Made by a program: the position numbers and the translations under genes
The notes under the pieces: model-generated
Told to the model about the DNA's origin: nothing
The model's input: only the letters and a program-made list of their open reading frames with translations
Databases searched by the model: none
Assembly (NCBI GenBank): GCA_047615875.1
Contig: JBLHGU010000005.1
Span: 3,432 to 67,431, forward strand
DNA length: 64,000 nt
Direction: 5' to 3'
From: Parasphingorhabdus sp.
Lineage (GTDB): Bacteria; Pseudomonadota; Gammaproteobacteria; Arenicellales; CAJQKF01
Shown: positions 1 through 64,000 of the stretch, piece by piece
How the letters are laid out: each line of letters opens with the position of its first letter
How positions within the stretch are numbered: position 1 is the first letter of the stretch

Positions 1-520
1 CTGGGACAGCCTTATGCGAACCCTGCGTTCGACAGGTACTATTATCTGGGTGACTGTTGGTGCAGCGGCATTATCCGGCGCCTACACATTGGCTGGCGGA
101 CCTTCTTATATCGCCCAACTGATTGTTGGCGCCGATATGCCAACCTTCGCAGTTCTACTCACCATGATGGTCATCCTGCTATTCATGGGTGCCTTTATGG
201 ACTGGGTTGGGATTGTGTTGTTGATCATTCCAGTATTCCTGCCAATTGTTAAGGCACTGCCCATTGAGGAGATCGGTTTTATTGGTCAGCTTTCGCCCCA
301 GCATGTTTCAATTTGGTTTGGTGTTCTGTTCTGCATGAACATGCAGGTGAGTTTTCTATCGCCACCCTTTGGCGGCGCAGCGTTCTATCTAAAATCGGTG
401 GCACCGCCGAGTATTTCTTTGACAGATATTTTCCGCGGCTTCCTGCCCTTTATAGGAATACAGCTGATTGGCTTATCCGTATTACTGATCTGGCCATCTA
501 TCGTAACAATATTTCTTTAA
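1..520 (+). CDS. TRAP transporter large permease (DctM family), C-terminal fragment; 5' end lies left of the window
   Basis: Frame is open from the window edge to the stop at 518-520. The product is very hydrophobic and collinear with the C-terminus of the complete DctM at 7777-9066 (FLPIV vs FLPLV, LSPPFGGA vs LTPPLGAN). Confidence 0.8.
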   Translation, partial: WDSLMRTLRSTGTIIWVTVGAAALSGAYTLAGGPSYIAQLIVGADMPTFAVLLTMMVILLFMGAFMDWVGIVLLIIPVFLPIVKALPIEEIGFIGQLSPQHVSIWFGVLFCMNMQVSFLSPPFGGAAFYLKSVAPPSISLTDIFRGFLPFIGIQLIGLSVLLIWPSIVTIFL

Positions 521-641
521 CAACTGGATATGACCCCCCAACCGACTAGCAACCATAGTCAATCGGTTGGGGACTTTCGAGCGTTCACGTTTAGCCGCAT
601 TCCATCTGGCCAAATTCTTAATTCCTGACAGCAGTATTCCG

Positions 642-1790
642 ATGATGAAAATAAGCGCAGTCGATGTTTTTGTTTTAAAAACGCCGCTGGAAACACCTTT
701 CGCATTTTCCCAGGGCTGGGTAAAACAACGCGCTGCAACCCTGGTAAGAATTACCTCAGACGACGGCACTACAGGCTGGGGCGAAGCATTTTGCCAGGGT
801 TTGGAACCACCTGAGATCGCCGCGGCAGCAATCGAACATGCATTGAAGCCATTGATTCTCGGTGAAGAAGCCTTACAACCCGCAGTTTTGTGGCAAAAAA
901 TGTATACCCGCACCCGAGATTTCGGCCGCAAGGGTTCTGTGGTTTCCGCCATAAGTGCGGTGGATACCGCACTATGGGATCTTATGGGTCATGCTCTACG
1001 ACAGCCAGTGCATCGACTTTTGGGCGGCGCTTTCCGAACCACTGTACAACCTTATGCCACCGGCTTCTATCGCATAAACGGACAGGGTGAATCAGCTCGC
1101 CTGGCGGAAGAAGCTATACAACATAGAGAAGCAGGCTTCACCGCCATGAAGGTCAAGCTTGGATTTGGGCTAGCCGACGACATTGCAGTAATGACTGCTA
1201 TAAACGGAGCTCTGGCAGATAACTCAATCCAACTCATGGTTGATACCAACCATGGCTATGGACGGTCAGAAGCACTGGCTCTTGGCCGAGAGCTGGAAGC
1301 CTATAATTTACGTTGGTACGAAGAACCAGTTGTACCAGAAGATGTTGATGGCTATGTTGAATTACGCAATAAGTTATCCGTTCCCATTGCCGGTGGCGAA
1401 AACGAACATACACCCTTTGGCTTCCACAATTTGATTAAATCAGGCGCACTGGATATTGCCCAACCAGACGTTGGATCCTGTGGTGGTATTACGGCATTAC
1501 GCGATATTGCCGCTATGGCCCATGCGGCTGGTGTAGCAGTGAACCCCCATGTCTGGGGCAGTGCCATCGCACAGGCCGCATCACTACAAGTAATTGCCAG
1601 CTTGCCAGTTCCACATGCTTCGCTGTTCGCCATGGAACCCATTTTGGAATATGACCGATCTTCGCACCCTTTTAGACAACAGCTAATAACCGACCCCTGG
1701 ACGGTTGAAGATGGTGTTATCCGCATTCCAGATGGTCCAGGTTTAGGAATCGAGGTCCGGATGGATACCATCGAGCGTTTTCAAGCCTAA
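642..1790 (+). CDS. Enolase-superfamily (mandelate racemase/muconate lactonizing enzyme family) sugar-acid dehydratase, probably galactonate-type
   Basis: ORF 567-1790; the likely start is ATG 642 (MMKISAVDVFVL). MR/MLE hallmarks occur in order: KVKLG, DTNHGY, EEP, GENE, HVWGS. It sits directly upstream of dgoK/dgoA homologues. Confidence 0.8.
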   Translation: MMKISAVDVFVLKTPLETPFAFSQGWVKQRAATLVRITSDDGTTGWGEAFCQGLEPPEIAAAAIEHALKPLILGEEALQPAVLWQKMYTRTRDFGRKGSVVSAISAVDTALWDLMGHALRQPVHRLLGGAFRTTVQPYATGFYRINGQGESARLAEEAIQHREAGFTAMKVKLGFGLADDIAVMTAINGALADNSIQLMVDTNHGYGRSEALALGRELEAYNLRWYEEPVVPEDVDGYVELRNKLSVPIAGGENEHTPFGFHNLIKSGALDIAQPDVGSCGGITALRDIAAMAHAAGVAVNPHVWGSAIAQAASLQVIASLPVPHASLFAMEPILEYDRSSHPFRQQLITDPWTVEDGVIRIPDGPGLGIEVRMDTIERFQA

Positions 1791-1820
1791 CCAACGACGG
1801 ATTTAGGACACTTCATAACA

Positions 1821-2684
1821 ATGATTGCGGCAGGCATAGACTGGGGCTCTAGCTCTTTCAGGGCTTACCGATTTGATTCATCTGGTAGCCATATTGATTC
1901 TGTAGAGGGAGATTGTGGCATTAAGTTTGTCGAAGCGCAGAATTTCGAAAAGCTGTTGTTGGATAAAGTCGATACCTGGCTTGATCCCGGAGATACTGTT
2001 CTGTTGTCTGGCATGATTACCAGTAGAAACGGCTGGATTGAAAGTCCCTATATAAGCTGTCCAGCCAATCTTCAGGATCTAATACACGGCGGTTTAACCA
2101 GGCAGATAAGAGACATCAATCTTGTTTTTCTCCCTGGTCTTTGTCAAAACCAGCCGCCAGATGTTATGCGCGGCGAGGAGTTGCAATTACTCGGCGCGGA
2201 TTCCGACGGTCTAAGTGTTATACCCGGCACCCATTCCAAGTGGGCCGAGATTAAAAATGGAACTGTTAAGCAGTTTTGCACCATTCCGACCGGTGAGTTA
2301 TTCGAAGTATTATGTAATCACACTTTGATTGGCGCATTAATCGAGAAGAATATTTTTAACCCATCTGCTTTTACCGAGGGAGTAGACCGTGGTTACAGAA
2401 ACAACACCATCATCAGCGAACTATTTAGCACCCGATCTGCTGTTCTTCTTCAACAACGCAACGAAGTAGAAGCTTACTGGTGGTTATCCGGTCTATTGAT
2501 TGGCAATGAAATTCGCGAGGGTAGATCTCTTGTCGCTAATTTTACCGGCAGTATTCTGTTAATTGGATCCGAGAGCTTATGTGAAAAGTATCAGGTGGCT
2601 CTGGAGCATTTAGGTATCGATACGCGCACTGCATCACCCGATGTCACCATGCGCGGCTTCCAGAAGATAATCGGAGTGCACTAA
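1821..2684 (+). CDS. dgoK: 2-dehydro-3-deoxygalactonokinase
   Basis: The N-terminal GIDWGSSSFRAY motif and the 287 aa length are typical of DgoK. Its stop overlaps the next start by 1 nt (TAATG at 2682-2686). Confidence 0.8.
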   Translation: MIAAGIDWGSSSFRAYRFDSSGSHIDSVEGDCGIKFVEAQNFEKLLLDKVDTWLDPGDTVLLSGMITSRNGWIESPYISCPANLQDLIHGGLTRQIRDINLVFLPGLCQNQPPDVMRGEELQLLGADSDGLSVIPGTHSKWAEIKNGTVKQFCTIPTGELFEVLCNHTLIGALIEKNIFNPSAFTEGVDRGYRNNTIISELFSTRSAVLLQQRNEVEAYWWLSGLLIGNEIREGRSLVANFTGSILLIGSESLCEKYQVALEHLGIDTRTASPDVTMRGFQKIIGVH

Positions 2685-3328
2685 TGCAAACTAATCAGAA
2701 CCTTAATCAACAGTGGCAACAGTGCTTTCAGGATTTGCCGCTTATTGCCATTCTTCGTGGTATTCAGCCTGGAGAATGTCTGGAGATTGCTAAGGCTATT
2801 TTTGATGCCGGATTTCGCATTCTGGAAGTACCGCTAAATTCTCCACAGCCACTCGAAAGTATTGCTTTGTTAGCAGAGAAATTCCCCACGCAATTCATAG
2901 GCGCAGGTACAGTGACAACTGTAGGAGCAGTAGATAGTTGTGCGCAATCAGGTTGCAAATTAGTCGTTACACCAAACTTCAATCCAAAGATTGCTGAACG
3001 AGTAAAACAACATGACATGATTTACTATCCAGGAATCGCCACACCAAGCGAAGCGTTTATGGCGCTGGAAGCGGGAGCTGATGGACTAAAGCTTTTTCCA
3101 GCGGAGTTAATTTCACCTGCCGTTGCAAAGGCGCTGCGTGCTGTGCTGCCACTAACTACACAATTAATTCCGGTTGGGGGCATAACCCCTGATAATATGG
3201 CAGACTATATTGCCGCTGGAACCAATGGCTTTGGCATCGGCTCGGCACTATATAAGCCGGGTAAGTCCGTGCAGGATATTCGAGATTCTGCCCAGGCCTT
3301 TGTGACCGCCTTCAGATCTATTCAGTAA
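2684..3328 (+). CDS. dgoA: 2-dehydro-3-deoxy-6-phosphogalactonate (KDPGal) aldolase
   Basis: 214 aa. The LPLIAILRGI...ILEVPLNSP motif and the later GGI/GIGSALY are typical of the KDPG/KDPGal aldolase TIM barrel. It is translationally coupled to dgoK. Confidence 0.85.
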   Translation: MQTNQNLNQQWQQCFQDLPLIAILRGIQPGECLEIAKAIFDAGFRILEVPLNSPQPLESIALLAEKFPTQFIGAGTVTTVGAVDSCAQSGCKLVVTPNFNPKIAERVKQHDMIYYPGIATPSEAFMALEAGADGLKLFPAELISPAVAKALRAVLPLTTQLIPVGGITPDNMADYIAAGTNGFGIGSALYKPGKSVQDIRDSAQAFVTAFRSIQ

Positions 3329-3356
3329 ACTTCTGCTCATAATTCCAAAAATCATC

Positions 3357-3719
3357 ATGAATAAATACCCTATACAAAATCAACACAGCGATCTAATTGA
3401 CTGGCCTTTTGATAACCCAGACAGCGATTACATAATTCTTCGCGGCGCACCAAAGGCCAGCGGTCGACTAGACTATGAAAGTGATGACAAAAGCTGTAGA
3501 GCTGGCATCTGGAAATGTACCGAAGGTGCCTTTGAATGCACCGAAGTAGGCGATGAACTACAAACGATTCAACAGGGGCAACTGACCATTACACGATCCG
3601 ACGGCCAAACAGTGCATTGCGGCCCCGGCGATTCAGTTTTTACCCGTAAAGGCGAGCGAGTTGTCTGGGATATAACAGAAACTGTAGTAAAAGTTTTTTT
3701 TACCGCTGCGATGGGCTAA
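3357..3719 (+). CDS. Small cupin-fold protein (DUF861/EutQ-like)
   Basis: 120 aa with a beta-rich C-terminal half (GIWKCTEGAFE...GDSVFTRKGERVVWD) typical of single-domain cupins. No specific function is recognisable. Confidence 0.55.
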   Translation: MNKYPIQNQHSDLIDWPFDNPDSDYIILRGAPKASGRLDYESDDKSCRAGIWKCTEGAFECTEVGDELQTIQQGQLTITRSDGQTVHCGPGDSVFTRKGERVVWDITETVVKVFFTAAMG

Positions 3720-3728
3720 CTAAAGGCA

Positions 3729-4793
3729 TTGCCTGATTCTTCCGATAAAACTTACGACAAATTCTATGGATTCACTATTCGCCCCATAGAACAGGCATCC
3801 TTTGGCATTACCCTGGAGTTCGACACAACCGATATTCAGCAGGCTCTGCAGATTCTTAAAAAGAATCAGATAATAATACTAGACCAATTTCACGCAGCCC
3901 ATGGATTAATGGTTGTAAAAGGAATGCAGCAAATGGTCGATCAGCCTTCAGCATTGGTAGTGTTTAGCAAAGCCTTTGGCTCCGAAGTAGAAAACTATCA
4001 CCAAACCCTTACCAGCAAACGTTTTTTCCATGATTCAGTTCCTGAAATTCTGATTCTTGGAAATCGACCACCTTGCAACCATCCACCACCAGCAAAAACT
4101 GCTAATCAACAAAACGGCGAACTTCTAGTACAGTTTCCACACCAGAAAAACTGGCATACTGATCAGAGTTATCGTCGCCCACCCCCGGATGTAACCCTGC
4201 TATTGGCAATTACACTGCCGCCAAAGAACCAGGGGCAAACCTTGTTTGCAGATTGCACAACAGCACTGACTGCGCTGGATAAAGAAACCAGACAAAAGAT
4301 AAAAGAACTTAAAGGAATTCACGCGCCTAGCTGGGTGGGTCGATCGCGCAATGCAGTAAGAAATGGTGAAAAGGTTCTGGATCTTTTGCCACATCAGTTA
4401 CCACAAAGGCACCCATTGGTTAGACGGCACCCAAGAACAGAGGCCTTATCGTTATATATTTGTGAAGAGAATCAACTGGACTATATTGATGGTCCCATTG
4501 ATGGATTGGAAGCAGGTGCCGAAGGAAGTGGTGCCGATTTAATTCACCGTCTACTCTGTCACACGACGCAATCACAATTTACTTATAGCCACGAATGGGA
4601 AGCAGGGGACTTGCTCATAAGTGATAATCGAAACCTGTTACATTGCGCGACCTGGTACGACGCTGAAAGGTATACGCGACTAATGTGGCGCACAACGGTG
4701 ATGGGTGATCCTGGCAATGAATATCGAGGGGAAGATAAGTCCTGGATACCAGGGGATAATATTTCCGTAATGTCTGGCATGGAACATGCATAA
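3729..4793 (+). CDS. TauD/TfdA-family Fe(II)/2-oxoglutarate dioxygenase
   Basis: WHTDQSY (HxD iron ligands) and the C-terminal DNRNLLHCAT...R motif pattern. TTG start 10 nt after the cupin gene stop. Confidence 0.7.
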   Translation: MPDSSDKTYDKFYGFTIRPIEQASFGITLEFDTTDIQQALQILKKNQIIILDQFHAAHGLMVVKGMQQMVDQPSALVVFSKAFGSEVENYHQTLTSKRFFHDSVPEILILGNRPPCNHPPPAKTANQQNGELLVQFPHQKNWHTDQSYRRPPPDVTLLLAITLPPKNQGQTLFADCTTALTALDKETRQKIKELKGIHAPSWVGRSRNAVRNGEKVLDLLPHQLPQRHPLVRRHPRTEALSLYICEENQLDYIDGPIDGLEAGAEGSGADLIHRLLCHTTQSQFTYSHEWEAGDLLISDNRNLLHCATWYDAERYTRLMWRTTVMGDPGNEYRGEDKSWIPGDNISVMSGMEHA

Positions 4794-4877
4794 TCTACTA
4801 ACTGGTTTTTTATACAGTCTTTTTTTTTACAATATTTATATTACTGAATACTGTATTTTATTACAAGGAGTTATTAG

Positions 4878-5888
4878 TTGTTAGAAATACCTGAAGTATC
4901 AATTATTTTACCAATGCGAAATGCGGAAAATTACCTTGACACCTGCATTCATTCAATACTTGAACAAACTCTAAATAATTTCGAACTGATCGTTGTAGAT
5001 GATCATAGTACAGACAATTCCCTTGATATTCTAAAAGAATTTCACGACAATCGATTTCATGTCGTAGAGAATCCTGGAAAGGGCCTGGTTGACGCGTTAA
5101 ATTTTGGCGTTAGTTTATCGCACTCTAAATGGATTGCACGAATGGATGCGGATGACATCATGTTACCGAGGCGTCTTGAAAAACTGTTAGCCTGTTTAAA
5201 TACTTATACATCTATTGACTGTATAAGCAGTCAGGTTGAGATATTTCCACAAGACATGGCCACCCAGAGCATGCAGCGCTACATAGACTGGCAAAATAGT
5301 TGCATCAGTCACGATGACATAATAAACAGTATTTATATTGAATCACCAATAACTCATCCGTCAGTAATTATACGCAAGTCTACATTGCTGGAGGTCGGAG
5401 GCTACCGTACTGGAAAATTTCCCGAAGATTACGAACTATGGCTGCGACTATTTCAACATGGCGCACATTTTATAAAGCTGCCAGAAGTACTGCTTCGTTG
5501 GAGACAATATTGTGACAGCACATTTCGAAATCATGAGAACTATAGTGAGCTGGCTTTTAATCAAGTTCGTTATGATTATTTACTACAGGACCGGCGCTTA
5601 ACTAATGCGCATCGCATATTTCTCTGGGGTGCCGGACCAAAAACCCGACGCCGATTACGTCCCTTGTTACAATCGAATCTGGCAATTAGTGGTTGGGTTG
5701 ATATTGATCCAAAAAAAATTGACCAACAATATTCAAACATCCCAGTATATTCACCTGAACAGGCGATATTACAAAACCCCGATCTAAATCTGATATGTGT
5801 AAACAACCATGGTGCTCGGGAAATAGTCGCGAAATTTTTAGTCGAGCACCACATGAAAAATGGCATGGATTTTCTACATGTCGGATAA
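4878..5888 (+). CDS. Family 2 glycosyltransferase with a C-terminal Rossmann-like extension
   Basis: VSIILPMRNAENYL...ELIVVDDHSTD and MDADD motifs (GT-A fold). Residues around 250-336 (LWGAGPKTRR...ISGWVDIDPKK) look like a nucleotide-binding extension. TTG start after aaggag. The gene is visibly AT-richer than its neighbours. Confidence 0.8.
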   Translation: MLEIPEVSIILPMRNAENYLDTCIHSILEQTLNNFELIVVDDHSTDNSLDILKEFHDNRFHVVENPGKGLVDALNFGVSLSHSKWIARMDADDIMLPRRLEKLLACLNTYTSIDCISSQVEIFPQDMATQSMQRYIDWQNSCISHDDIINSIYIESPITHPSVIIRKSTLLEVGGYRTGKFPEDYELWLRLFQHGAHFIKLPEVLLRWRQYCDSTFRNHENYSELAFNQVRYDYLLQDRRLTNAHRIFLWGAGPKTRRRLRPLLQSNLAISGWVDIDPKKIDQQYSNIPVYSPEQAILQNPDLNLICVNNHGAREIVAKFLVEHHMKNGMDFLHVG

Positions 5889-6051
5889 CACTAATGCAGT
5901 TTGAGTACGAAAGAGATGATCTATCTACTGCTTTAATTTGACTCTTCTTCGGGGGTATGTTCGAATCATTGAGTAATTTCCAAATTCGGATCAAACCGAA
6001 AAAAGGTTATTACCCATCAGGTAGTAACTATAATCAACAAAGGAGTAAGCA

Positions 6052-7059
6052 ATGCTTAGAAGACAGTTAATTAAACTCGCCACAATCACCGCATTTTCGG
6101 TAGGCGTGATGGGTTCTGCTGTGTCTGCCACAGCAGCAGATGTAACAATGAACCTTGGCTTTGGCGCGCCAATCGAATCACTTTACGGTCGATTCGCTAC
6201 CATCTTTAAGGCCAAGGCTGAGGAATATACCGGCGGCAATCTGGAAGTGAAAATCCGTTGCTGTAATCAGATCTCAACAGAGGATCAAGGTTTCAAGGCC
6301 ATGCAACTTGGCACAGTAGATGGATTTTTTATTACGGCTAATAACGTCTCACCACACTGGCCGTTGATGGACGTAACTGTTCTGCCTTATATCTTCCAAA
6401 ATACGGCGCATCTACAACGCGTTGTAGATGGTCCGGTTGGCGATTTAATGAAGAAGAAGCTGCAAGAAGACACCAGTGTGCATCTACTATCTTTTGGACC
6501 TGCGTTATATCGTGATTTCTACAACTCCAAGCGAGCCATTAACACGATGGCAGATATGGATGGTTTGAAAGTCCGCGTACCAAAAAATGAAGTAATGCTG
6601 GCTACATTTGAAGCATTTGGTGCCGAGCCAATTCCATTGGCCTGGTCAGAAACTCCAACTGCCCTACAGACCGGTACGGTTGACGGCGGTGATAATGGTA
6701 CTTCCTTTATTAAAGATATGAAGTTCTATGAGTTTGAGCCACATCTGGTCATTCTCGAGCATTTTGTTGCCATGGCACCATTGTTTGCTTCTGATGCATT
6801 CATGACCCGTTTAAGTGATGAAATGCGCGCCCAGGTAGTTAAGGCTGCCACAGACGCAGGTAATCAGTTTCGAGATCAAGTGTTGAACGAGACTGAAGAA
6901 GTGCGCAGCTGGTTAGCTACCGAAGGTGGAATGGCCCGAACAGACCCGGATCGAACTGATTTCATTAAAGCAGCGCAAGGCGTACAACAAGCCTTTGCCA
7001 AAGAACGCGGCGAAGAATTTGTGAATCTGGTTAATGCTATTCAGGATGCAGCCAACTAG
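6052..7059 (+). CDS. dctP: TRAP transporter substrate-binding protein (DctP family)
   Basis: Signal peptide (AVSATAADV), 335 aa, followed by dctQ/dctM homologues. aaggag RBS 8 nt upstream. Confidence 0.85.
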   Translation: MLRRQLIKLATITAFSVGVMGSAVSATAADVTMNLGFGAPIESLYGRFATIFKAKAEEYTGGNLEVKIRCCNQISTEDQGFKAMQLGTVDGFFITANNVSPHWPLMDVTVLPYIFQNTAHLQRVVDGPVGDLMKKKLQEDTSVHLLSFGPALYRDFYNSKRAINTMADMDGLKVRVPKNEVMLATFEAFGAEPIPLAWSETPTALQTGTVDGGDNGTSFIKDMKFYEFEPHLVILEHFVAMAPLFASDAFMTRLSDEMRAQVVKAATDAGNQFRDQVLNETEEVRSWLATEGGMARTDPDRTDFIKAAQGVQQAFAKERGEEFVNLVNAIQDAAN

Positions 7060-7132
7060 GTTGTAGATAATCGAATTTCTGTCGGTCTCATGCAGATAAT
7101 TCTGGCTGAGATCGACAAGATTCATCCGACAA

Positions 7133-7168
7133 ACAATTCCACCTCAAGTTTGGTGGAATTGTTTTTTC
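7133..7168 (+). terminator. Rho-independent terminator/attenuator between dctP and dctQM
   Basis: Perfect 11-bp stem acaattccacc / ggtggaattgt (7133-7143 and 7152-7162) with an 8-nt loop, followed by a T-run at 7162-7167. Confidence 0.6.
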
Positions 7169-7231
7169 TACATCAACAAAAACTATCCAGATTTAAATTG
7201 AGGGTGGCAGATTGTTGCGAGGGGTACGAAG

Positions 7232-7780
7232 ATGGCAATTCTGAAGTGGCTTGACCGCCATTTAGAGGAATTGATCTGCTGTAGTGGTCTGGTAATTATT
7301 GCCGTCTGCGTGTTTATGCAAGTGGTAGCAAGATATGTGTTCGAGACCGCTATTCACTGGACCGAGGAAGTCGCCGCCATCAGCATGGTGTGGTCTGTAT
7401 ATATGGGCGCTTCACTGTGTGTTCGTGAACGATTCCACATACGAATTATTGTTGGCGTCAATGCGCTCCCCATGATTATGGGAAGAGGACTGATTTTTGT
7501 CGCCGACTTTTTCTGGGCTTTCTTCTGTGTCTTTATGATCATCGCTAGCTGGGACTATCTGGCGGTATTCTGGAAGTTCACCTCACGCAGCCCAAGCCTT
7601 GGTATCGACGAACTCTACCCACAATCGATCTTACTTATTGGTTATGGATTAATGCTAATTCGACTGGTACAAACTTATGTTCAGTGGCTGAAAAAAGGCG
7701 GCCAGGGTCTGCCAGGCCTACTGGTGGAAGATCTGGACAAAGTAGTTGACCAGGTTGAACAGAAGGAGCCTCAGGTTTGA
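7232..7780 (+). CDS. dctQ: TRAP transporter small permease (DctQ family)
   Basis: 182 aa with about four hydrophobic helices. The stop overlaps the dctM start (TTGA at 7777-7780). Confidence 0.8.
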   Translation: MAILKWLDRHLEELICCSGLVIIAVCVFMQVVARYVFETAIHWTEEVAAISMVWSVYMGASLCVRERFHIRIIVGVNALPMIMGRGLIFVADFFWAFFCVFMIIASWDYLAVFWKFTSRSPSLGIDELYPQSILLIGYGLMLIRLVQTYVQWLKKGGQGLPGLLVEDLDKVVDQVEQKEPQV

Positions 7781-9066
7781 ACTCGCTTACTATTCTTGCA
7801 CTGGTGTTTGTTGGGCTTACCATCATAGGCACACCACTATTTGTCTCAGTCGGTCTTACCACCGCACTGGCTCTGTATTTTATCGACATACCCTATACAT
7901 TAATGGCGCAAACGGGGTATTCCAGTTTAACGCCATTTCCGTTACTCACTATTCCACTGTTTATTCTAGCTGGTCGCTTGATGGAAGTAGGTGGTATGGC
8001 AACCCGCATGATTGCCATCGCTACCAACCTGGTTGGCGCCTATAGAGGCTCCATGGGTCTGGTGACCGTATTCGCCTGTATGTTGTTTGCGGCACTTTCA
8101 GGATCGGGGCCCGCCACGACTGCTGCAATTGGTTCAGTGACTGTACCGGCGATGAAAAAAGAAGGTTACGATGTACCATTTGCTGCGGCCATCACTGCCA
8201 GTGCCGGAGCACTAGGCAGCCTGATTCCACCCTCTAATCTAATGATTATCTATGGTCTGGTATCTGAGACTTCTATACCACGATTGTTTCTGGCCGGACT
8301 TATTCCCGGCGTGCTAGTTACCATGCTACTCATGGTCACCACCTATATCGTAGCCAGACGCCGCAATTATGGCGGTACCGGTCCGAAATTTTCCTGGCGG
8401 CCATTTTTACGCGCATCCTGGGAAGGCAAATGGTCCATTGGCGCACCGATTCTAATACTCGGTGGTATTTATGGTGGTGTATTCACACCTACTGAGGCTG
8501 CGGGTGTCGCAGTGTTTTATGCCTTGTTTATCGGCCTGTTTGTATACCGCGAGCTGACCATCGAAAAACTCATCAGCGCATTACGATTTACAGCTCTTTT
8601 AACCGGCATTCTTATTCTGCTTACACCGACCCTGGCCTTTGGTCAGTTAACTGCCTTTTATGATGTTCCGGCTGCGGTTCAAGAAACCATCACCGCACTG
8701 ACTGACAACCCAATTCTGGTGCTGCTTTTAATTGGTGTGTTTTATATTTTCATTGGCACATTCATGGAATCACTGGCGCAGATTATTTTGTTTACTGCGG
8801 TATTCCTACCACTGGTCACGTCACTGGGTGTAGATCCTGTGTTGTTCGGCGTGTTTACCGTTATTACCTGCGAAATCGGCTTTCTCACGCCTCCATTGGG
8901 CGCCAATCTGACTATTGCTGCGCGAATATCAGGGGTCTCTATAGAACGAATTTCGGTGGCAGTGCTGCCTTTTATTGGTGCTTATATTGTTGGCATGGTT
9001 ATCCTGATTCTGTTCCCTGACATCACCCTGTTTCTGCCAAACTGGGTATTCGGTATTTCAAAGTAG
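7777..9066 (+). CDS. dctM: TRAP transporter large permease (DctM family)
   Basis: 429 aa polytopic protein with typical DctM length and motifs. It is coupled to dctQ. Confidence 0.9.
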   Translation: MNSLTILALVFVGLTIIGTPLFVSVGLTTALALYFIDIPYTLMAQTGYSSLTPFPLLTIPLFILAGRLMEVGGMATRMIAIATNLVGAYRGSMGLVTVFACMLFAALSGSGPATTAAIGSVTVPAMKKEGYDVPFAAAITASAGALGSLIPPSNLMIIYGLVSETSIPRLFLAGLIPGVLVTMLLMVTTYIVARRRNYGGTGPKFSWRPFLRASWEGKWSIGAPILILGGIYGGVFTPTEAAGVAVFYALFIGLFVYRELTIEKLISALRFTALLTGILILLTPTLAFGQLTAFYDVPAAVQETITALTDNPILVLLLIGVFYIFIGTFMESLAQIILFTAVFLPLVTSLGVDPVLFGVFTVITCEIGFLTPPLGANLTIAARISGVSIERISVAVLPFIGAYIVGMVILILFPDITLFLPNWVFGISK

Positions 9067-9088
9067 ATGACTAAATAGGAGGCACAAA

Positions 9089-10687
9089 TTGTTCGATCTG
9101 ATTTTCAAAGGCGGTGATATTGTTGACGGCACCGGGGGTGAAGCTTATGTAGGTGACATCGCAGTAAAGGATGGCAAGATAAGTGCCATCGGGCAGTTTG
9201 GCGTCCAGGAGTCCAGTGAGGTTATTGATGTGTCGGGACTAACGGTCTCACCGGGCTTTATCGATATGCACACCCATTCAGATTTTACCCTGATAGCCGA
9301 TGGCCGTGCACAGAGTCAGGTACATCAAGGCGTTACCACAGAGGTGATTGGGCAATGCGGGATAAGTTGCGCACCAGTTTGTAATCACGCTGCCATTCCT
9401 TCGGTTTCACCCTGGTACACAGGAGATGCTGATCATCCTAATTGGCATAGTTTTAGTGAGTACCTCGATGCGTTGAATGACACCAATCTGGGTGTTAATG
9501 TCATGGCCTTCGTTGGTCATGGAACCATTCATCGTGCGGTTTTAGGCGACGCATTGAGAGCCGGTGAACCCGAAGAGGTCGAAGAGATGGCTCGCCTGGT
9601 TGATCAGGCGATGGACGAAGGCGCTGGTGGATTTTCATCCGGTCTGGAATACTGGCCAGGCATTCTCGCATCACCGGAACATCTTGTACCCATGTGCCGC
9701 GTCGCCGCGAAGCATGGTCGACTGTATGCCACTCATGTACGCAACCGAGATACCCACTACGATTTGGGCTTCGCTGAGGCGATGGCTACCGCGCGCCAGG
9801 CCGGCGCACGATTGCAGATCTCACATATTCAACCGAAGTTCGGTGCTCCAGACTATGCCATGGAGCACACGCTGGAAATGATCCATGCTGCCCGTGGCCA
9901 TGATGTAGACATTGCATTCGACGTGATTCCGCATGATTGGGCACACACTTTGATGGCAGCCATACTGCCAAAATGGGCCCAGGCCGGTGGTACTGATGAG
10001 GTGTTAAAACGGTTGGCCGACCCTGAGAGCCGAGAGAAAATTAAAGCCAATGCCCAACCGATGTGGTTAATCGTCAAGGCCCGCCAATGGAACGATATCG
10101 TGCTGTTAAACGCCAGTCATAACAATGATTTGGTTGGTGCAAGTTTCGAAGAAATCGGCAAAATGCGTGGTGTCGATCCATACGATGCTGTACTGGATAT
10201 CATGCTCGAAGAAGGCGAGAACCTGATGGGCACCATGTGGACTTCCCGATCATTCAAGGACGATGATATTGATCTATGTCTGCAACAACCCGAATGTGCT
10301 GTTATCTCTGATACCGTTGCCGCGGCTAATGAAGGTATTTTAAAGGATCATGTTGGCTCATTAAGCGGCTATGGCTGGGCGGCACGATTTCTGCAACACT
10401 ATGTACGCGATCGCAAGGTCTTAAGCATCGAAGAGGGTTTACGAAAAATTACCTCTTTGCCCGCCCAACGACTTGGGTTAAAAAATCGTGGCACATTGCG
10501 CCCCGGCTACCATGCTGATATCTGTGTATTCGACCCGGCAAATATCGCCAGTAATTGCAGCGCAAAACACCCACGCCGCTACGCCAGCGGCTTTGCACAT
10601 GTCATGGTAAATGGCAAATTGTCGCTTCGCGATGGCAACAGAACCAGCATGAGTCCCGGCGAGGTGTTGCGGGATCTAAAACATTAA
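9089..10687 (+). CDS. N-acyl-D-amino-acid deacylase (D-aminoacylase) family amidohydrolase
   Basis: N-terminal beta-sandwich (DLIFKGGDIVDGTG...GDIAVKDGKISAIG), the metal motif SPGFIDMHTHSD, and a C-terminal ADICVFDP. TTG start after aggagg. Confidence 0.8.
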   Translation: MFDLIFKGGDIVDGTGGEAYVGDIAVKDGKISAIGQFGVQESSEVIDVSGLTVSPGFIDMHTHSDFTLIADGRAQSQVHQGVTTEVIGQCGISCAPVCNHAAIPSVSPWYTGDADHPNWHSFSEYLDALNDTNLGVNVMAFVGHGTIHRAVLGDALRAGEPEEVEEMARLVDQAMDEGAGGFSSGLEYWPGILASPEHLVPMCRVAAKHGRLYATHVRNRDTHYDLGFAEAMATARQAGARLQISHIQPKFGAPDYAMEHTLEMIHAARGHDVDIAFDVIPHDWAHTLMAAILPKWAQAGGTDEVLKRLADPESREKIKANAQPMWLIVKARQWNDIVLLNASHNNDLVGASFEEIGKMRGVDPYDAVLDIMLEEGENLMGTMWTSRSFKDDDIDLCLQQPECAVISDTVAAANEGILKDHVGSLSGYGWAARFLQHYVRDRKVLSIEEGLRKITSLPAQRLGLKNRGTLRPGYHADICVFDPANIASNCSAKHPRRYASGFAHVMVNGKLSLRDGNRTSMSPGEVLRDLKH

Positions 10688-10715
10688 TCAGGCTTCGAAA
10701 TTCTCGATATTTATG

Positions 10716-11999
10716 TCACGTTGCAGTATCTGAATCATCACCAGCCGGAGTGAAATCGTCGTCAAGGTTCTCGACAACCTCTTGCGATGCCAAGGTAGCC
10801 ATTACTGCTGAACTGCGTGCGGATACCGGTTGGTGAGGCGTATGATCCTCGGCCAAAGGCGCATCTCGTATTGAGCTACGCCAGATAGCAAATATGCCGA
10901 TAATGCTATGAATTACGGTCAAAAATATCAGGAATCCATTGGGTCCCGAAATAGTCATTAATATACCTGCCGTAGAAGGACCCACTATCGCTCCCAGGCC
11001 ACTAATCATAACCAGGGCAGCACTGGCGCTAACCATTTGCCTTGGCTCTAGAAAGTCATTTGTATGCGCTACCAATAGCGAATACATAGGCAGAGAGAGC
11101 GCACCAAATACGCCAATCAATACGAAATTGACGATACCGTCGGTTCGTGCTGTAAAGATCAGCACTAATGGCACGAGTGCGGCTAGCCCTGTAATAATCA
11201 TGATGAGTTTACGGCGATCCATGGCGTCAGACAAACGACCTATTGGCCATTGCAGGAGAAACCCACCTACCGATGCACAGGCCATAAATATCGCCACATG
11301 GGCCAGAGGCAGGCCACGTCGCTGGGCGAATACTGCACCCATACCGTACAACGCGCCCTGTGCTGCGCCTAACATCATCGAACCAAAAACCCCAAGCGGG
11401 GAAATACGATAGAGCTGCACAAGGCTTAAAGGGATTGTTTCGGTAAATGAAGGCGCTGGCCGCGATGTAAGAGCAATCGGAATTACCGCAAGTGATACCA
11501 GCACGGAAATCAATACGAACAAGCCATATTCTGCCGGATCACCGATACTGAGCAGCAATTGGCCACCGGTCATAGAGGCAAATGTTATGCCCATATAAAT
11601 AGACAACAACGAGCCACGAGTTTTATTTGTTGCACGGTCGTTTAGCCAGCTTTCAGTGACAATATAGAGCCCGGCATAACAGAAACCGGTAATTACTCGC
11701 ATAGCAGCCCAGAAATATGGATCAACAAAAGCGGCATGCAATAATGCAGAAACCGATGCCAATGACGCCCAGGCGGTAAACACTCGAATGTGTCCGACCT
11801 TCTTCATCATTTTGGGAGACAGATAAGAACCGAGTAGAAAGCCTACAAAGTAACCTGTCATTACCATGCCAGTTACCCAGTCGGGAAAACCAGTATAGGT
11901 TGCGCGTACGCCTAACAGCGTGCCCTGCAGACCGTTGGCCAACATCATCAGAGCCATGCCAAACAACAAAGCCCAGGTACTTCTGACTGCAGTTAACAT
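10716..11999 (-). CDS. MFS transporter
   Basis: 427 aa with about 12 hydrophobic segments and an MFS-like loop motif (DRATNKTRG). Convergent with the D-aminoacylase gene. Confidence 0.8.
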   Translation of the reverse strand: MLTAVRSTWALLFGMALMMLANGLQGTLLGVRATYTGFPDWVTGMVMTGYFVGFLLGSYLSPKMMKKVGHIRVFTAWASLASVSALLHAAFVDPYFWAAMRVITGFCYAGLYIVTESWLNDRATNKTRGSLLSIYMGITFASMTGGQLLLSIGDPAEYGLFVLISVLVSLAVIPIALTSRPAPSFTETIPLSLVQLYRISPLGVFGSMMLGAAQGALYGMGAVFAQRRGLPLAHVAIFMACASVGGFLLQWPIGRLSDAMDRRKLIMIITGLAALVPLVLIFTARTDGIVNFVLIGVFGALSLPMYSLLVAHTNDFLEPRQMVSASAALVMISGLGAIVGPSTAGILMTISGPNGFLIFLTVIHSIIGIFAIWRSSIRDAPLAEDHTPHQPVSARSSAVMATLASQEVVENLDDDFTPAGDDSDTAT

Positions 12000-12263
12000 G
12001 ATGTTGACGCCTCTTGGGGCTATGTCGGATTAAAAAAAGTGCGCGGATTTTACTCTTACAAATTGGTGAGTCAATAAAAATTAATGCTCAATCGAAATTG
12101 GAGATTTAATATAATTTCAACACTCTCACTCTTAGTATAATAAACGTTTCCATTGACACAATACCTGAACATTTAGGTCGCTTATTTCCAGACCACGGTT
12201 AAGTAGTCGCTACCAGACCTCCATTTTTAAAAATAATTCTGCAGCCAGATAATCTCGATAAAA

Positions 12264-13388
12264 ATGAAAAGACTAAATCACTTGCTGCGCTCAAAGCGAC
12301 GAATGAAAGTTTACGCTAATACGACTCTGTTGGTATTAGCTCTGATTTTTGCTGGCCTAATCTCTATATGGGTGTTTGTGCCGGTTTTTCCCAATGCCGT
12401 GGGCAAATTATGGACCTCAGTTTATGTTCAGGACTTTCGCGACGGAGCCAGTGATGCCATCGCATCAGCAAGCACGGGGAGTACTGATAGTCTGGCCGAT
12501 ATCATAGTGAGTGGCGCCTGGCAGCGTGTCAGTAAGGGTGATCGAGCATGGCCGGCAAAACGTAAAATGCTCCAGGCTTTAATCCAGCACCTTGAATCCT
12601 CTTCAGACTATTCTGCAATGCGGCACTGGGCAGATTACTGGAGGGCTCAGGATGCCAGGGATGTGGACGCTATGGCCTATTGGTACGAGGCCTTGCGCCA
12701 CACTGAAGAAGGTGAAGTTGAGGGCCAGGCCGGGCTTGCTAAGGCGCTGCTGCTATTTCCTGACAATTTTGAGTTGATACGTTTCAACTCTAATGTAATG
12801 GCTGAAAATGGCGATATAGAGACTTCGCGCAAACTACATGATTCCCTACTGAAACTTGCCACCTCTAACTGGCGATTGGAATGGCGTCGAAAATCTCGCC
12901 AGGTAGCATCATGGTATTTTGGGTTGGCTTTCTCACACCTGGCACGGTTAGATTTTTCTGCTGCATCTTCCAGTTTCGGATCCGCTTTCGATTTGGTCAG
13001 CAATTCTAAACTTCATCGTAAGTTAAAACGATTGAATGGGGAGCAGGCTTTTTCCATATCGTCTAGTGATCCACAATGCTGTAGCATTGAAATTGAAATT
13101 CCCACCACCAGCTCTACGATCAATATTTTTCCACCCGCCGTAACTGGGATCTCGGTATCCGATATCTCCATCACTGTTTCTGGAACAGAACATCGGGTTA
13201 GCACCGAGGATATTCAAGGTAGATACATGTTTCGGAATGGTAAGTGGTTTCACTCCGCAGGTGATGAGGAAAGCCATGTGCGTTTTTCTGTTATGCACAT
13301 TCTGGCTGGAGAAAATGTTCAAAAAGCACCCGCTACTCTTCGCTTCCGTGCAGAGATCAATCTAGTGCCAACTCCGGCTGAAGGCTGA
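12264..13388 (+). CDS. Membrane-anchored hypothetical protein; first gene of the CotH/VTC/DUF4956 operon
   Basis: It has a basic N-terminus plus one TM helix (TTLLVLALIFAGLISIWVFVPVF). A helical W/Y/A-rich middle follows, then a beta-rich C-terminus. I recognise no family. An 8-nt gap separates it from the CotH gene. Confidence 0.5.
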   Translation: MKRLNHLLRSKRRMKVYANTTLLVLALIFAGLISIWVFVPVFPNAVGKLWTSVYVQDFRDGASDAIASASTGSTDSLADIIVSGAWQRVSKGDRAWPAKRKMLQALIQHLESSSDYSAMRHWADYWRAQDARDVDAMAYWYEALRHTEEGEVEGQAGLAKALLLFPDNFELIRFNSNVMAENGDIETSRKLHDSLLKLATSNWRLEWRRKSRQVASWYFGLAFSHLARLDFSAASSSFGSAFDLVSNSKLHRKLKRLNGEQAFSISSSDPQCCSIEIEIPTTSSTINIFPPAVTGISVSDISITVSGTEHRVSTEDIQGRYMFRNGKWFHSAGDEESHVRFSVMHILAGENVQKAPATLRFRAEINLVPTPAEG

Positions 13389-13396
13389 GAAGGACG

Positions 13397-16198
13397 ATGC
13401 TTGGCCGGATATTTTTGTGGTCCTGGGTAGTCACCTTACCAATCACCATTATGGGTGGGTACTGGCTATATGCCACATTGGATCGCTTCCACACATTCGC
13501 TGTTCGATATACCGGAACTGAGGCCGGTGAGGGCAGCGGCATGGAACTTACTGCTATTGGCCAATATGAATTCGACATGCTGTGGCAAAGAATCCGAGCG
13601 GAAAAAAATCGCTTGCTTGGTAATGAGTCAACCTTAAAGCCTGTGCGATTGTATATTCCCGAATCTGATATTAAGGCACTTGAGTCCTATTTGCCGCAGT
13701 CCGGTTACCAGAATGTTAAGGGTGCTATGTTGGCCGACGGCAAGTTGCTAAAGGTTAAATACAGATACAGGGGTGATTCGGTTTATCGCTGGGCCTGGTA
13801 TAAAAAATCTCTTCGGGTAAAAACCAGTAAAAAACGACTTTACGAGGGCATGAGAACCTTCAACTTGTTGGCTGCACGTTCCGCGGAACAACTAAACAAT
13901 TATTTTTCCTATCAACTGGCAAACATGATGGGGCTGATAGCTCCCACAACAGAGTTGGTCAGAGTCTATTTAAACGGCAAAGACCGCGGCGTTCATTTTC
14001 AGGTTGAGCAAATTGAAGAAGTTTTTTTACGCAACCGAGGATTGATGCCAGGGGATATCTATCGCGGCGAGATGGTTGGTAAAGATCGCTTTGTAGGTGG
14101 CAACGTAGAATCTCTGTTTGATAGCATCGCCGGGTGGGATAAGGTCACGGTGAACAATCACTATGCTGAGGACTCATTTGCACCGTTGGAGAAATTGATT
14201 TCTCTGCTCAAGGCTCCAAACAATCCAGCGATACAAAACGAGTTGAGTAAATTTCTGGATATGGACGCCTGGGGATCTTTTAGTGTTTTTGAATCCCTTG
14301 CGCAAAGTACTCACATGGATGATACCCATAATTGGCGCCTATACTATGACCCGTGGCGTCAGAAGTTCTTGCCTGTAGTGTGGGACACCATGGGTTGGTA
14401 CAATGCTGTCCGCTCGGGGAAACTCCAGCCTTTGTCGATACCGAACACGCTAATAAGCACACTATTTCGCAATGGCGACTTTATAAGAGCACGCCATAAA
14501 GCGCTACTTAACGTGTTCGACAATCAAATAGATAAAAACTTCTTAAGGCTGGTGAACGATACCATCGAGGTTATGCAGCTGGAGAATAAAACCGACCCGT
14601 TTCTTCGTCCAACAGACCCTGTACGAGTTAAGCAGGCAATGCATGAGCTGGGTAGACTAATTCGTGCATCATTCGAGTTAATTGATTATAGAAATAGCAC
14701 CGCCAGCGATTTGGTGGAATATCACTTTTCCGAGAGTAACCTTGATCTCAAGTTTAGTGGCATATACCCTATAGACAGAATTAAGCTGACATTTGATCGG
14801 CCTGTACCTGAAGGTGGACAGGTATTGGCCCATTTCAACAATCCGGAGCCTAATGTGGTGGATGTCTCGGGCTTAACTTTTGTAAATGACAGAACGGTGG
14901 AAATTCATGCCAGTCTTTTACCCGACTTTGCGGTAGAACCCATTGCCAATAGCACTAGCAACAGGCGTGCTTCGTCTTTTGATATCGATCCTGGTGTAAT
15001 GCGATTTGAATTTGTGGATTTGGATGCAAATACTCAATTAAATAACCTCGCCACTACCAGCAATCATATACAAACAACATCAACTCCTGTTGATTCAATA
15101 ACCTCAGGCTCATACAGAACACTGCATTTTCCTATAGAAGAAAAACCCCTATCAAAACCCTTGCGTTGGAATGGCGAGATGCTGATCGGCAAAAGTATGG
15201 ACATTAATCAGGATCTATATATAGCGCCGGGTACCACCATTCGTTTGGCAGCTGGGGTTTCCGTAGTTACCCACGGAAAAGTAATCGCTGAAGGTAACTC
15301 ACAGGAAATCATACGGTTTATACCCGCCGCAACAGATGACGAACCCTGGGGCACATTCTCGATCCAGGGACGTGGAGCAGACGGCTCACAGTTCTCTCAT
15401 TGTGAATTCTCAGGCGGTAGTGGATTAAAGACTGACCTTTATGAGTACTCGGCTTTGTTTTCCGTACACAATGTAAAACAGGTCAAAATATCTGATTGCA
15501 CTTTTAAAAATAACGCTGTTGTTGATGACATGCTGCATGGTGTCTATTCGGATATCGTGTTTGATCGAGTGACGTTTCAAAATGCTATATCCGATGCGTT
15601 GGATCTGGATAATTCTGTGGCAACCATTAGCCATAGTCTATTTGACACAAGTGGTAACGATGGCATTGACCTAATGACAACCGAGGCCACCGTAATCGAC
15701 AGCACCATTGTGAACAACGGTGACAAAGGGATTTCAGTTGGCGAAGGCAGTCGGCTAACCGGTATAAATAACCGCGTGTCTGCAAACAAGATTGGCGTTC
15801 AGTCCAAAGATCGCTCTACCGCAATATTATTCAATAACACACTCAGTGACAACGAAGTCGCTTTGCACGTCTATCGCAAAAATTGGCAGTATGGAACAGG
15901 TGGACAAATTTTCGCAGCCAAGTCTGTGATAGAGAGTCAGTTTGATTCTGTGCCCGTGCTAGCAGAGAAGCGTTCTTCAATCGGTCTGTTTGATAACTTT
16001 ACCAATCATAGTATTAATAGCATTAAGGTTTTCAGCCAGCAGGTTGATGACCAAAACCGAAGTTCTGCCGCACAGCAAACTCTGCTATTCGACAAGAGTG
16101 TTGCTAGCCCAGAGATACAGCGAGCAATTCACGCTTTATCGAAGTCGCTACAAGATAAGATTTCGACCAGCAGACGCGGTATCAGCCAGCATGATTGA
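13397..16198 (+). CDS. CotH kinase-family protein with an N-terminal TM helix and C-terminal parallel beta-helix (PbH1-like) repeats
   Basis: The CotH-like region includes VKYRYRGDSVYRWAWYKKSLRVKTSKK...FNLL and continues to about residue 420. The C-terminal 300 aa carry repeated N/D-G-I/V-x-hydrophobic turns (NNAVVDDMLHG, SDALDLDNS, GNDGIDLMT, GDKGISVGE, NKIGVQS) typical of right-handed beta-helices. Confidence 0.8.
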   Translation: MLGRIFLWSWVVTLPITIMGGYWLYATLDRFHTFAVRYTGTEAGEGSGMELTAIGQYEFDMLWQRIRAEKNRLLGNESTLKPVRLYIPESDIKALESYLPQSGYQNVKGAMLADGKLLKVKYRYRGDSVYRWAWYKKSLRVKTSKKRLYEGMRTFNLLAARSAEQLNNYFSYQLANMMGLIAPTTELVRVYLNGKDRGVHFQVEQIEEVFLRNRGLMPGDIYRGEMVGKDRFVGGNVESLFDSIAGWDKVTVNNHYAEDSFAPLEKLISLLKAPNNPAIQNELSKFLDMDAWGSFSVFESLAQSTHMDDTHNWRLYYDPWRQKFLPVVWDTMGWYNAVRSGKLQPLSIPNTLISTLFRNGDFIRARHKALLNVFDNQIDKNFLRLVNDTIEVMQLENKTDPFLRPTDPVRVKQAMHELGRLIRASFELIDYRNSTASDLVEYHFSESNLDLKFSGIYPIDRIKLTFDRPVPEGGQVLAHFNNPEPNVVDVSGLTFVNDRTVEIHASLLPDFAVEPIANSTSNRRASSFDIDPGVMRFEFVDLDANTQLNNLATTSNHIQTTSTPVDSITSGSYRTLHFPIEEKPLSKPLRWNGEMLIGKSMDINQDLYIAPGTTIRLAAGVSVVTHGKVIAEGNSQEIIRFIPAATDDEPWGTFSIQGRGADGSQFSHCEFSGGSGLKTDLYEYSALFSVHNVKQVKISDCTFKNNAVVDDMLHGVYSDIVFDRVTFQNAISDALDLDNSVATISHSLFDTSGNDGIDLMTTEATVIDSTIVNNGDKGISVGEGSRLTGINNRVSANKIGVQSKDRSTAILFNNTLSDNEVALHVYRKNWQYGTGGQIFAAKSVIESQFDSVPVLAEKRSSIGLFDNFTNHSINSIKVFSQQVDDQNRSSAAQQTLLFDKSVASPEIQRAIHALSKSLQDKISTSRRGISQHD

Positions 16199-16964
16199 AG
16201 CGCTCAAAACAACGCAAGTAGAGAAATCTCCGCTTCATTTCGCGCGACTGGAATTCAAATACTTGTTACCGGCAGCTAAACGCAAACAGGTCGAAAAGGA
16301 CCTTCAGTACTTTTTGGAGTTCGATCCCTTTGTAGCTGACCGTGAAGAGCATCGATATATTGTACGTAGTCTATATTACGATGACCTGAGGTACAGTGCT
16401 TTTCACGATAAGATAGATGGTCTACACACCCGATCGAAATTCCGACTTCGAACCTACACAAAAAGTCCTCAGGAACCAGCACCATTATTTCTGGAGATTA
16501 AAGGTCGACACAACAACCTGGTATTCAAACATCGTGCCCCTGTTAACAGGCTTGGCTTTGACTGGGGTATATTAAGCGACCAGTCATTAACGAAAGCGCT
16601 GTTAGAAAACACCGCTGCCAGTAAGGTTCGCGATCAGTTTACCTTTCAGTTGTTTCGGAAAAATCTTCGACCTGTTGCATTAATCGATTATCAACGTCGG
16701 CCCTATATCAGCAAATATGACCCCGGTTTTCGCATCACATTTGATGAACAATTGCTCGCTACTCGAACAAGGTGTCTTTTTCCAGGACCTGAACTACAGC
16801 CCAGACAAGTTGTTGCCGGGTATACAGTGCTTGAGGTGAAGTTTCGTCACCACATGCCGTCCTGGTTTCATCAAGTGTTGCAAAGTCATGAACTGAGACG
16901 CATATCAATTTCTAAAATTGTCTCTGGCATGGAGGTCCTTGGTCTTGCGAAAGATGAACAATAG
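16191..16964 (+). CDS. VTC-domain (polyphosphate polymerase-like, CYTH/triphosphate-tunnel fold) protein
   Basis: FARLEFKYLL...YIVRSLYYDD...RSKFRLRTY...LFLEIKGRHN..FKHR matches the bacterial VTC-domain pattern. The likely start ATG 16191 overlaps the CotH stop (ATGATTGA). The ORF-track extension back to 15990 lies inside the CotH gene. Confidence 0.8.
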   Translation: MIEALKTTQVEKSPLHFARLEFKYLLPAAKRKQVEKDLQYFLEFDPFVADREEHRYIVRSLYYDDLRYSAFHDKIDGLHTRSKFRLRTYTKSPQEPAPLFLEIKGRHNNLVFKHRAPVNRLGFDWGILSDQSLTKALLENTAASKVRDQFTFQLFRKNLRPVALIDYQRRPYISKYDPGFRITFDEQLLATRTRCLFPGPELQPRQVVAGYTVLEVKFRHHMPSWFHQVLQSHELRRISISKIVSGMEVLGLAKDEQ

Positions 16965-17039
16965 ACCCGGGCATAAACAGAGCTTACTCAAATACATTGC
17001 CAGATTGAAAATACCACTTAAGCAACATAGAGGAATACT

Positions 17040-17723
17040 GTGGACACAATAGTACTCAACCCGGAAGGAAGTCTTCTTAACTACTCCAATACCGAGATGG
17101 TGGTAAATATTATTGCCGCCCTGGCTATAGGTGTCCTCCTGTCGCTGGTGTATAGATTTACCCACAAGGGCCTATCTTATTCCCAGTCCTATACACAAAC
17201 CCTGGTTTTTGTAACAGTTATTGTGGCCATTGTCATGATGGTTATTGGTAGTAGCCTGGCGCGGGCTTTTGCTTTGGTGGGTGCACTGTCAATTATTCGA
17301 TTCAGAACCGTATTGAAAGATACCAAGGATATGGCTTATGTATTCAGCTCGTTGGCGTTAGGAATGGCGGCGGGAACGGGTAACTATTTTCTCGCTACAG
17401 TCGGTTTTCTGTTTATAGCCTCTATCGCGCTAATAATGAAGCAAACGAATTTTGGGGCGATTTACAAAAGTGAATTTATTCTGCGCTTCAGACTCAGCCA
17501 CGATGGTGATAATCAGAGCCATATAAAAACCATTGAGGGGGTATGTAAGCGATTTGACGTTTTGCACATGGAACCTTCAGGAGACAATAAAAGTGTCAGT
17601 CTTACCTACGATATAGCGTTAAGAGACGACATAACTGCGGATGAGTTAACCCGTAAAATGGGCTCATTAGATAATGTTTCAGAAGTAGTTTTAATTGCTT
17701 CGACGAATGATGTAGATTACTGA
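17040..17723 (+). CDS. DUF4956-family membrane protein
   Basis: Contains three or four TM helices and the characteristic GALSIIRFRT...KDTKDMAYVF...LGMAAGTG segment, followed by a soluble C-terminal domain. GTG start after agagga. Confidence 0.75.
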   Translation: MDTIVLNPEGSLLNYSNTEMVVNIIAALAIGVLLSLVYRFTHKGLSYSQSYTQTLVFVTVIVAIVMMVIGSSLARAFALVGALSIIRFRTVLKDTKDMAYVFSSLALGMAAGTGNYFLATVGFLFIASIALIMKQTNFGAIYKSEFILRFRLSHDGDNQSHIKTIEGVCKRFDVLHMEPSGDNKSVSLTYDIALRDDITADELTRKMGSLDNVSEVVLIASTNDVDY

Positions 17724-17786
17724 TTTGCATCTGAATCCGATGGGCTTCCGGAAATAGATGATTCGGCTAGTCAGCTAACATTCAGA

Positions 17787-19286
17787 CTAGCGGCGATCTT
17801 TTGACAAGAACCAGAACAACGAAATTACTGACAGAGCCATTAAGACAAGAGCAATCGGATAGTCAACAATCCGTGTCAAATCTGCATTCATCAATGCCAA
17901 ACTTTGCGACAGGGAAATCTCGAAGCGTGGACCTAAAAAGAAGGCGATGATAAATATCACAACGGAGTATCCGAAGCTCGTCATCAAATAACCAATGGCC
18001 GCAAATATCAGCATGACGGCCACACCAAAGATGCCACCAGTCGCCATAGATACACCAACAATGCATAACAACAAGGCACTGGCAAAAATAACTGACTCCG
18101 GAGCAGATACCACTTTCACCCAGAATCGCAAGCCTATTTGGCCGACCCAAAGATTGAGAAAGTTTGCCATAAGCATGGCTCCGAACAGTCCGTATATCAG
18201 GCGGCCCTGATCCTGGAACAATAACGGCCCGGGTTGAATTCCGTGGATCATGAAAGCGCTAATAATCAGCGCTGCGCCCACACTACCGGGTATGCCTAAG
18301 GTTAATAAAGGAATCAGATTAGCCCCAACCACCGCAGAGTTAGCCGATTCTGCTGCGGCGATACCCTGCAGGTTTCCCTTACCAAAACTCTCAGGATTTT
18401 TCGATGCGGCCTTGGCCATCGCGTAGGACATAAACGCCGCAGCAGTAGATCCTATACCCGGTAAAGCACCCAGAATAGTGCCAATACCTGCGCCTCTTAA
18501 CAGAGTAAAACGACAGGCCCAATATTCTGACCAGGTTACTCGTTGATCGTCGGGATTACCTGTGTCTTTAATTTCTACCGCTGATTTTACACTGCCATGA
18601 ATATGCGAGAGTCGACGCAGAATTTCAGAAATCGCCAACATACCAATAGCCACCGATGCCAGGGGTAAACCATCGTAGAGCTCATAATAACCAAAGATCA
18701 GACGGGGATTATAATTTTCAGGATCGGCACCAATGCTGGCACATAGCAAACCAAACGCAGCTGCCATGATGCCCTTTACCAGGGAATCACCAACCAATCC
18801 AGATAAGACCGAGAAGGCAAAAATCATCAATGCAAAAACTTCAACCGGTCCCATGCGCAAGGCCAGGATGGCCAGAGGTGCTGATACACTAATCAGTACA
18901 ATGTCGCTAAAGGTATCACCGGTGACCGATGAAAATAGTGCCATCTTAGTTGCCTTCAATGGCTTGCCCTGACGTGCCAGCGGATAACCATCCAAAGCAG
19001 TGGCCGCGGCGTCCGGTGTGCCCGGTGTATTCATAAGAACAGCCGGTACTGCCCCTCCTACCAATCCACCTTTGTTAACGCCAACCAGAAATGCAATGGC
19101 TGGCAACGTATCAAGACCAAAGGTAAAGGGTATAGCAATGGCCATCGCCATGATGGGACCAATACCAGGCACAGCGCCAACAAACTGGCCAACTACCACA
19201 CCGAATAGCACAAAGGCCAGATTCCACAGAGTGAAGGCGTCTGAAAATCCTGCCAGAATGGTCGCAAGATCAACCAACGTATTCAC
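17787..19286 (-). CDS. tctA: Tripartite tricarboxylate transporter large permease
   Basis: 499 aa polytopic protein with typical TctA length and Gly-rich helices. It abuts tctB (19286/19287). Confidence 0.9.
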   Translation of the reverse strand: MNTLVDLATILAGFSDAFTLWNLAFVLFGVVVGQFVGAVPGIGPIMAMAIAIPFTFGLDTLPAIAFLVGVNKGGLVGGAVPAVLMNTPGTPDAAATALDGYPLARQGKPLKATKMALFSSVTGDTFSDIVLISVSAPLAILALRMGPVEVFALMIFAFSVLSGLVGDSLVKGIMAAAFGLLCASIGADPENYNPRLIFGYYELYDGLPLASVAIGMLAISEILRRLSHIHGSVKSAVEIKDTGNPDDQRVTWSEYWACRFTLLRGAGIGTILGALPGIGSTAAAFMSYAMAKAASKNPESFGKGNLQGIAAAESANSAVVGANLIPLLTLGIPGSVGAALIISAFMIHGIQPGPLLFQDQGRLIYGLFGAMLMANFLNLWVGQIGLRFWVKVVSAPESVIFASALLLCIVGVSMATGGIFGVAVMLIFAAIGYLMTSFGYSVVIFIIAFFLGPRFEISLSQSLALMNADLTRIVDYPIALVLMALSVISLFWFLSKDRR

Positions 19287-19712
19287 TCATGGTAAAGCCC
19301 GCTCTAGTGCTCGTTCAACTAGAAACCAAATCACCAGCGGCATCCCAGCAACCCCAGCCAATAACCATAAAGGTCGTCTTTCGCCAATAACCAGCATGAG
19401 AATCAGGGCAATTACCGGGGCGGTATAAATAAACCCCAGTAAAGACATTACGTAGAGCCCCAGAGCCAGGATCATCAAAAAGAATCCAGCACGAAAAAAC
19501 ACCTTAGAATTTTCGGCCTGAAAGTTGGTGGGTTTTATTAGTAACAACAAACCACCTATGCTGATAACTACAGCAACGGCATAGGGAATGGTATCTGGCG
19601 ATACCCAACTATCTTCAGATGAATCTACATAAACCGGTATGATCCAGATCGCCAACAGCAACCCGAAGACCAGGAAAAATAGCCCACTGATACGATCGGC
19701 ATTGATAAACAT
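19287..19712 (-). CDS. tctB: Tripartite tricarboxylate transporter small subunit
   Basis: 141 aa, four TM helices, located between tctC and tctA. Confidence 0.75.
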   Translation of the reverse strand: MFINADRISGLFFLVFGLLLAIWIIPVYVDSSEDSWVSPDTIPYAVAVVISIGGLLLLIKPTNFQAENSKVFFRAGFFLMILALGLYVMSLLGFIYTAPVIALILMLVIGERRPLWLLAGVAGMPLVIWFLVERALERALP

Positions 19713-19769
19713 AGATAACCACTCACTAAAAACCTTCGTTGAGTAACTTACTCAACGGAGGATTAGTCA

Positions 19770-20717
19770 TTAGTTTCCGAAAAGAACCTTCACGTTTTCA
19801 ATACCGTCTACCAACATCTTCTTGGTCCCTTCTGGCCCAAGATTCAGAACCTCGGTAGTGGCAGCATTACGGACAATTTCAGCTACCTGGTCTGATGCGA
19901 TAGCGTTACCTAGCGCATCAGTTAAAGCAGCTAACGCAGCAGCGTCAGTGCCTGCGGTAGTGGCAAAGTAGAAATAGGGATCTAGAAAAACGTCATAACC
20001 GGCTTCGCGAACAGTAGGCGTGTCTGGTGCGTAGCTATGACGAGTATCGTTGGCACTGGCAATCATTTTAAAATCACCGGACTCCAGATATTTGATATGA
20101 GTCCCGGCAGAGAAGCCGGCCATAACCTGACCACCTAATAGAAGCTTCTGGGTCTCTGCTTCACCCTTGGTTGAAACAAATCTGAATTTTGCACCAGCTG
20201 TTTTATCCACAACACTCAAGAGCAGCTTTTGCGGGGGCGCACCAAAACCGATAGCCATTCCGTCATTCGCTTTGGCATGTTCGATCATACCCTGTAGATC
20301 ATCAAATGGCGCATCGGCACGTGCAATCAATGCTAATTGAGCCTTGGCCACGGTGCCCAGATAGTCAAAACTATCCAGGTCAAAACCAAGCTCCGCACCG
20401 CGCTTAACAATATTAATCATCACCGGCATATTTACACCCATACCGATTACCATGCCTTTCGCAGGCATTTTTGCGATGCCTGTAAACATAGCAACACCAC
20501 CACCACCGGTTTTATTTTCAGCGATAATATTCCAGCCGGTTTGCTCTTTCATTACCTTGGCAATTACCCGACCCATAACATCCGTCGAGCCACCGGCACC
20601 AAAACCTATCTGTAGTTTCAAGGGGCCCTGGGGTTTCCAGTCCGCAGCATGACCAGCGCTCGCGGCAATAATCATTGCGCCGGAAACTGCGGCCAGCATA
20701 ATTTGCTTAATAGTCAT
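19770..20717 (-). CDS. tctC: Tripartite tricarboxylate transporter substrate-binding protein (TctC/Bug family)
   Basis: Signal peptide MTIKQIMLAAVSGAMIIAASAGHA and the Bug-family GFGAGGSTD motif. I prefer the start at 20717 (ggaga RBS 8 nt upstream) over the ORF-track start at 20765. Confidence 0.85.
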   Translation of the reverse strand: MTIKQIMLAAVSGAMIIAASAGHAADWKPQGPLKLQIGFGAGGSTDVMGRVIAKVMKEQTGWNIIAENKTGGGGVAMFTGIAKMPAKGMVIGMGVNMPVMINIVKRGAELGFDLDSFDYLGTVAKAQLALIARADAPFDDLQGMIEHAKANDGMAIGFGAPPQKLLLSVVDKTAGAKFRFVSTKGEAETQKLLLGGQVMAGFSAGTHIKYLESGDFKMIASANDTRHSYAPDTPTVREAGYDVFLDPYFYFATTAGTDAAALAALTDALGNAIASDQVAEIVRNAATTEVLNLGPEGTKKMLVDGIENVKVLFGN

Positions 20718-20781
20718 CAAACTTTCTCCAAAAAAAGAATTTATAAATTGAATTTCTTGCTGCACAACTTAGTGCAACAAT

Positions 20782-21279
20782 TCAGGCAACGGCCTTATTA
20801 CCCTTAGATGTCATCCCTCTTGCTTGCAAAGACGCCTGGGCAATTCGCTCGGACATAGCCAGGTACTGTTTTATTTCTGTCAGCGTAAATTCATCATCAA
20901 TTGTGCTACAGAATTGCTCAATAATTGGCGAATAAATCTTAATTTGTTGCCTGCCTTTTCGCGTCAGGCTAAACAGTCTGTTACGACGATCTTCGACTCC
21001 TCGCTCAGTTTTAATGAACTTGCGCTCTTCCAGGCTACGCAAAGAGCGACTTACCTGGGCCTGCTGCATTTTAGTAAAGGCTACTATTTCCTTCTGGGTA
21101 GTGAGGCCCGCATCAAAAAGCTTGAGACAAATACGCCATTCAATCAGAGATAGTTCACCGAATTCGTTAAACACCTTCTCTAATTCCCCGCGAACTAATT
21201 GTGATAACCGCTGCGTTGCAATCGCAACTGAGCTGGCAATACGAGGCATGGTTTGAAGATCGAGGTAGTCGTTTGACAC
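20782..21279 (-). CDS. MarR-family transcriptional regulator
   Basis: 165 aa with a winged-HTH core (LIEWRICLKLF...TQKEIVAFTKMQQAQVSRSLRSLEERKFI...DRRNRLFSLT). Divergent from the aminotransferase operon. Confidence 0.85.
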   Translation of the reverse strand: MSNDYLDLQTMPRIASSVAIATQRLSQLVRGELEKVFNEFGELSLIEWRICLKLFDAGLTTQKEIVAFTKMQQAQVSRSLRSLEERKFIKTERGVEDRRNRLFSLTRKGRQQIKIYSPIIEQFCSTIDDEFTLTEIKQYLAMSERIAQASLQARGMTSKGNKAVA

Positions 21280-21318
21280 TGTTTAAAAATTATCCAGGTA
21301 GACAATGTTATTTTGAAG

Positions 21319-21338
21319 TTATATGCTGAGTCATATAA
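21319..21338. promoter_or_regulatory. Candidate MarR operator overlapping a candidate promoter
   Basis: Perfect 7-bp inverted repeat ttatatg-N6-catataa in the 82-bp divergent intergenic region. It overlaps a tataat hexamer (21334-21339) and follows ttgaag (21313-21318). Confidence 0.35.
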
Positions 21339-21361
21339 TGTCAACACATATAAAATAGCAC

Positions 21362-22552
21362 ATGCTCGAAACCCTTGCCGAAAGCCAGCCCGAAGCACTC
21401 CTGCAGATTTCGATAGATTTTGCCGCTGACACACGCACTGAAAAAATTGACCTTGGCGTGGGCGTCTACCGCAACCAGCAAGGCCAAACTCACATACTGA
21501 ACACAGTAAAAGATGCCGAGGCCAGACTGGTCGAACAGCAGCAGACCAAATCCTATGTTGGATTGCTAGGTGATACACAATTCAATAAAGCGATATCTGA
21601 TTTGATACTTGGGCCGCAACTGGTTATGGACCGTCTTGCCGTTTTGCAAACCCCTGGTGGTAGTGCAGCCTTACGCTTGCTGTTCGAACTGGTTAAAAAT
21701 GCTAATCCTAAAGCCAACCTTTGGTTACCAGACCCAAGCTGGGCAAATCATCTACCAACCGTGCAAACCGTAGGTCTAAACTGCGATATTTATCCTTACT
21801 ACGACGCGAACACAAGCAGTCTAAATTTTTCCGCCATGACCGAGGCCCTGCAGAAACTTTCCGGTAATGACGTAGTGCTCCTGCATAGTTGTTGCCACAA
21901 TCCCACCGGTGCAGACCTTAGCGCTGACCAATGGGATATTGTCGCAGACCTGGCACAGAAAAATGGCTTCATTCCCCTGGTGGATATGGCCTATCACGGT
22001 TTTGCGAACGGTCTAAACGCTGATGCCTATGGTGTCAGGCAACTGGCCAGCAAGTGCCCGGAACTATTACTGGCTTATTCCTGTTCGAAGAACTTTGCCA
22101 TTTATCGCGAACGAACCGGTATTGCGTTGGTGCAATCAAAAACTCATGAAAATGCTGCACGGGCACTAGGACAAATGAAAGCCGTGGTACGTGCCAACTA
22201 TTCGATGCCGCCCGACCATGGTGCCGCAGTTGTACGAATAATATTGCAGGATAAGAGCTTAAGAGAAAGCTGGGCATTGGAACTAGAATCTATACAACAA
22301 AGAATTCAAGGTCTACGCAAATGTTTAGCGAATGAGTTTCGACGCCAAACGGGATCAAATCACTATGCACGCATTACTCAACAGAACGGCATTTTTTCAA
22401 TGTTGAATCTAAGTCCGGATCAAGTTCAGGTTTTACGTGACCACTTCGCTATTTATATGCCGAGGGATGGCAGAATCAACATCGCAGGGCTTAATGAAAG
22501 CAACGTGGCTTACTTTGTCACAGCTATTACAAGCTTCAATCAAGAATTTTAA
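21362..22552 (+). CDS. Class I (AspC/TyrB-type) aromatic/aspartate aminotransferase
   Basis: 396 aa. It has the PLP-lysine signature SCSKNFAIYRERTG and an N-terminal IDLGVGVY motif. Confidence 0.85.
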   Translation: MLETLAESQPEALLQISIDFAADTRTEKIDLGVGVYRNQQGQTHILNTVKDAEARLVEQQQTKSYVGLLGDTQFNKAISDLILGPQLVMDRLAVLQTPGGSAALRLLFELVKNANPKANLWLPDPSWANHLPTVQTVGLNCDIYPYYDANTSSLNFSAMTEALQKLSGNDVVLLHSCCHNPTGADLSADQWDIVADLAQKNGFIPLVDMAYHGFANGLNADAYGVRQLASKCPELLLAYSCSKNFAIYRERTGIALVQSKTHENAARALGQMKAVVRANYSMPPDHGAAVVRIILQDKSLRESWALELESIQQRIQGLRKCLANEFRRQTGSNHYARITQQNGIFSMLNLSPDQVQVLRDHFAIYMPRDGRINIAGLNESNVAYFVTAITSFNQEF

Positions 22553-22579
22553 ACTCCGGCAATATCTGGTCCATTTCCC

Positions 22580-24208
22580 ATGACAAAAACCGTCGCAAGC
22601 CTGGTTACTGAAACACTGATTGAAGCAGGCTTTAATCAACTCTATTGTTTGCCAGGTGTTCAAAATGATGACTTCTTCGATGCCCTGTATGACAGGCAAA
22701 CAGAACTTGCACCGATTCACACCCGACACGAGCAGGGTGCAGCCTACATGGCCCTCGGCGCTTATCTTGCAACCGGTAAGCCACAAGTCTTCAGCGTAGT
22801 TCCGGGCCCGGGCTTTCTAAACTCCTGTGCGGCATTATCAACCGCCTATTCGCTCAACGCGCCACTGCTTGCTTTAATAGGTCAGATTCCATCAGGAGCC
22901 ATTGGTAAAGGTTTTGGTCTGTTACATGAAATTCCGGACCAGATGGGCATATTAAAAGGCCTGACAAAATTTGCCTCGCGTATAACTTCCGGCGATGATG
23001 CTGCCAGTGTACTATCTAATGCTCTGTCACAACTGCAAGGCGGACGTCCCAGGCCGATAGGGATTGAAGTGCCAGTAAACATTTGGAAAGCAACAGTGCC
23101 TTCCCTTGGCAATCAGGTAAATGTTACACCCACAATAGGGGCATCAGTTGCGCAAGACAAAATCGAGCAAGCAGCAGACCTGCTAAGGCAATCTAAACGA
23201 CCGCTAATCGTTGTTGGTAGCGGCGCACAGGCTAACAGTGAACTGGTTACTCGACTTGCTGAACGACTAAATGCCCCGGTAATCGCTTTTCGAACCGGAC
23301 ACGGGGTAATTTCTGGTAGCCACCCTTTATGCGTTGGAACTCCAGTTGGCCATGAACTATGGCGCACTACGGATACGGTAATTGGACTGGGTACCCGCCT
23401 GCAGACACAACAAATGCAATGGGGCGTTGATAAAGATCTACAAATAATACATATCGATATTGATGCCGCAGAAATTGGCCGGATTAACGCGCCAGCGATT
23501 GGCATTAATGCTGATATCCGCCATGCCCTACCTTGCCTGTTGGATGCGTTAAGCACCAATAAAACTGATAGAACTGATTGGTTAGAACACGTTGCAACCA
23601 CAAAGGTCAGATTTCAGGCTTTATATGAAGAGAAACTGGCGCCACAACTGTCCTGGCTAAAAGCCATTCGCAATGAACTTTCAGACGACGGCATCCTGGT
23701 CGACGAACTTACTCAGGTAGGTTATGTCTCGCGCTTCGCCTATCCGGTGCATCACCCACGCACATTTTTATCCACTGGTTATCAGGGCACTTTGGGTTGG
23801 GGTATCGCGACGGCTCTTGGTGCAGCCCATGCCAGGCGCGATGTACCCGTGGTATCTATTGCCGGTGACGGTGGTGCCTTGTTTAATATTGCCGAGCTAG
23901 CCACTGCTGCTCACCATCAGATTCCTCTGGTTTCTATTATTTTCAACGATAATGCATTCGGAAATGTTCGACGATTTCAGATTGAAAATTATAATAACCG
24001 TCCCATCGCTTCTAACTTATCCAGCCCCGACTTTGTTCGCCTGGCAGAAAGTTTTGGTGTGAGAGGGTTGCAAGCGAACAGTCCAACTGAACTTCAAAAG
24101 CAGTTGACCCATGCTTTCAAAAGTGATGGCCCAACAGTAATTGAGGTGCCTGTCGGCGAATTCCCATCACCGTGGGAATTTATCTTAATGCCGAAGGTAC
24201 GAGGCTAA
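22580..24208 (+). CDS. Thiamine-diphosphate-dependent enzyme (acetolactate synthase large subunit / 2-oxoacid decarboxylase family)
   Basis: 542 aa. ThDP-binding motif GDGGALFN...(N)...NDNAFGN and an N-terminal pyrimidine-binding domain with HEQGA. Confidence 0.8.
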   Translation: MTKTVASLVTETLIEAGFNQLYCLPGVQNDDFFDALYDRQTELAPIHTRHEQGAAYMALGAYLATGKPQVFSVVPGPGFLNSCAALSTAYSLNAPLLALIGQIPSGAIGKGFGLLHEIPDQMGILKGLTKFASRITSGDDAASVLSNALSQLQGGRPRPIGIEVPVNIWKATVPSLGNQVNVTPTIGASVAQDKIEQAADLLRQSKRPLIVVGSGAQANSELVTRLAERLNAPVIAFRTGHGVISGSHPLCVGTPVGHELWRTTDTVIGLGTRLQTQQMQWGVDKDLQIIHIDIDAAEIGRINAPAIGINADIRHALPCLLDALSTNKTDRTDWLEHVATTKVRFQALYEEKLAPQLSWLKAIRNELSDDGILVDELTQVGYVSRFAYPVHHPRTFLSTGYQGTLGWGIATALGAAHARRDVPVVSIAGDGGALFNIAELATAAHHQIPLVSIIFNDNAFGNVRRFQIENYNNRPIASNLSSPDFVRLAESFGVRGLQANSPTELQKQLTHAFKSDGPTVIEVPVGEFPSPWEFILMPKVRG

Positions 24209-24209
24209 A

Positions 24210-25775
24210 ATGTCCAAACAACCCAACTTCGTATTTTTCATCACTGATCAACAAAGGGCCGACTGGCTTGGCTGTTATGGCCATCCAGTAGTAAAAACAC
24301 CCAATATTGATGCCATAGCCGCCAGCGGTACCCGCTTCACTAACTTTCATACAGCGTCGCCAGTATGTATGCCAAACCGCGCTTCACTTATGACAGGCAG
24401 GTACCCCAGCGTTCATGGGCTTCGTTACAACGGCGGTTCATTGTCCAGTGATGCCAACACCTTCGTTGATGTACTTGCTGCGGGCGGCTACAACACCGCC
24501 ATGATAGGTAAAAGTCATTTACGGCCATTCCTGGATTTCCCGGCAGTACGACCTGAAGATACGACGTTTCGACATTATAGCGAGGCCTGGAAGTCGGAAG
24601 AAAACAGAGTCGGTCCCGAGCACCCCGACAACTACGAAGCAGATGTTAGGTACGAAGTACCCACACCATTTTACGGCTTCAAGCATGTCGATATGGTCAC
24701 CGGGCATGGTGACCAATGCGGCGGTCATTACCAACAATGGTTTCGACAACAAGCTGCTGATTACCGTGAGCTACTAAATCGGGACAATCAGCTTTCACAT
24801 AACTATTCCTGTCCCCAGGCTTATCGAACACCAATACCTGAGGAGCTATATTCAACCGCTTATATAGGCAAACAGGCGCGAGAGTATATTCAGCAACAAG
24901 AGTCCAGCAAACAGCCATTTTTCCTGTTTATTTCTTTTCCAGACCCTCATCATCCATTCAACCCACCAGGTCGTTACTGGGACATGTATAGACCTGAGCA
25001 GTTCGAATGCTCACTACCGTTCGAATCACATAAAAATCCTACGCCACCCATGACGTACATGCATGATCAATGGCAAAAAAGCACATCGGCACAAGCTTTG
25101 GCCACCACGGGCATGATGACAGATCAGGATAATATTACTCAGGTGATGGCTTTAACGGCGGGCATGATCGGTATGATCGACGACACCGTAGGCTCAGTAG
25201 TTGATGAACTAAAAGCAAATGACCTTTATGACAATAGTGTATTGAGCTTCACCACCGACCACGGTGATTATCTGGGCGATTTTAATATGCTTTTAAAAGG
25301 CTCTTTGCCATTTCGATCCATAACCCGGGTACCGATGATCTGGTCCGATCCTGAATCTCGTCAGGCATCGACCAGTGCAGCACTGGGTTCAACTGTTGAT
25401 ATTTCGGCAACTATTCTCGAGCGCGCCGGACTGGCGGCTTATCGTGGTCTGCAAGGCAGGAGTTTTATGGCTTGCATGAACAATTCTGCAAGCCTCAACG
25501 AAAACCTGCTTGTTGAATACAACGATGGTGTGGCTCGGCTTGGATTCGAACAGCCCGCTAGAGTTCGAAGCCTGATTACTGACAGCTATCGTTTAACGAT
25601 ATACAAGAATCAACCCTGGGGAGAGTTGTATGATTTGGTAAACGACCCTAACGAAACTTACAATAGGTGGTTGGACGACAGTTACTCTGCAACTAAAACA
25701 GATCTATTGTTGAAATTAAATCAGCGGCTGTTTGATTTAATGGATGAGAGTCCACAATCACTTTATCTCGCTTAA
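24210..25775 (+). CDS. Sulfatase (Cys-type, formylglycine-dependent)
   Basis: Sulfatase signature CMPNRASLMTG (C-x-P-x-R). N-terminal FFITDQQR, later TTDHGD. No signal peptide is obvious. Confidence 0.85.
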   Translation: MSKQPNFVFFITDQQRADWLGCYGHPVVKTPNIDAIAASGTRFTNFHTASPVCMPNRASLMTGRYPSVHGLRYNGGSLSSDANTFVDVLAAGGYNTAMIGKSHLRPFLDFPAVRPEDTTFRHYSEAWKSEENRVGPEHPDNYEADVRYEVPTPFYGFKHVDMVTGHGDQCGGHYQQWFRQQAADYRELLNRDNQLSHNYSCPQAYRTPIPEELYSTAYIGKQAREYIQQQESSKQPFFLFISFPDPHHPFNPPGRYWDMYRPEQFECSLPFESHKNPTPPMTYMHDQWQKSTSAQALATTGMMTDQDNITQVMALTAGMIGMIDDTVGSVVDELKANDLYDNSVLSFTTDHGDYLGDFNMLLKGSLPFRSITRVPMIWSDPESRQASTSAALGSTVDISATILERAGLAAYRGLQGRSFMACMNNSASLNENLLVEYNDGVARLGFEQPARVRSLITDSYRLTIYKNQPWGELYDLVNDPNETYNRWLDDSYSATKTDLLLKLNQRLFDLMDESPQSLYLA

Positions 25776-25795
25776 ATACCCCGTTATAACTGTAA

Positions 25796-27208
25796 ATGCA
25801 TATAGTAAATAAACTTAGAAGCATTATTGGCGAAAAATATGTATTAACAGGTACAGATACTAATGCATGGTCAACTGACTGGACGGGAAAATATAGCTGC
25901 CAGCCAATGGCCGTGGTCAGGCCAGCTGATAGTCAGGAGATTTCAAAGATAATTAAACTGGCTAATGAGGCATCTACGCCAGTTGTACCCATAGCCGGCG
26001 GTACCGGCTTAACTGGTGGCACCTATGCCCAGGATGCTATTCTCGTTTCTGTTGATCGACTGAACAAAATAATGTCCATTAATGTGGAAGGCAGAACGGC
26101 TGTTGTAGAGAGCGGTGTAATACTCGCCAGCTTGCATAAGGCTGCTGATGACTACGGCCTGATTTTTCCATTAACTTTTGGCGCTAAGGGATCCGCCCGA
26201 ATAGGTGGTTGTCTTGCAAACAATGCCGGTGGTTCTAATGTATTGCGCTATGGCAATACAAGGGACTTGTGTCTCGGTATTGAAGTAGTACTTGGTAATG
26301 GTGACATAATGAACCTGATGACCGAACTACATAAAGACAATACTGGTTACAACTTGCGCAATCTTCTAATTGGTTCTGAAGGCACCCTGGGAATCATTAC
26401 TGCAGCTGTATTAAAGCTGGCACCTAAACCCCGTGCTTATGCTACCGCTATCTTCGCTGCATCTTCTTTGCCATCAGCGTTGCGACTGCTTAATCATCTC
26501 AAAGAAGCAACCAACGACGCAGTAGAAGCATTTGAGTTTATGCCTGGAAACTATGTAGAAGCCTATTTAAGTAAACATAGTGACGCCAAAGCTCCCTTTG
26601 AGCAAACCTATGATATAAATGTACTTGTAGAAATCGGTGCAACAGCACCAAGAGATGCACTTGTTGATGCGGATGGAAATCTGCCAGTAGTCAATTATCT
26701 ACAAACCTTACTAGCAGAAGGACTGGAAGACGAGAGCATTCTTAATGCAGTAATTGCTTCCAGCGAAAGTCAGCGACTACAATTGTGGGCCATGCGCGAG
26801 GCCGCTGCAGAATTGGCCCATGATCACCCGGGCATGATTGGTAACGATATAACATTACCCCTCGCTAACGTTGAATCATTCCTGCAACAGATGGATCTGA
26901 GACTCAAAAACATTGATCATAGCGCAAAGACTATGATTGTCGCTCACCTCGGTGATGGCAATATTCACTATGCCGTACATCCAAGTTCTACTGATAAGCA
27001 ACTTCGAGAAACAATAATTGAGTCAGTAGAAAAATTAGCGATATCCATGGGTGGGAGCTTCTCTGCCGAGCACGGTATTGGTCTGAGTAAGCTAGGCTCT
27101 ATGAAAGCTCATAAGGACCCAATAGCGCTTCAGGTAATGCGCAACATAAAGCACGCACTCGACCCAAATAATATACTAAACCCCGGCAAAGTCATTCCTG
27201 AAAGTTAG
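25796..27208 (+). CDS. FAD-linked oxidase (GlcD / D-lactate or D-2-hydroxyacid dehydrogenase family)
   Basis: 470 aa. FAD_binding_4-type PIAGGTGLTGG and C-terminal GSFSAEHGIGLSK...LDPNNILNPGK. Confidence 0.8.
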   Translation: MHIVNKLRSIIGEKYVLTGTDTNAWSTDWTGKYSCQPMAVVRPADSQEISKIIKLANEASTPVVPIAGGTGLTGGTYAQDAILVSVDRLNKIMSINVEGRTAVVESGVILASLHKAADDYGLIFPLTFGAKGSARIGGCLANNAGGSNVLRYGNTRDLCLGIEVVLGNGDIMNLMTELHKDNTGYNLRNLLIGSEGTLGIITAAVLKLAPKPRAYATAIFAASSLPSALRLLNHLKEATNDAVEAFEFMPGNYVEAYLSKHSDAKAPFEQTYDINVLVEIGATAPRDALVDADGNLPVVNYLQTLLAEGLEDESILNAVIASSESQRLQLWAMREAAAELAHDHPGMIGNDITLPLANVESFLQQMDLRLKNIDHSAKTMIVAHLGDGNIHYAVHPSSTDKQLRETIIESVEKLAISMGGSFSAEHGIGLSKLGSMKAHKDPIALQVMRNIKHALDPNNILNPGKVIPES

Positions 27209-27306
27209 TAGCGAATAAGTGTTGAATCGAGTTATGATTTTGCAACCTGCGATTTTGCGGTAACATAAGCCTTACTATTAAAACAGCGATAAATAAGAGG
27301 AACAAA

Positions 27307-27984
27307 ATGTCTCTCAACGTAGTTGGTGTAGGCATGGGGCGAACCGGTACTGCCTCATTGAAAGTAGCACTTGAACAACTTGGTATCGGTCGTTGTTATC
27401 ATATGACCGAAGTTATGCAACATCCTGTATGTATTCAGGACTGGGTGAATGCGGCTAACGGCACCCCAGACTGGGACAAAATTTTCGATGGTTATGGGGC
27501 TACAGTTGATAATCCGGCCTGTGGCTTCTGGAAAGAACTCTGTAACTTTTACTCACAGGCCAAGGTTATTCTGACAGTTCGCGATGCGGAAAGCTGGTTT
27601 AACTCGACTAACGAAACTATTCACTCAACGGGCTTTGCATCGTTTATAAAGAACAGTCCCTGGGGCGAAATGATTCAACGAACTATATTCGACACGATGG
27701 ACAACCGTATGCAGGATAAGGATTTTATGATGTCCTTTTTCAATAATCGAAGCGATGAAATTATAGACACCATAGCCCCAGAACGCCTGCTGATTTATAA
27801 GGTTGCAGATGGATGGGGTCCGCTATGCGAATTTCTTGAGATTGGCGAACCAGATATCGATTTTCCACGAATCAATAGCCGCAACGAAACCAAAGAGTTA
27901 CTGGATTCAATGATGGCCGCCAGTGGCGATAAGATGAACGACGATGCAATGTCTGAGGCAGCAAAAACATTACACGGTGATTAA
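27307..27984 (+). CDS. Sulfotransferase-family protein (small bacterial/fungal type)
   Basis: N-terminal PAPS-loop-like GVGMGRTGTASL, then YHM...W, DNPA, AKVILTVRD..SWFNS. Confidence 0.7.
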   Translation: MSLNVVGVGMGRTGTASLKVALEQLGIGRCYHMTEVMQHPVCIQDWVNAANGTPDWDKIFDGYGATVDNPACGFWKELCNFYSQAKVILTVRDAESWFNSTNETIHSTGFASFIKNSPWGEMIQRTIFDTMDNRMQDKDFMMSFFNNRSDEIIDTIAPERLLIYKVADGWGPLCEFLEIGEPDIDFPRINSRNETKELLDSMMAASGDKMNDDAMSEAAKTLHGD

Positions 27985-28008
27985 AATATCCCACCGCTTA
28001 CTCTATTC

Positions 28009-28033
28009 ATAGGACGGGTGAAACCTACCATCT
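28009..28033. repeat. REP-like palindromic element, degenerate copy
   Basis: ataggacgggtgaaacctaccatc resembles the consensus gtaggatgggtgaaacccatcctac seen at 28141 (inverted) and 31157. Confidence 0.4.
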
Positions 28034-28140
28034 TGCATGAGTGTAGAAAGTAAAACTTTATTTTCCTCACACTAGTATCTGCGTAGTCCCTCTGCATATA
28101 GATTTCCCTGTAAATTATTATAGCCTGTTAAATTTCTTTT

Positions 28141-28161
28141 GATGGGTTTCACCCATCCTAC
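28141..28161. repeat. REP-like palindromic element (inverted orientation relative to 28009 and 31157)
   Basis: gatgggtttcacccatcctac has a 7-bp stem gatgggt/acccatc with a ttc loop. Its reverse complement matches the copy at 31157 at nearly every position. Confidence 0.55.
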
Positions 28162-28296
28162 GCAATCCGCTGTGGCAAGATTGAATATTCGACTGCAAAT
28201 GTTTGACTAGTTTGAACGAGCACTTAGGGGTGTTCTATAGCCGGTGCAGTGATGCATCGACGCAAGAAAACGAGCTCGATATATTTAATTTAGCCA

Positions 28297-29211
28297 CTAG
28301 ACTAGCGGAACCTCCCCCTTAACCTCCTCTTTTATCGAATGAAATTCAAGGTCACCGATCATCTTTTTCTCGGCAGCTTTCACGGGAGCCTTATGTGAAC
28401 TATTGTCTCCATGGACTGTATGGTAAACGGGTGTGCTTTCGTCACCATCGCCTGACACTGCCGTAATTGCATAGGTAAATTCTTCGCCTTTTACAACGCC
28501 CCGATCAAAGAATGAAAAAGTATCGCCACTCACCTCTGACAATAGGGTCAGCTGATCACCTTGCAATGAATATATTCGATAATTGGCGATCGTTCCACTT
28601 TCGTTCTTATCGTTTCTTTGCCAGTTAATCTGGATTATATGCTCGGCGTTTAAAAAGGCTTTGTTTGTATTTAGATTGGCGGACAGAATCAACGGTGGAG
28701 CCAGATTAAATAAAGATTTGATCGCACTAGATGTCTGTTCGCCATCTGTATTACTTGCCCCTAGAACAATTGCTAACCACCTTGGGTCACTGGGTAGGCC
28801 TGGTAGCAATGTTTCGTACTCGAGATCCAGAATATCTGTACCGTCACTATATTTCTCGGAAACAGTTGTCAGTAGATAATTGCCTTGCGCTGAATTAGGT
28901 GAAGTTGCAGGCGATTCTGACGGGACTGAAGCTGGAGGCGGAGCTGATACAGTCACGGGTTCAGGTGTTGCAACTGACGTAGTTACAGGCGTAGGTTTAG
29001 GAATTGGTTTCGGTGCTGGAGCCATACTCGGTGTCGATATACATTGCCCGCCACCCGCCGTGGAATTCACTGGATCGCATGAGGAACTATCGCAAAAGAC
29101 ATCACTACCACTGCTATCAAAACAAGCCCAGGCACTATTCGACGCGGACAAAACCAGTGCTACCGCACCAATGATTTGTTTTAATGTCAGATTGTTTAAA
29201 AAAATATTCAT
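28297..29211 (-). CDS. Exported (possibly lipidated) protein with a signal peptide, four-Cys module, Pro-rich linker and FN3-like C-terminal domain
   Basis: The signal peptide ends ...SASNSAWA|C. A CFDSSGSDVFCDSSSCDPVNSTAGGGQC module follows, then a PAPKPIPKPTPV...PPPASVP linker. The C-terminal IQINWQR...YRIYS...FTYAITAV pattern resembles fibronectin type III. It lies 10 nt downstream of the TPR/beta-barrel gene. Confidence 0.5.
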   Translation of the reverse strand: MNIFLNNLTLKQIIGAVALVLSASNSAWACFDSSGSDVFCDSSSCDPVNSTAGGGQCISTPSMAPAPKPIPKPTPVTTSVATPEPVTVSAPPPASVPSESPATSPNSAQGNYLLTTVSEKYSDGTDILDLEYETLLPGLPSDPRWLAIVLGASNTDGEQTSSAIKSLFNLAPPLILSANLNTNKAFLNAEHIIQINWQRNDKNESGTIANYRIYSLQGDQLTLLSEVSGDTFSFFDRGVVKGEEFTYAITAVSGDGDESTPVYHTVHGDNSSHKAPVKAAEKKMIGDLEFHSIKEEVKGEVPLV

Positions 29212-29221
29212 AGGTTCGGCC

Positions 29222-30781
29222 TCAGAATTCCGCTGTCAGGCTGACCGAAATTCTTGTCCGGTCGTAATCATAAAACGAAATATTGGATCCATTTTCGAGA
29301 CGATCCAATTGCAGGTTTAATTTCAACTTCTCATTTAATTTTGATTCAACTACTACTCCAAGCTGCATCATATCGTCACGTCTTTTACTACTGGAAAATG
29401 AATTAATATTGTCGTAATCCGTGTTCGATAGTCCCGTATAAGCTGACAACTCCAGCGGGAATCTGCGGGACTGCACCGTTAAACTTGGCAAGGCACGTCT
29501 ACCGTGTAACTGCAAACCAATAGCCTGGGATCCAAAATCATTGCCCGATGCATTGCTAGTACTAAATTGCATCCCCAGAAGGGTTTTCCAAACTGCAAAA
29601 TCCTGGCTTAATCCAATGCCAAAAATATGACCGTCCTCGTCCCTGTTTAGATCATCTACTAAGATCGGACGATCAAAGTCGGCATCCCGAAAAGTATAGA
29701 AGCCATTCAGTTCTCGGTCGTCGTCCAATTGTTTGTTAAGACCCAATGTCATGTAGTTGGTATCTAAAAAATTATCACCGTCTAGCTCACCCTTCGTTAA
29801 CCCTAACGTTGCACTTCCGACTATGGATTGATTGAGCCATTTTGAATACGTCCCATACACAGAATGTCGGGTTGTATCAAACTGATCCATTGAACTAAAG
29901 CGTTCGGAATCAAATTGATAGCCAAGCCGGACAAGCTGGCCACCCTGGTCGTAGGCGCGCCAGTTAATTCCGCCCCCTATTAGAATGGATTCATCCGATA
30001 CGCTGCCAATATCTGCTGGTTTCGCTACTCCATTTGCAAGACCGATAACATTGTCGTTATAACCAAAAGTAGCCTTTAGCCATCCACTGACCGGCTTGGT
30101 TGCGGGATTAGTGTGCTCCCTTGTTACGTTACTGGCATATTCAGATGGAAGGGAACGAATCACCCTTAGATCAAGATCTGATCGATTGTCGTTAGAAATC
30201 ATCTGGTCAAGATAACCAGCTGAATCCTCGTACTCGCCTTGTTGATTAGCCACCTGGGCTAGATAGAAAAATGCGAGATCGTTATCGGGGTCCTGAGCAA
30301 TGGCACCAAGAAGATATCTTTTAGCCTGTTCTGCATCATTAAGCTGCAAATAGGATTTTGCGAGGTATATATAGCCAGCAGATTGAGTCGGTTGATTTTG
30401 GTTATAGGTGGTAAATTTTTTGATCGCTTCGTCTACCTGGCCACTTTCAAGATGAGCACGACCCAGATTAAAACTGAGCAAATTACCCTTATAGCCTGCC
30501 GCCTCAGCGCGATTAAAGTACTCTAACGCATCTACAGGGGAAGCTAGCCCTAACTGCACGATGCCCTGAAAGTTCAGTATTATTGCCCTCGTACTATCCG
30601 CCAAACCAGTCTTGTCTATTGCCGAAAGCGCATCTTCTGCTTGCTGGTATTGGTTCGCCTCGAGAAAACCCAGTGCAGCGGAGAGACTCTCTAAATTATT
30701 TTCCTGAGCTCTGGCGAGTGACGGAGTCGAAAAACAAATAATGAATGCAAATGCTGAAATCCAGCGGAATTTAGTGTTCAT
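29222..30781 (-). CDS. TPR-repeat protein with a C-terminal outer-membrane beta-barrel (Slam/DUF560-like architecture; candidate type XI secretion component)
   Basis: Signal peptide (AFAFIICFSTPSLARA). About 200 aa of TPR-like helices follow (YQQAEDAL, GQVDEAIKKF, AEQAKRYL, GEYEDSAGYL). The next 300 aa or so alternate amphipathic beta strands with GYNDNV and SN..FYDYDR motifs and end in a terminal aromatic (LTAEF). Confidence 0.6.
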   Translation of the reverse strand: MNTKFRWISAFAFIICFSTPSLARAQENNLESLSAALGFLEANQYQQAEDALSAIDKTGLADSTRAIILNFQGIVQLGLASPVDALEYFNRAEAAGYKGNLLSFNLGRAHLESGQVDEAIKKFTTYNQNQPTQSAGYIYLAKSYLQLNDAEQAKRYLLGAIAQDPDNDLAFFYLAQVANQQGEYEDSAGYLDQMISNDNRSDLDLRVIRSLPSEYASNVTREHTNPATKPVSGWLKATFGYNDNVIGLANGVAKPADIGSVSDESILIGGGINWRAYDQGGQLVRLGYQFDSERFSSMDQFDTTRHSVYGTYSKWLNQSIVGSATLGLTKGELDGDNFLDTNYMTLGLNKQLDDDRELNGFYTFRDADFDRPILVDDLNRDEDGHIFGIGLSQDFAVWKTLLGMQFSTSNASGNDFGSQAIGLQLHGRRALPSLTVQSRRFPLELSAYTGLSNTDYDNINSFSSSKRRDDMMQLGVVVESKLNEKLKLNLQLDRLENGSNISFYDYDRTRISVSLTAEF

Positions 30782-31156
30782 ACTATTGGCTAAACTAGTA
30801 ATTATTTACAAAAAGGATTCCTTAATTGTCGCCGCAACTTATCAATATTGGGACTCAATGTAAGCTAAATACGTACAGTATCGAAGGAATACGATTACTT
30901 GTTAGTAGCATACTAAACACGGAGAATATTTGATACTACCAACGTACGCATGTCAAATTCGGGGAACGAATAACCACCTAGAGTGCTCTAGAAACAGCTC
31001 CGAAATTCAAAGTATTACTCATAACTGCGAATTATATATTTACTTTTGTGCTTAGTTTTTAGCTATAGGGCGGCGTATAGCCAACTAAACAGCTATTTTT
31101 TTGTGTATACAAAAAAAGAATTTTACTTTCAATTATCCCTCCATTGGCGATCTCTG

Positions 31157-31180
31157 TAGGATGGATGAAACCCATCCTAC
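31157..31180. repeat. REP-like palindromic element
   Basis: gtaggatggatgaaacccatcctac has 9-bp arms gtaggatgg/ccatcctac. It lies just downstream of the SnoaL-like gene and upstream of the TPR/beta-barrel cassette. Confidence 0.55.
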
Positions 31181-31204
31181 GTTATGACCCATTGGAAGTG
31201 ACTC

Positions 31205-31963
31205 TTATGCGGGATATCTAGAAAAAGCAGATTCAGAACTTACCGTTATCGTTTTTCCACTGACTTTTTGGTGCAATTTTTCAGTAGTATCCCAATGCTC
31301 GACTAGTTTACCTTCCTCGACTCTAAAGAGATCATAGAAAGCGCAGTGATCTTCGCCAAAATAACCTTCACTGACGCATAGTACAAAACTTCCCTCCGCC
31401 AAAATCCGATGCACTTGTTGATAGTCAATCTTTCTTTGATTGTTATCGGATGACTCTAGTGCTGATTTAAGTGCCGAAACATCATCCACAAGTCGTGGAT
31501 TATGCTCGACGTAGGTTTTCTCATCGACATAGTCCACCAAACGATTGAACTTCCCACCGACAAATACAGTTTCAACAAAGGATCGCACTAGTATGCGATT
31601 ATTATCGGTCAATTCATGATCAATCGCCTCAGTTGGACCGTCTACCATACTGTGTCCAGATTTATTTGGTCCTTGCCTACGCTGGATGTTATCCCAGTGC
31701 TCCACCGCTTGACCATCTTCAAAACGAAACACTTCAAAACCAATATTACTGTTTGAGAAGTCATACTCTGTGTGTGCGAAAACGAAATCTCCATCTTCGA
31801 AGGCGCGCACTATATTCACTCGAGGTGAGGTCCTGGACAACCTTTGAAACAAAGCTACCAATCCCTTGCTTCCCTCCTGTGTTTGAGGATTGTGCTGAAT
31901 ATATGTGGCCTCATTAACCACAGCAACTGGTCCCGGATCACCAGTCTCGATGCTTTTCAACAA
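31205..31963 (-). CDS. Tandem SnoaL-like / NTF2-fold protein
   Basis: There are two repeats of the pattern YI/VQ/EHNP...G....F..F.V.DGK.VEHWD. Only a TTG start is available, and an in-frame TAG lies 9 codons upstream of it, so the N-terminus may be clipped. Confidence 0.6.
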   Translation of the reverse strand: MLKSIETGDPGPVAVVNEATYIQHNPQTQEGSKGLVALFQRLSRTSPRVNIVRAFEDGDFVFAHTEYDFSNSNIGFEVFRFEDGQAVEHWDNIQRRQGPNKSGHSMVDGPTEAIDHELTDNNRILVRSFVETVFVGGKFNRLVDYVDEKTYVEHNPRLVDDVSALKSALESSDNNQRKIDYQQVHRILAEGSFVLCVSEGYFGEDHCAFYDLFRVEEGKLVEHWDTTEKLHQKVSGKTITVSSESAFSRYPA

Positions 31964-32199
31964 TGCGCGGATTTGTTCTTTTTTCGACTACGCCACTAGC
32001 CTACATCACCCAATGGCGTATGCAATTAGCCAAGCAACGATTAATTGATTCAAACTTATCTATGATCGATGTTGCACAGGGCGTTGGGTATCAATCCGAA
32101 GCGTCGTTTGGACGAATTTTTAAAAGACATTTTAATATCGCGCCCGCGACTTTTCGTCGCATCGCGAAAGATAGGGTCAAGGAAATGTCTAACATATGA
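31963..32199 (+). pseudogene. AraC-family regulator, C-terminal HTH remnant only
   Basis: The 78-aa ORF TPLAYITQWRMQLAKQRL...IDVAQGVGYQSEASFGRIFKRHFNIAPATFRR is the second HTH of an AraC DNA-binding domain. The roughly 200 aa normally upstream are missing, and that space is occupied by the opposite-strand SnoaL-like gene. Confidence 0.6.
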
Positions 32200-32229
32200 G
32201 TTAGGGTTTTCTTGTTGATAGCCATAAAA

Positions 32230-32877
32230 TCAAAGAATACCTTTTATAAAACTCTCACCAAAAATAATCAACAGAAGTGGAACCGGTGATACTGCTATTA
32301 CTATGGTAAGTAAAAACAATGGTACTGAAAAAAGCCGACTTATTCCTGCTATCAATGCAATACCTCCGCCACCACCGATTATTATATTGCCCGGTATATT
32401 TATCGAAAAGGCCAAAGCAATATATCGATGTTTTAGTAGCGTAGGGGTCAGTCTTTTGGGTGTACTAGATAGAATCAGATTTAGGCGCTGCTCTGAATCC
32501 AGATATCTTAACCTATCCAGAAATTGACTTGCCTTTTGCAACCGCAAGTCATGTAAAAACCGCACAAGCATTTGTTCTGGAATTATTCTTCCCAAAATAA
32601 AGCTTAGGCTAAGTGACGCTACTGTACACAGGTAAACAAGAGGTACGATCTTTGGTCCGAGAATGAGCATAACGGCTAATCCAATTTCCGCACCCGGTAC
32701 GAAGGGGATTGCCATGAGTATCAGGTAAGCAATCATTGAGATCATTATTATACGATGCACGGTAAATTCGTTTACCGGTGTAATATCGTAATCAAGCTCA
32801 CTCACAATCGATTGTGTGAGGAAATTACCTAGTGCAATAACACCGATCAGAAGAAGCAGTTTGAGTATTATATTCAA
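32230..32877 (-). CDS. Polytopic membrane protein of unknown function
   Basis: 215 aa with about five hydrophobic helices and a GGGGG turn. AT-rich codon usage. Confidence 0.5.
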   Translation of the reverse strand: MNIILKLLLLIGVIALGNFLTQSIVSELDYDITPVNEFTVHRIIMISMIAYLILMAIPFVPGAEIGLAVMLILGPKIVPLVYLCTVASLSLSFILGRIIPEQMLVRFLHDLRLQKASQFLDRLRYLDSEQRLNLILSSTPKRLTPTLLKHRYIALAFSINIPGNIIIGGGGGIALIAGISRLFSVPLFLLTIVIAVSPVPLLLIIFGESFIKGIL

Positions 32878-32926
32878 TCGATAATATTATATGACTAACA
32901 ATCCAGCCTAATAACTATAGCTGAGT

Positions 32927-33463
32927 TTACTCTTGCTTTGTCGACTGTTTATCGGTCTGAACCAGGCTTCCCTTGAACCAGTATTTTGTTTCAAACGTCC
33001 AATACCATCGTCTGTTCGTCCAGGTAAAAACCCCCTCGATACTATCGCCATCAGTAACACCTTCCCACAAAATAGTCGCATCAGACTTAAGACAAGGTGT
33101 CACGGCTTTTACTTTGACTTGATTATCAATTTTCTGGAGCCAGTATTCTCCATCCGTATAGCCACATCTTCTTTCACACCCTTTTGAAACGAATTTTCCT
33201 CCATCGAATTTTATCAAATCCGTTGAAGTAGCTGGCTCGCCTACTGGGCCAAGTTCACCTGAGAAAGATTTACCTTCTAGGAATGAGATACTGGTAGAGT
33301 TTGATACTAGTTCCGGTTGTAAGTCCCCAGCCGACAGCAGAGAACTGGCACAACTAACCAGGAAAAAACAAAATTTAACAACGCTCCGAATAGCAGTATT
33401 CCACCATTGAAAGCAGTTGTTACTATTCAAATAAATATTTCGTCTTTTTATATATTCAAGCAT
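32927..33463 (-). CDS. Putative lipoprotein of unknown function (start uncertain)
   Basis: Lipobox-like FLVSC preceded by a short hydrophobic stretch, with a W/Y/K-rich beta-type mature region. The ATG at 33463 gives an unusually long n-region, and an internal TTG start is possible. Confidence 0.45.
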   Translation of the reverse strand: MLEYIKRRNIYLNSNNCFQWWNTAIRSVVKFCFFLVSCASSLLSAGDLQPELVSNSTSISFLEGKSFSGELGPVGEPATSTDLIKFDGGKFVSKGCERRCGYTDGEYWLQKIDNQVKVKAVTPCLKSDATILWEGVTDGDSIEGVFTWTNRRWYWTFETKYWFKGSLVQTDKQSTKQE

Positions 33464-33604
33464 TTTTGAAAACTGGCACAGTCATACCAATACTGATTAC
33501 AATCGTAGTTTATATGATTCCTCGTCATACTGGAATTTCATAATGATGAAGACCGCTATTTTCGAATTACCCAGCTAAAAATACATGATGTAAGTAACGG
33601 CACT

Positions 33605-34786
33605 TTAACCTCTGATTGGTATATCGACCAACTTACCTCGGGGAATTTCCGCAGCCTTGTCGTACAATGGCAGTTCCGCCAATCTGCCGTGATGCATATC
33701 CCCATCAATACAGCCCACCATAACTTCGGCTCCAGCCGACAAACCACTATCATTCATTAACGCTATCCCTATACCCTGTTTTAAGTAGGGCGAAATAGCG
33801 CCGGCAGTGACATGTCCCACAACTTTTTCATCAATTTTTATCGGCGCGCCAATATGCGGCTCTGCGCTACAAAGAAGACCACTCTGTCGGTTTTCTCGAG
33901 GAGCTTTTCTCAGCGCTGATTTACCGATAAAGTCAGCTTTATCCTGGTCAACAAATTGTCCTAAACCCACATCGTAGGGCGTGGTTGTATGGTCGAAATC
34001 TGATCCCGCATTAAGTATGCCGGCCTCGATTCGGCGAATATGCATGGAATCCAATCCGAAGAGACCAATACCGTAGGGTTCGCCAGCCTTTTCTATATGA
34101 GCCCACAATGCCTCGGCATCATGATGTGCTTCTGTATAGTATTCCCAGCCCAGTTCATTAGTATAGCCTGTGCGGGTGACGACTACTTCCTGGCCGCAAA
34201 AGCTGACTTTAGTCTGCGCAAAATAACCAAAGCGTTCAGGCAAACCATTGTCACTGGCGGCTGCCAGGACTTTAAGGGCATTGGGACCCTGCACCTGAGA
34301 AACATAGACGTGCGGATCAGATATACGGACATCCATGCCAATGGCGTGGGCTCTGGCCCAACTGTAAAAATCACCATCTGCCTGGGCGTACCAGAAGCGA
34401 TCCTCACTCAAGCGCAACAAGATACCGTCAACTAGTAAACCGCCGTCTTCATAGCAGGCCAGACCATATCCACAGCGTCCGGGCTTTAGTTTTGTAATAT
34501 CTTTGGTGAATAATTTGTTCAGCAAAGCTTCCGCATCAGGTCCGTCAAATTGCAATGGATACTCGCCCGTATTCAGCACAGCGACCTTCTGGCGCAGCAA
34601 CCAGTAACCTTCCTTAGTGGAAAGTTGGTCGAAACAACAGGCCATCAAGCGTCGGTTGTAAACGCAATAGTGGGGCCCGAGGGGTCGTTCAATTTCATGA
34701 TAGGGATGCCTTGATAAAGAAAAATCCCAACCTGCACCGGGTATGGTGCTAACCAGATCCCGTGTTTTACCGTCGCTGGACCGCAT
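33605..34786 (-). CDS. GcvT-family aminomethyltransferase (DmdA-like demethylase candidate)
   Basis: 393 aa. It has the GcvT-fold pattern (WLLRQKVAVLNTG, QVQGPNA, GYTNELGWEYY, EAGILNAGSD, and a C-terminal beta-barrel with GHVTAGAISP). Confidence 0.75.
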   Translation of the reverse strand: MRSSDGKTRDLVSTIPGAGWDFSLSRHPYHEIERPLGPHYCVYNRRLMACCFDQLSTKEGYWLLRQKVAVLNTGEYPLQFDGPDAEALLNKLFTKDITKLKPGRCGYGLACYEDGGLLVDGILLRLSEDRFWYAQADGDFYSWARAHAIGMDVRISDPHVYVSQVQGPNALKVLAAASDNGLPERFGYFAQTKVSFCGQEVVVTRTGYTNELGWEYYTEAHHDAEALWAHIEKAGEPYGIGLFGLDSMHIRRIEAGILNAGSDFDHTTTPYDVGLGQFVDQDKADFIGKSALRKAPRENRQSGLLCSAEPHIGAPIKIDEKVVGHVTAGAISPYLKQGIGIALMNDSGLSAGAEVMVGCIDGDMHHGRLAELPLYDKAAEIPRGKLVDIPIRG

Positions 34787-34884
34787 AAAGTTTGCCTCCT
34801 CAAGTTAATAGTCAATCAATTTCTGAATAGAAAAACCGTAACATTCCTTTATTTTTCAAGCAAATGACAATTAAATGAAGATTT

Positions 34885-35151
34885 ATGCAAAGCCCCAGCC
34901 TGGCCGGTGTCCAGGGCATCGTGTCTTCTGGCATTGGTGTTACGTTAATTAACCGCGGTCTGCTGACTGCTGATCAATGCAAATGGCCCGAAGCCAGGCA
35001 ATTTGATGAGAAACCCAGCGTCAAATTTGTGATTCGTGCGACTCGGCTGATCCCACAAAAACTGCTGGCACTAGTGAAAACGGAATTAGAGGCGTTTCTG
35101 CCGGGATTGGAGAACATATCGGGCCCTAATGGTACTTTCTTAAGCCCATAA
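34885..35151 (+). pseudogene. LysR-type regulator, C-terminal substrate-binding-domain remnant
   Basis: The 88-aa ORF (VQGIVSSGIGVTLINRGLL...VKFVIRATRLIPQKLLALVKTELEAF) resembles the last third of a LysR effector domain. No HTH-coding sequence lies upstream. Confidence 0.45.
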
Positions 35152-35285
35152 TTATCGCCATCCCGGCCTCCGAGCCAGGATCGCTAAGTGTAGCTAAATT
35201 ACTGGATCCCGGGTCAAGCCCGGGGCGACAATGCTGTTAGGTTATAGTTATTTCACCCTTAAGTAAGTGCCATTCATATCAAGCG

Positions 35286-36467
35286 CTACTTGGGCGTGAT
35301 CACTGGCATTTCACGAGATGCCCGACGAGTCAATAGCTCATAACCATCTTCGGTAATTACCAGATTTTCTTCATGCACAAGCATTTTTCCTGGCAAGAAT
35401 TCCATGCCTGGCTCAATTGTCATCACCATACCGGGTTGTAATAAGGTTCTATCACCAGGCATATTCGATGGTGGTTCAGTCAGGTGCAAACCAAGTCCAT
35501 GACCGTACCTGCCAACATCATTACCAGAAGATGCTCCGGCAGCCTCCAACACCTTGTTCTGTGCTGCCCACAGATCTTCAGACGTAAGACCCGGTCTCGC
35601 CGCGTCGATGCCAGCCTGAGTAGCATTCCAGACCGCTTCGTGGGCGCGTTTCGCGGCATCACTGATGTGACCAAAGGCGAAATTACGATCGAAATCGCAA
35701 AAGTAGGCGTCAAATTGCAGGCCGGTATCGATAAACATTATCTGCCCGTCAGTTTGCGGAGTTTCCTGTGGGCCTACAATGATTTGTGAGTAGCCTCCTG
35801 GTCCGGAACAGACTGAAACAAAGGGCGCATTATCCGTGCCGCACTCAAAAGCGGCCTTACGAAAGTCCCGCGCCATCTCTACTTCTGTATCACCATAATT
35901 TACGCGCTCAAGGAACAGGTCGAAGGCGTCGCTACCAACACGACAGGCCTCTCGTACCTTATCAATCTCTCGCTCCGATTTGATCATGCGTAGCCCCCAA
36001 ATTAAAGGCGACGCATCAACAAACTCTATGCCAATGATTTGTTTGCGCAGTCGATCGAAGTCGATAATGGGCATGCGAATGATGGATTCCCGACCCATTT
36101 CCCAGCCGATTTTGCCAAACCGGCAGGGTAAACCACTGAGCGTGTTGTCCAGCAAACTAACACCGTCATCTTCTGGACAAGGTGCCGCCCAGGTACGGAT
36201 ATCTGTCACCCAGGTGGTTTCCATGGCGGGTCCACCGATTGAAGGCACCACCGCGATTGGTGCGCCTTCTCTTGGGACAACAATGAAAAAAGGTCGTGTT
36301 GGGCTTTCCCAAAATTGCGAATTAAAACCAGAAAAATAACGAAAGTTCTGCGGCATGGAAAGCACAATGCCGTCCATCTCAGAAGCTGTCATAGCAATCT
36401 GTGCTTTAGCCACCCGGGCTTCGAATTCATCAGTGGGAAACCCACGTGGCGGTGTTTGATGTGACAT
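35286..36467 (-). CDS. M24-family pita-bread-fold hydrolase (creatinase / Xaa-Pro dipeptidase / ectoine-hydrolase-like)
   Basis: It has an N-terminal creatinase-like domain. The C-terminal metal motifs are FIDTG..FDAYFCDFDR, GHGLGLHLTEPP and MVMTIEPG..LVHEEN. Confidence 0.8.
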   Translation of the reverse strand: MSHQTPPRGFPTDEFEARVAKAQIAMTASEMDGIVLSMPQNFRYFSGFNSQFWESPTRPFFIVVPREGAPIAVVPSIGGPAMETTWVTDIRTWAAPCPEDDGVSLLDNTLSGLPCRFGKIGWEMGRESIIRMPIIDFDRLRKQIIGIEFVDASPLIWGLRMIKSEREIDKVREACRVGSDAFDLFLERVNYGDTEVEMARDFRKAAFECGTDNAPFVSVCSGPGGYSQIIVGPQETPQTDGQIMFIDTGLQFDAYFCDFDRNFAFGHISDAAKRAHEAVWNATQAGIDAARPGLTSEDLWAAQNKVLEAAGASSGNDVGRYGHGLGLHLTEPPSNMPGDRTLLQPGMVMTIEPGMEFLPGKMLVHEENLVITEDGYELLTRRASREMPVITPK

Positions 36468-36470
36468 GGC

Positions 36471-37334
36471 TTATTTTGCTTTGGCTTGTTGTTCAAAGAA
36501 TGAAGCGCCCTTTGGCACTTCAGGATATAGCATTTGATAGTCACTACAGCGCACTCTACCGGTATGTGTTCCACGCACCACTTCGCCCATGTAAATGCTG
36601 GGAATGTGATTTTCCTGTAAGGGGTAGGTATCTTCCGCGCAATATTCACAAATAAAGAGCGTGCGTGGGGTGTTGGACAGATTAGGCGCGGAACCATGCA
36701 ATAGCAGGGTATGCATTAAACAGGCCGATCCGGCGGGACCATAACAGGGCTGCGCGCGCGACTGCATTTCAGTTATCACGTCATCGCTTACGGTTCCAGT
36801 GAACACGCCATCGTGCCAGTGTTCATAGAGTGGTCCTTTGTGAGAACCCGGTATTATTTCCAGTGGACCATTTTCAGGTGTTACATCATCCAGAAAGAAC
36901 AACACGGTTATCAGGTCGCTATTAGTGTGCGGCTCAAACAGAAAGTCCTGATGATACTTAACCTGGGTAGCGGCGCCGGGCTGTTTGGAATTAATCTTTG
37001 CATTGTTGAACTTTAGATTCTCATTGACGATTTCAGCAACAGCATCCAGGGCCCGGTTGTTGCGCATCACATTCAAATAGGTCTCAGAAATTTCTATAGG
37101 TGAGGCGATACGCCGAAGAGCAGGTTTGTCAGCAGTGTGCCCCGGTTCAATATCAAATCTGGCGCGCTTGTCATAGGTCTCACCATAGGGTTTCGAATGC
37201 GAGCGACTCTGCTCTTTCCATTGTTCAAACTCCAGGTTGAGCTGGTCCAATGTATCTTGGGGAATGGCATTTTCAAGGAAAAGAAAACCATCGTTAGCAA
37301 ATTGTTCTACCTGGAGTTTTGTGAGTGTCGACAT
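36471..37334 (-). CDS. Phytanoyl-CoA dioxygenase (PhyH) family Fe(II)/2OG oxygenase
   Basis: N-terminal QVEQFANDGFLFLENAI, HxD (YHQDFLF), GPLEIIPGSHKG, LLHGSAPN. Confidence 0.75.
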   Translation of the reverse strand: MSTLTKLQVEQFANDGFLFLENAIPQDTLDQLNLEFEQWKEQSRSHSKPYGETYDKRARFDIEPGHTADKPALRRIASPIEISETYLNVMRNNRALDAVAEIVNENLKFNNAKINSKQPGAATQVKYHQDFLFEPHTNSDLITVLFFLDDVTPENGPLEIIPGSHKGPLYEHWHDGVFTGTVSDDVITEMQSRAQPCYGPAGSACLMHTLLLHGSAPNLSNTPRTLFICEYCAEDTYPLQENHIPSIYMGEVVRGTHTGRVRCSDYQMLYPEVPKGASFFEQQAKAK

Positions 37335-37347
37335 CTTGGTTTTACAT

Positions 37348-39801
37348 TTAGGAGAACATATGTTTATTTTGCGGATCGAAGAATGGCTTCAAACTAACCT
37401 CGGCGGCAATCTGTCTGCCTTCTACCAGAACCGAATAGGAACCGTTAAGCAATGACTGCTTATCCGTCTCATCTACCGCCAGATCGACGAAACATAAGCC
37501 AACCGCTGTGTTAAGAGTTTGCCCATAGGCACCTGCAGTTACATATCCTGCGACTTTGCCATCACGCAGCACTGGTTCATTATGATGCAACAGTGGCTGA
37601 TTGTCGGTCAGCTTGACTGAACATAAAAACGGGCCTGAGTTTTCCGCTTTGCGCTGCAGATAAGCGTCTCGACCAATAAAGGCTATCGGCTTATTAGTTT
37701 TACATAAATACTCAAGGCCCAGTTGGTGCGGCGATTCGGTATAAGCCATATCGTGTCCCCAATGCAGAAAGCCCTTTTCTATGCGTAGGGAATTAAGTGC
37801 TTCGCCGCCGATTGGTCGCATCCGATAGTTTTGCCCCGCCTGCCATAAAACTTCGAAAACATGTTCAGCAAAATCTGCTGTGATGAAAACTTCCCAGCCC
37901 AATTCACCCGAATAGGAAATTCGTTGTGCCATAACCTTTGCGTGACCAATATAGAATTCCTGCAGGCTACCAAATGGAAACGCCTCGTTTGACACATCAA
38001 TATCACTAACCGCACCTAACAGGTCTCGACTATCTGGCCCCATAATACCGAGTACACCAAAGGCCGATGTAACATCTCGAAGACGCACATCCTCGTCCAA
38101 CAAAATATGATTTCGCAGATAAACAGAGTCACGGCGGGTGTGAGAGATGGAACTCATCAGCATAAAAGACTCATCACCATGACGGGCGACCGTCACATCG
38201 CTTTCAACGCCGCCGCGTTCATTCAACATCAATGTGTAAGCCAGACGGCCATTCGGCAAAGCCATATTATTGGTGCAAAGCCGCTGCAGGAAGACTTCTG
38301 CACCGGATCCCTCGACCATTAGTTTTCCTAGCATGGAGTAATCAATTATCGCGACCCTCTCGCGCGCCGCTTGTTGTTCCTCCAGAGCGTAGTTAAACCA
38401 GTTTTGTCTGCCGAAGCTGTACTCATACTTCGGTTCAATTCCTTCCGGCGCGAACCAACCCGGTCGCTCCCAGCCTTGTGCTTCGGTATAACAGGCACCG
38501 AGTTGCTTGAGGGTGTGATAAAACGGTGTTCGACGCAAGTTTCGTGCTGTTGTGCGCTGATAATTAGGCCAATGCATAGCATAGGTTAAGGTCAGGGTTT
38601 CCGGGCTACGCTCACGCAAATAGATATCGCGGGCCTGAAATTCCTCACAACGTGTCGGATCCATTTCGCTTAAATCCATTGGCGGGTGCCCATTCATTAT
38701 CCAGTCAGCCAGCGCTCGTCCCGCGCCGGGACCCGATTGGATACCAGTGGAATTCACCCCCCCGAGAACAAAGTAATTTTTTAAATCAGGTGCTTCGCCC
38801 AGAGTAAATCGTCCATCGTAGGAATAGCTTTCCGGCCCGTTAAAGAAAGTTCGTATGCCGACCTCCTGTAATAGCGGAACTCTGTTCATTGCCAACTCCA
38901 GAACATCCATGACATCGTCTTCGACAAATGGCAAAGAGTCGAAGCAAAATGATTCCGGAATGCCCTGTACTCCCCAGGGCCTGGCCTGATTATGAGCAAA
39001 ACCAAACAACAATTTGCCGGCATCTTCCTTAAAGTAGGTTCCATCGCAGTAAGAGCGCAACACCGGGAGATCATTGGGTAAATCCGCGATGGGCTCGGTA
39101 ACCAGATAGTAGTGTTCGCAGGCATGCAGAGGCACGCCTACACCATTCTGTTGGCCTAATTCCCGTGCCCACATGCCGGCACAATTGACTACAAAATCTG
39201 CTGTGATAGTACCCAGTTCAGTACGCACACCGGTGGCTCGCCCGGCACTTTCCAGTACCTGTTCTACCTTAATATTTTCAAACAGTTTTGCACCCCGGGC
39301 CCGAGCACCTTTGGCAAGTGCCGAAGTTAAATCTGTTGGATTTGCCGAACCATCGCTGGGCATATAAATTCCACCTAACACACCATCCGGATTCATCAAC
39401 GGCCAACGTTCCTGAATTTCGGGCAAGCTCAGGTAATGTGCTTCGATATCAAACAACGCTGCAAAATCTGCCTTACGCTTCAATTCCGCTAGTCGTTCTT
39501 CATTAATGGCAATGGATATTGAACCACTACGTCTATAGCCAGGGTTTTGACCGGTATCAGCCTCCAGCTCTTCCAGCAACTCAATGCCATATTTAGCGAA
39601 TGCGGTAGTTGAATGACTGCCCTGTAGCTGCCCAACTAAACCAGCCGCATGCCAGGTGGTACCAGAAGTAAGTTGTTTACGTTCAAGTAATACAACATCT
39701 GTCCAACCCTGTTTAGCAAGGTGATAGGCTACGGAACAGCCATGAATACCCCCACCTATAATAACAACCGAGGCATGGTTGGGTAGTTGCTTAGTTGACA
39801 A
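37348..39801 (-). CDS. FAD-dependent oxidoreductase fused to a GcvT-like folate-binding domain (dimethylglycine/sarcosine dehydrogenase-like)
   Basis: 817 aa. It has an N-terminal dinucleotide fold VVIIGGGIHGCSVAYHLAK (DAO domain) and a C-terminal aminomethyltransferase domain (SYSGELGWEVF, RIEKGFLHWG). Confidence 0.85.
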   Translation of the reverse strand: MSTKQLPNHASVVIIGGGIHGCSVAYHLAKQGWTDVVLLERKQLTSGTTWHAAGLVGQLQGSHSTTAFAKYGIELLEELEADTGQNPGYRRSGSISIAINEERLAELKRKADFAALFDIEAHYLSLPEIQERWPLMNPDGVLGGIYMPSDGSANPTDLTSALAKGARARGAKLFENIKVEQVLESAGRATGVRTELGTITADFVVNCAGMWARELGQQNGVGVPLHACEHYYLVTEPIADLPNDLPVLRSYCDGTYFKEDAGKLLFGFAHNQARPWGVQGIPESFCFDSLPFVEDDVMDVLELAMNRVPLLQEVGIRTFFNGPESYSYDGRFTLGEAPDLKNYFVLGGVNSTGIQSGPGAGRALADWIMNGHPPMDLSEMDPTRCEEFQARDIYLRERSPETLTLTYAMHWPNYQRTTARNLRRTPFYHTLKQLGACYTEAQGWERPGWFAPEGIEPKYEYSFGRQNWFNYALEEQQAARERVAIIDYSMLGKLMVEGSGAEVFLQRLCTNNMALPNGRLAYTLMLNERGGVESDVTVARHGDESFMLMSSISHTRRDSVYLRNHILLDEDVRLRDVTSAFGVLGIMGPDSRDLLGAVSDIDVSNEAFPFGSLQEFYIGHAKVMAQRISYSGELGWEVFITADFAEHVFEVLWQAGQNYRMRPIGGEALNSLRIEKGFLHWGHDMAYTESPHQLGLEYLCKTNKPIAFIGRDAYLQRKAENSGPFLCSVKLTDNQPLLHHNEPVLRDGKVAGYVTAGAYGQTLNTAVGLCFVDLAVDETDKQSLLNGSYSVLVEGRQIAAEVSLKPFFDPQNKHMFS

Positions 39802-39834
39802 TGCGGTAGCCTTGCAGAAAATAGGTGCAGATTT

Positions 39835-40698
39835 TTAGTCGGGGTTTTGCGCTGTAATGATCCAAGCACTGGATGGCGCCCAGACTTTGCCATCTTCACG
39901 GATATACTTTTGGAACGCTTTCGTTAACGCCTGTCTGACTTCCGGCATCTTGCGTTCACCCTCGTCTTCGGCCAATCGAATTATTTCACCCGCAGGTCCA
40001 TAGGCCAATGCAAACTCAACTGCCTCGTTTATATCGTCGCCAATAGAAACCTCGGTATCAAATCGTTCGAAGCTGATGTGCTGCCAACCGGTGACTTTCA
40101 ACATTTCGCTAACCATATCTGGACCCGCCATAGAGAATGGACCAGGACCGCAATGAACTGCATCGGTATCATCGTGAGAGACCACAGGCACAAGTTCTTT
40201 TGCACACAACTCCGCATCATGCAGCCAGGGATTATCTTCTCGTTTGCGCCAGACTACCTGCGTAAAAGTGCCTCCTGGTTTTAAAGACGTTCGAATATTC
40301 CGCATTGCCAGGCCGGGAAGATTAAAGAACATCGTGCCAAAGCGTGAAAAGGCCGCATCATAGGGTCCATTCAAATCATCGACAGAGACATCAGCGACAA
40401 AAAACCTGCAATTGTCAGCTTTGGCTACCTGCGCATCTTGCTTGGCCGCAGCGACAAAGTTTTCAGCACAATCAACACCAACGGCCTCTCCATCGCTACC
40501 AATAGCTCTGGCTATATCAATGGTACTGTCACCAAATCCACAGCCGACATCCAACACTTTTGAACCTGGCTTGAATGTTTCCTGACCCAGTACATGATTA
40601 CTATGTGCTACGAGCCCATCCATAAAAATATGCTTGAATCGCAGATACTTCTGAAACAAAACTGTATTCCAGGCTTCGATAATAATGTCGTTACTCAT
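39835..40698 (-). CDS. Class I SAM-dependent methyltransferase
   Basis: Motif I VLDVGCGFGDST and the post-I acidic residue (VGVDCAE). 287 aa. Confidence 0.75.
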   Translation of the reverse strand: MSNDIIIEAWNTVLFQKYLRFKHIFMDGLVAHSNHVLGQETFKPGSKVLDVGCGFGDSTIDIARAIGSDGEAVGVDCAENFVAAAKQDAQVAKADNCRFFVADVSVDDLNGPYDAAFSRFGTMFFNLPGLAMRNIRTSLKPGGTFTQVVWRKREDNPWLHDAELCAKELVPVVSHDDTDAVHCGPGPFSMAGPDMVSEMLKVTGWQHISFERFDTEVSIGDDINEAVEFALAYGPAGEIIRLAEDEGERKMPEVRQALTKAFQKYIREDGKVWAPSSAWIITAQNPD

Positions 40699-40860
40699 TT
40701 GCTTTCCAATGACGGTAGATAGACCTTAATTATTTATTCGGGCTTAGCACAAATATTCAGGATAATTCTGAAGCAAATTAGTCTGTACTGCCAACACTAT
40801 TTTAGTTTTGAGGGCTGCCAGGACCCCGCTATGCTTTCTGATTGACTACAAACCGGCGAA

Positions 40861-41994
40861 CTAGTTACCAATGTCGATTTCCTGATCTATGAACCGTCCC
40901 TGACTTCTCAACATCGGCAGCAGTATCCCATCTGCATAGGCACAGCCCGTATCTCCGGGATCATTTTGGCCTGTTTTACTGGCATCTTCTGGTCGGTGGC
41001 CCAGGCCGGACTGAAGATGCCCCAGTAATCTTTTATAACCAGGTTGCCAGGCTTCGATTTGCTTAAACCGTTGGCGCAAGCCTTGTAAAATTGCCATACC
41101 GCTAAAATCAAGATCGCCAAAAAATCGGCTCTGAAGTTGTGGTGTATTTTCAAACCACCAGTTGCTGAACTGCTCTTCAGCCTGTCTGGCTGAGCGCTGA
41201 TGGAAATGGAAACTAACAGAATCTGAGTGGCGTATACGCTGGGCTGCACCGCGAAAGCCAGCGGCGTATACCAATGCCGTATCACTAAACTCTGAACCTC
41301 CACTAAGTGTCGCAGCAGTGTAGTTGTCTTGATTTTCGATGAATAAGATATCTTTTAGCGTAGCTGGCAAGCAGACATTAACCACCAGCTTACGTTGTGG
41401 AAAGTCTATATCCGGAAAACAGGCACACAGATACTCAATGCGATTATCGAGTACTTTAGAACGGCCTGTAAAACACAACGCGCTCAATTGACGCACACTC
41501 ACAATCTTACGACAACTTGCTAGCTCGGGTATTCGGTTCAAGGCAGCAATGACCTGGTCGGCCTGCATACCAGCTATAGGTATGGGATGTTCATACAAAT
41601 ATTCTGTATTGCCAGAAAACAGATTGGCTTGTACTGCTTGTCGCCAACAGTCGCTGTAATTCTGTTGACACTCTCGACCAAGCCACTGACGCACGACCGA
41701 TTCTGAGCGATCAACAATGCTTACTCTCACCTTTTCAAACTCCGCAGCGAAAGGTGGTCTCTTGTGGTTCAGTCGTAATGTGATTACGGCATGTTCGGAT
41801 TCAAGTGACCTGATTAACTGCCAACTCCGATCAGCCTGATTGTCTAAACGAAATAAAACCGGAAAACGTTTGTTGGTTAATGTAATGGCTACGGGCCGAC
41901 TTCTTTGATCAGCTGGAATCTTATCCAGAAGATCAAGCAAGCCAGATAAAAGAGCCACAATTTCCGGCTCATCACTTAACCAGGGCGGCCTCAT
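40861..41994 (-). CDS. jetD: Wadjet nuclease subunit JetD (DUF3322 + Toprim-like DUF2220)
   Basis: 377 aa. Toprim-type acidic motifs ILFIENQDNY and FFGDLDFSGMAIL lie in the C-terminal half. 4-nt overlap with jetC (41991-41994). Confidence 0.8.
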   Translation of the reverse strand: MRPPWLSDEPEIVALLSGLLDLLDKIPADQRSRPVAITLTNKRFPVLFRLDNQADRSWQLIRSLESEHAVITLRLNHKRPPFAAEFEKVRVSIVDRSESVVRQWLGRECQQNYSDCWRQAVQANLFSGNTEYLYEHPIPIAGMQADQVIAALNRIPELASCRKIVSVRQLSALCFTGRSKVLDNRIEYLCACFPDIDFPQRKLVVNVCLPATLKDILFIENQDNYTAATLSGGSEFSDTALVYAAGFRGAAQRIRHSDSVSFHFHQRSARQAEEQFSNWWFENTPQLQSRFFGDLDFSGMAILQGLRQRFKQIEAWQPGYKRLLGHLQSGLGHRPEDASKTGQNDPGDTGCAYADGILLPMLRSQGRFIDQEIDIGN

Positions 41995-44900
41995 GACTCC
42001 ATGAATTCAGCCATAAAATCCAGTTCTGCCTGCTGATGGACCGTACGCCGATGGTTAGCCCACAGGTCCTGAATTTTCCCCTGATTACAGACTTTACGAT
42101 CCACCAGAACACGAGTTTGCAATTGGCCTCTAGGTTCAACACTGGGGCATTTGGCAAACACGAACTCGTTACTAATCAGATCCATGTAAGGACCACATTT
42201 GCTGGTGGGCATGATAAAAATCAGTTGTAAACCAAGTGATTCGGTCAGGTAATTAATAACTTCTCGGGAGCGAGTTTCGTCCATTTTCGAAAACGCCTCA
42301 TCCACCAACACCATACGTAAGTGCGTGCTGCCTTCGGAAAACCGGAAGGCCGAAGTAATCGCTGCGGAACGGATAATGTAGGCTGGAGTTTCAAGCTGAC
42401 CACCACTGCCTGTGCCATATTCACTCAGCGCAATGGCCGGTTTATCTTTTACTTCTTTATAAATTTCGTACTTTTTATAATTTCGATAATCTGCCAGTCG
42501 CGCCAGTTCCTGAAAAGCTCGCTGCTCATCTTCATTAAGCAGCAAAGCCATTAACCCATCACGCACCCGACACATCCGCTCGCTGAACTGCGCCTCAAAC
42601 AAAGTGCTTTGCTCTCCCAATACAGGATTGGTGACTACCTCCTTGAAGAACTTCGCATAATCCTGAAATTCTGGAATCCAGCTGCTATCAAAGCGGAAAG
42701 TCTCAAGATCAGAACCAAAGTGGTGCTGAGTCAATTCACGGTTAAGGTGCTTAATCTGTCGATCGCCATCCTGAATAGCCTGATGAATGGCATGGCACAG
42801 GTGGGAGACGAAAGCATTGTTGAAACTGAGTTTTAGTTGTTCAAGCTGCTGTTGCTTATCCAACAGGATATTATTCTTTAGAATATTAAATACTCGATCG
42901 ATTTCGCCCTGCAAGCTACAGATTGTTGCGAAAAGCCTGGCATCGTAGCTACCTTCAAAACCGGTATACACGATGGCATCCCCAGGCCGGCAACGCTGAT
43001 TATGCTGCGATACTGCTTCGCTCATGTCACGTTCCCGTGTATTGAGCTGCTTGAGCAATTGCTCGCGCTGGCTTTCTGCCAATTCTGGGGTCAGGTCTCG
43101 AGCTTCTGAGTCTGCACTTTCCAGGCGTTGATCTGGGTCAAAGTCTGGCCAGGCAGCGCTGATCGTCTGTAGCGCTTCCTCAGCTCTCTCGACATCTTTG
43201 AGAGTATTTTCCTGTTGCTTGCTCAGTTGATTACAGAGTTTTTCGATATCATCTAACTGACGATTGAAATCGCCGACATCGCGATTAAGTTTTTGGAATT
43301 TTTCTTCCAGCTCGGCCTCTTCCTGTTTGAGCTTTCCAAGCTCACTTTCCAGCGCCTGATGCTCACTTAAATCCAGTCCCTTAATCAGGGCATTGAGTCG
43401 GGAGATCTCACGATGAGTCATTAACATGGCGTTAAATACCTCGGCAAATTCAAGCGCCCCCAGGCCTTCGACATTTTTACGTAAGCCGGCAATCAGCTGC
43501 ATGCTGTCATTGGCCCTCGCCCAATCGATTTCGATTCGATCAAGCTCCTGTAACTTGGCTTTTAGAGCGCGCTGTCTTGCAGCCGCACCAAACACCAGTT
43601 CCGAGTCCGGAATATCACAACGCCACATACTATAGTTGCCCGAACCAAGCCCTTCCATGGTGATGCCACGGCGGGTATTTCGCAGAGTTTCGGCGCAATC
43701 AACACGGGCCACACTGCCATAACTTGCCATGACATAATCTCTGGCAACACTATGGGAAAACTCCAATGTATGGATGATGGAGTCAGTGTCCAGCTTCAAT
43801 CGCGCCGCATCACGGCTGGCCTTATGGCCCTGAATAATACGTGCCCGATTGTCACGTCCACTTAAGGCTCGAACGATACTGATCGCTTGTGCCTCGTGAA
43901 CATGCTCAACAAGAATAGAAAATCGTGCGCCACCAAGATAACCTTCGATGGCGGATTGCCAGCGCTCATCTTTCACATCAACGTGATCACATAGCACCCG
44001 CGGATCTGCCGCAGGACACTGATGGCGAATGGCGTTTAAAGCGCGTTCCACATAAGCCGGATAGCTAACCCGTTTGCCTTCCAGTCGCTCGATCTCATGG
44101 TTCTTAGTCTGGCGTTGCTGGCTTAACCGTTCATAACGGCTTTCCTGTTCGTGTTCGAGCTTGCCCAGACGTCGAGCCAGACTGCCACCCGGCATTAAGC
44201 TTTCATCATGCCAGTGAGCTACCCAGTTATTGTGCTGGGTCTGTGCCACCCTGGCTTTGTCGAGATCCTGCTCCAGCGCACCAAGGTCGCCGGTAACATC
44301 TCGCTGTAGAAGATCATGTAACTCAATATGGTTGGCCCTGGCATTATCCAGCAACTCCTTTAGTAATGAATTAGTTTCCAGGGTTCCAAGCTCGGGGAAC
44401 TGATCGACCAGTTCCGGATCAACGATCATATTGATAATCTGGCGACTGAGAGTCAGGTTCTTCTGTAGTTGTTGATCCTGAATCAGCAGATTACGGGACT
44501 GATCAACTAATTCTCGGTCAGCTTTGCCAAGAGTTGCTTCAAGTTCATCCTTTTGTTGCAGTGCCAAAATGCCGAGCCGTTGAGCCTCCAGCGTAACCAG
44601 CTGACTATGAATGTTATCGCGCAACTGTCGTGAACGAATGATTTCGCCATCGGTTTCGCTGATGCTCCTCAATAGTTTTTTTCGAGTCTTTCGAGCACTT
44701 AAGAATTCATCCTGGCGAATAAGAAATTCATGCTGATAAATTAAATAGTCCAGGACATTCAGCTCAATCCATTCATCGATATAAATCTGGCTCTGAATGC
44801 GTGCCTTGTCCAGAACATTGATAGATTCCTGTAGTTGGGTCGCTTCCCGCTCCATGCCATGAATGGTCTTTAGCTGGCTGGAAACCGAACGTACCGCTTC

Positions 44901-45632
44901 GCCGAGATCCTTACGTTCGAGAATCTCATCCCGGACGAATTCGTTAATGCTCTGCACAGGTTTATAGGCCATGAAACGCGAGAAAGCTCGTGCCGCGGCA
45001 ATAGCCTCGTGTTCGGTTACGGCATCGCGACGGCCTTTAAGGGCACCAAACAGGCGTCTTAAATAGGCCTTTTTGGTCTCGTACTTCTCAACATCACGTT
45101 TCCCATACTGCTGAATCAGGGAGTTGTGCATTTGATCCAGATGTTTTACCTGCCGCTGATCTCCCGTTCCCTGAACCAGTTCTGTTAACTCCAACTGTTG
45201 CCCAGGTAACAGAAAAAATTGCAGGTCTTCCTGCCGCGCCACTAACTGGCCACCAGATTGATCTAGCCACGCTCGTATGCCGATTAAAACACTAAAGGGC
45301 TCGGCATTTTCCCCACTGGTCGGATGAAAGATAGCCGCCAGATAGGCATCACAGGGTTCGGTTCGTGCATAGCTACCATCATCACAACCGAGAGCATAAG
45401 AGGCCAGGGTGCGTACCCGTTTGCCACCCCGACCACGCTGAGTGGTTTCGTCTTGGCCTGGATTGTATTGAAACAGGTTTTCATGAGCCGCTGTCATTAT
45501 GGTCTGTAGCGCATCGGCTGCTGTGGTCTTACCAGAGCCATTGCCACCGGACAACAGGTTTACCGGACCAAAATCGAATTCCAAATTTGGAATATTGCCC
45601 CAGTTAACAAACAGGAAACGCTTAAGAAACAT
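41991..45632 (-). CDS. jetC: Wadjet SMC-like ATPase JetC
   Basis: 1213 aa. It has an N-terminal Walker A LLSGGNGSGKTT and a very long E/Q/L/R-rich coiled-coil middle. The C-terminal end carries GSGGQ (signature-like) and Walker B MVLVDEAFSKMDE. Confidence 0.85.
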   Translation of the reverse strand: MFLKRFLFVNWGNIPNLEFDFGPVNLLSGGNGSGKTTAADALQTIMTAAHENLFQYNPGQDETTQRGRGGKRVRTLASYALGCDDGSYARTEPCDAYLAAIFHPTSGENAEPFSVLIGIRAWLDQSGGQLVARQEDLQFFLLPGQQLELTELVQGTGDQRQVKHLDQMHNSLIQQYGKRDVEKYETKKAYLRRLFGALKGRRDAVTEHEAIAAARAFSRFMAYKPVQSINEFVRDEILERKDLGEAVRSVSSQLKTIHGMEREATQLQESINVLDKARIQSQIYIDEWIELNVLDYLIYQHEFLIRQDEFLSARKTRKKLLRSISETDGEIIRSRQLRDNIHSQLVTLEAQRLGILALQQKDELEATLGKADRELVDQSRNLLIQDQQLQKNLTLSRQIINMIVDPELVDQFPELGTLETNSLLKELLDNARANHIELHDLLQRDVTGDLGALEQDLDKARVAQTQHNNWVAHWHDESLMPGGSLARRLGKLEHEQESRYERLSQQRQTKNHEIERLEGKRVSYPAYVERALNAIRHQCPAADPRVLCDHVDVKDERWQSAIEGYLGGARFSILVEHVHEAQAISIVRALSGRDNRARIIQGHKASRDAARLKLDTDSIIHTLEFSHSVARDYVMASYGSVARVDCAETLRNTRRGITMEGLGSGNYSMWRCDIPDSELVFGAAARQRALKAKLQELDRIEIDWARANDSMQLIAGLRKNVEGLGALEFAEVFNAMLMTHREISRLNALIKGLDLSEHQALESELGKLKQEEAELEEKFQKLNRDVGDFNRQLDDIEKLCNQLSKQQENTLKDVERAEEALQTISAAWPDFDPDQRLESADSEARDLTPELAESQREQLLKQLNTRERDMSEAVSQHNQRCRPGDAIVYTGFEGSYDARLFATICSLQGEIDRVFNILKNNILLDKQQQLEQLKLSFNNAFVSHLCHAIHQAIQDGDRQIKHLNRELTQHHFGSDLETFRFDSSWIPEFQDYAKFFKEVVTNPVLGEQSTLFEAQFSERMCRVRDGLMALLLNEDEQRAFQELARLADYRNYKKYEIYKEVKDKPAIALSEYGTGSGGQLETPAYIIRSAAITSAFRFSEGSTHLRMVLVDEAFSKMDETRSREVINYLTESLGLQLIFIMPTSKCGPYMDLISNEFVFAKCPSVEPRGQLQTRVLVDRKVCNQGKIQDLWANHRRTVHQQAELDFMAEFMES

Positions 45633-46317
45633 CTACATCTCCGCTTTGGCTATCTTCTTTATTATTATCCAGCTCGATTTCTGTCGGATTATCTTCGAGT
45701 CGTTGCATTGACTCGTCTGACACAAAATCTACAATCATGGGATGAATCTTGATCCAGATTTCACTACTTTCAAAATTCTCCTCCGCTTTATAGACAATAA
45801 TTCGAAGTTGTCTCAGCCGTAAAAACAAACGCCGACGATCCGTTATCTTGTCTGGTAATGAACGACCGAGCAGGTTCAACATGGCTATGCTCAAAGATTC
45901 CAGAGATTCTGCAGCACAGCCCGCTTCATCGATATTTCCTTCCCTGAGCGCTTTATCATATTGCATGCGCAGAACCAATAGTAAAGCCACCTCATGTTGG
46001 CTCAGCCGTTTTCTAAAGCTACCACTGAAAGACTGCTCTTCGGCATCTTCCATCCCGGGCACTCGACTGGCCGGCGGATAAACTCGCAAATAGTGAAAAC
46101 GTGTGTCATGGAAGATGCGCAGACCCAGTAATTCGAGGTATTCTTTTACCAGTACATCGGTGCGCACATAGCGATCATAAAGCTGTTGCTCAACCAGACT
46201 TTCATCGCGGGATAATATTCCATAGTTAACCAGGCGCACTACCAGCTCACGAAACTCTTCAACTGTGCCACCCTGGTCTTCGAGTTGTTGTTCAATAAAG
46301 TCATTCAATAAATTCAA
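45622..46317 (-). CDS. jetB: Wadjet subunit JetB (MksE-like, DUF4194-type)
   Basis: 231 aa acidic protein between the kleisin-like and SMC-like genes. It overlaps jetA by 4 nt and jetC by 11 nt. Size and position are as in jetABCD operons. Confidence 0.7.
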   Translation of the reverse strand: MNLLNDFIEQQLEDQGGTVEEFRELVVRLVNYGILSRDESLVEQQLYDRYVRTDVLVKEYLELLGLRIFHDTRFHYLRVYPPASRVPGMEDAEEQSFSGSFRKRLSQHEVALLLVLRMQYDKALREGNIDEAGCAAESLESLSIAMLNLLGRSLPDKITDRRRLFLRLRQLRIIVYKAEENFESSEIWIKIHPMIVDFVSDESMQRLEDNPTEIELDNNKEDSQSGDVDVS

Positions 46318-47744
46318 TTTCGTTCTACCAACTCGATCGTAAATTCGTCTAATTCTGCAAAATATTCTGTAACACTGCGTTGCCCGGTTGGTTCTACCCG
46401 AAAAATAAATTCACTGGAAGCAGAGTCACGAGCGGCAATTTCAATGGCATGGGCCTGACGCAACAACTCTCTGGCGTTTCTAACCGGCAAATTCTGTGAG
46501 TGTACTCGATGCCCCTTGCCTAGCGCTTCGACAATGTAATCACGCATTTCCTGATTATTAACTGCGAATGCGGTTTCCAGGGCCTGATTGATAAAAAATT
46601 CCCGGCGCGAGGCCTTATCTATAACGGTGTTTGTCTCGACTCGGTCGTTTACCTTAATAGCCTGCCTTCCCTGTAACAGACGCAAACTGTCCGTATCTGC
46701 CAGGCGAAAGTTCACCACAGCCATAGCGTCACCAGCAGCTTTGAGCTTGAGTTCTTGCTGCGCCAGATTCAGTTTCTTAAGGTCCGCGCAAATCCCCAAC
46801 AAGCGATTCTGATGGCTGCCGGTGTAACTCAACTGGCGAATAATGATATCGGCGCGACGAGTAAAACCGGCCAATGCAGAACGCAATGCTGGCAACATAA
46901 CACCGCTAGCACTTTGCATACGATATTCAATGCCGTCGAGAATTTTCATCAGCACCGAAGCCCCGAGTGCATCGATTAATTCCGGCGCGAGCTTGCGCAA
47001 ATCCCGTTCAGCATTGGCTTTAAACTCAGTCTTCTTGCGTCGAATACGGTCAAGCAACTGCTGGATGTCATCGCGATATTTCTCTACGCTATCCGCTGAA
47101 AGGCGAACTGCCAGGTCTGGTATGAATCGTTTCTCCATAAAGTCAAAAAACTCATCCGATGCGCGTTGCACCAGTTGTTGCGCTTCGATCTCCTGCACCA
47201 GTTGTCTCTTCTTTTCATCTAACTCAGCAATTACATCGCTGAAGTCACTGATTATTCGCTCCGAAAATTCATAGGCATCCAGTAGATCATAAGCATCGCC
47301 TTTCTCAACAAAGGATGCCAAAGCATTACGGGTATTGCGGGTATTTCTGTGTCGGGTTCTATAATGACCTTCCTGAGTTTCAACCATGGGCTGGGTAAAC
47401 AGGCGTCCGAATTTTGAAAAGGCATACACGCTACGCATGCTGGCATCATCGCGTAATATATCAATCCAGCCATATTCTAATAGTTGATTGAGCACCCAGT
47501 TGGCCTGTTCTCGATCATTCTTTACGGGGGGCTGATAATTGTCTTCGTCATCATCTAGTACTGGGGCTCTGGTAATCGCCTCCTGAAATACCTGCAATAC
47601 CTGCTCGCGGTCGTGTTGCTGGCTGTAGTTGGCCATACGACTGTATAACAACGCATAGAAAGCCTGCAGGCACTCGACAACCTGCTGCCGGTATTTACCG
47701 GTTAAGGGTCTGAAAAACTGACTTCGGTTTTCGGTAAATAACAT
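46314..47744 (-). CDS. jetA: Wadjet kleisin-like subunit JetA (MksF-like, DUF3375-type)
   Basis: 476 aa helical protein and first gene of the four-gene co-directional overlapping operon. The call rests mainly on operon context and size. Confidence 0.7.
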   Translation of the reverse strand: MLFTENRSQFFRPLTGKYRQQVVECLQAFYALLYSRMANYSQQHDREQVLQVFQEAITRAPVLDDDEDNYQPPVKNDREQANWVLNQLLEYGWIDILRDDASMRSVYAFSKFGRLFTQPMVETQEGHYRTRHRNTRNTRNALASFVEKGDAYDLLDAYEFSERIISDFSDVIAELDEKKRQLVQEIEAQQLVQRASDEFFDFMEKRFIPDLAVRLSADSVEKYRDDIQQLLDRIRRKKTEFKANAERDLRKLAPELIDALGASVLMKILDGIEYRMQSASGVMLPALRSALAGFTRRADIIIRQLSYTGSHQNRLLGICADLKKLNLAQQELKLKAAGDAMAVVNFRLADTDSLRLLQGRQAIKVNDRVETNTVIDKASRREFFINQALETAFAVNNQEMRDYIVEALGKGHRVHSQNLPVRNARELLRQAHAIEIAARDSASSEFIFRVEPTGQRSVTEYFAELDEFTIELVERN

Positions 47745-48116
47745 TGGTGTGACGTGAAATAAACAAGCATTCCTAGTGATCCAGGATTCGTATAGTTAGC
47801 ACCTGCTATTGTACGACTATCAGGGCAGACAAATCGTACCTTAGACACAATATTTTGAATCTAGTAAGCAGCTGATACTTTATCTACTCGTCGTTGTTAG
47901 GTATTCTTAATTTGGGGAGTCGATCAGGGTTCTAAAATATAAATTGTTGCTGGAAAAACACTCAACAACTAGCTCGGCGGACGAAACTCTGGTGAATAGT
48001 GCGCTTTAAAACCCGTTAATTGCCAGACCGCGCCATCGCCATGGCAATTCAGACCGAAAACCAAAATAATGCCGCCCGAGTATCAGAATCATTTTTAACC
48101 ATTTCAGAGTCCATTC

Positions 48117-48980
48117 ATGAATCCACTATTTAGAGGTCGTCTGCTTGCGCTTTGTGCGCCAATATTCTGGAGCGTGACCGGTATTGTGGTGCGATTACTT
48201 GAAAATGCCGACTCCTGGCAGGTTAATGTTTATCGAAGCGGCTCTCTTGCATTGTTTGTTTTTGGCTATTTATTTTTTCGCTATCGCCTGGGTTTGTTTC
48301 GCTATTTTTTGGTTTGGGGCCTGAAGCCGATTCTGGGTGGGCTATGCGTCGGTCTAGCCATGTTCTGTAACATTGTTGCCATAGAACACACCACCGTGGC
48401 CAACGCTACTTTAATGATGGCGGCAGGACCCATTGTTGCTGCCATTGCGGGTTCATGGTTTCTGCAGGAGCACGTAAGCGGCCTGACCTGGCTTGCTATA
48501 GGTATAGCCATTGTCGGGATTGCCATCATGGTAGGTGGTAACCCTCTCGAGGGAGGAGTATACGGAGACTTGATTGCATTAGTCGGTATGCTAGGATTTG
48601 GTGCCTATGCAGTTGTGCTCAGAACCGGCAAACATATGGATATGACCTCCGCAGTATTCTACGCAGGGATATTCTCCGCCACTGCAGCGGGTCTGGTTGC
48701 TACCCTGTTTGGCGCGGGTCTTGTGATTTCGCTTAACGATGCCTTGTGGTGTATTTTTTTGGGTATTGTGCAACTAGGGCTTGGCAGTATTCTGTTTGCC
48801 ATAGCCTCGTCAGTAGTGCCAGCTGTGGAACTTACTTTGTTTGCTCTGGGCGAACCCATTCTGGCACCGATCTGGGTCTGGGTCGGTGTAGGCGAAATTC
48901 CTGCTACCAGCACATTTATCGGCGGTGGAACTTTAATGATGGCTTTGTTGGTGCATTTATTTCAGCCAACACGATCCTGA
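48117..48980 (+). CDS. EamA/DMT-family transporter
   Basis: 287 aa with ten hydrophobic helices arranged as two EamA-like halves. Confidence 0.8.
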   Translation: MNPLFRGRLLALCAPIFWSVTGIVVRLLENADSWQVNVYRSGSLALFVFGYLFFRYRLGLFRYFLVWGLKPILGGLCVGLAMFCNIVAIEHTTVANATLMMAAGPIVAAIAGSWFLQEHVSGLTWLAIGIAIVGIAIMVGGNPLEGGVYGDLIALVGMLGFGAYAVVLRTGKHMDMTSAVFYAGIFSATAAGLVATLFGAGLVISLNDALWCIFLGIVQLGLGSILFAIASSVVPAVELTLFALGEPILAPIWVWVGVGEIPATSTFIGGGTLMMALLVHLFQPTRS

Positions 48981-49155
48981 TCAAACGCCTAGCGGGCAGA
49001 AGATCTATCAGGAGATTAACCACTCAAGTGATTTCCTGAGTTTGAGTAATGACAATACTATCGGTGGCAGTTTTTATGGGACTCACAACTACCAGCAATT
49101 CGTAATAAAGACAGCTTGCCAGCAAGAGCCAAATTGAGCCTGCTCCTTCAAACTA

Positions 49156-49193
49156 GAAAAATCAGTTGCATCGCGAAAGTATGCACAACTGAT
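49156..49193 (-). terminator. Candidate rho-independent terminator downstream of the mechanosensitive channel gene
   Basis: On the minus strand the stem atcagttg/caactgat (49161-49168 and 49186-49193) is followed by a T-run (the plus-strand A-run at 49157-49161). The loop is long (17 nt), so confidence is moderate. Confidence 0.45.
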
Positions 49194-49242
49194 CTTTCAA
49201 GGATTATCTGTGAATTTACCTACATAGCATTACTGGCAGTCT

Positions 49243-51471
49243 TTAGGTTGAGCCAATTTCGCCGCGAATATCTTTTTCCTTCTGAATGTGCAGCACTCTC
49301 TGTGGGAAAGGTATCTCAATGTCCAGCTCGCGAAAGCGATTGTCAATAGAAAACAGCAAATCACTTTTAACGGACAACATATAATCTGCCTGACGAATGA
49401 AACAGCGTAATTCGAAATCCAGTGAACTGGCCCCAAAGCCCATAAACATGACTATAGGAGGAGGAACTCTGAAGTCGTTTGCCATTACCATTGTGTGATC
49501 TTTCGCAATCTCGATCAAAGTGTTTTTAATGAGTTGCGTATCACTGCCATAGGCCACTCCTACAGGAACAATAATCCGACCAAATTTATCCTGCAGCGTC
49601 CAGTTTTTAACATGGTTGGACAACAATTCTGAATTCGGCACCAACACGTCAGCTCGATCGAAGGTTTGAATTAACGTTGAACGAATGCTAATTTTCTTCA
49701 CATAGCCTTCTGTAGAACCAACGACTACCCAGTCACCTGGCCGAATCGGTCGTTCGAATAAAAGAATTAGCCCGGAAACGAAATTATTAACGATGTTCTG
49801 TAAGCCGAAACCAATACCAACCGATAATGCACCGGCTAAAATAGCAAAATTCTGCAGCTCTATGCCTGCAACTGAAAGCGCAACAATAAAAGCAATTGCT
49901 ATCAATATGTATCCTGTAATCGATAGAATCGCATGCTGTGCGCCAACATCCAGTTTAGTTTGCGAGAGCCAACGATCGGCGACTTCTTTTCTTATCCAGC
50001 GCATGATGATCAGCACCAGAATAAAGCCAACAATAGACAATGCCACATTTATTGGGACAATTATCAGGGTACCGACGGAAAACCCTTCGCCAACAACAGA
50101 AAGTATTCCAGTTAACTCTGAGGGTGCTATTCTCCAGGCCGTTAACATCAGAATTATCATTCCGATTAAGCCTACAGCGATAAAGATCAAGTAAGCCGTT
50201 TGTAATCCTGCAACTTTTTCACCTCGATTAAACCCAAGTTGCAGACGTAAACCATCGGCGCTAGCGTCGTCCTCCTTATTTAGTGCCACAAATAATAGTT
50301 GCATTGGACGGAAGAGCAAAGCACCAACAATTATTGTTGCGACGGTGCCATGCACGCCATAGAGCAGCAGTTCCCCCATATCAAAAAAGCCCACTGCATA
50401 CAGAATTGGGCCGAATACTAACGCCAGAGAAAGCATGATCATCGACACACCTGCAGACCTGCCTTGAAACAGCTTAAGGGATACCAAGCATGTAAGCACG
50501 CTGACGGTACCCAAAGACAGATAGGCAACACTTCTCAACACTACCCAACTTGTGCTAGTAAGTATCGCTGTATCCAGCTGCCTATCTAGCACAAGTACGA
50601 CCAGGGCCAGACCCAGAAAATAAGTTACTCCACTGGATACTTTTGAATCTGTCGTCCACAAATCAACCAACGAGCGGATAATTGGCCCAACCAGCAAAAT
50701 AGCAGCTAGCGCGGAAATGACTATTCCTAACGACGTGATATCAGAGATCAGCACTATAATGGACAACCCAAGTAGCGCCGCACAGGGAACTAATGTTCGC
50801 AAGTATCTATCTACTAACAGCTTAATTTTCGGCGATCGATTCGCTGCATCACTCCAGGTTTGTACCTGACGAGTCACAAAATATATTAGTGGATATACGA
50901 AAAAGAAGAAAATAAAACCTGAGATGATGGCAGGAAGGCTTTTTGTCCACTGTATCCATCTAGCAGGTACATCAATGAGCTGTTTACCAAACGTGTCTAG
51001 ATGCTCCCAGACCGGCTTATCCCTATGGGTTAATGCCCGTTTAGTCGCTGCTGATCTAAGTTCTTTGAGATTTTCAATAATCTCTTCCACATTGAGTTCT
51101 AGCAACCGACAAAGAGCTAATTGCCCCTCGACTGTTTTCCTGGTTTCCAACAGAGCTGATTTGAGTTGACTGACAATCCCAGTTTCCTCAGCAGATTCTC
51201 CAAGTGCTTTTAGTTTCTTCTCTACTGCAACCATGGAACCCATCGCATCGGTCTGACAGGTTTTTATCGCATTCAGTTCGCTTGTGATCTCGATTTGACG
51301 TCTTGTAAGCCGCTCTTGATGAGGCGGAAAAACCTGCCATATCAAGAGTTCCGAACGCCAGTCGGCCAGTTGACTTTCAAAATCCACCCACCTATCAGAT
51401 TGCTGGCTAAAGCTAGTCGATGAAACCGTCGCGCAAACAATTAACATCATAAAGATTGCAACGGATTTCAC
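49243..51471 (-). CDS. Large MscS-family mechanosensitive channel (MscK/KefA-like)
   Basis: 742 aa. It has a signal peptide, a periplasmic coiled-coil region and multiple TM helices. The C-terminal MscS core is ERPIRPGDWVVVGSTEGYVKKISIRSTLIQTFDRADVLVPNSELL. Confidence 0.85.
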   Translation of the reverse strand: MKSVAIFMMLIVCATVSSTSFSQQSDRWVDFESQLADWRSELLIWQVFPPHQERLTRRQIEITSELNAIKTCQTDAMGSMVAVEKKLKALGESAEETGIVSQLKSALLETRKTVEGQLALCRLLELNVEEIIENLKELRSAATKRALTHRDKPVWEHLDTFGKQLIDVPARWIQWTKSLPAIISGFIFFFFVYPLIYFVTRQVQTWSDAANRSPKIKLLVDRYLRTLVPCAALLGLSIIVLISDITSLGIVISALAAILLVGPIIRSLVDLWTTDSKVSSGVTYFLGLALVVLVLDRQLDTAILTSTSWVVLRSVAYLSLGTVSVLTCLVSLKLFQGRSAGVSMIMLSLALVFGPILYAVGFFDMGELLLYGVHGTVATIIVGALLFRPMQLLFVALNKEDDASADGLRLQLGFNRGEKVAGLQTAYLIFIAVGLIGMIILMLTAWRIAPSELTGILSVVGEGFSVGTLIIVPINVALSIVGFILVLIIMRWIRKEVADRWLSQTKLDVGAQHAILSITGYILIAIAFIVALSVAGIELQNFAILAGALSVGIGFGLQNIVNNFVSGLILLFERPIRPGDWVVVGSTEGYVKKISIRSTLIQTFDRADVLVPNSELLSNHVKNWTLQDKFGRIIVPVGVAYGSDTQLIKNTLIEIAKDHTMVMANDFRVPPPIVMFMGFGASSLDFELRCFIRQADYMLSVKSDLLFSIDNRFRELDIEIPFPQRVLHIQKEKDIRGEIGST

Positions 51472-51669
51472 AGTAATGAATCTTCCCTTCTATATTTGTT
51501 GTAAACAACCTTATTCTATACTCAAATACAGAGACAGTTTGATTTATGCAACAAAGATCGCCATGGGCATGCAGTTAGTTCAAATTCGCAAATAAATTTA
51601 TTTCTCGCCAGTCGATCAGCTAATTAACCGGACCAGGCTTGTGAATATTTTTGCCAGCTTTCATTCAGC

Positions 51670-53040
51670 TTATTGGACCAGTAATGGCATAAAAATAGTC
51701 GCAAGACTCAACACCAGAAAGAAACCCGCCATATCTGTAATAGTAGTTAAAAGTGGTCCGCTAGCAACTGCTGGGTCTTGCCCGACTCGTTTTAAGAGAA
51801 GAGGAACGACACCTCCAATGGAAACCGCAACTAGCGTATTGATTGCCAAAGCTAAGCCAATGACAACGCCTAGCCACGGATTGCCCTTCCACAGCCAGGT
51901 TACAATTCCTATTAGCAAACCCAACACAATGCCATTGATCAAACCCACCGATACCTCCTTACTCCACACTCTGAATGCGTCTATGGGGCGAACTAATCCC
52001 AATGACAATTCTCTCATTGTGACGCCTACCGCCTGATTTCCCGAACAACCAGACATGTCAGAAACCATTGGCAGAAAGATGGCGATGGCAATTACCGCAG
52101 TGAGTATATCTTCATAGGCTGCGATGACGCTTGCAGCTATGATGTTAAGTCCAATATTGGCCGAGAGCCACATTAGACGGCGCCTGGAACGAATACTCAC
52201 TGGCATGGAGCGTAACTCATCTCCGAAAACGCCTTGACGATGCATACTCTCACTATTCACTCGATCTGCTAACGCTTCTGCAACGGCAGTGCGGGACAGT
52301 ACCCCTGCCAATTGGCCGTCTAACTCAACAACGGGCAATCCCAGAAATGGGTGCTTATCAAATATATCTTCGACTACATCCAATGACGCATCGGTAGTTA
52401 CGGTCAATGGTTGCGTCATTATGCTGCTTAACTTTTGTGATTTACTAGCAGTTAACATACTGCGCAGTGAAACAACACCTACTGGACAACCATCTTTATC
52501 AAGAATGTAGGGATGTTGTCCTCGATACCGTTCGAAGTTCTCATCTTCTGAAGCCAGGCGAGAAAGCACCATACCTACTGTAGAATCCCTATGAAAGGTG
52601 AACGCATCCGCACTCATCAGGCCGCCCGCTGTGTTGTCCTCGTACTCGATAAGCCTCCTTACATCTGCGGCCTCCGTCGCTGGCATTTCTGTCAGAATAA
52701 TTTCAGCCTGGGCTTGATCCATATCACCGATCACGTCAGCTTGGATGTTAGATTGAAGCTCATCAATGACATCAACACACCGCTCGGCAGTCATATGCTC
52801 GACCAGCACAGCCGCCATTTCACGAGGCGATTCCTCAACTAGTTCAGCTGCCAACTGGACCGGCATCAAATTAAATGCAGCATCTCTTTGGGCGACACTC
52901 AAGTTCAGCACTTCGCGCAATGCTTCTGAACGTGGTAATTGATCCAGTAAGTCGGAAATTACACTACCGTCGCAATTTTCGATCGCCTCAGCTAATAAGA
53001 TGGCTGTCTCGTGGTCTTTGTTTTCTTCTGGGACTTGCAT
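51670..53040 (-). CDS. mgtE: Magnesium transporter MgtE
   Basis: 456 aa. It has an N-terminal MgtE_N helical domain, a tandem CBS pair and a C-terminal five-TM domain with the DMSGCSGNQ and PLLTTITDMAG motifs. Confidence 0.9.
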   Translation of the reverse strand: MQVPEENKDHETAILLAEAIENCDGSVISDLLDQLPRSEALREVLNLSVAQRDAAFNLMPVQLAAELVEESPREMAAVLVEHMTAERCVDVIDELQSNIQADVIGDMDQAQAEIILTEMPATEAADVRRLIEYEDNTAGGLMSADAFTFHRDSTVGMVLSRLASEDENFERYRGQHPYILDKDGCPVGVVSLRSMLTASKSQKLSSIMTQPLTVTTDASLDVVEDIFDKHPFLGLPVVELDGQLAGVLSRTAVAEALADRVNSESMHRQGVFGDELRSMPVSIRSRRRLMWLSANIGLNIIAASVIAAYEDILTAVIAIAIFLPMVSDMSGCSGNQAVGVTMRELSLGLVRPIDAFRVWSKEVSVGLINGIVLGLLIGIVTWLWKGNPWLGVVIGLALAINTLVAVSIGGVVPLLLKRVGQDPAVASGPLLTTITDMAGFFLVLSLATIFMPLLVQ

Positions 53041-53253
53041 GGTATATGCCTTACAAAAAGTTATGTTTAGTCTGATATTTAGTTACTAAGGTAGCAGCTC
53101 AACAAAACAAATAACTGAAAGCAATTAAGCTTCATATCATTTTGTGTCGAGGTATCAATATTGAGGATTATTCAACTCAATACATTTTGGCTATCGGCGA
53201 AAAAAGTAACGACTTAGAATATACTAAAACCGAAATACAATTAGGAGTCTGCA

Positions 53254-54489
53254 TTGAAATTAGCAATTCTATCCCGAGGCTTACGTTCCTATAGTACACA
53301 GCGTCTTAAAGAAGCGGCGCTACAGCGTGGGCACAATGTAAAAGTTTTAGATCATCTAAAATTTGCAATCGATCTGCAGCAAGGAATTCCAGACCTTTAC
53401 TACAGACAGAAAATCTTGAGCACATATGACGCGGTGTTGCCCCGTATAGGTGCTTCTGTAACCTACTACGGAACAGCCGTTGTAAGGCAATTTCAGGAGA
53501 TGGATGTGTTTTGTGCAAACACAGCTCACGGCATCATCAATTCTCGAGATAAGCTGCGCAGTTTACAGATTCTTAGCCGACATCACATAGGCATCCCACG
53601 AACCACCTTTGTAAACGACAAAAAAGACGTTCTACCAGCGATCGAACGAGTCGGAGGAGCACCGGTGGTAATTAAGTTAATCCAGGGAACCCAGGGAATA
53701 GGTGTGCTCCTGGCTGATACTGTTAGTTCAGCAGCATCAATTATTGAGTTATTGCAAAGTCAAAAACAAAACATTCTCATTCAGAAATTCGTTGCGGAAA
53801 GTAAAGGTAAAGACGTTCGAGCATTTGTAGTTGGAGACAGAGTTGTCGCCGCTATGCGGCGGGTTGCTCAGGGACAGGAATTTAGAAGTAACGTGCACAG
53901 AGGTGGCGTTGCCGAAGCAGTTGAGCTGGATGATATATACAAAGAGACTGCGGTACGAGCTACCCAAATTCTGGGCTTAAGAGTTGCCGGTGTAGATATG
54001 TTGGAGGGAGCCAAGGGCCCGCAAGTTATGGAAGTAAATTCGTCGCCCGGACTAGAAGGAATTGAAAACTGCACAGAGTTAGATGTTGCCGGGGCAATAA
54101 TTGACTACATCTCTGCCCAGGTAGATTTTCCAGAAATTGATATACGCCAGCGTCTGACAGTAAGCAAAGGATATGGCGTAAGCGAAATCTATATTCCGGA
54201 AGGATCGAAGTATGAAGGCATGATGATCAAAGAGGCTATGTCGACCAAGGAAGATATCAACGTACTGACACTATACAGAGGCAATAAGGTTATACCGAAT
54301 CCTCGAAGTGATCGGGTATTAGTGTCTGATGACAAACTATTGTGCTTTGGGAAATTAGAGTCGATGCGCGATATGATACCGCAGAAAACCAGAAGACGAA
54401 GGCGTCCAGTCATTCAAGAATTAGATACAGAAGTAGCCGGATCTGAGCTAAGGAGTGAACTCTCAGAAAGCGACATTGATTCCGATTGA
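53254..54489 (+). CDS. rimK: RimK-family ATP-grasp alpha-L-glutamate ligase fused to a C-terminal RCK_C (TrkA-C)-like domain and an acidic tail
   Basis: Residues 1 to about 290 match the RimK pattern (MKLAILSR...RIGAS.T.YG..V.RQFE, DKLRSLQ, PVVIKL.QGTQG.GV, EVNSSPGLEGIE). Residues around 310-385 (VSEIYIPEGSKYEGMMIKE...VLTLYRG...VLVSDDKLLCFG) look like RCK_C. TTG start after aggag. Confidence 0.8.
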   Translation: MKLAILSRGLRSYSTQRLKEAALQRGHNVKVLDHLKFAIDLQQGIPDLYYRQKILSTYDAVLPRIGASVTYYGTAVVRQFQEMDVFCANTAHGIINSRDKLRSLQILSRHHIGIPRTTFVNDKKDVLPAIERVGGAPVVIKLIQGTQGIGVLLADTVSSAASIIELLQSQKQNILIQKFVAESKGKDVRAFVVGDRVVAAMRRVAQGQEFRSNVHRGGVAEAVELDDIYKETAVRATQILGLRVAGVDMLEGAKGPQVMEVNSSPGLEGIENCTELDVAGAIIDYISAQVDFPEIDIRQRLTVSKGYGVSEIYIPEGSKYEGMMIKEAMSTKEDINVLTLYRGNKVIPNPRSDRVLVSDDKLLCFGKLESMRDMIPQKTRRRRRPVIQELDTEVAGSELRSELSESDIDSD

Positions 54490-54762
54490 GCCTGGAAAGG
54501 AAGACCCTTGCCGGAGACTCATTCGAAATTCAGCTAACTACACATGGATCAATGGTACACCTCCATCGGAAATGACAAGTTGGCTGATTGACAAGTTCAG
54601 AATTTATGTACCAATTTGAATTTTAGGCATTTGGGACTTTCGTTTGTTAATCTTTAGATTGTCTCTGCGGAAGCTCCATTAGGGAAAGTATCCCCACCTA
54701 ATGGAAAAAACGATTTTGTGGATTTCAGTTGATATGTACTCCATCTGGAGCACTATGAACAG

Positions 54763-55024
54763 ATGAATACTCGAATACAAGCCCGAATTGATGAAGATCT
54801 AAAAGCCCAAGATGAGCAAATCCTTGAGGAAATCGGCTTAACAACGACTGATTTAATTCGGATGACCTTCCGCTAACTTGTTATGCAGAAAGGACTTCCC
54901 TTCGAGGCGAAAATTCCGAATGCCGAAACCATCACCACCTTTGATGAAGCAAAAGATCCAAAAAAACCTGACCACCTACCCAGACTTAAGAACCGCAATG
55001 AAAGATATGTGGGGAAACGATTAA
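54763..55024 (+). pseudogene. RelB/DinJ-family antitoxin, disrupted (in-frame TAA plus frameshift)
   Basis: MNTRIQARIDEDLKAQDEQILEEIGLTTTDLIRMTFR is followed by TAA at 54874-54876. The same frame then continues LVMQKGLPFEAKIPNAETITTFDEAKD. The expected C-terminus (NLTTYPDLRTAMKDMWGND, stop 55022-55024) is only reached in the +1 frame after the A-run at about 54958-54966. Confidence 0.6.
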
Positions 55025-55350
55025 TCCTCTTATATGCGAGCACCCTTATAAACAATCCAGTTTAGATATTGCCTGACAATGACTGACCGAGTTTTCTCTA
55101 TATTAAATATTGTTTACCATGATGTTATCAAGAAATTCAATTAATGGCAGAGTGCTTACCTGTTCGGGCAATATCGCTTCACTTGTCAATACGTTGTAGG
55201 CTTTGAACTGCCCTATTTTGTTGCTTGCGGCAGATTGATTAAAATCAGTTATTAGGGTCAGTCTTTAACAGTCATGATTATTCTTGATTGACCCCATTTC
55301 GTTAGATCAAAAGAAGCAACCGAAATTATTGCTTAAGTTCGCAGATCTAT

Positions 55351-56055
55351 TTATATAGCTACTACTCTCTCGTCGGAAAACCCGCATGCCCAGGCAGCAC
55401 TGCGCTGGATAAGGCGGCTATGAATATCATGTTGCAGCGAATTAGGATCGTGCCCGAGTGCATCGAATACCACGCGACCCTCGTCAAGCTGATGGGCCCA
55501 GAGCACAGGCCCTACGGTTCCATCATCGGCACATGCTGAAAGTAACGGTATTGTGTCTGGAGCAAGATCCAGTCCAACGTAAACTTCGTCCACAATATTG
55601 AAATCAGATATACCTGCAGTCAGGGCATGTGATTGCCCGGTGGGTGAAACCGATACTGGTCCGAGTGGTGGATGAAAAGATTGGCCCCAGACCCAACTAC
55701 CGCCGAGCAGGTCACGCCATTCCGCCCAGTCATCAAAACAAATGCAGGCAGTATGCAAGCCAAACAAGCCGCCACCCTGATGAACATAGTTAACCAGGGC
55801 TGCTCGGCATTCGACGGGCATGCTGTATCCATACTCATCGCGAAGTGCTTCATACTTTTGATTTCCCTCCATACGCCAACGAAGCGCCATGACAGTGACC
55901 ATGTCAAACGCCTCTGATGTCAGGCGTTCGATTCCGGCATTTATGTCATTTGTGTATTCGGAGGCTATGCCGATTTCGCCAAGCAAGTCGATAACCGTGT
56001 CTGTGTTACGGTCAAAGTCATGGCGTATTCCACCGGTCAGGATCAGATTTCGCAT
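55351..56055 (-). CDS. ThuA-domain protein (class I glutamine-amidotransferase-like fold)
   Basis: NLILTGGIRHDFD..., VHQGGGLFGLHTA, W.EWRDLLGG.W...S.HPP, HALTAGISDF.IVDEVY is a typical ThuA-like pattern. Confidence 0.7.
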   Translation of the reverse strand: MRNLILTGGIRHDFDRNTDTVIDLLGEIGIASEYTNDINAGIERLTSEAFDMVTVMALRWRMEGNQKYEALRDEYGYSMPVECRAALVNYVHQGGGLFGLHTACICFDDWAEWRDLLGGSWVWGQSFHPPLGPVSVSPTGQSHALTAGISDFNIVDEVYVGLDLAPDTIPLLSACADDGTVGPVLWAHQLDEGRVVFDALGHDPNSLQHDIHSRLIQRSAAWACGFSDERVVAI

Positions 56056-56058
56056 CGA

Positions 56059-56847
56059 TTACTTTTCCGAGTCTGTGGGCGCCTTTCGCGGCAAATGCTT
56101 TTTCAGGCTGGAGGCCACGCCGCCATCGACTAGAATATGTTGGCCGTGAATATAGTCGGCCTGCTCTGAAATCAGGAACGCAACAGTGCCGGCGATATCC
56201 TCGGCCTTGCCAATTCGACCGGCGGGAACGCTTGCGGCGCGAAGCGCTCGAGTTTCAGGGTCCTGGTAGATCGGGGAAGACATACCGGCATCGATAAAAC
56301 CCGGCGCCACAGCATTGACTCGCACACCCATAGGGCCAAGCGTCAGCGCGAATTGTTCGGTTAACTTGGCCACAGCTGCCTTACTAGCCGGGTATGCACC
56401 TGCATCTGGACTCGGGGCGAAAGCATTCAACGAGGTCACGTTGACGATCGCGCCGCTACCGCGTTGTGCCATCAGGCGACCAACCGCACAACACATAATA
56501 AATGTTCCAACGAGATTGACATCGATGACCTTGCGAAAGTCCTCGACACTGTGCTCGAGTAGTTCACCGAAACGAACGATCCCGGCATTGTTAATTACGG
56601 CATCAGGAACGGCACCGAAATCCTTTTCAATGCGGGCCAGTGTCTGGTCGACCTGTGCTTCATCGGTAATATCGCAACCATAACCGCGAGCATCACCCAG
56701 GCACCCGGCGGCATTCATGACACCCTGCTCGTCAACATCGATTATGGCAATTCTATAGTCCTGCAATCCAAGGTAATTAGCGATTGCATAACCAAGTCCT
56801 CCGGCCGCGCCAGTAATCAGTGCAAGTTTCTTTTTATCTGCTTTCAT
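56059..56847 (-). CDS. Short-chain dehydrogenase/reductase (SDR)
   Basis: TGAAGGLG cofactor motif, NNAG, catalytic YPASKAA. 262 aa. Confidence 0.85.
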   Translation of the reverse strand: MKADKKKLALITGAAGGLGYAIANYLGLQDYRIAIIDVDEQGVMNAAGCLGDARGYGCDITDEAQVDQTLARIEKDFGAVPDAVINNAGIVRFGELLEHSVEDFRKVIDVNLVGTFIMCCAVGRLMAQRGSGAIVNVTSLNAFAPSPDAGAYPASKAAVAKLTEQFALTLGPMGVRVNAVAPGFIDAGMSSPIYQDPETRALRAASVPAGRIGKAEDIAGTVAFLISEQADYIHGQHILVDGGVASSLKKHLPRKAPTDSEK

Positions 56848-56872
56848 TTATTCCGGCCTCAGCCAATCCGAG

Positions 56873-57454
56873 CTAACGAAAATTAATCTGGGGTTTGACA
56901 AAATAGGTATTTTTTTCGGGCTGATAATAATGGCGCATTTGTTTATAGGGGCCGTTTGCGATGGTTAACCCAAGACTATCCTGCTGCAACGCGGTAAAGC
57001 TATGGATGTCCGCCGGGGGCGCGATAATGATCAGATCTCCGGGATCGAGGATATCTTCGCTGATGGTTTCGAGCTCAGCATGGCCTTCGATCGATTCGTC
57101 ATCGATACGCTGCATCGTCTCGTGACTAACCTTACCTCGATAGGTGCAGAAGGCTTCCCAGATACCGTGGTCGTGCGGTGGAATAACCCGATCGTACGGC
57201 ACCTCGAATAGTAAAATCGATAGTTCACCATCAAAGTATAGGTATTGTGAGCTGGCAACGTTATTACCCTGACGCGGGGCACCAACTGCGCTCAGGTCTT
57301 CGTGTTTGATTAGTTCCGCGATGGGCGCTTTGATTGCTAAGGCCAGTGACGCGTAATCGTCTCCCGCCTGCGCAATCGCTGCGACGATCATTTTCGCGCA
57401 ATCACGGATCGGGAGCGTTTCTTCCAATATCGACATAATGATGTTTGCCAGCAT
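56873..57454 (-). CDS. Cupin-fold metalloprotein of unknown specificity
   Basis: 193 aa with a His-containing beta-barrel motif IPPHDHGIWEAF...G and a later ADIHSF. The family is not confidently recognised. Confidence 0.45.
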   Translation of the reverse strand: MLANIIMSILEETLPIRDCAKMIVAAIAQAGDDYASLALAIKAPIAELIKHEDLSAVGAPRQGNNVASSQYLYFDGELSILLFEVPYDRVIPPHDHGIWEAFCTYRGKVSHETMQRIDDESIEGHAELETISEDILDPGDLIIIAPPADIHSFTALQQDSLGLTIANGPYKQMRHYYQPEKNTYFVKPQINFR

Positions 57455-57579
57455 AATTCCAATTAGTTAAAGTATAATTTCACAGTTCCATCATTAGTGC
57501 AATTTATCGGTTATCAAAGGCTGAGCTACTAACTGCATGGAAAAATCAAGATTATTCAGAATCGAGCTGAGAAACAGAT

Positions 57580-58578
57580 ATGTCGAATATAAAAAATGCT
57601 GCAGTTATTGACGTACATGCGCATGTGCGCCTTAATTCGACCACCGGAGCCGCCGGTCGCCACGGCCCAGAATTCGGCGTGGATGCGGATGGCACACCCT
57701 GGTACCGGGTCGGAAATTACAAGCTGATTGGCGTCAGGCACACGGCCAGCCCCTTTACTGATCCGAAACTTCGCATTGAGCGCATGGATCGCGACGGTAT
57801 CGATTTCCAGGTGGTTTCACCGAGCCCCCTGACTTACTTTCATCACATTGAACCGAACGAAGCGGTCGCTTTCTGTCAGCGTCATAACGACGCCTGTGCC
57901 GAGTTGATTAAGAACCATTCGCAACGGCTCGGTGGACTTGCGGCGTTACCGATGCAGGATCCCGCGGCTGCCTGCGAAGAGCTGGAGCGTGCAGTGACTG
58001 AGCTTGGGCTATGGGGCGCGGCTATCGGCACCGAGTTCGGCGAGCCATTGCACAGCGAAAAGCTGGATCCACTGTATCAAAAATTTGTTGATCTCGATGT
58101 GCCACTATTTCTGCACCCGGCACCATCGGGTATCGATGGCCCGCCGGGTGACCCCAACCTGAAACGTTTTGACCTCGACGTAGTCATTGGCTTTGCCGGG
58201 CAGGAATCGATTGCGGTCGCGACCCTGATATTCGGTGGTGTGCTCGAACGCCACCCCGCTCTCGATATCTGGATCAGTCACGGCGGTGGTGGTATTCCAA
58301 TGCTGGCAGGTCGCCTGGCACAGGCCGCACGCAAACGACCCTGGGCTACAGAAGAAATCAAAAAGGACGGTGCTTTCGAGCAGGCTTTAACACATCTCTG
58401 GTACGACGCCCACGTAACCGATCCTTCAGCCCTGTCAATGCTACGCAAATGGGTAGGTAATGATCGCATCGTTTACGGCACCAATTTCGCTGGCTGGGAC
58501 CAACCCGAAGATGGTCATCACGGTGTTATAGACCCGTCCTGGGCGGATAACGCGCGACGTCTATTGCGTAAAAACTAA
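57580..58578 (+). CDS. Amidohydrolase_2 family protein (ACMSD-like metal-dependent hydrolase/decarboxylase)
   Basis: N-terminal VIDVHAHV, later LFLHP and WISHGGG, C-terminal NARRLL. 332 aa. Confidence 0.75.
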   Translation: MSNIKNAAVIDVHAHVRLNSTTGAAGRHGPEFGVDADGTPWYRVGNYKLIGVRHTASPFTDPKLRIERMDRDGIDFQVVSPSPLTYFHHIEPNEAVAFCQRHNDACAELIKNHSQRLGGLAALPMQDPAAACEELERAVTELGLWGAAIGTEFGEPLHSEKLDPLYQKFVDLDVPLFLHPAPSGIDGPPGDPNLKRFDLDVVIGFAGQESIAVATLIFGGVLERHPALDIWISHGGGGIPMLAGRLAQAARKRPWATEEIKKDGAFEQALTHLWYDAHVTDPSALSMLRKWVGNDRIVYGTNFAGWDQPEDGHHGVIDPSWADNARRLLRKN

Positions 58579-59372
58579 CTCCCGAACCAGGTAGTAGATG
58601 CCGACGGCCGTACACCGCCGAACTGGGCCCAGGTCGAAGCCACCTGCCAGCCCGCATCTACCACCAGGTTCACTCCGGTAATCGCGCTTGCCCGATCAGA
58701 CGCCAGAAACTCGATTGTCTCGGCCACTTCGCGCGGACGAACCATACGCCCCAATGCAGTAAACTCACCGGGGTCACCGGCGTAGCGGCCGGATTTGAGG
58801 CGCTCTTCGACACGGGGAACCAGCGTTGAGCCGGGTGATACCGTATTGACGCGAATACCCGATCGCCCCCATTCACCGGCCAGATTTTTACTGAGCTGCA
58901 CAACGCCCGCTTTACTGGTGGCATAGGCCTCGGCAGGCATCGATCCCAGGGCAGCGATCGAACCGAGATTGACAATACTTCCCTGGCCACGCTCAATCAT
59001 GCGCCGGCCAAAGCAGCGATTGGCGAGAAAAGTACCACCGAGATTGACTGAGAGCACCTGGTCCCAGACCGATTTTTGCTGATTTTCCGTCGATACAATA
59101 TCCTGAAAAACAGCAGCTGCCACCACCAGTGCCGAGACGGGGCCGATATTCTTTTCGATAGTGGCAACAGTGTCCTCCACCGAAGTTTCATTGGCAATGT
59201 CCATAGTCAGACCGGTGGCGCCGATTTCGGTTGCAATCCGGTTTGCCGCCACACCATCAAGGTCTGCGACCACAACCCGCCATCCGCGCTCGAACATGAG
59301 CCTTGCGGTTTCTGCCCCAATGCCGTTAGCACCGCCGATAATTACTGCAATCGCATCGCTTGTGTCATTCAT
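58575..59372 (-). CDS. Short-chain dehydrogenase/reductase (SDR)
   Basis: IGGANGIG cofactor motif, catalytic YATSKAG. The 3' end overlaps the convergent amidohydrolase gene by 4 nt. Confidence 0.85.
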   Translation of the reverse strand: MNDTSDAIAVIIGGANGIGAETARLMFERGWRVVVADLDGVAANRIATEIGATGLTMDIANETSVEDTVATIEKNIGPVSALVVAAAVFQDIVSTENQQKSVWDQVLSVNLGGTFLANRCFGRRMIERGQGSIVNLGSIAALGSMPAEAYATSKAGVVQLSKNLAGEWGRSGIRVNTVSPGSTLVPRVEERLKSGRYAGDPGEFTALGRMVRPREVAETIEFLASDRASAITGVNLVVDAGWQVASTWAQFGGVRPSASTTWFGS

Positions 59373-59513
59373 CGTTTGGCCCTTATCATTGCAATCCTCG
59401 ATCTACCCGAAATGTCATCATGTTGTTTGGTTAGTTCCAAAAGCACCATCGCCCAGATTTTCAACGGTGGTAAATAAAGGCATTCTAAAGTCAGCAATCG
59501 TCTGAGAGCAAAT

Positions 59514-60386
59514 TTGATCACATCTTCAAATACTACTAACGCAACAAAGCTTCCGGCAGCAAACGAGATGCGGGCGTTATCTCTGTCCTATTACACGGTA
59601 CCCGAACTCGATGCACTGGAGACTGTGGCAGTAGCCGCCGCTACCGATTGTCGCCACGTTGGCCTGCGTCTGCTAGGCGGGCAACCTGGCGGTGGCGAAA
59701 CGGAGTTGCTCAGTAACTCGACACTACGTCGAAAAATGCGCCAGTCTATGTTGGACCACGGCGTCTCGGCACTTGACGCCAACACGGTACGGCTTGTTCC
59801 AACTTCCAATATTGCCAGCTACGGGCCGTTTTTTGACGCCGCCGCCGAACTCGGTGCGCGCCACGTATTGACCACTGTGGATGACCCGGAGCCACAGCGA
59901 CTGAACGATAACCTCTTACGATTATGTACGATGGCCACGGATCGTCAGCTCACAATCGATTTTGAGTTCGTACCCTGGCTGAAACTGTCCAGTATCGAGG
60001 CCAGCGCTCAGCTGATCAGGCAATGCGAGCATCCCGCTCTTGGTATCTCGGTGGACGCTCTGCACTATTTTAGATCGCAGGGTACTCCTGCGCAAATTGC
60101 CGCATTGCCACCGCAGTGGTTCCGCTACGCGCAGCTGTGTGATGTTGCCTCAGTGACTTCACCCTCCTCGAGCCAGGCCTTTATCACCGAAGCTACACAG
60201 GAACGCCTACCGCCTGGTGAAGGAGTCATCGACCTCGTCGGCATGCTGCGCGTTCTGCCACCGAGAATACCCATCGCCCTCGAAATCCCTCAGCTAACGT
60301 TATCACAAAGTCTGCCCGCTAAAGCTCGGGTAGAGCAAGCGGTCACGGCGATGCGCGAAGTTTTGCGAATTACCGCAGAGGGCTAG
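59514..60386 (+). CDS. Sugar phosphate isomerase/epimerase (xylose-isomerase-like TIM barrel) family protein
   Basis: The pattern of alternating beta/alpha units with DFEFVPW, SVDALHYF and ALEIP is typical of the AP_endonuc_2 fold. The start is uncertain (TTG 59514 or ATG 59568). Confidence 0.6.
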   Translation: MITSSNTTNATKLPAANEMRALSLSYYTVPELDALETVAVAAATDCRHVGLRLLGGQPGGGETELLSNSTLRRKMRQSMLDHGVSALDANTVRLVPTSNIASYGPFFDAAAELGARHVLTTVDDPEPQRLNDNLLRLCTMATDRQLTIDFEFVPWLKLSSIEASAQLIRQCEHPALGISVDALHYFRSQGTPAQIAALPPQWFRYAQLCDVASVTSPSSSQAFITEATQERLPPGEGVIDLVGMLRVLPPRIPIALEIPQLTLSQSLPAKARVEQAVTAMREVLRITAEG

Positions 60387-60399
60387 GCTAATGCTTTGA

Positions 60400-61233
60400 T
60401 CAAGCGAGGTCATCCCAAACGCAAAGCCGTTTCATCACTCGCCTCTCACTTGACATATCGTAGTTCGCAATTCCCCTATGCATCAGGCACCGGTTATCCC
60501 AGATTAGAAGGTCGCCCTTTCGCCATTTGTGGGTATAAACGAAAGGCGGCTGGGTCGCCTGTTCCTGCAGGCGGGCGAGTATCAAACGTCCTTCCGCCCG
60601 ATCCAGGTCTTCTATGTGAGAGGCGTACATACCGATATAAAGACAATCCTGCTCGGTTTGTGCATGCGGTCGCACAATCGGGTGTACCACTGGCGGCGCA
60701 TTTTGAATCTGTGTTTCGGTCGGCGGTGGATTGTCGAGGCTGTGACGCATGAACTCGATACTGTGGACTGCGGACAGTTGAGCAATTTTCATCCGAGTAA
60801 CATCTGGTAGCGCCGCATAAGCCAGACCCATATGGGCCAGTTGCGTATCACCTCCTGACGCTGGCAATTCGACCGGGTACAGCATCGTCGCTAACGAAGG
60901 TGTAGCGAGGTAGGACTTATCGGTATGCCAGAAATAATTGGTATTGATATAGGGACGAACCGATGGCTTACCAGCGCTATCAAAATTAGTGATGTTGTGA
61001 ACAGGTGTCATGAGCTCGCCATCATTGTTCTCTATCAAATGTTGTTCCAGTCGGCCGAATATTGATGCAAATGCCTCCAGGTTATCGTCATCGACAGTCT
61101 GATTGCGAAATACGAGCGCGCCATATTGTAAAAACGCTGCCCTTATGGCGGCAATGCTCTCTTCATCAAACGTATTTGACAGGTCAATACTGCTCGTTTC
61201 TGCTGCAAAAGGTGATTCTAGGGCCTGGAACAT
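60400..61233 (-). CDS. TauD/TfdA-family Fe(II)/2-oxoglutarate dioxygenase
   Basis: 277 aa. WHTDKSY (HxD), GGDTQ, IWDNRCLMHR. Divergent from a sulfonate-type ABC transporter operon. Confidence 0.8.
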   Translation of the reverse strand: MFQALESPFAAETSSIDLSNTFDEESIAAIRAAFLQYGALVFRNQTVDDDNLEAFASIFGRLEQHLIENNDGELMTPVHNITNFDSAGKPSVRPYINTNYFWHTDKSYLATPSLATMLYPVELPASGGDTQLAHMGLAYAALPDVTRMKIAQLSAVHSIEFMRHSLDNPPPTETQIQNAPPVVHPIVRPHAQTEQDCLYIGMYASHIEDLDRAEGRLILARLQEQATQPPFVYTHKWRKGDLLIWDNRCLMHRGIANYDMSSERRVMKRLCVWDDLA

Positions 61234-61654
61234 GAATTTCTCAATATGCGGATCGTGTCAATTTGATTGCTTAAAATAGCAGGATTCAATAAGTATCGGA
61301 ATTCTACAGAAGCCAAAAGCTTTTCTTTTACCTTAATTTAAATCAAATCAGGTTATCTGTTATTGGTATTATGATACTCTTTATCGTTATAATGATGAAA
61401 CTGCAGCAAAATTAGCTCACCATTTCCGTGAAGTAATTAACTGACGGAATTGGAATGGGTTGACGAGCTTAGTTAGGGGTGAGTGACGATCAAACCGTCG
61501 AAGAAAAATTCTGGTCTCACCTGGCCTGAGAAAGAAGAGTGTTATGCAACACGCAATTGGCAATTAAAGAAGATAGTATTGTCATAAGGTAAGTTGAAAA
61601 CATTTTGTAATTAACGCCCGCGACCAGAATATCGGGCCAGTAGGAGGATTTAGC

Positions 61655-62632
61655 ATGTTAATATTTACACGAACTAGGGTTATCCTGGGACTAACGGCAA
61701 TTTTTACCGTAATCCTGTCAGCTTCAGTCAGAGCTGAAACAATCGTTGCCTCGCATTACGGGTTTCTTTTCAACACCGCACCGATCGCAGTTGCGATTGA
61801 ACTCGGTGAATTTAAAAAACGTGGCATCGATATTACTGATGTCATCTCGTCCGCCGGCGGCGGTACAACAATGCGTAACCAGATTGCATCCGGTGCAGGG
61901 TATGGCGTGGTTGGCACAGCCGCAGTGTTGGCAGCCTTTCGCGAAGGTCACGATGTCAAGATTGTTAGTGCTAACGTGATGTCAATTGCCGATCTGTTCT
62001 GGGTAACGATGCCGGACAGAGGAATTAGTTCAATGGAAGATCTGCGAGGAAAGAAAATCTCGTACACCAAGCCGCGCTCAACCAGTCAAACACTGGCGAA
62101 GATGGCCGTGGCAGCTGCCGGTATGACTGAAGATGACGTTGAACTGGTGTCGCTCGGTAAGGTCGGTGCCGGACTCGCTGCGCTCGAACGCGGAGATGTC
62201 GATGCCGCGCTTATTCTGGAGCCAATCATGAGCAGCCGCAAAGGCAAGTACGTTGTGGCCTTCGATCTGACAAACCTGCCCAACATGACCCAGACTGTTG
62301 GCGTTACAACAGCTGAATTTGCCAGGAAAAACCCCGACAAACTTCGCGCTATCATTGCGGCACGACGCGCAGCGGTTGATTATCTGTATGCGGAACCAGT
62401 CAAGGCGGCCAAGCTAGTTGCCAAGGCTTATGGCGACAAGGTGTCCGAGGAAATCGCGATCACCGCTGTCAAGAACATGGTTGCGATCAACTATTGGGGT
62501 CGGGGTAAGTTCGACATGCCTGCGCTAGAAGCCATGCTTGAAGGCCTGCGTTCACAAGGATCCTGGGAAGGCCCTATAAACTGGGATGACTTAATCGACG
62601 AGTCATTCTTGCCTGACGATCAGAAACTCTAG
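61655..62632 (+). CDS. ABC transporter substrate-binding protein (NMT1/THI5-like; TauA/SsuA-type)
   Basis: Signal peptide (ILSASVRA), 325 aa, aggagg RBS. Followed by a TauB/SsuB-type ATPase and a permease. Confidence 0.75.
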   Translation: MLIFTRTRVILGLTAIFTVILSASVRAETIVASHYGFLFNTAPIAVAIELGEFKKRGIDITDVISSAGGGTTMRNQIASGAGYGVVGTAAVLAAFREGHDVKIVSANVMSIADLFWVTMPDRGISSMEDLRGKKISYTKPRSTSQTLAKMAVAAAGMTEDDVELVSLGKVGAGLAALERGDVDAALILEPIMSSRKGKYVVAFDLTNLPNMTQTVGVTTAEFARKNPDKLRAIIAARRAAVDYLYAEPVKAAKLVAKAYGDKVSEEIAITAVKNMVAINYWGRGKFDMPALEAMLEGLRSQGSWEGPINWDDLIDESFLPDDQKL

Positions 62633-62763
62633 GTCAAACATTAGGGGACACCAAAGATGTCGCCAATATCGGCGGCATCCACGTTCAGGTTGGTAACTCT
62701 GAACGGCGGCCAGATACACGGCTTCTGGAGTTCAATCGGCTTAAAATATAAACTTGGGTTGCC

Positions 62764-63582
62764 ATGTCCGAAACTGAAACTATCGAAGAAACAAACCCTA
62801 ACCATGCCACTGTATCCTTAAAAGATGTCAAGCATGTGTATGAAGGCGTTGTACATGCGCTCGGCCCTATTAACCTGGATCTCAGGCTGGGCGAATTTTT
62901 CACCACTATAGGCCCGTCGGGATGCGGCAAGACCACGATGATGGACATAGTCGCCGGTCTGACGTCACCTACCGAGGGAGAAGTCACCCTTGAGGATAAA
63001 CCAGTACGTGACGAGGTACCCGAAGGGGTTGGGATTGTATTTCAGGATGATGCCTCGTTCCCGTGGCTGACGGTTTGGGATAACATTGCCTTCGGCCTGC
63101 GCCGTGCTGGCCGCACAACTGCGGAAGTCAAGGAACGTGTTGACTACGCCATCGATTTCATGGGCCTCAAAGGGTTCGACGAATCCCGTCCGTCTGAGCT
63201 ATCCGGCGGTATGCGACAACGAGTCTGCATCGCTCGTACCTTCGTCATGGAGCCGCGTTTAATTCTGCTGGACGAGCCGTTCGGATCACTTGACCAGCAA
63301 ACCAGATTCTTGATGGGCGACGAACTTTTGCGACTGTGGCGTGAGACCGGGGCCACGGTACTGCTGATTACCCATTCGCTGGATGAGGCCGCTTTGTTGT
63401 CTGACCGAATTGGGATTATGTCGTCCAGACCAGGCCAATTTATCGATATCGTTGAAACTGGCTGGCCAGATGATCGTGACAGTCGGATGGCATCGCGCGA
63501 AGAGTTTGGTCAGGTGACAACGCAACTCTGGGAAAAGCTCCGTGAAGAATCTAAAAAAGCCCTGGGAGACGAATCGATGTGA
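62764..63582 (+). CDS. ABC transporter ATP-binding protein (nitrate/sulfonate/taurine family)
   Basis: Walker A GPSGCGKTT, signature LSGGMRQR, Walker B LILLDEPF, H-loop ITHSLDE. Confidence 0.9.
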   Translation: MSETETIEETNPNHATVSLKDVKHVYEGVVHALGPINLDLRLGEFFTTIGPSGCGKTTMMDIVAGLTSPTEGEVTLEDKPVRDEVPEGVGIVFQDDASFPWLTVWDNIAFGLRRAGRTTAEVKERVDYAIDFMGLKGFDESRPSELSGGMRQRVCIARTFVMEPRLILLDEPFGSLDQQTRFLMGDELLRLWRETGATVLLITHSLDEAALLSDRIGIMSSRPGQFIDIVETGWPDDRDSRMASREEFGQVTTQLWEKLREESKKALGDESM

Positions 63583-64000
63583 GACGAAGTTCTACGATAA
63601 TCCGCATCACACTGCTAATCTCCGCAGTTCTGCTGCTTGAATTACTTTGCCAGAAAGGCATTATCAGCCCGCTGCAACTAACAGCGCCATCGCGAATGGT
63701 GACAACGCTGGCTGATTTGATGGGTACTGGTGAATTCTGGCACCATGCAACTAAGACCGTACGCAATATCTTTATCGCAATCATTTTGGCAGCGGTACTA
63801 GGATTTCTCTTTGGTTTGCTCCTGTTTAAGCTTCCGCGGCTGCGTCGTGCTATGGAGCCGATAATCTCCAGTTACTACGCACTACCTTTCTTTGTCCTGT
63901 ATCCGCTGGCCATAGTAATTGTGGGGATGAATGATATCTCCATAATCCTGATGGGATTCGCTTACGCATTGGTAGCGATGATTACCAATACGCTAAGCGG
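63579..64000 (+). CDS. ABC transporter permease (N-terminal part; continues beyond the window)
   Basis: The frame is open from GTG 63579 (overlapping the ATPase stop, GTGA) to the window end. It translates to VRRSSTIIRITLLISAVLLL... with successive hydrophobic helices. It is absent from the ORF track because no stop is reached. Confidence 0.65.
   Translation, partial: MRRSSTIIRITLLISAVLLLELLCQKGIISPLQLTAPSRMVTTLADLMGTGEFWHHATKTVRNIFIAIILAAVLGFLFGLLLFKLPRLRRAMEPIISSYYALPFFVLYPLAIVIVGMNDISIILMGFAYALVAMITNTLS

What the first reader, a model, noticed from the sequence alone, without database searches (positions are those of the whole stretch)
12264..17723. Four-gene operon of orphan membrane protein, CotH kinase-like protein, VTC domain and DUF4956: a possible PPK-independent polyphosphate/phosphotransfer machine at the envelope
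Seen in sequence:
- Four co-directional genes are tightly packed: an 8-nt gap at 13388/13397, an 8-nt overlap ATGATTGA at 16191-16198, and a 75-nt gap before 17040.
- They follow a 264-bp AT-rich promoter region shared divergently with an MFS gene.
- Gene 3 carries the VTC-domain pattern (EFKYLL, SLYYDD, RSKFRLRTY, LFLEIKGRHN).
- Gene 4 carries the DUF4956 signature GALSIIRFRT within a 3-4 TM protein.
- Gene 2 is a TM-anchored CotH-family protein.

Established knowledge:
- In eukaryotes the Vtc4 tunnel domain polymerises polyphosphate from ATP and threads it through the membrane-embedded VTC subunits.
- CotH is an atypical protein kinase of the Bacillus spore coat.
- Bacterial polyP synthesis is normally attributed to PPK1/PPK2.
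- To my knowledge no function has been demonstrated for this bacterial gene combination.

Inference: the VTC-domain protein plus DUF4956 could be a split bacterial analogue of the VTC synthase/translocase. It would deliver polyP, or a phosphorylated product, to the periplasm or surface. There the membrane-anchored CotH/beta-helix protein and the orphan first gene would act on it.
Basis: partly seen in the sequence, partly recalled or inferred. Interest (0 to 1): 0.72.

Follow-up and report, generated by a model that had tools for sequence, protein, structure and literature searches.

The report
Bacterial VTC-like polyphosphate envelope operon
A conserved four-gene bacterial operon pairs a yeast-type (Vtc4-like) polyphosphate polymerase and a membrane partner with two periplasm-facing proteins (a kinase-like/sugar-binding fusion and a TPR scaffold); this suggests, without proving it, a way to make polyphosphate without PPK and use it outside the cytoplasm.

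Summary
Four co-directional genes lie at 12264-17723 with the stated junctions, and the Pfam calls hold (CotH 3e-23, Beta_helix 7e-13, VTC 2e-38, DUF4956 5e-17).

Gene 3 models confidently as a Vtc4-type tunnel (pLDDT 90.7; Foldseek E 1e-13). It keeps every Vtc4 catalytic residue checked, all invariant in 42 orthologues.

The cassette is conserved across phyla in unrelated flanks. DUF4956 follows VTC in 67 of 69 assessable loci. The CotH-beta-helix fusion precedes it in 48 of 59.

Three corrections:
- Gene 1 is not an orphan. It is a fast-evolving, membrane-anchored periplasmic TPR protein.
- DUF4956 shows no similarity to Vtc1/Vtc4 membrane domains. It has 5 helices plus a cytoplasmic ACT-like domain, weakly MgtC/YhiD-like.
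- The CotH/VTC/DUF4956 trio was already described beside Gram-positive pel operons (2020, 2024), with no function shown.

This pel-independent Gram-negative form, with a TPR partner and a beta-helix fusion, appears undescribed in the literature I could search.

PolyP export and its use by the periplasmic CotH domain is the best-fitting mechanism but remains inference (about 0.4). Interest 0.6. Novelty: new variant of a known but uncharacterised module.

The parts
12000..12263 (.). 264-bp AT-rich divergent intergenic region between the MFS gene (minus strand) and gene 1; the presumed promoter region of the operon.
   Evidence: GC is 35.6% against 46.9% for the window. The sequence was read. The consensus promoter scan found no more sites than shuffles. 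No Rfam family matched.
12264..13388 (+). Gene 1: membrane-anchored, periplasm-facing TPR-repeat protein (374 aa) with a variable C-terminal beta-rich region; fast-evolving.
   Evidence: The protein alone has no Pfam hit. Profile A3 of positional homologues hits consensus TPR proteins at E 2e-29 and BcsC TPR (5xw7) at 4e-6. TPR_19 is found in 8 of 28 members. Iterated HMM searching reaches 39 of 45 ORFs lying immediately upstream of CotH in other genomes. The N-terminus carries 7 Lys/Arg before a hydrophobic helix, which predicts N-in, C-out (sequence).
13397..16198 (+). Gene 2: 933-aa bitopic membrane protein, with an N-terminal anchor followed by a CotH kinase-like domain and a right-handed beta-helix.
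   Evidence: Pfam results. The same fusion lies immediately upstream of VTC in 48 of 59 assessable loci.
13409..13477 (+). Gene 2 transmembrane anchor (about aa 5-27) with the conserved motif W-x-W-x-x-T-L-P.
   Evidence: In most of the 50 sequences compared, the helix is preceded by net positive charge (typically +2 to +6), while the 15 residues after it are close to neutral. This predicts N-in, C-out.
13763..14560 (+). CotH kinase-like domain (aa 123-388).
   Evidence: Pfam CotH E 3e-23. B. cereus CotH 5jd9 matches at E 3.5e-14. R125, G126, S138, R140, E204 and D330 are invariant, and H311, N312 and D318 are conserved in 48-49 of 50 sequences. The probable catalytic-loop Asp, D308, is conserved in 40 of 50.
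15230..15976 (+). Right-handed parallel beta-helix (CASH/NosD-like) domain (about aa 612-860) with conserved Asp/Lys residues spread along the domain.
   Evidence: Beta_helix is found in 24 of 24 orthologues, NosD in 20 of 24 and the pectate-lyase-like RHGA/epimerase family in 7 of 24. Invariant residues are listed. No PDB sequence homologue was found.
16191..16964 (+). Gene 3: soluble (cytoplasmic) Vtc4-like triphosphate-tunnel polyphosphate polymerase domain protein (257 aa). It has no SPX domain and no TM domain.
   Evidence: Pfam VTC E 1.8e-38, full length. The AF2 model has pLDDT 90.7. Foldseek ranks Vtc4 structures first (3g3r, 3g3q, 5iiq, 7ytj, 8i6v; E 1e-13 to 1e-11, TM 0.63-0.70), above other tunnel enzymes. 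K23, R85, R87, K104, Y167, R169, R181, E215, S241 and K242 align with Vtc4 K200, R264, R266, K281, Y359, R361, R373, E426, S457 and K458, and all are invariant.
17040..17723 (+). Gene 4: DUF4956 inner-membrane protein (227 aa).
   Evidence: Pfam DUF4956 E 4.7e-17. Orthologues are 63-86% identical and nearly all exactly 227 aa long. It follows VTC directly in 67 of 69 assessable loci.
17088..17447 (+). Gene 4 membrane domain: five predicted helices (aa 17-136). The invariant basic loops THKGLSYSQS and SIIRFRTVLKDTKD are predicted to be cytoplasmic.
   Evidence: AF2 secondary structure, invariant columns and charge distribution. Pfam MgtC gives a weak collinear match at E 0.037.
17472..17699 (+). 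Gene 4 C-terminal ferredoxin/ACT-like domain (aa 145-220), predicted to be cytoplasmic.
   Evidence: Foldseek matches ribosomal protein S6, the NikR C-domain, IlvN and aspartate-kinase ACT domains (E 1e-3 to 2e-2, target TM 0.5-0.66). hhalign aligns it with the E. coli YhiD C-terminus at probability 37%.

Best explanation
This is a self-contained envelope module built around a bacterial Vtc4-type polyphosphate polymerase.

Proposed mechanism, with each step marked:
1. Gene 3 is a cytoplasmic triphosphate-tunnel enzyme. The tunnel fold is predicted with high confidence, and the match to Vtc4 and the intact catalytic residues are shown by comparison. It is inferred to polymerise polyP from ATP.
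2. Gene 3 works with gene 4, a very highly conserved five-helix inner-membrane protein. Gene 4 has invariant basic cytoplasmic loops and a cytoplasmic ACT-like domain. The obligate pairing of the two genes is shown.
3. An oligomer of gene 4 is inferred to receive the growing chain and pass it to the periplasmic face, as the VTC membrane ring does in yeast. It would do so with a different, MgtC-like fold.
4. On the periplasmic side, where ATP is lacking, two membrane-anchored partners act. Their topology is predicted, not measured.
5. The CotH kinase-like domain of gene 2 is inferred to use the exported polyP as phosphoryl donor, or to attach it, on a glycan or envelope polymer held by its fused beta-helix domain.
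6. The TPR protein (gene 1) is inferred to scaffold the complex or the substrate, as TPR proteins do in synthase-dependent polymer export systems.
For: Domain identities.

Gene 3:
- The AF2 model has pLDDT 90.7.
- Its best structural matches are Vtc4 tunnel domains. They score well above YgiF, ThTPase and CYTH-type tunnel enzymes.
- All ten catalytic or substrate-binding positions that align with Vtc4 are invariant in 42 orthologues. R264, R266 and E426 are the residues mutated to inactivate VTC in PMC9911596.

Linkage:
- The same four genes sit in unrelated flanks in three genomes.
- 440 loci encoding a relative were found in the scan of one genome for each of 185,579 GTDB species.
- Among the 80 best loci, DUF4956 is adjacent in 67 of 69 and the CotH-beta-helix fusion in 48 of 59. 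A gene-1 homologue is found in 39 of 45.
- These loci span Gamma- and Alphaproteobacteria, Planctomycetota, Desulfobacterota, Acidobacteriota, Verrucomicrobia and Campylobacterales.

Topology:
- Positive charge precedes the anchors of gene 1 and gene 2.
- In gene 4, both basic loops and the C-terminal domain fall on the same side in a 5-TM model.
- Gram-positive CotH partners are secreted.

Glycan theme:
- The beta-helix is present in 24 of 24 orthologues.
- Firmicute plasmid copies sit inside polysaccharide gene clusters.
- GT2 glycosyltransferases flank the cassette in about 12 loci, and purple-acid-phosphatase-like metallophosphoesterases in 8.
- The trio lies next to pel operons in Gram-positives.
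Against: - No biochemical data exist for any member.
- Gene 4 shows no detectable similarity to the Vtc1/Vtc3/Vtc4 membrane domains. Its only weak affinity is to MgtC/YhiD. From my own knowledge, MgtC is known as a regulatory binding protein, not a channel.
- No outer-membrane component is part of the cassette.
- The probable catalytic Asp of CotH (D308) is missing in 10 of 50 orthologues. No CotH-family enzyme is known to use polyP.
- Nine of 59 loci, mostly Planctomycetota, have VTC with no CotH anywhere in the stretch fetched; seven of these keep DUF4956. CotH is therefore an accessory, not a core part.
- Deleting the S. intermedius homologues gave no Pel or aggregation phenotype. Those authors suggested that the polyP stays in the cytoplasm.
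Confidence: 0.4

Rival explanations
1. Membrane-tethered cytoplasmic polyP synthesis under envelope control. Gene 4 would be an MgtC-like regulator or anchor, with an ACT-like ligand sensor, that recruits and gates the gene 3 polymerase. The polyP stays in the cytoplasm. Genes 1 and 2 would be periplasmic sensors or enzymes that signal through conserved transmembrane helices, not consumers of polyP.
For: - Gene 4 has an MgtC/YhiD-like architecture with weak profile matches, and some JGI/IMG annotations name its homologues YhiD.
- The ACT-like domain suggests ligand regulation. It could play the sensing role that the SPX domain plays in Vtc4.
- The conserved W-x-W-x-x-T-L-P anchor of gene 2 fits contacts within the membrane.
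- The S. intermedius authors favoured cytoplasmic polyP.
- No outer-membrane export component is present.
Against: - Gram-positive CotH partners are released into the secretome and so cannot signal through a TM helix.
- This model does not explain why a kinase-fold enzyme in an ATP-free compartment is so consistently linked to a polyP polymerase.
- The invariant basic loops of gene 4 resemble the positively charged belt at the entrance of the VTC channel, though this is only an analogy.
Confidence: 0.25
2. Gene 3 is a tunnel enzyme with a different chemistry. Candidates are a tri- or polyphosphatase, a nucleotide cyclase, or a transferase that places phosphate on a non-phosphate acceptor such as a lipid or sugar carrier. 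It would supply a small phosphorylated intermediate rather than long-chain polyP.
For: - The triphosphate-tunnel superfamily is catalytically diverse (PMC9582702 abstract).
- Foldseek also matches YgiF, ThTPase and CYTH proteins, though with lower scores.
- Sequence identity to Vtc4 is only 15-18%.
Against: - Vtc4 is the best structural match by a clear margin (TM 0.70 against 0.48 or less).
- Every polymerase residue checked is conserved, including the equivalents of K200 and K458.
- The Pfam VTC model matches end to end.
Confidence: 0.15
3. CotH acts as an ordinary ATP-dependent Ser/Thr protein kinase on envelope proteins, as in Bacillus spore coats. Its adjacency to VTC/DUF4956 would reflect shared regulation only.
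For: - There is significant similarity to B. cereus CotH.
- The residue aligned with the B. subtilis mutation site D251 is invariant and the catalytic-loop Asn is nearly so. That these two act as metal ligands is my own inference from canonical kinase motifs.
- CotH kinase activity is established in B. subtilis (PMC7821199).
Against: - The predicted periplasmic location leaves no ATP source.
- Linkage is tight, often with overlapping genes, across phyla and in both gene orders.
- The fusion to a carbohydrate-type beta-helix points to a glycan rather than a protein substrate.
Confidence: 0.08

Closest known systems
Eukaryotic VTC complex (yeast Vtc4/Vtc3/Vtc1; PDB 3G3Q, 7YTJ, 8I6V)
   Same: - Gene 3 has the Vtc4 tunnel fold and all catalytic residues checked.
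- Like VTC, the polymerase is obligately partnered with a small multi-helix membrane protein that has conserved basic residues on the cytoplasmic face.
   Different: - There is no SPX sensor domain.
- The tunnel domain is not fused to TM helices.
- There is no Vtc1/DUF202-type three-helix subunit. The partner is DUF4956, with 5 helices and an ACT-like domain and no detectable similarity to VTC TM domains.
- The destination would be the periplasm rather than a vacuole.
- There are additional periplasmic CotH-beta-helix and TPR partners.
cotH / polyP-polymerase / DUF4956 accessory genes of Gram-positive pel operons (Whitfield et al. 2020, PMC7112168; S. intermedius SIR_1594-1592, bioRxiv 10.1101/2024.04.20.589940)
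   Same: - The same three families are contiguous.
- CotH is extracytoplasmic, the VTC-like protein is cytoplasmic with catalytic residues intact, and the membrane protein has TM helices plus an ACT domain and was likened to MgtC.
- The function is unknown.
   Different: - This form is in Gram-negative bacteria and is not next to pel genes. The preprint reported not finding the trio outside pel operons.
- CotH is membrane-anchored and fused to a beta-helix rather than FN3.
- A TPR protein replaces the DUF4832 glycoside hydrolase.
- Identity to Firmicute VTC proteins is only 22-27%.
Bacillus CotH spore-coat kinase (PDB 5JD9)
   Same: Pfam CotH domain with E 3.5e-14 to 5jd9. The conserved RGD, KKS, E-Q-x-x-E and H-N motifs and the W-D motif are present.
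   Different: - The location is periplasmic and membrane-anchored, in non-sporulating Gram-negative bacteria.
- The catalytic-loop Asp is shifted by one position and absent in 20% of orthologues.
- It carries a C-terminal beta-helix.
- Substrate and phosphoryl donor are unknown.
MgtC/YhiD/SapB family membrane proteins
   Same: An N-terminal multi-helix membrane domain is followed by a cytoplasmic ACT-like domain. There are weak collinear matches (Pfam MgtC E 0.037; hhalign to E. coli YhiD at probability 37%).
   Different: The scores are below family thresholds. DUF4956 has its own invariant motifs (THKGLSYSQS, SIIRFRTVLKDTKD). MgtC is not known to partner with a polyP polymerase.
Synthase-dependent exopolymer secretion systems (alginate, cellulose, Pel, PNAG)
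   Same: The logic is the same: a cytoplasmic-face polymerase, an inner-membrane partner, a periplasmic TPR scaffold (BcsC, PelB or AlgK-like) and a periplasmic beta-helix modifying enzyme (AlgG or NosD-like fold).
   Different: The polymer would be inorganic polyphosphate, not a polysaccharide. There is no GT2 synthase, no c-di-GMP receptor and no outer-membrane porin in the cassette. This is analogy only.

Membership tests
VTC-domain / Vtc4-type triphosphate-tunnel polyP polymerase (PF09359) | Profile match above the curated threshold, over the full domain length | tested here: met
   132.8 bits against a cut-off of 23, covering profile positions 2-234 of 235.
VTC-domain / Vtc4-type triphosphate-tunnel polyP polymerase (PF09359) | Closed beta-barrel tunnel fold closest to Vtc4 | tested here: met
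   AF2 pLDDT 90.7. The top 13 Foldseek matches are all Vtc4, Vtc2 or VTC complex chains, with E 1e-13 to 4e-10.
VTC-domain / Vtc4-type triphosphate-tunnel polyP polymerase (PF09359) | Catalytic and substrate residues K200, R264, R266, K281, E426 and K458 (Vtc4 numbering) | tested here: met
   K23, R85, R87, K104, E215 and K242 align with them and are invariant in 42 orthologues.
VTC-domain / Vtc4-type triphosphate-tunnel polyP polymerase (PF09359) | PolyP polymerase activity from ATP | not testable with these tools
   This needs an enzyme assay.
Eukaryotic VTC complex | SPX sensor domain, C-terminal three-helix TM domain and Vtc1 subunits forming the channel | tested here: not met
   Gene 3 is 257 aa with the VTC domain only. 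The gene 4 model gave no VTC TM chain among the 50 Foldseek matches listed.
DUF4956 (PF16316) | Profile match above the curated threshold | tested here: met
   62.7 bits against a cut-off of 30.6.
MgtC/YhiD family (PF02308) | Profile match above the curated threshold | tested here: not met
   14.8 bits against a cut-off of 31.4, E 0.037, though the match is collinear over 4-117 of 121 profile positions. hhalign to YhiD gives probability 37%.
MgtC/YhiD family (PF02308) | Membrane domain followed by a cytoplasmic ACT-like domain | tested here: met
   The AF2 model has five helices followed by a beta-alpha-beta-beta-alpha-beta domain. Foldseek matches ACT and ferredoxin-like domains.
CotH kinase family (PF08757) | Profile match above threshold and similarity to the solved CotH structure | tested here: met
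   83.2 bits against a cut-off of 23.8. 5jd9 matches at E 3.5e-14.
CotH kinase family (PF08757) | Presumed metal-binding Asp (aligned with B. subtilis D251) and catalytic-loop Asn | tested here: met
   D330 is present in 50 of 50 sequences and N312 in 48 of 50. The mapping to B. subtilis numbering is inferred from the B. cereus alignment and from the D228Q and D251A mutants cited in PMC7821199. The metal-ligand role is my own inference from canonical kinase motifs.
CotH kinase family (PF08757) | Catalytic Asp (B. subtilis D228) | tested here: inconclusive
   With no gap, the column that corresponds to it is hydrophobic. The adjacent D308 is conserved in 40 of 50 sequences. The Asp position also shifts by one residue in Firmicute CotH proteins.
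Right-handed parallel beta-helix (PF13229, CASH/NosD-like) | Profile match above threshold, conserved in orthologues | tested here: met
   48.9-51.5 bits against a cut-off of 25.9. Present in 24 of 24 orthologues.
TPR repeat proteins | Recognisable TPR repeats | tested here: met
   Met at the family-profile level only. A3 against consensus TPR proteins gives E 2e-29, and TPR_19 and related families hit 8 of 28 members. The window protein alone has no Pfam hit.
Synthase-dependent exopolysaccharide secretion systems | Membrane GT2 synthase, c-di-GMP receptor and outer-membrane porin | tested here: not met
   None of these lies in the cassette or its immediate flanks in the window, L001 or L002. 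GT2 genes are adjacent in only about 12 related loci.
Known anti-phage defence systems (PADLOC) | Any protein matching a defence-system model | tested here: not met
   No hits for any of the four proteins.

The most novel reading that the evidence does not exclude
Bacteria of many phyla possess a PPK-independent, VTC-type machine that synthesises polyphosphate at the inner membrane and extrudes it through an MgtC-like DUF4956 oligomer. It would supply an ATP-free compartment with a phosphoanhydride donor for extracytoplasmic CotH-family phosphotransferases that phosphorylate, or polyphosphorylate, envelope glycans. If true, this would at once explain how secreted CotH-type kinases are energised. 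It would also give a biochemical role to the DUF4956/MgtC-like fold and show that the 'eukaryote-type' polyP polymerase has a functional bacterial counterpart.
Probability: 0.25. Interest if true: 0.85.

Novelty: new variant of a known kind. Interest (0 to 1): 0.6.

Why it matters
- PolyP synthesis in bacteria is attributed to PPK1 and PPK2, and VTC is still described as the eukaryote-type enzyme (PMC12526157). A conserved bacterial Vtc4-like polymerase with its own dedicated membrane partner would add a third route. It would also bear on the origin of the VTC system.
- CotH-family proteins are mostly extracytoplasmic in bacteria and fungi. How a kinase fold works without ATP is unexplained. 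A tight genetic link to a polyP polymerase offers a concrete, testable answer.
- DUF4956 and the MgtC-like fold lack a known biochemical mechanism.
- The module is common enough to matter: 440 loci were found in a scan of about 186,000 species-representative genomes for this subfamily alone.
- It is present in cultured strains (Roseovarius aestuarii KCTC 22174, Saltatorellus ferox Poly30, Marinicella sediminis F2), so the hypothesis can be tested directly.

Tried and rejected
- **Vtc1/Vtc4 TM homology of gene 4.** Foldseek of the AF2 model against the PDB matched only the C-terminal ACT/ferredoxin-like domain. phmmer against the PDB gave nothing meaningful. Rejected as unsupported.
- **Gene 1 as an orphan.** Rejected. 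It has database homologues, positional homologues and TPR repeats.
- **Larger conserved island.** The flanks of the window and L002 share Pfam families (aminotransferase, TPP enzyme, amidohydrolase) but are only 23-29% identical, so they are not orthologous. The unit is the four genes.
- **Defence system.** No PADLOC hit.
- **Regulatory RNA or riboswitch in the leader.** No Rfam hit at gathering threshold anywhere in the window, and only a chance-level hit in the leader.
- **Promoter and terminator consensus scans.** Not above shuffled expectation, so uninformative.
- **PDB sequence homologue for the beta-helix.** None found.
- **VTC-DUF4956 fusion in L034.** The single long ORF spanning both genes is a frame artefact of a high-GC genome. 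The two tblastn hits lie in different frames (coordinates).
- **Nguyen et al. 2016 (PMC4922149) for CotH active-site numbering.** The paper is not held. Numbering was inferred from PMC7821199 and the 5jd9 alignment instead.
- **Structure model of gene 2.** Not possible.


Full report
**1. The observation**

- g1: 12264-13388, 374 aa.
- g2: 13397-16198, 933 aa.
- g3: 16191-16964, 257 aa.
- g4: 17040-17723, 227 aa, GTG start.

The junctions are as described. There is an 8-nt gap between g1 and g2. The stop of g2 and the start of g3 overlap in ATGATTGA. A 75-nt spacer precedes g4. The 264-bp region shared with the divergent MFS gene has 35.6% GC, against 46.9% for the window.

The consensus N-termini of orthologues support the ATG at 16191, not the longer TTG ORF from 15990, and the GTG at 17040.

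Pfam confirms every domain call above its curated cut-off: CotH (E 3e-23), Beta_helix (7e-13, with weaker NosD and GH28), VTC (2e-38, end to end) and DUF4956 (5e-17). NCBIfam and PADLOC add nothing. The promoter and terminator consensus scans are no better than shuffles. No Rfam family or tRNA is present.

**2. Gene 3 is a Vtc4-type tunnel enzyme with an intact active site**

A profile of 42 orthologues matches the yeast Vtc4 catalytic domain in the PDB (3g3q, E 8e-6).

Residue correspondence was derived as follows. The numbering offset between the 3g3q chain and full-length Vtc4 was taken as 185, assuming that the crystallised construct starts near residue 189. This offset places Arg at 264 and 266 and Glu at 426, the residues mutated in PMC9911596. 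The 5iiq alignment agrees once its own tag offset is allowed for.

| g3 residue | Vtc4 residue |
|---|---|
| K23 | K200 |
| R85 / R87 | R264 / R266 |
| K104 | K281 |
| Y167 / R169 | Y359 / R361 |
| R181 | R373 |
| E215 | E426 |
| S241 / K242 | S457 / K458 |

All of these are invariant columns in the orthologue alignment. R264, R266 and E426 are the residues mutated to inactivate the VTC complex in PMC9911596.

The AlphaFold2 model is confident (pLDDT 90.7, pTM 0.87). Its 13 best PDB matches are all Vtc4, Vtc2 or VTC complex chains (E 1e-13 to 4e-10, query TM up to 0.70). Other tunnel enzymes follow at a distance: YgiF at TM 0.48, then ThTPase and CYTH proteins.

The protein has no SPX domain and no TM segment, so it is a stand-alone cytoplasmic tunnel domain.

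**3. Gene 4 is not Vtc1-like**

Its orthologues are remarkably conserved. They are 63-86% identical and nearly all exactly 227 aa long, with 76 invariant columns.

The model (pLDDT 76) has five helices (residues 17-136) followed by a beta-alpha-beta-beta-alpha-beta domain (145-220).

Foldseek finds only ferredoxin/ACT-like matches for the C-terminal domain: ribosomal protein S6, NikR, IlvN and aspartate-kinase ACT. No VTC membrane chain appears among the 50 matches listed.

Three weak leads point instead to MgtC/YhiD:
- Pfam MgtC gives a weak but collinear match (E 0.037, below threshold).
- hhalign to E. coli YhiD aligns the last helix and the C-terminal domain at 37% probability.
- JGI/IMG names some homologues 'YhiD'.

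The S. intermedius preprint reached the same MgtC comparison.

In a five-helix model, both basic loops (R39/H42/K43 and R87/R89/K93/K96) and the ACT-like domain fall on one side, and the acidic N-terminus falls on the other. By the positive-inside rule this gives N-out, C-in. The invariant motifs THKGLSYSQS and SIIRFRTVLKDTKD would then face the cytoplasm, where gene 3 resides.

**4. Genes 2 and 1 face the periplasm**

In most of the 50 g2 sequences compared, the N-terminal helix carries a conserved W-x-W-x-x-T-L-P motif. It is preceded by net positive charge, and the residues after it are close to neutral. This predicts that the CotH and beta-helix domains lie outside the inner membrane.

*CotH domain.* It resembles B. 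cereus CotH (5jd9, E 3.5e-14). It retains R125-G126-D127, K136-K137-S138, R140, E204-Q205-x-x-E208, H311-N312, D318 and D330.
- D330 corresponds to B. subtilis D251 and N312 to the catalytic-loop Asn. I take both to be metal ligands by analogy with canonical kinases.
- With no gap, the column equivalent to the catalytic D228 is hydrophobic. The neighbouring D308 is conserved in 40 of 50 sequences.
- An alignment that includes two Firmicute CotH proteins shows that this Asp shifts by one position within the family.
- Catalytic competence is therefore probable but not certain.

*Beta-helix.* It is present in 24 of 24 orthologues, with NosD matches in 20 and rhamnogalacturonase/epimerase-like matches in 7. 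Conserved Asp and Lys residues are spread along the domain. It has no close PDB sequence relative.

*Gene 1.* It has 7 Lys/Arg before its single helix, which predicts N-in with the bulk of the protein outside. It evolves fast, at 13-52% identity to its homologues, but it is not an orphan.
- It has 8 database relatives.
- An iterated profile reaches 39 of 45 ORFs in the same position upstream of CotH in other genomes.
- The family profile is unmistakably TPR: E 2e-29 to consensus TPR proteins, 4e-6 to the TPR domain of BcsC, and Pfam TPR_19 in 8 of 28 members.

**5. Conservation of the cassette**

The same four genes occur in a 4.9-Mb alphaproteobacterial contig (L001) and a 618-kb contig (L002). 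Their flanks are unrelated to those of the window. Flanking genes that share Pfam families are only 23-29% identical.

A scan of one genome per GTDB species found 440 loci encoding a close relative of gene 3. The best 80 come from Gamma- and Alphaproteobacteria, Planctomycetota, Desulfobacterota, Acidobacteriota, Verrucomicrobia and Campylobacterales.

Among the loci with enough sequence to assess:
- DUF4956 lies directly downstream in 67 of 69.
- A CotH-beta-helix fusion lies directly upstream in 48 of 59. Two more have it elsewhere in the locus.

The exceptions are mostly Planctomycetota and define VTC + DUF4956 as the core pair. In one of them (L046), a TPR / Peptidase_MA protein occupies the upstream position.

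All-against-all clustering of the neighbouring ORFs finds no fifth universal gene. It does show two recurrent accessories:
- purple-acid-phosphatase-like metallophosphoesterases in 8 loci;
- large GT2 glycosyltransferases in about 12 loci.

In annotated Firmicute plasmids the trio appears in two settings. In Pseudobutyrivibrio xylanivorans pNP95 it sits inside a polysaccharide gene cluster, with the same CotH/VTC overlap. In a Planococcus maritimus plasmid it lies next to a HEAT-repeat protein and a glycosyltransferase.

**6. Literature**

The association is not new.
- Whitfield et al. 2020 (PMC7112168) listed cotH, a poly-phosphate polymerase, DUF4956 and DUF4832 as accessory genes contiguous with Gram-positive pel operons.
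- C. perfringens NELoc-2 carries CotH and two VTC-type genes.
- A 2024 preprint on S. intermedius (10.1101/2024.04.20.589940) gives these results:
  - It modelled SIR_1594 (secreted CotH-FN3), SIR_1593 (Vtc4-like) and SIR_1592 (four TM helices plus ACT, MgtC-like).
  - Deleting each gene had no effect on Pel production or aggregation.
  - The authors proposed that the polyP stays cytoplasmic.
  - They reported not finding the trio outside pel operons.

I found no paper in the held library that shows an activity for any bacterial member. A 2025 review still treats VTC as the eukaryote-type enzyme and PPK as the prokaryote-type enzyme.

The Gram-negative, pel-independent form seen here has a membrane-anchored CotH-beta-helix fusion and a TPR partner. 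It appears to be an undescribed variant of that module.

**7. Mechanism**

*Shown or strongly supported:*
- a Vtc4-like catalytic domain with an intact active site;
- an obligate, highly constrained membrane partner;
- two periplasm-facing partners, by prediction;
- a recurrent glycan context.

*Inferred:* polyP is made at the inner face, is handed to or through a DUF4956 oligomer, and is used outside as phosphoryl donor or adduct by the CotH domain. The substrate would be a glycan bound by the beta-helix, with the TPR protein as scaffold.

The main attraction of this reading is that it explains why a kinase fold placed in an ATP-free compartment is so persistently linked to a polyP polymerase. 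The link holds in both Gram-negative and Gram-positive lineages and in both gene orders.

*Weaknesses:*
- There is no evidence that DUF4956 conducts anything. From my own knowledge, its only remote relative, MgtC, acts by binding other proteins.
- No outer-membrane component is present.
- The CotH catalytic Asp is imperfectly conserved.
- Some lineages lack CotH.
- The streptococcal deletions gave no phenotype.

I put this mechanism at about 0.4. The rivals are:
- membrane-tethered cytoplasmic polyP synthesis under periplasmic control, about 0.25;
- a non-polymerase tunnel chemistry, about 0.15;
- an unrelated ATP-dependent protein kinase, about 0.08.

**8. Verdict**

The finding is real, well delimited and biologically coherent.

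It is a new variant of a known but uncharacterised module. It is directly testable in cultured carriers: Roseovarius aestuarii KCTC 22174, Saltatorellus ferox Poly30 and Marinicella sediminis F2.

Noticed in passing
L024:7725-9251(-), L032:6291-8384(+), L037:1030-2628(+) and five further loci: A purple-acid-phosphatase-like calcineurin-type metallophosphoesterase, with an FN3-like N-terminal domain, lies directly next to the cassette in 8 related loci. It could be an extracytoplasmic (poly)phosphatase that belongs to the system in some lineages.
   Followed up: partly
L010:7043-9418(+), L030:542-2779(+), L033:202-2280(+), L029:2430-3137(+) and others: Large GT2-family glycosyltransferases flank the cassette in about 12 related loci. 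Some are about 700-790 aa, and at least one has two GT2-type regions. This echoes the polysaccharide context seen in Firmicutes.
   Followed up: partly
L034, L045, L046, L047, L067, L071, L085 (VTC + DUF4956 only); L062, L065 (VTC only): These loci, mostly Planctomycetota, keep VTC without any CotH gene in the stretch fetched; all but L062 and L065 also keep DUF4956. In L046 the upstream position is taken by a 994-aa TPR + Peptidase_MA_2 protein, and an MBOAT acyltransferase lies downstream on the opposite strand. L062 and L065 lack DUF4956 and instead have an 857-aa ORF with no Pfam match after VTC.
   Followed up: partly
L088 (P. xylanivorans plasmid pNP95, 7221-10360) and L089 (Planococcus maritimus plasmid, 5389-8245): Annotated plasmid copies of the trio. 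One is embedded among GT2, GT4 and GT61 glycosyltransferases, acyltransferases and pyruvyl transferases. The other has the gene order VTC-DUF4956-CotH, followed by a hypothetical protein, a HEAT-repeat protein and a glycosyltransferase. The module is therefore plasmid-borne in some hosts, and a helical-repeat partner recurs.
   Followed up: partly
window 13409-13477 (gene 2 anchor): The transmembrane helix itself carries a sequence motif (W-x-W-x-x-T-L-P) that is conserved across phyla. This is unusual for a mere anchor and suggests a specific contact within the membrane, possibly with gene 4.
   Followed up: no
window 12264-13388 compared with 16191-17723: Evolutionary rates within one operon differ strikingly. 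Gene 1 homologues are 13-52% identical, while gene 3 is 55-76% and gene 4 is 63-86% identical in overlapping sets of related genomes and metagenomic contigs. The C-terminal third of gene 1 has no conserved columns.
   Followed up: partly
window 17787-25775: The downstream neighbours are a TctA/TctB/TctC tripartite tricarboxylate-type transporter (minus strand), a MarR-type regulator, an aminotransferase, a TPP-dependent enzyme and a sulfatase. These Pfam families come from the identical locus L004. Together they look like a separate organic acid or sulfonate catabolic cluster that is not conserved next to the cassette elsewhere.
   Followed up: partly
window 1-64000: No tRNA, tmRNA or Rfam family at gathering threshold occurs anywhere in the 64-kb window.
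   Followed up: yes

What the first reader, a model, noticed from the sequence alone, without database searches (positions are those of the whole stretch)
28297..30781. Two-gene cassette with Slam / type XI secretion-like architecture: a TPR + beta-barrel outer-membrane protein followed by a Cys/Pro-rich FN3-like cargo candidate
Seen in sequence:
- The 519-aa protein has a signal peptide and about 200 aa of TPR-like helices.
- It continues with a roughly 300-aa alternating-hydrophobic beta region containing GYNDNV and SNISFYDYDR motifs, and ends in a terminal Phe (LTAEF).
- Ten nucleotides downstream lies a 304-aa protein whose signal peptide ends AWA|C.
- That protein continues with four closely spaced Cys, a PAPKPIPKPTP...PPPASVP linker and an FN3-like domain.

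Established knowledge:
- Slam (DUF560) proteins combine an N-terminal TPR domain with a 14-strand barrel.
- They are typically encoded next to the surface lipoprotein or soluble cargo they export (TbpB, fHbp, hemophilin, NilC). This class is now called type XI secretion.

Inference: this is a Slam-like exporter with a novel, non-TbpB-like cargo. The cargo is unusual because known cargos carry a C-terminal 8-strand barrel rather than an FN3-like module, and its lipobox is non-canonical (A-W-A-C).
Basis: partly seen in the sequence, partly recalled or inferred. Interest (0 to 1): 0.62.

Follow-up and report, generated by a model that had tools for sequence, protein, structure and literature searches.

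The report
Divergent Slam-like barrel with new partner
Two coupled genes encode a very divergent relative of the Slam (type 11 secretion) outer-membrane channel and a dedicated partner protein that lacks the hallmark domain of all known Slam cargo, so they may show another way this channel family handles proteins.

Summary
A 519-aa signal-peptide + TPR + beta-barrel protein (29222-30781, minus strand) is followed after 10 nt by a 304-aa secreted protein (28297-29211).

The barrel protein gives no hit to Pfam DUF560/SlipAM. Other evidence still places it in the Slam superfamily:
- AlphaFold2 (pLDDT 90) predicts about six TPRs plus exactly 14 strands.
- Clade relatives pass the SlipAM cut-off.
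- Barrel-only profile comparison to Pfam-positive DUF560 proteins gives 99.6% (E 1.7e-23), against 2.5% or less for reversed controls.

The clade is distinct and fully supported in the tree.

The gene pair recurs in 6 of 243 genomes of the order, always adjacent, with unrelated flanking genes.

The partner proteins share four features:
- a signal peptide ending A|C
- an invariant 4-Cys module
- a Pro-rich linker
- a 17-residue C-terminal motif

Their middles differ: FN3-like here (sub-threshold), charged and probably helical elsewhere. None has the 8-strand barrel that defines T11SS cargo. The signal peptide fits signal peptidase I better than a lipobox.

In the wider family the downstream partner is a FecR-domain protein, and one of these carries a true TbpB-type barrel.

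Verdict: a new variant of a known kind. Export was not tested.

The parts
29222..30781 (-). Gene for the 519-aa outer-membrane protein, a divergent member of the Slam/DUF560 (T11SS OMP) superfamily
   Evidence: ORF. AF2 model pLDDT 90.4. hhalign to DUF560 barrels. Orthologs at 36-42% identity.
30707..30781 (-). Signal peptide, residues 1 to about 25 (MNTKFRWISAFAFIICFSTPSLARA|Q)
   Evidence: Read from the sequence. pLDDT is below 50 for residues 1-20. No signal-peptide predictor was available.
30113..30703 (-). Periplasmic TPR domain, residues about 27-223 (13 helices, about 6 TPRs)
   Evidence: Pfam TPR_16 E 8.7e-16, TPR_19, TPR_2 and others. Helices H20-H223 in the AF2 model.
29225..30091 (-). 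14-stranded beta-barrel, residues 231-519, with a conserved C-terminal N-x-SNI-x-FY-x-YD-R...F motif
   Evidence: DSSP on the AF2 model gives 14 strands between 231 and 518. The best barrel-only PDB matches are the 14-strand CymA and OmpG. hhalign to DUF560 barrels.
29212..29224 (-). Stop codon of the barrel gene plus the 10-nt spacer. GAGG overlaps the stop about 8 nt before the partner's ATG, so translational coupling is likely.
   Evidence: Sequence read. The gap is 2-10 nt in four related loci, and in L075 the partner's listed ORF start (a TTG) overlaps the barrel gene's end.
28297..29211 (-). Gene for the 304-aa partner (putative cargo)
   Evidence: ORF. The only homologs are the partners in the five other loci.
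29125..29211 (-). Partner signal peptide, residues 1-29, ending NSAWA|C
   Evidence: Sequence. A-x-A or V-x-A directly before an invariant Cys in all six partners.
29041..29124 (-). Conserved 4-Cys module, residues 30-57: C-x4-G-x4-C-x4-C-D-x5-A-x-G-x2-C
   Evidence: Invariant columns. A profile of the module finds it in 6 of 243 genomes of the order at 53-77 bits.
28891..29040 (-). Pro-rich linker, residues 58-107 (30% Pro)
   Evidence: A comparable linker (18-24% Pro) follows the module in all six partners.
28423..28635 (-). FN3-like beta domain, residues about 193-263. This is the variable payload and is unique to this window's partner.
   Evidence: Pfam fn3 E 7.7e-4, 20.1 bits, below the cut-off of 25. 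Weak FN3 hits in PDB. Strands at 191-266 in a low-confidence model.
28300..28350 (-). Conserved C-terminal motif, residues 288-304: LEFHSIKEEVKGEVPLV
   Evidence: Aligned with LEVHSVRDEVKGPVNLD, LEVQSTKKEVSGSVLLN, IPHSVISETQGVIKLN and LSVRSVRKSAKGPMVLP from four other partners.
28010..28161 (.). Two REP-like palindromes (28010-28030 and 28141-28161) downstream of the cassette. They are not specific to it.
   Evidence: 13 sites of GGATGGGTnnnACCCATCC (1 mismatch allowed) on at least 9 contigs of the genome.
31156..31176 (.). Third copy of the REP-like palindrome, upstream of the cassette

Best explanation
The two genes are a dedicated, probably translationally coupled pair.

The first gene encodes a highly divergent member of the Slam/DUF560 (type 11 secretion) outer-membrane protein superfamily. 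It has a periplasmic TPR domain and a 14-strand barrel.

The second gene encodes its Sec-exported partner. The partner is built as a disulfide-type 4-Cys module, a Pro-rich extended linker, a variable payload (FN3-like here) and a 17-residue C-terminal motif.

Most likely mechanism, by analogy and therefore inferred:
1. The unfolded partner is engaged through its conserved C-terminal motif by the TPR-barrel protein.
2. It is passed across the outer membrane.
3. The FN3-like payload ends up exposed on the cell surface or released, where it could act as an adhesin.

The partner lacks the 8-strand barrel that defines all known T11SS cargo, so recognition must work differently.

Shown: architecture, homology, conserved linkage and the partner's modular conservation.
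Inferred: export, topology and the roles of the two conserved termini.
For: Barrel architecture:
- AF2 model with pLDDT 90.4 shows TPR helices from 20 to 223 and then exactly 14 strands.

Homology to DUF560/Slam:
- The barrel half defines a family of 119 representatives at 50% identity, mostly 500-525 aa.
- 27 of 60 members match PF04575 SlipAM at E<=0.01.
- Several exceed the 22-bit cut-off: the clade member P0007 scores 26.3, and family members P0011, P0013 and P0015 score 28.5, 25.9 and 25.0.
- Barrel-only hhalign: window clade vs Pfam-positive DUF560 99.6%, E 1.7e-23, 274 columns. Window clade vs canonical Slams 89.2%, E 2e-6. Wider family vs canonical Slams 98.3%, E 2e-14. Reversed control 2.5% or less.

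Linkage:
- The partner's Cys module occurs in 6 of 243 genomes of the order, once per genome.
- The barrel gene is directly upstream in all six.
- Flanking genes are unrelated in the four loci scanned.

Partner:
- Invariant Cys spacing, a Pro-rich linker, variable middles, and a shared C-terminal motif in 5 of 6.

Secretion-type function in the wider family:
- Relatives and Pfam-positive DUF560 genes are followed by secreted FecR-domain proteins.
- One of these carries a C-terminal TbpB_B_D cargo barrel at 26.9 bits on the full protein and 32.3 bits on the fragment, above the cut-off of 26.

Literature:
- Slams are defined as a TPR domain plus a 14-strand DUF560 barrel, often adjacent to cargo (PMC5449769).
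- Slam1 is an autonomous translocon for unfolded substrate, recognised through a C-terminal specificity motif in the proposed model (PMC9090332).
Against: - The window's protein gives no PF04575 hit even at E<=1, and a six-frame search of its genome with the model finds none.
- Its only Pfam barrel hits are sub-threshold: DUF2860 at 19.1 bits and BBP2_2 at 17.8 bits.
- No partner shows a TbpBBD/lipoprotein-C-type barrel: four full-length partners scanned at E<=10, the window's last 170 residues at E<=1, and hhalign against a real one gives 0.6%.
- In this window only about 36 residues follow the FN3-like region.
- A disulfide-bonded N-terminal module would be hard to pass through a 14-strand barrel.
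- The partner structure could not be predicted (pLDDT 37).
- No expression data exist; the DNA is found only in ice-metagenome runs.
- Canonical Slams in my sample have their cargo gene upstream, not downstream.
- Nothing here tests export.
Confidence: 0.55

Rival explanations
1. Threaded surface display with a periplasmic stopper. This is a more specific form of the best explanation.

Export starts from the C-terminal motif. The disulfide-locked 4-Cys module cannot pass the pore and stays in the periplasm or on the TPR domain. The Pro-rich linker spans the barrel, so the payload is held on the surface without a lipid anchor.
For: - The conserved order is compact N-terminal module, then Pro-rich linker, then variable payload, in all six partners.
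- The mature protein has four Cys, an even number, in four of the six partners. The exceptions are G450, with three further Cys in its payload, and G494, where the gene is split.
- All six signal peptides fit the A-x-A/V-x-A rule for signal peptidase I with a polar c-region. By my reading only one of six (G450) fits the PROSITE lipobox pattern (sequences).
- The wider family has a parallel build with a conserved FecR head at the N-terminus.
- Earlier unverified notes of this scan proposed the same idea for FecR-headed cargo.
Against: - This is inference from architecture only.
- There is no structure of the module, no co-fold and no topology data.
- The module is small (28 residues) and might pass or be reduced.
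- Disulfide formation is assumed.
Confidence: 0.25
2. Classical surface lipoprotein route. Cys30 is acylated (signal peptidase II), the partner travels by Lol, and the Slam-like barrel flips it to the surface as for TbpB/fHbp. It simply has a different recognition element.
For: - Cys directly follows the signal peptide in all six partners, with Ala at -1.
- One partner (G450, T-V-S-A-C) fits a canonical lipobox.
- About half of Slam homologues sit next to lipobox proteins (PMC5449769).
Against: - Four of six have Trp at -2, and one has Glu in the h-region end.
- There is a polar c-region (N-S, E-S, P-D), which is typical of SPase I substrates.
- Lipidation would leave three Cys, an odd number.
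- SignalP and LipoP could not be run.
Confidence: 0.2
3. The partner is not cargo. It is a periplasmic accessory, plug or regulator that binds the TPR domain or barrel, and the barrel moves something else or serves as an anchor.
For: - The defining cargo barrel is absent.
- The T11SS literature itself raises the possibility that some marine T11SS OMPs have diverged in function or cargo (PMC12282271).
- In some relatives the FecR partner sits beside a CHASE2-domain gene, judged from the sequence motif, which hints at signalling roles.
Against: - The variable middle, with an FN3-like or charged payload behind a long Pro-rich linker, looks like a displayed effector and not a fixed accessory subunit.
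- No other candidate substrate genes travel with the pair.
Confidence: 0.15
4. The TPR-barrel protein is a synthase-dependent exopolysaccharide porin (BcsC/PgaA/PelB type), and the neighbouring gene is unrelated.
For: BcsC is the top Foldseek hit by E-value, on overall TPR + barrel architecture.
Against: - TM-score to BcsC is only 0.32.
- The model has 14 strands, not 16.
- No synthase or glycosyltransferase genes are nearby.
- The NCBIfam BcsC hit covers only the TPR part, at E 0.015.
- The partner gene is strictly linked in six genomes.
Confidence: 0.03

Closest known systems
Slam1/Slam2 (Neisseria), NilB, HrpB, TepS: type 11 secretion outer-membrane proteins (DUF560 / Pfam PF04575 SlipAM)
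   Same: - Signal peptide, periplasmic TPR domain and a predicted 14-strand C-terminal barrel.
- A C-terminal N-x-SN-I/V...Y/F...F motif.
- Full-length barrel homology at profile level.
- Encoded next to a Sec-exported partner.
   Different: - The window's protein does not reach the Pfam model at all.
- It forms its own fully supported clade with a long stem.
- The partner gene is downstream rather than upstream.
- The partner lacks the 8-strand TbpBBD/lipoprotein-C barrel common to all known and predicted cargo (PMC5449769, PMC12282271).
Low-scoring 'environmental' DUF560 proteins paired with secreted FecR-domain proteins. These are undescribed in the T11SS papers read, though earlier notes of this scan report them repeatedly.
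   Same: - Same gene order: barrel gene, then the partner a few nt downstream.
- Same partner logic: a conserved N-terminal module with a variable remainder.
- Closest in profile terms: 99.6% by hhalign.
   Different: - The partner's N-terminal module is a 28-residue 4-Cys unit, not a FecR domain of about 100 residues.
- One FecR partner (L026) keeps a TbpB_B_D barrel. The window-clade partners have a 17-residue C-terminal motif instead.
Marine cluster 3 T11SS OMPs (Rhodobacteraceae/Roseobacteraceae) co-occurring with DUF1194 (PMC12282271)
   Same: Marine T11SS-family OMPs whose neighbourhoods mostly lack the canonical cargo barrel. This raises the same question of alternative cargo.
   Different: - Different lineage: Alphaproteobacteria, and Pfam-positive DUF560.
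- Different neighbours: DUF1194/vWA, thymidylate synthase and glyoxalase.
- No Cys-module partner is described there.
DUF2860 (PF11059) barrel-only outer-membrane proteins
   Same: A shared C-terminal NxSNIxFY motif, and a sub-threshold Pfam hit of 19.1 bits.
   Different: - They have no TPR domain and are about 330 aa.
- hhalign with the window clade covers only the last 76 columns.
- They form a separate clade in the tree.

Membership tests
Slam / T11SS outer-membrane protein (DUF560, PF04575 SlipAM) | N-terminal periplasmic TPR domain | tested here: met
   Pfam TPR_16 E 8.7e-16 and other TPR models over residues 39-213. 13 helices from 20 to 223 in the AF2 model.
Slam / T11SS outer-membrane protein (DUF560, PF04575 SlipAM) | C-terminal 14-stranded beta-barrel | tested here: met
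   AF2 with a 60-sequence MSA, pLDDT 90.4. DSSP gives 14 strands between residues 231 and 518. This is a prediction, not a solved structure, and no Slam structure is in the PDB copy.
Slam / T11SS outer-membrane protein (DUF560, PF04575 SlipAM) | Match to the Pfam SlipAM model at or above the gathering score (22 bits) | tested here: not met
   No hit at E<=1 for the window's protein. No hit in a six-frame search of its genome. The clade member P0007 (33% identical over the barrel half) scores 26.3 bits, and family members P0011, P0013 and P0015 score 25-28.5 bits.
Slam / T11SS outer-membrane protein (DUF560, PF04575 SlipAM) | Homology to bona fide DUF560 barrels over the whole barrel (profile level) | tested here: met
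   hhalign, barrel only. 99.6% and E 1.7e-23 over 274 columns against Pfam-positive DUF560. 89.2% and E 2e-6 over 212 columns against seven canonical Slams (93-220 bits). 98.3% with the wider family profile. Reversed control 2.5% or less.
Slam / T11SS outer-membrane protein (DUF560, PF04575 SlipAM) | Encoded next to a Sec-exported cargo gene | tested here: met
   A partner with a signal peptide lies 10 nt downstream. The same arrangement is found in six genomes.
T11SS cargo | C-terminal 8-stranded beta-barrel (TbpBBD / lipoprotein C / PagP-like) | tested here: not met
   No such Pfam hit: at E<=10 for residues 101-304 of the window's partner and three other full-length partners, and at E<=1 for the window's last 170 residues. 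hhalign against a genuine TbpB_B_D C-terminus gives 0.6%. Only about 36 residues follow the FN3-like region.
T11SS (system) | Surface exposure or secretion of the cargo depends on the OMP | not testable with these tools
   Needs co-expression and protease shaving, flow cytometry or supernatant assays.
Synthase-dependent EPS porins (BcsC, PgaA, PelB) | 16-strand (or larger) barrel and linkage to a polysaccharide synthase operon | tested here: not met
   14 strands. TM-score 0.32 to BcsC. The neighbours are SnoaL-like and sulfotransferase genes.
DUF2860 (PF11059) | Pfam match above 22.9 bits and a barrel-only architecture | tested here: not met
   19.1 bits. A TPR domain is present. hhalign overlap is limited to 76 C-terminal columns.
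Fibronectin type III domain (PF00041), partner residues about 193-263 | Pfam match above 25 bits, or an FN3 fold | tested here: inconclusive
   20.1 bits, E 7.7e-4, on the fragment. PDB FN3 hits at E 0.28-0.67. The AF2 model has pLDDT 37 and shows only strands at 191-266.
Bacterial lipoprotein (signal peptidase II substrate) | Lipobox [LVI][ASTVI][GAS]-C at the end of the h-region | tested here: inconclusive
   Cys +1 and Ala -1 are invariant in six partners, but position -2 is Trp in four and a polar c-region precedes it. All six fit the SPase I A-x-A/V-x-A rule. No SignalP or LipoP was available.

The most novel reading that the evidence does not exclude
This may be a lipid-free way of holding proteins on the Gram-negative surface.

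1. A Slam-superfamily barrel exports its partner C-terminus first, guided by a 17-residue C-terminal motif instead of an 8-strand barrel.
2. A disulfide-locked 28-residue N-terminal module acts as a periplasmic stopper.
3. A Pro-rich linker stays threaded through the pore.
4. Interchangeable payloads (FN3-like, or charged and probably helical) are then displayed outside the cell.
Probability: 0.2. Interest if true: 0.8.

Novelty: new variant of a known kind. Interest (0 to 1): 0.55.

Why it matters
Only cluster 1 of the ten T11SS clusters has been studied experimentally. All accepted cargo is recognised through a C-terminal 8-strand barrel, and the field's own survey asks what marine T11SS proteins without such cargo do (PMC12282271).

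This clade lies beyond the reach of the Pfam model, so family censuses miss it. It is nevertheless tightly coupled to a partner with two short, sharply conserved elements, the 4-Cys module and the C-terminal motif.

If the barrel exports this partner, the recognition signal would be reduced to about 17 residues that can be mutated. The system would then be a small two-gene model for studying how Slam-type channels select and release or retain substrates, and possibly a compact display scaffold.

If it does not export the partner, that shows the Slam fold has been put to another use.

The practical stakes are modest. The clade is rare (6 of 243 genomes in the order) and known only from uncultured marine, ice and sponge-associated bacteria.

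Tried and rejected
- Word-indexed homologue searches with the full proteins returned only the proteins themselves plus one TPR protein, because TPR words swamped the candidate list. The exhaustive search with the barrel half solved this.
- The metagenome scan with the clade profile found only three distant loci at 24-25% identity, with other downstream secreted proteins.
- The PDB sequence-profile search returned only TPR proteins.
- Foldseek against the PDB cannot test Slam membership because no Slam structure is present. It gave 14-strand CymA and OmpG as the best barrel-only matches, and BcsC on overall architecture at TM 0.32.
- The AF2 model of the partner failed (pLDDT 37, 5-sequence MSA), so I ran no fold search on it.
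- I looked for a hidden TbpB-type barrel in the window's partner and in other long FecR partners. Pfam was negative except for L026, phmmer with the L026 C-terminus found no significant match in any other partner, and hhalign at this depth gave 0.2-0.6%. By eye some C-termini (L017, L018, L048) resemble TbpBBD ends, but I make no claim on that.
- The BcsC/PgaA/PelB reading is rejected on strand number, TM-score and gene context.
- DUF2860 and BBP2_2 are rejected as the family, because the overlap is C-terminal only and the clades are separate.
- The palindromes bracketing the cassette are not cassette ends. They are a dispersed REP-like element.
- No RNA runs hold the locus.
- The promoter and terminator scans were below the shuffled expectation and uninformative.
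Full report
**Observation**

The 519-aa protein (29222-30781, minus strand) has these features:
- a signal-peptide-like N-terminus;
- strong TPR matches over residues 39-213 (TPR_16 E 8.7e-16);
- the motifs GYNDNV and SNISFYDYDR;
- a C-terminal ...LTAEF.

Ten nucleotides later, with a GAGG overlapping the stop codon, starts a 304-aa protein (28297-29211). Its signal peptide ends NSAWA|C. It has Cys at 30, 40, 45 and 57, and a linker with 30% Pro.

The FN3-like call is weakly supported:
- Pfam fn3 reaches E 7.7e-4 and 20.1 bits (cut-off 25) only when residues 101-304 are scanned alone.
- PDB phmmer gives Robo1 and neogenin FN3 domains at E 0.28-0.67.

**What the barrel protein is**

Direct family assignment fails. 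PF04575 (SlipAM = DUF560) is absent even at E<=1. The only barrel hits are sub-threshold: DUF2860 at 19.1 bits, BBP2_2 at 17.8 bits, and the EpsL C-terminus. A six-frame search of the whole genome with PF04575 also finds nothing.

An exhaustive HMMER search with the barrel half alone (residues 216-519) found 119 representatives at 50% identity. Nearly all are 500-525 aa with the match at the C-terminus.

Of 60 aligned members:
- 27 hit SlipAM at E<=0.01, 22 hit DUF2860 and 16 hit BBP2_2.
- P0007, which belongs to the window's clade (33% identical over the barrel half), scores 26.3 bits on SlipAM. Family members P0011, P0013 and P0015 score 28.5, 25.9 and 25.0, against a cut-off of 22.

AlphaFold2 on that alignment gave a confident model (mean pLDDT 90.4). 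It has 13 helices between residues 20 and 223 and exactly 14 strands between 231 and 518.

The PDB copy holds no Slam. The best barrel-only structural matches are the 14-strand CymA and OmpG. BcsC matches only on overall architecture, at TM 0.32.

To test the Slam relationship directly, I collected bona fide DUF560 proteins by searching 300 genomes of the class with the Pfam model. That gave seven strong Slams (93-220 bits) and eleven low-scoring but above-cut-off proteins.

hhalign results on the barrel region only:

| Query | Target | Probability | E-value | Columns |
|---|---|---|---|---|
| Window clade | Low-scoring DUF560 | 99.6% | 1.7e-23 | 274 |
| Strong Slams | Low-scoring DUF560 | 99.5% | 1.7e-22 | 282 |
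| Window clade | Strong Slams | 89.2% | 2e-6 | 212 |
| Wider family | Strong Slams | 98.3% | 2e-14 | 276 |
| Window clade / wider family | Reversed strong Slams (control) | 0.5% / 2.5% | 0.13 / 0.018 | 30 / 103 |
| Window clade | DUF2860 | 91.2% | 9.9e-7 | 76 (C-terminal only) |
| Strong Slams | DUF2860 | 9.5% | 0.0034 | 104 |

A maximum-likelihood tree of 85 barrels shows:
- the window clade as one fully supported lineage (100/100, stem length 0.91) inside the large TPR-barrel family;
- canonical Slams nested among the Pfam-positive low-scoring DUF560 proteins;
- DUF2860 as a separate group.

The conclusion is that this is a remote member of the Slam/DUF560 superfamily with the defining architecture, lying below the detection limit of the curated model.

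**The pair is the unit**

An ortholog at 42% identity in another family of the same order is followed after 10 nt by a protein that shares only the N-terminus with the window's partner. More loci came from a GTDB-genome scan and a contig look-up.

A 39-residue profile of the N-terminal module was then searched over 243 genomes of the order. It scores 53-77 bits in six genomes, once per genome, spread over four families. The barrel gene is directly upstream in all six.

Flanking genes are unrelated in the four loci I scanned:

| Locus | Flanking genes |
|---|---|
| Window | SnoaL-like and sulfotransferase |
| L010 | M35 peptidase and DUF2238 |
| L002 | DUF255 |
| L042 | DUF7933 |

The patchy distribution and the slightly AT-rich surroundings (GC 0.41-0.44 against 0.47-0.50) fit gain and loss of the pair as a unit.

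The palindromes that bracket the cassette are a dispersed REP-like element, with 13 sites in the genome.

**The partner**

The six partners share four features:
1. A signal peptide ending A-x-A or V-x-A directly before an invariant Cys.
2. The module C-x4-G-x4-C-x4-C-D-x5-A-x-G-x2-C with invariant spacing.
3. A Pro-rich stretch, 18-30% Pro over the next 50 residues.
4. In five of six, a C-terminal motif: LEFHSIKEEVKGEVPLV, LEVHSVRDEVKGPVNLD, LEVQSTKKEVSGSVLLN, IPHSVISETQGVIKLN or LSVRSVRKSAKGPMVLP.

Between these ends the proteins are unrelated:
- The window's partner is FN3-like.
- Three others have highly charged middles (41-45% K/E/R/D/Q), probably helical.
- One has a Cys-containing globular region.

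None has a TbpBBD or lipoprotein-C type domain: the four full-length partners I scanned are negative at E<=10, the window's last 170 residues are negative at E<=1, and hhalign against a genuine example gives 0.6%.

The AF2 model of the partner is unusable (pLDDT 37).

Signal type is a reasoned judgement here, not a test. The evidence points to signal peptidase I:
- Trp at position -2 in four of six partners.
- A polar c-region before the cleavage site.
- An even number of Cys in the mature protein in four of the six partners.
- By my reading only one of six fits the PROSITE lipobox pattern, while all six fit the SPase I -3/-1 rule.

**The wider family**

Distant family members and the low-scoring Pfam-positive DUF560 genes are typically followed by a secreted FecR-domain protein. 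FecR (PF04773) scores 33-96 bits in eight of nine partners tested.

One of these partners (L026, 892 aa) also carries a C-terminal TbpB_B_D domain above the cut-off: 26.9 bits on the full protein and 32.3 bits on the fragment, against a cut-off of 26. This ties that wing of the family to canonical T11SS cargo.

The T11SS papers I read do not mention FecR. Earlier notes of this scan do, for more than 100 genomes. Those notes are leads only, though they agree.

In my sample of canonical Slams the cargo-like gene is upstream instead.

**Mechanism**

Shown:
- a Slam-type architecture and homology;
- strict linkage to a Sec-exported partner;
- conservation concentrated at the partner's two ends.

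Inferred:
- By analogy with Slam1, an autonomous translocon for unfolded substrate recognised through a C-terminal specificity motif in the proposed model (PMC9090332), the barrel most likely exports the partner.
- The short C-terminal motif would replace the 8-strand barrel as the recognition element.
- The FN3-like payload would end up outside the cell.

The order of 4-Cys module, Pro-rich linker and payload suggests a more specific possibility: the disulfide-locked module stays in the periplasm as a stopper while the linker spans the pore.

Rivals are classical lipoprotein display, a non-cargo accessory role, and an EPS porin. The EPS porin is disfavoured.

**Comparison and novelty**

The pair works like, and is distantly related to, T11SS. 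It meets the architectural criteria of the family and the profile-level homology criterion. It fails the curated HMM criterion, and the partner fails the cargo criterion.

I file it as a new variant of a known kind. It is a rare clade (6 of 243 genomes of the order) seen only in ice, marine and sponge-associated MAGs, with an undescribed partner class.

Every functional statement needs the co-expression assay described under next steps.

Noticed in passing
L026:4023-6701 (Desulfurivibrio MAG); also L014, L015, L020, L023, L048, L056, L059: In the wider TPR-barrel/DUF560 family the gene directly downstream encodes a secreted FecR-domain protein (PF04773, 33-96 bits). The L026 partner combines an N-terminal FecR domain with a C-terminal TbpB_B_D cargo barrel above the Pfam cut-off. 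The T11SS papers I read do not mention FecR.
   Followed up: partly
L004/L015 (Arenicellales MAG), locus L015:4578-7840: A distant barrel relative is followed by a 365-aa FecR-domain protein with about 30 tandem PPPPA repeats. Two ORFs follow it: the first has an N-terminus that looks like a CHASE2 sensor domain (judged by eye), and a 506-aa ORF comes next.
   Followed up: no
L076 (G494:C2, about 732 kb): The partner gene is split over two reading frames. A 90-aa ORF holds the signal peptide, Cys module and linker. An overlapping 300-aa ORF ends in the conserved C-terminal motif. This could be a frameshift, a sequencing error or a pseudogene.
   Followed up: no
L011/L072 (G450) and L076 (G494): The barrel ORFs in these two genomes are only 296-325 aa and lack most of the TPR domain. 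In L011 tblastn similarity continues upstream of the ORF start, to query residue 160. The TPR part may be frameshifted or lost.
   Followed up: no
window 28010-28030, 28141-28161, 31156-31176: A REP-like palindrome (GGATGGGTnnnACCCATCC) brackets the cassette. It occurs at 13 sites on at least 9 contigs of the genome, so it is a dispersed element and not the ends of the cassette.
   Followed up: yes
window 32230-32877 (-) and 32927-33463 (-): Two orphan ORFs, a 215-aa multi-pass membrane protein and a 178-aa protein, have no Pfam match at E<=0.001. They lie in the same slightly AT-rich stretch (GC 0.41-0.44).
   Followed up: no
window 28297-30781: Near-identical DNA is found only in public runs labelled 'ice metagenome' (three runs with 76-100% of sampled words). 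No RNA runs hold it.
   Followed up: partly
L012:4379-5416 (Methylococcaceae MAG): The partner of a barrel relative at 25% identity looks like an intermediate form. It has signal peptide ...LTLA|CYGSSC, a poly-Ser linker, a long K/E-rich region and a C-terminal ...SVIQTKDGGIVIIPNFKPEF. It has only two Cys.
   Followed up: no
L010:2692-3852: In the Ca. Poriferihabitaceae locus an M35 aspzincin (Lys-specific metalloendopeptidase) gene lies directly upstream of the barrel gene on the same strand. This is not seen in the other loci.
   Followed up: no
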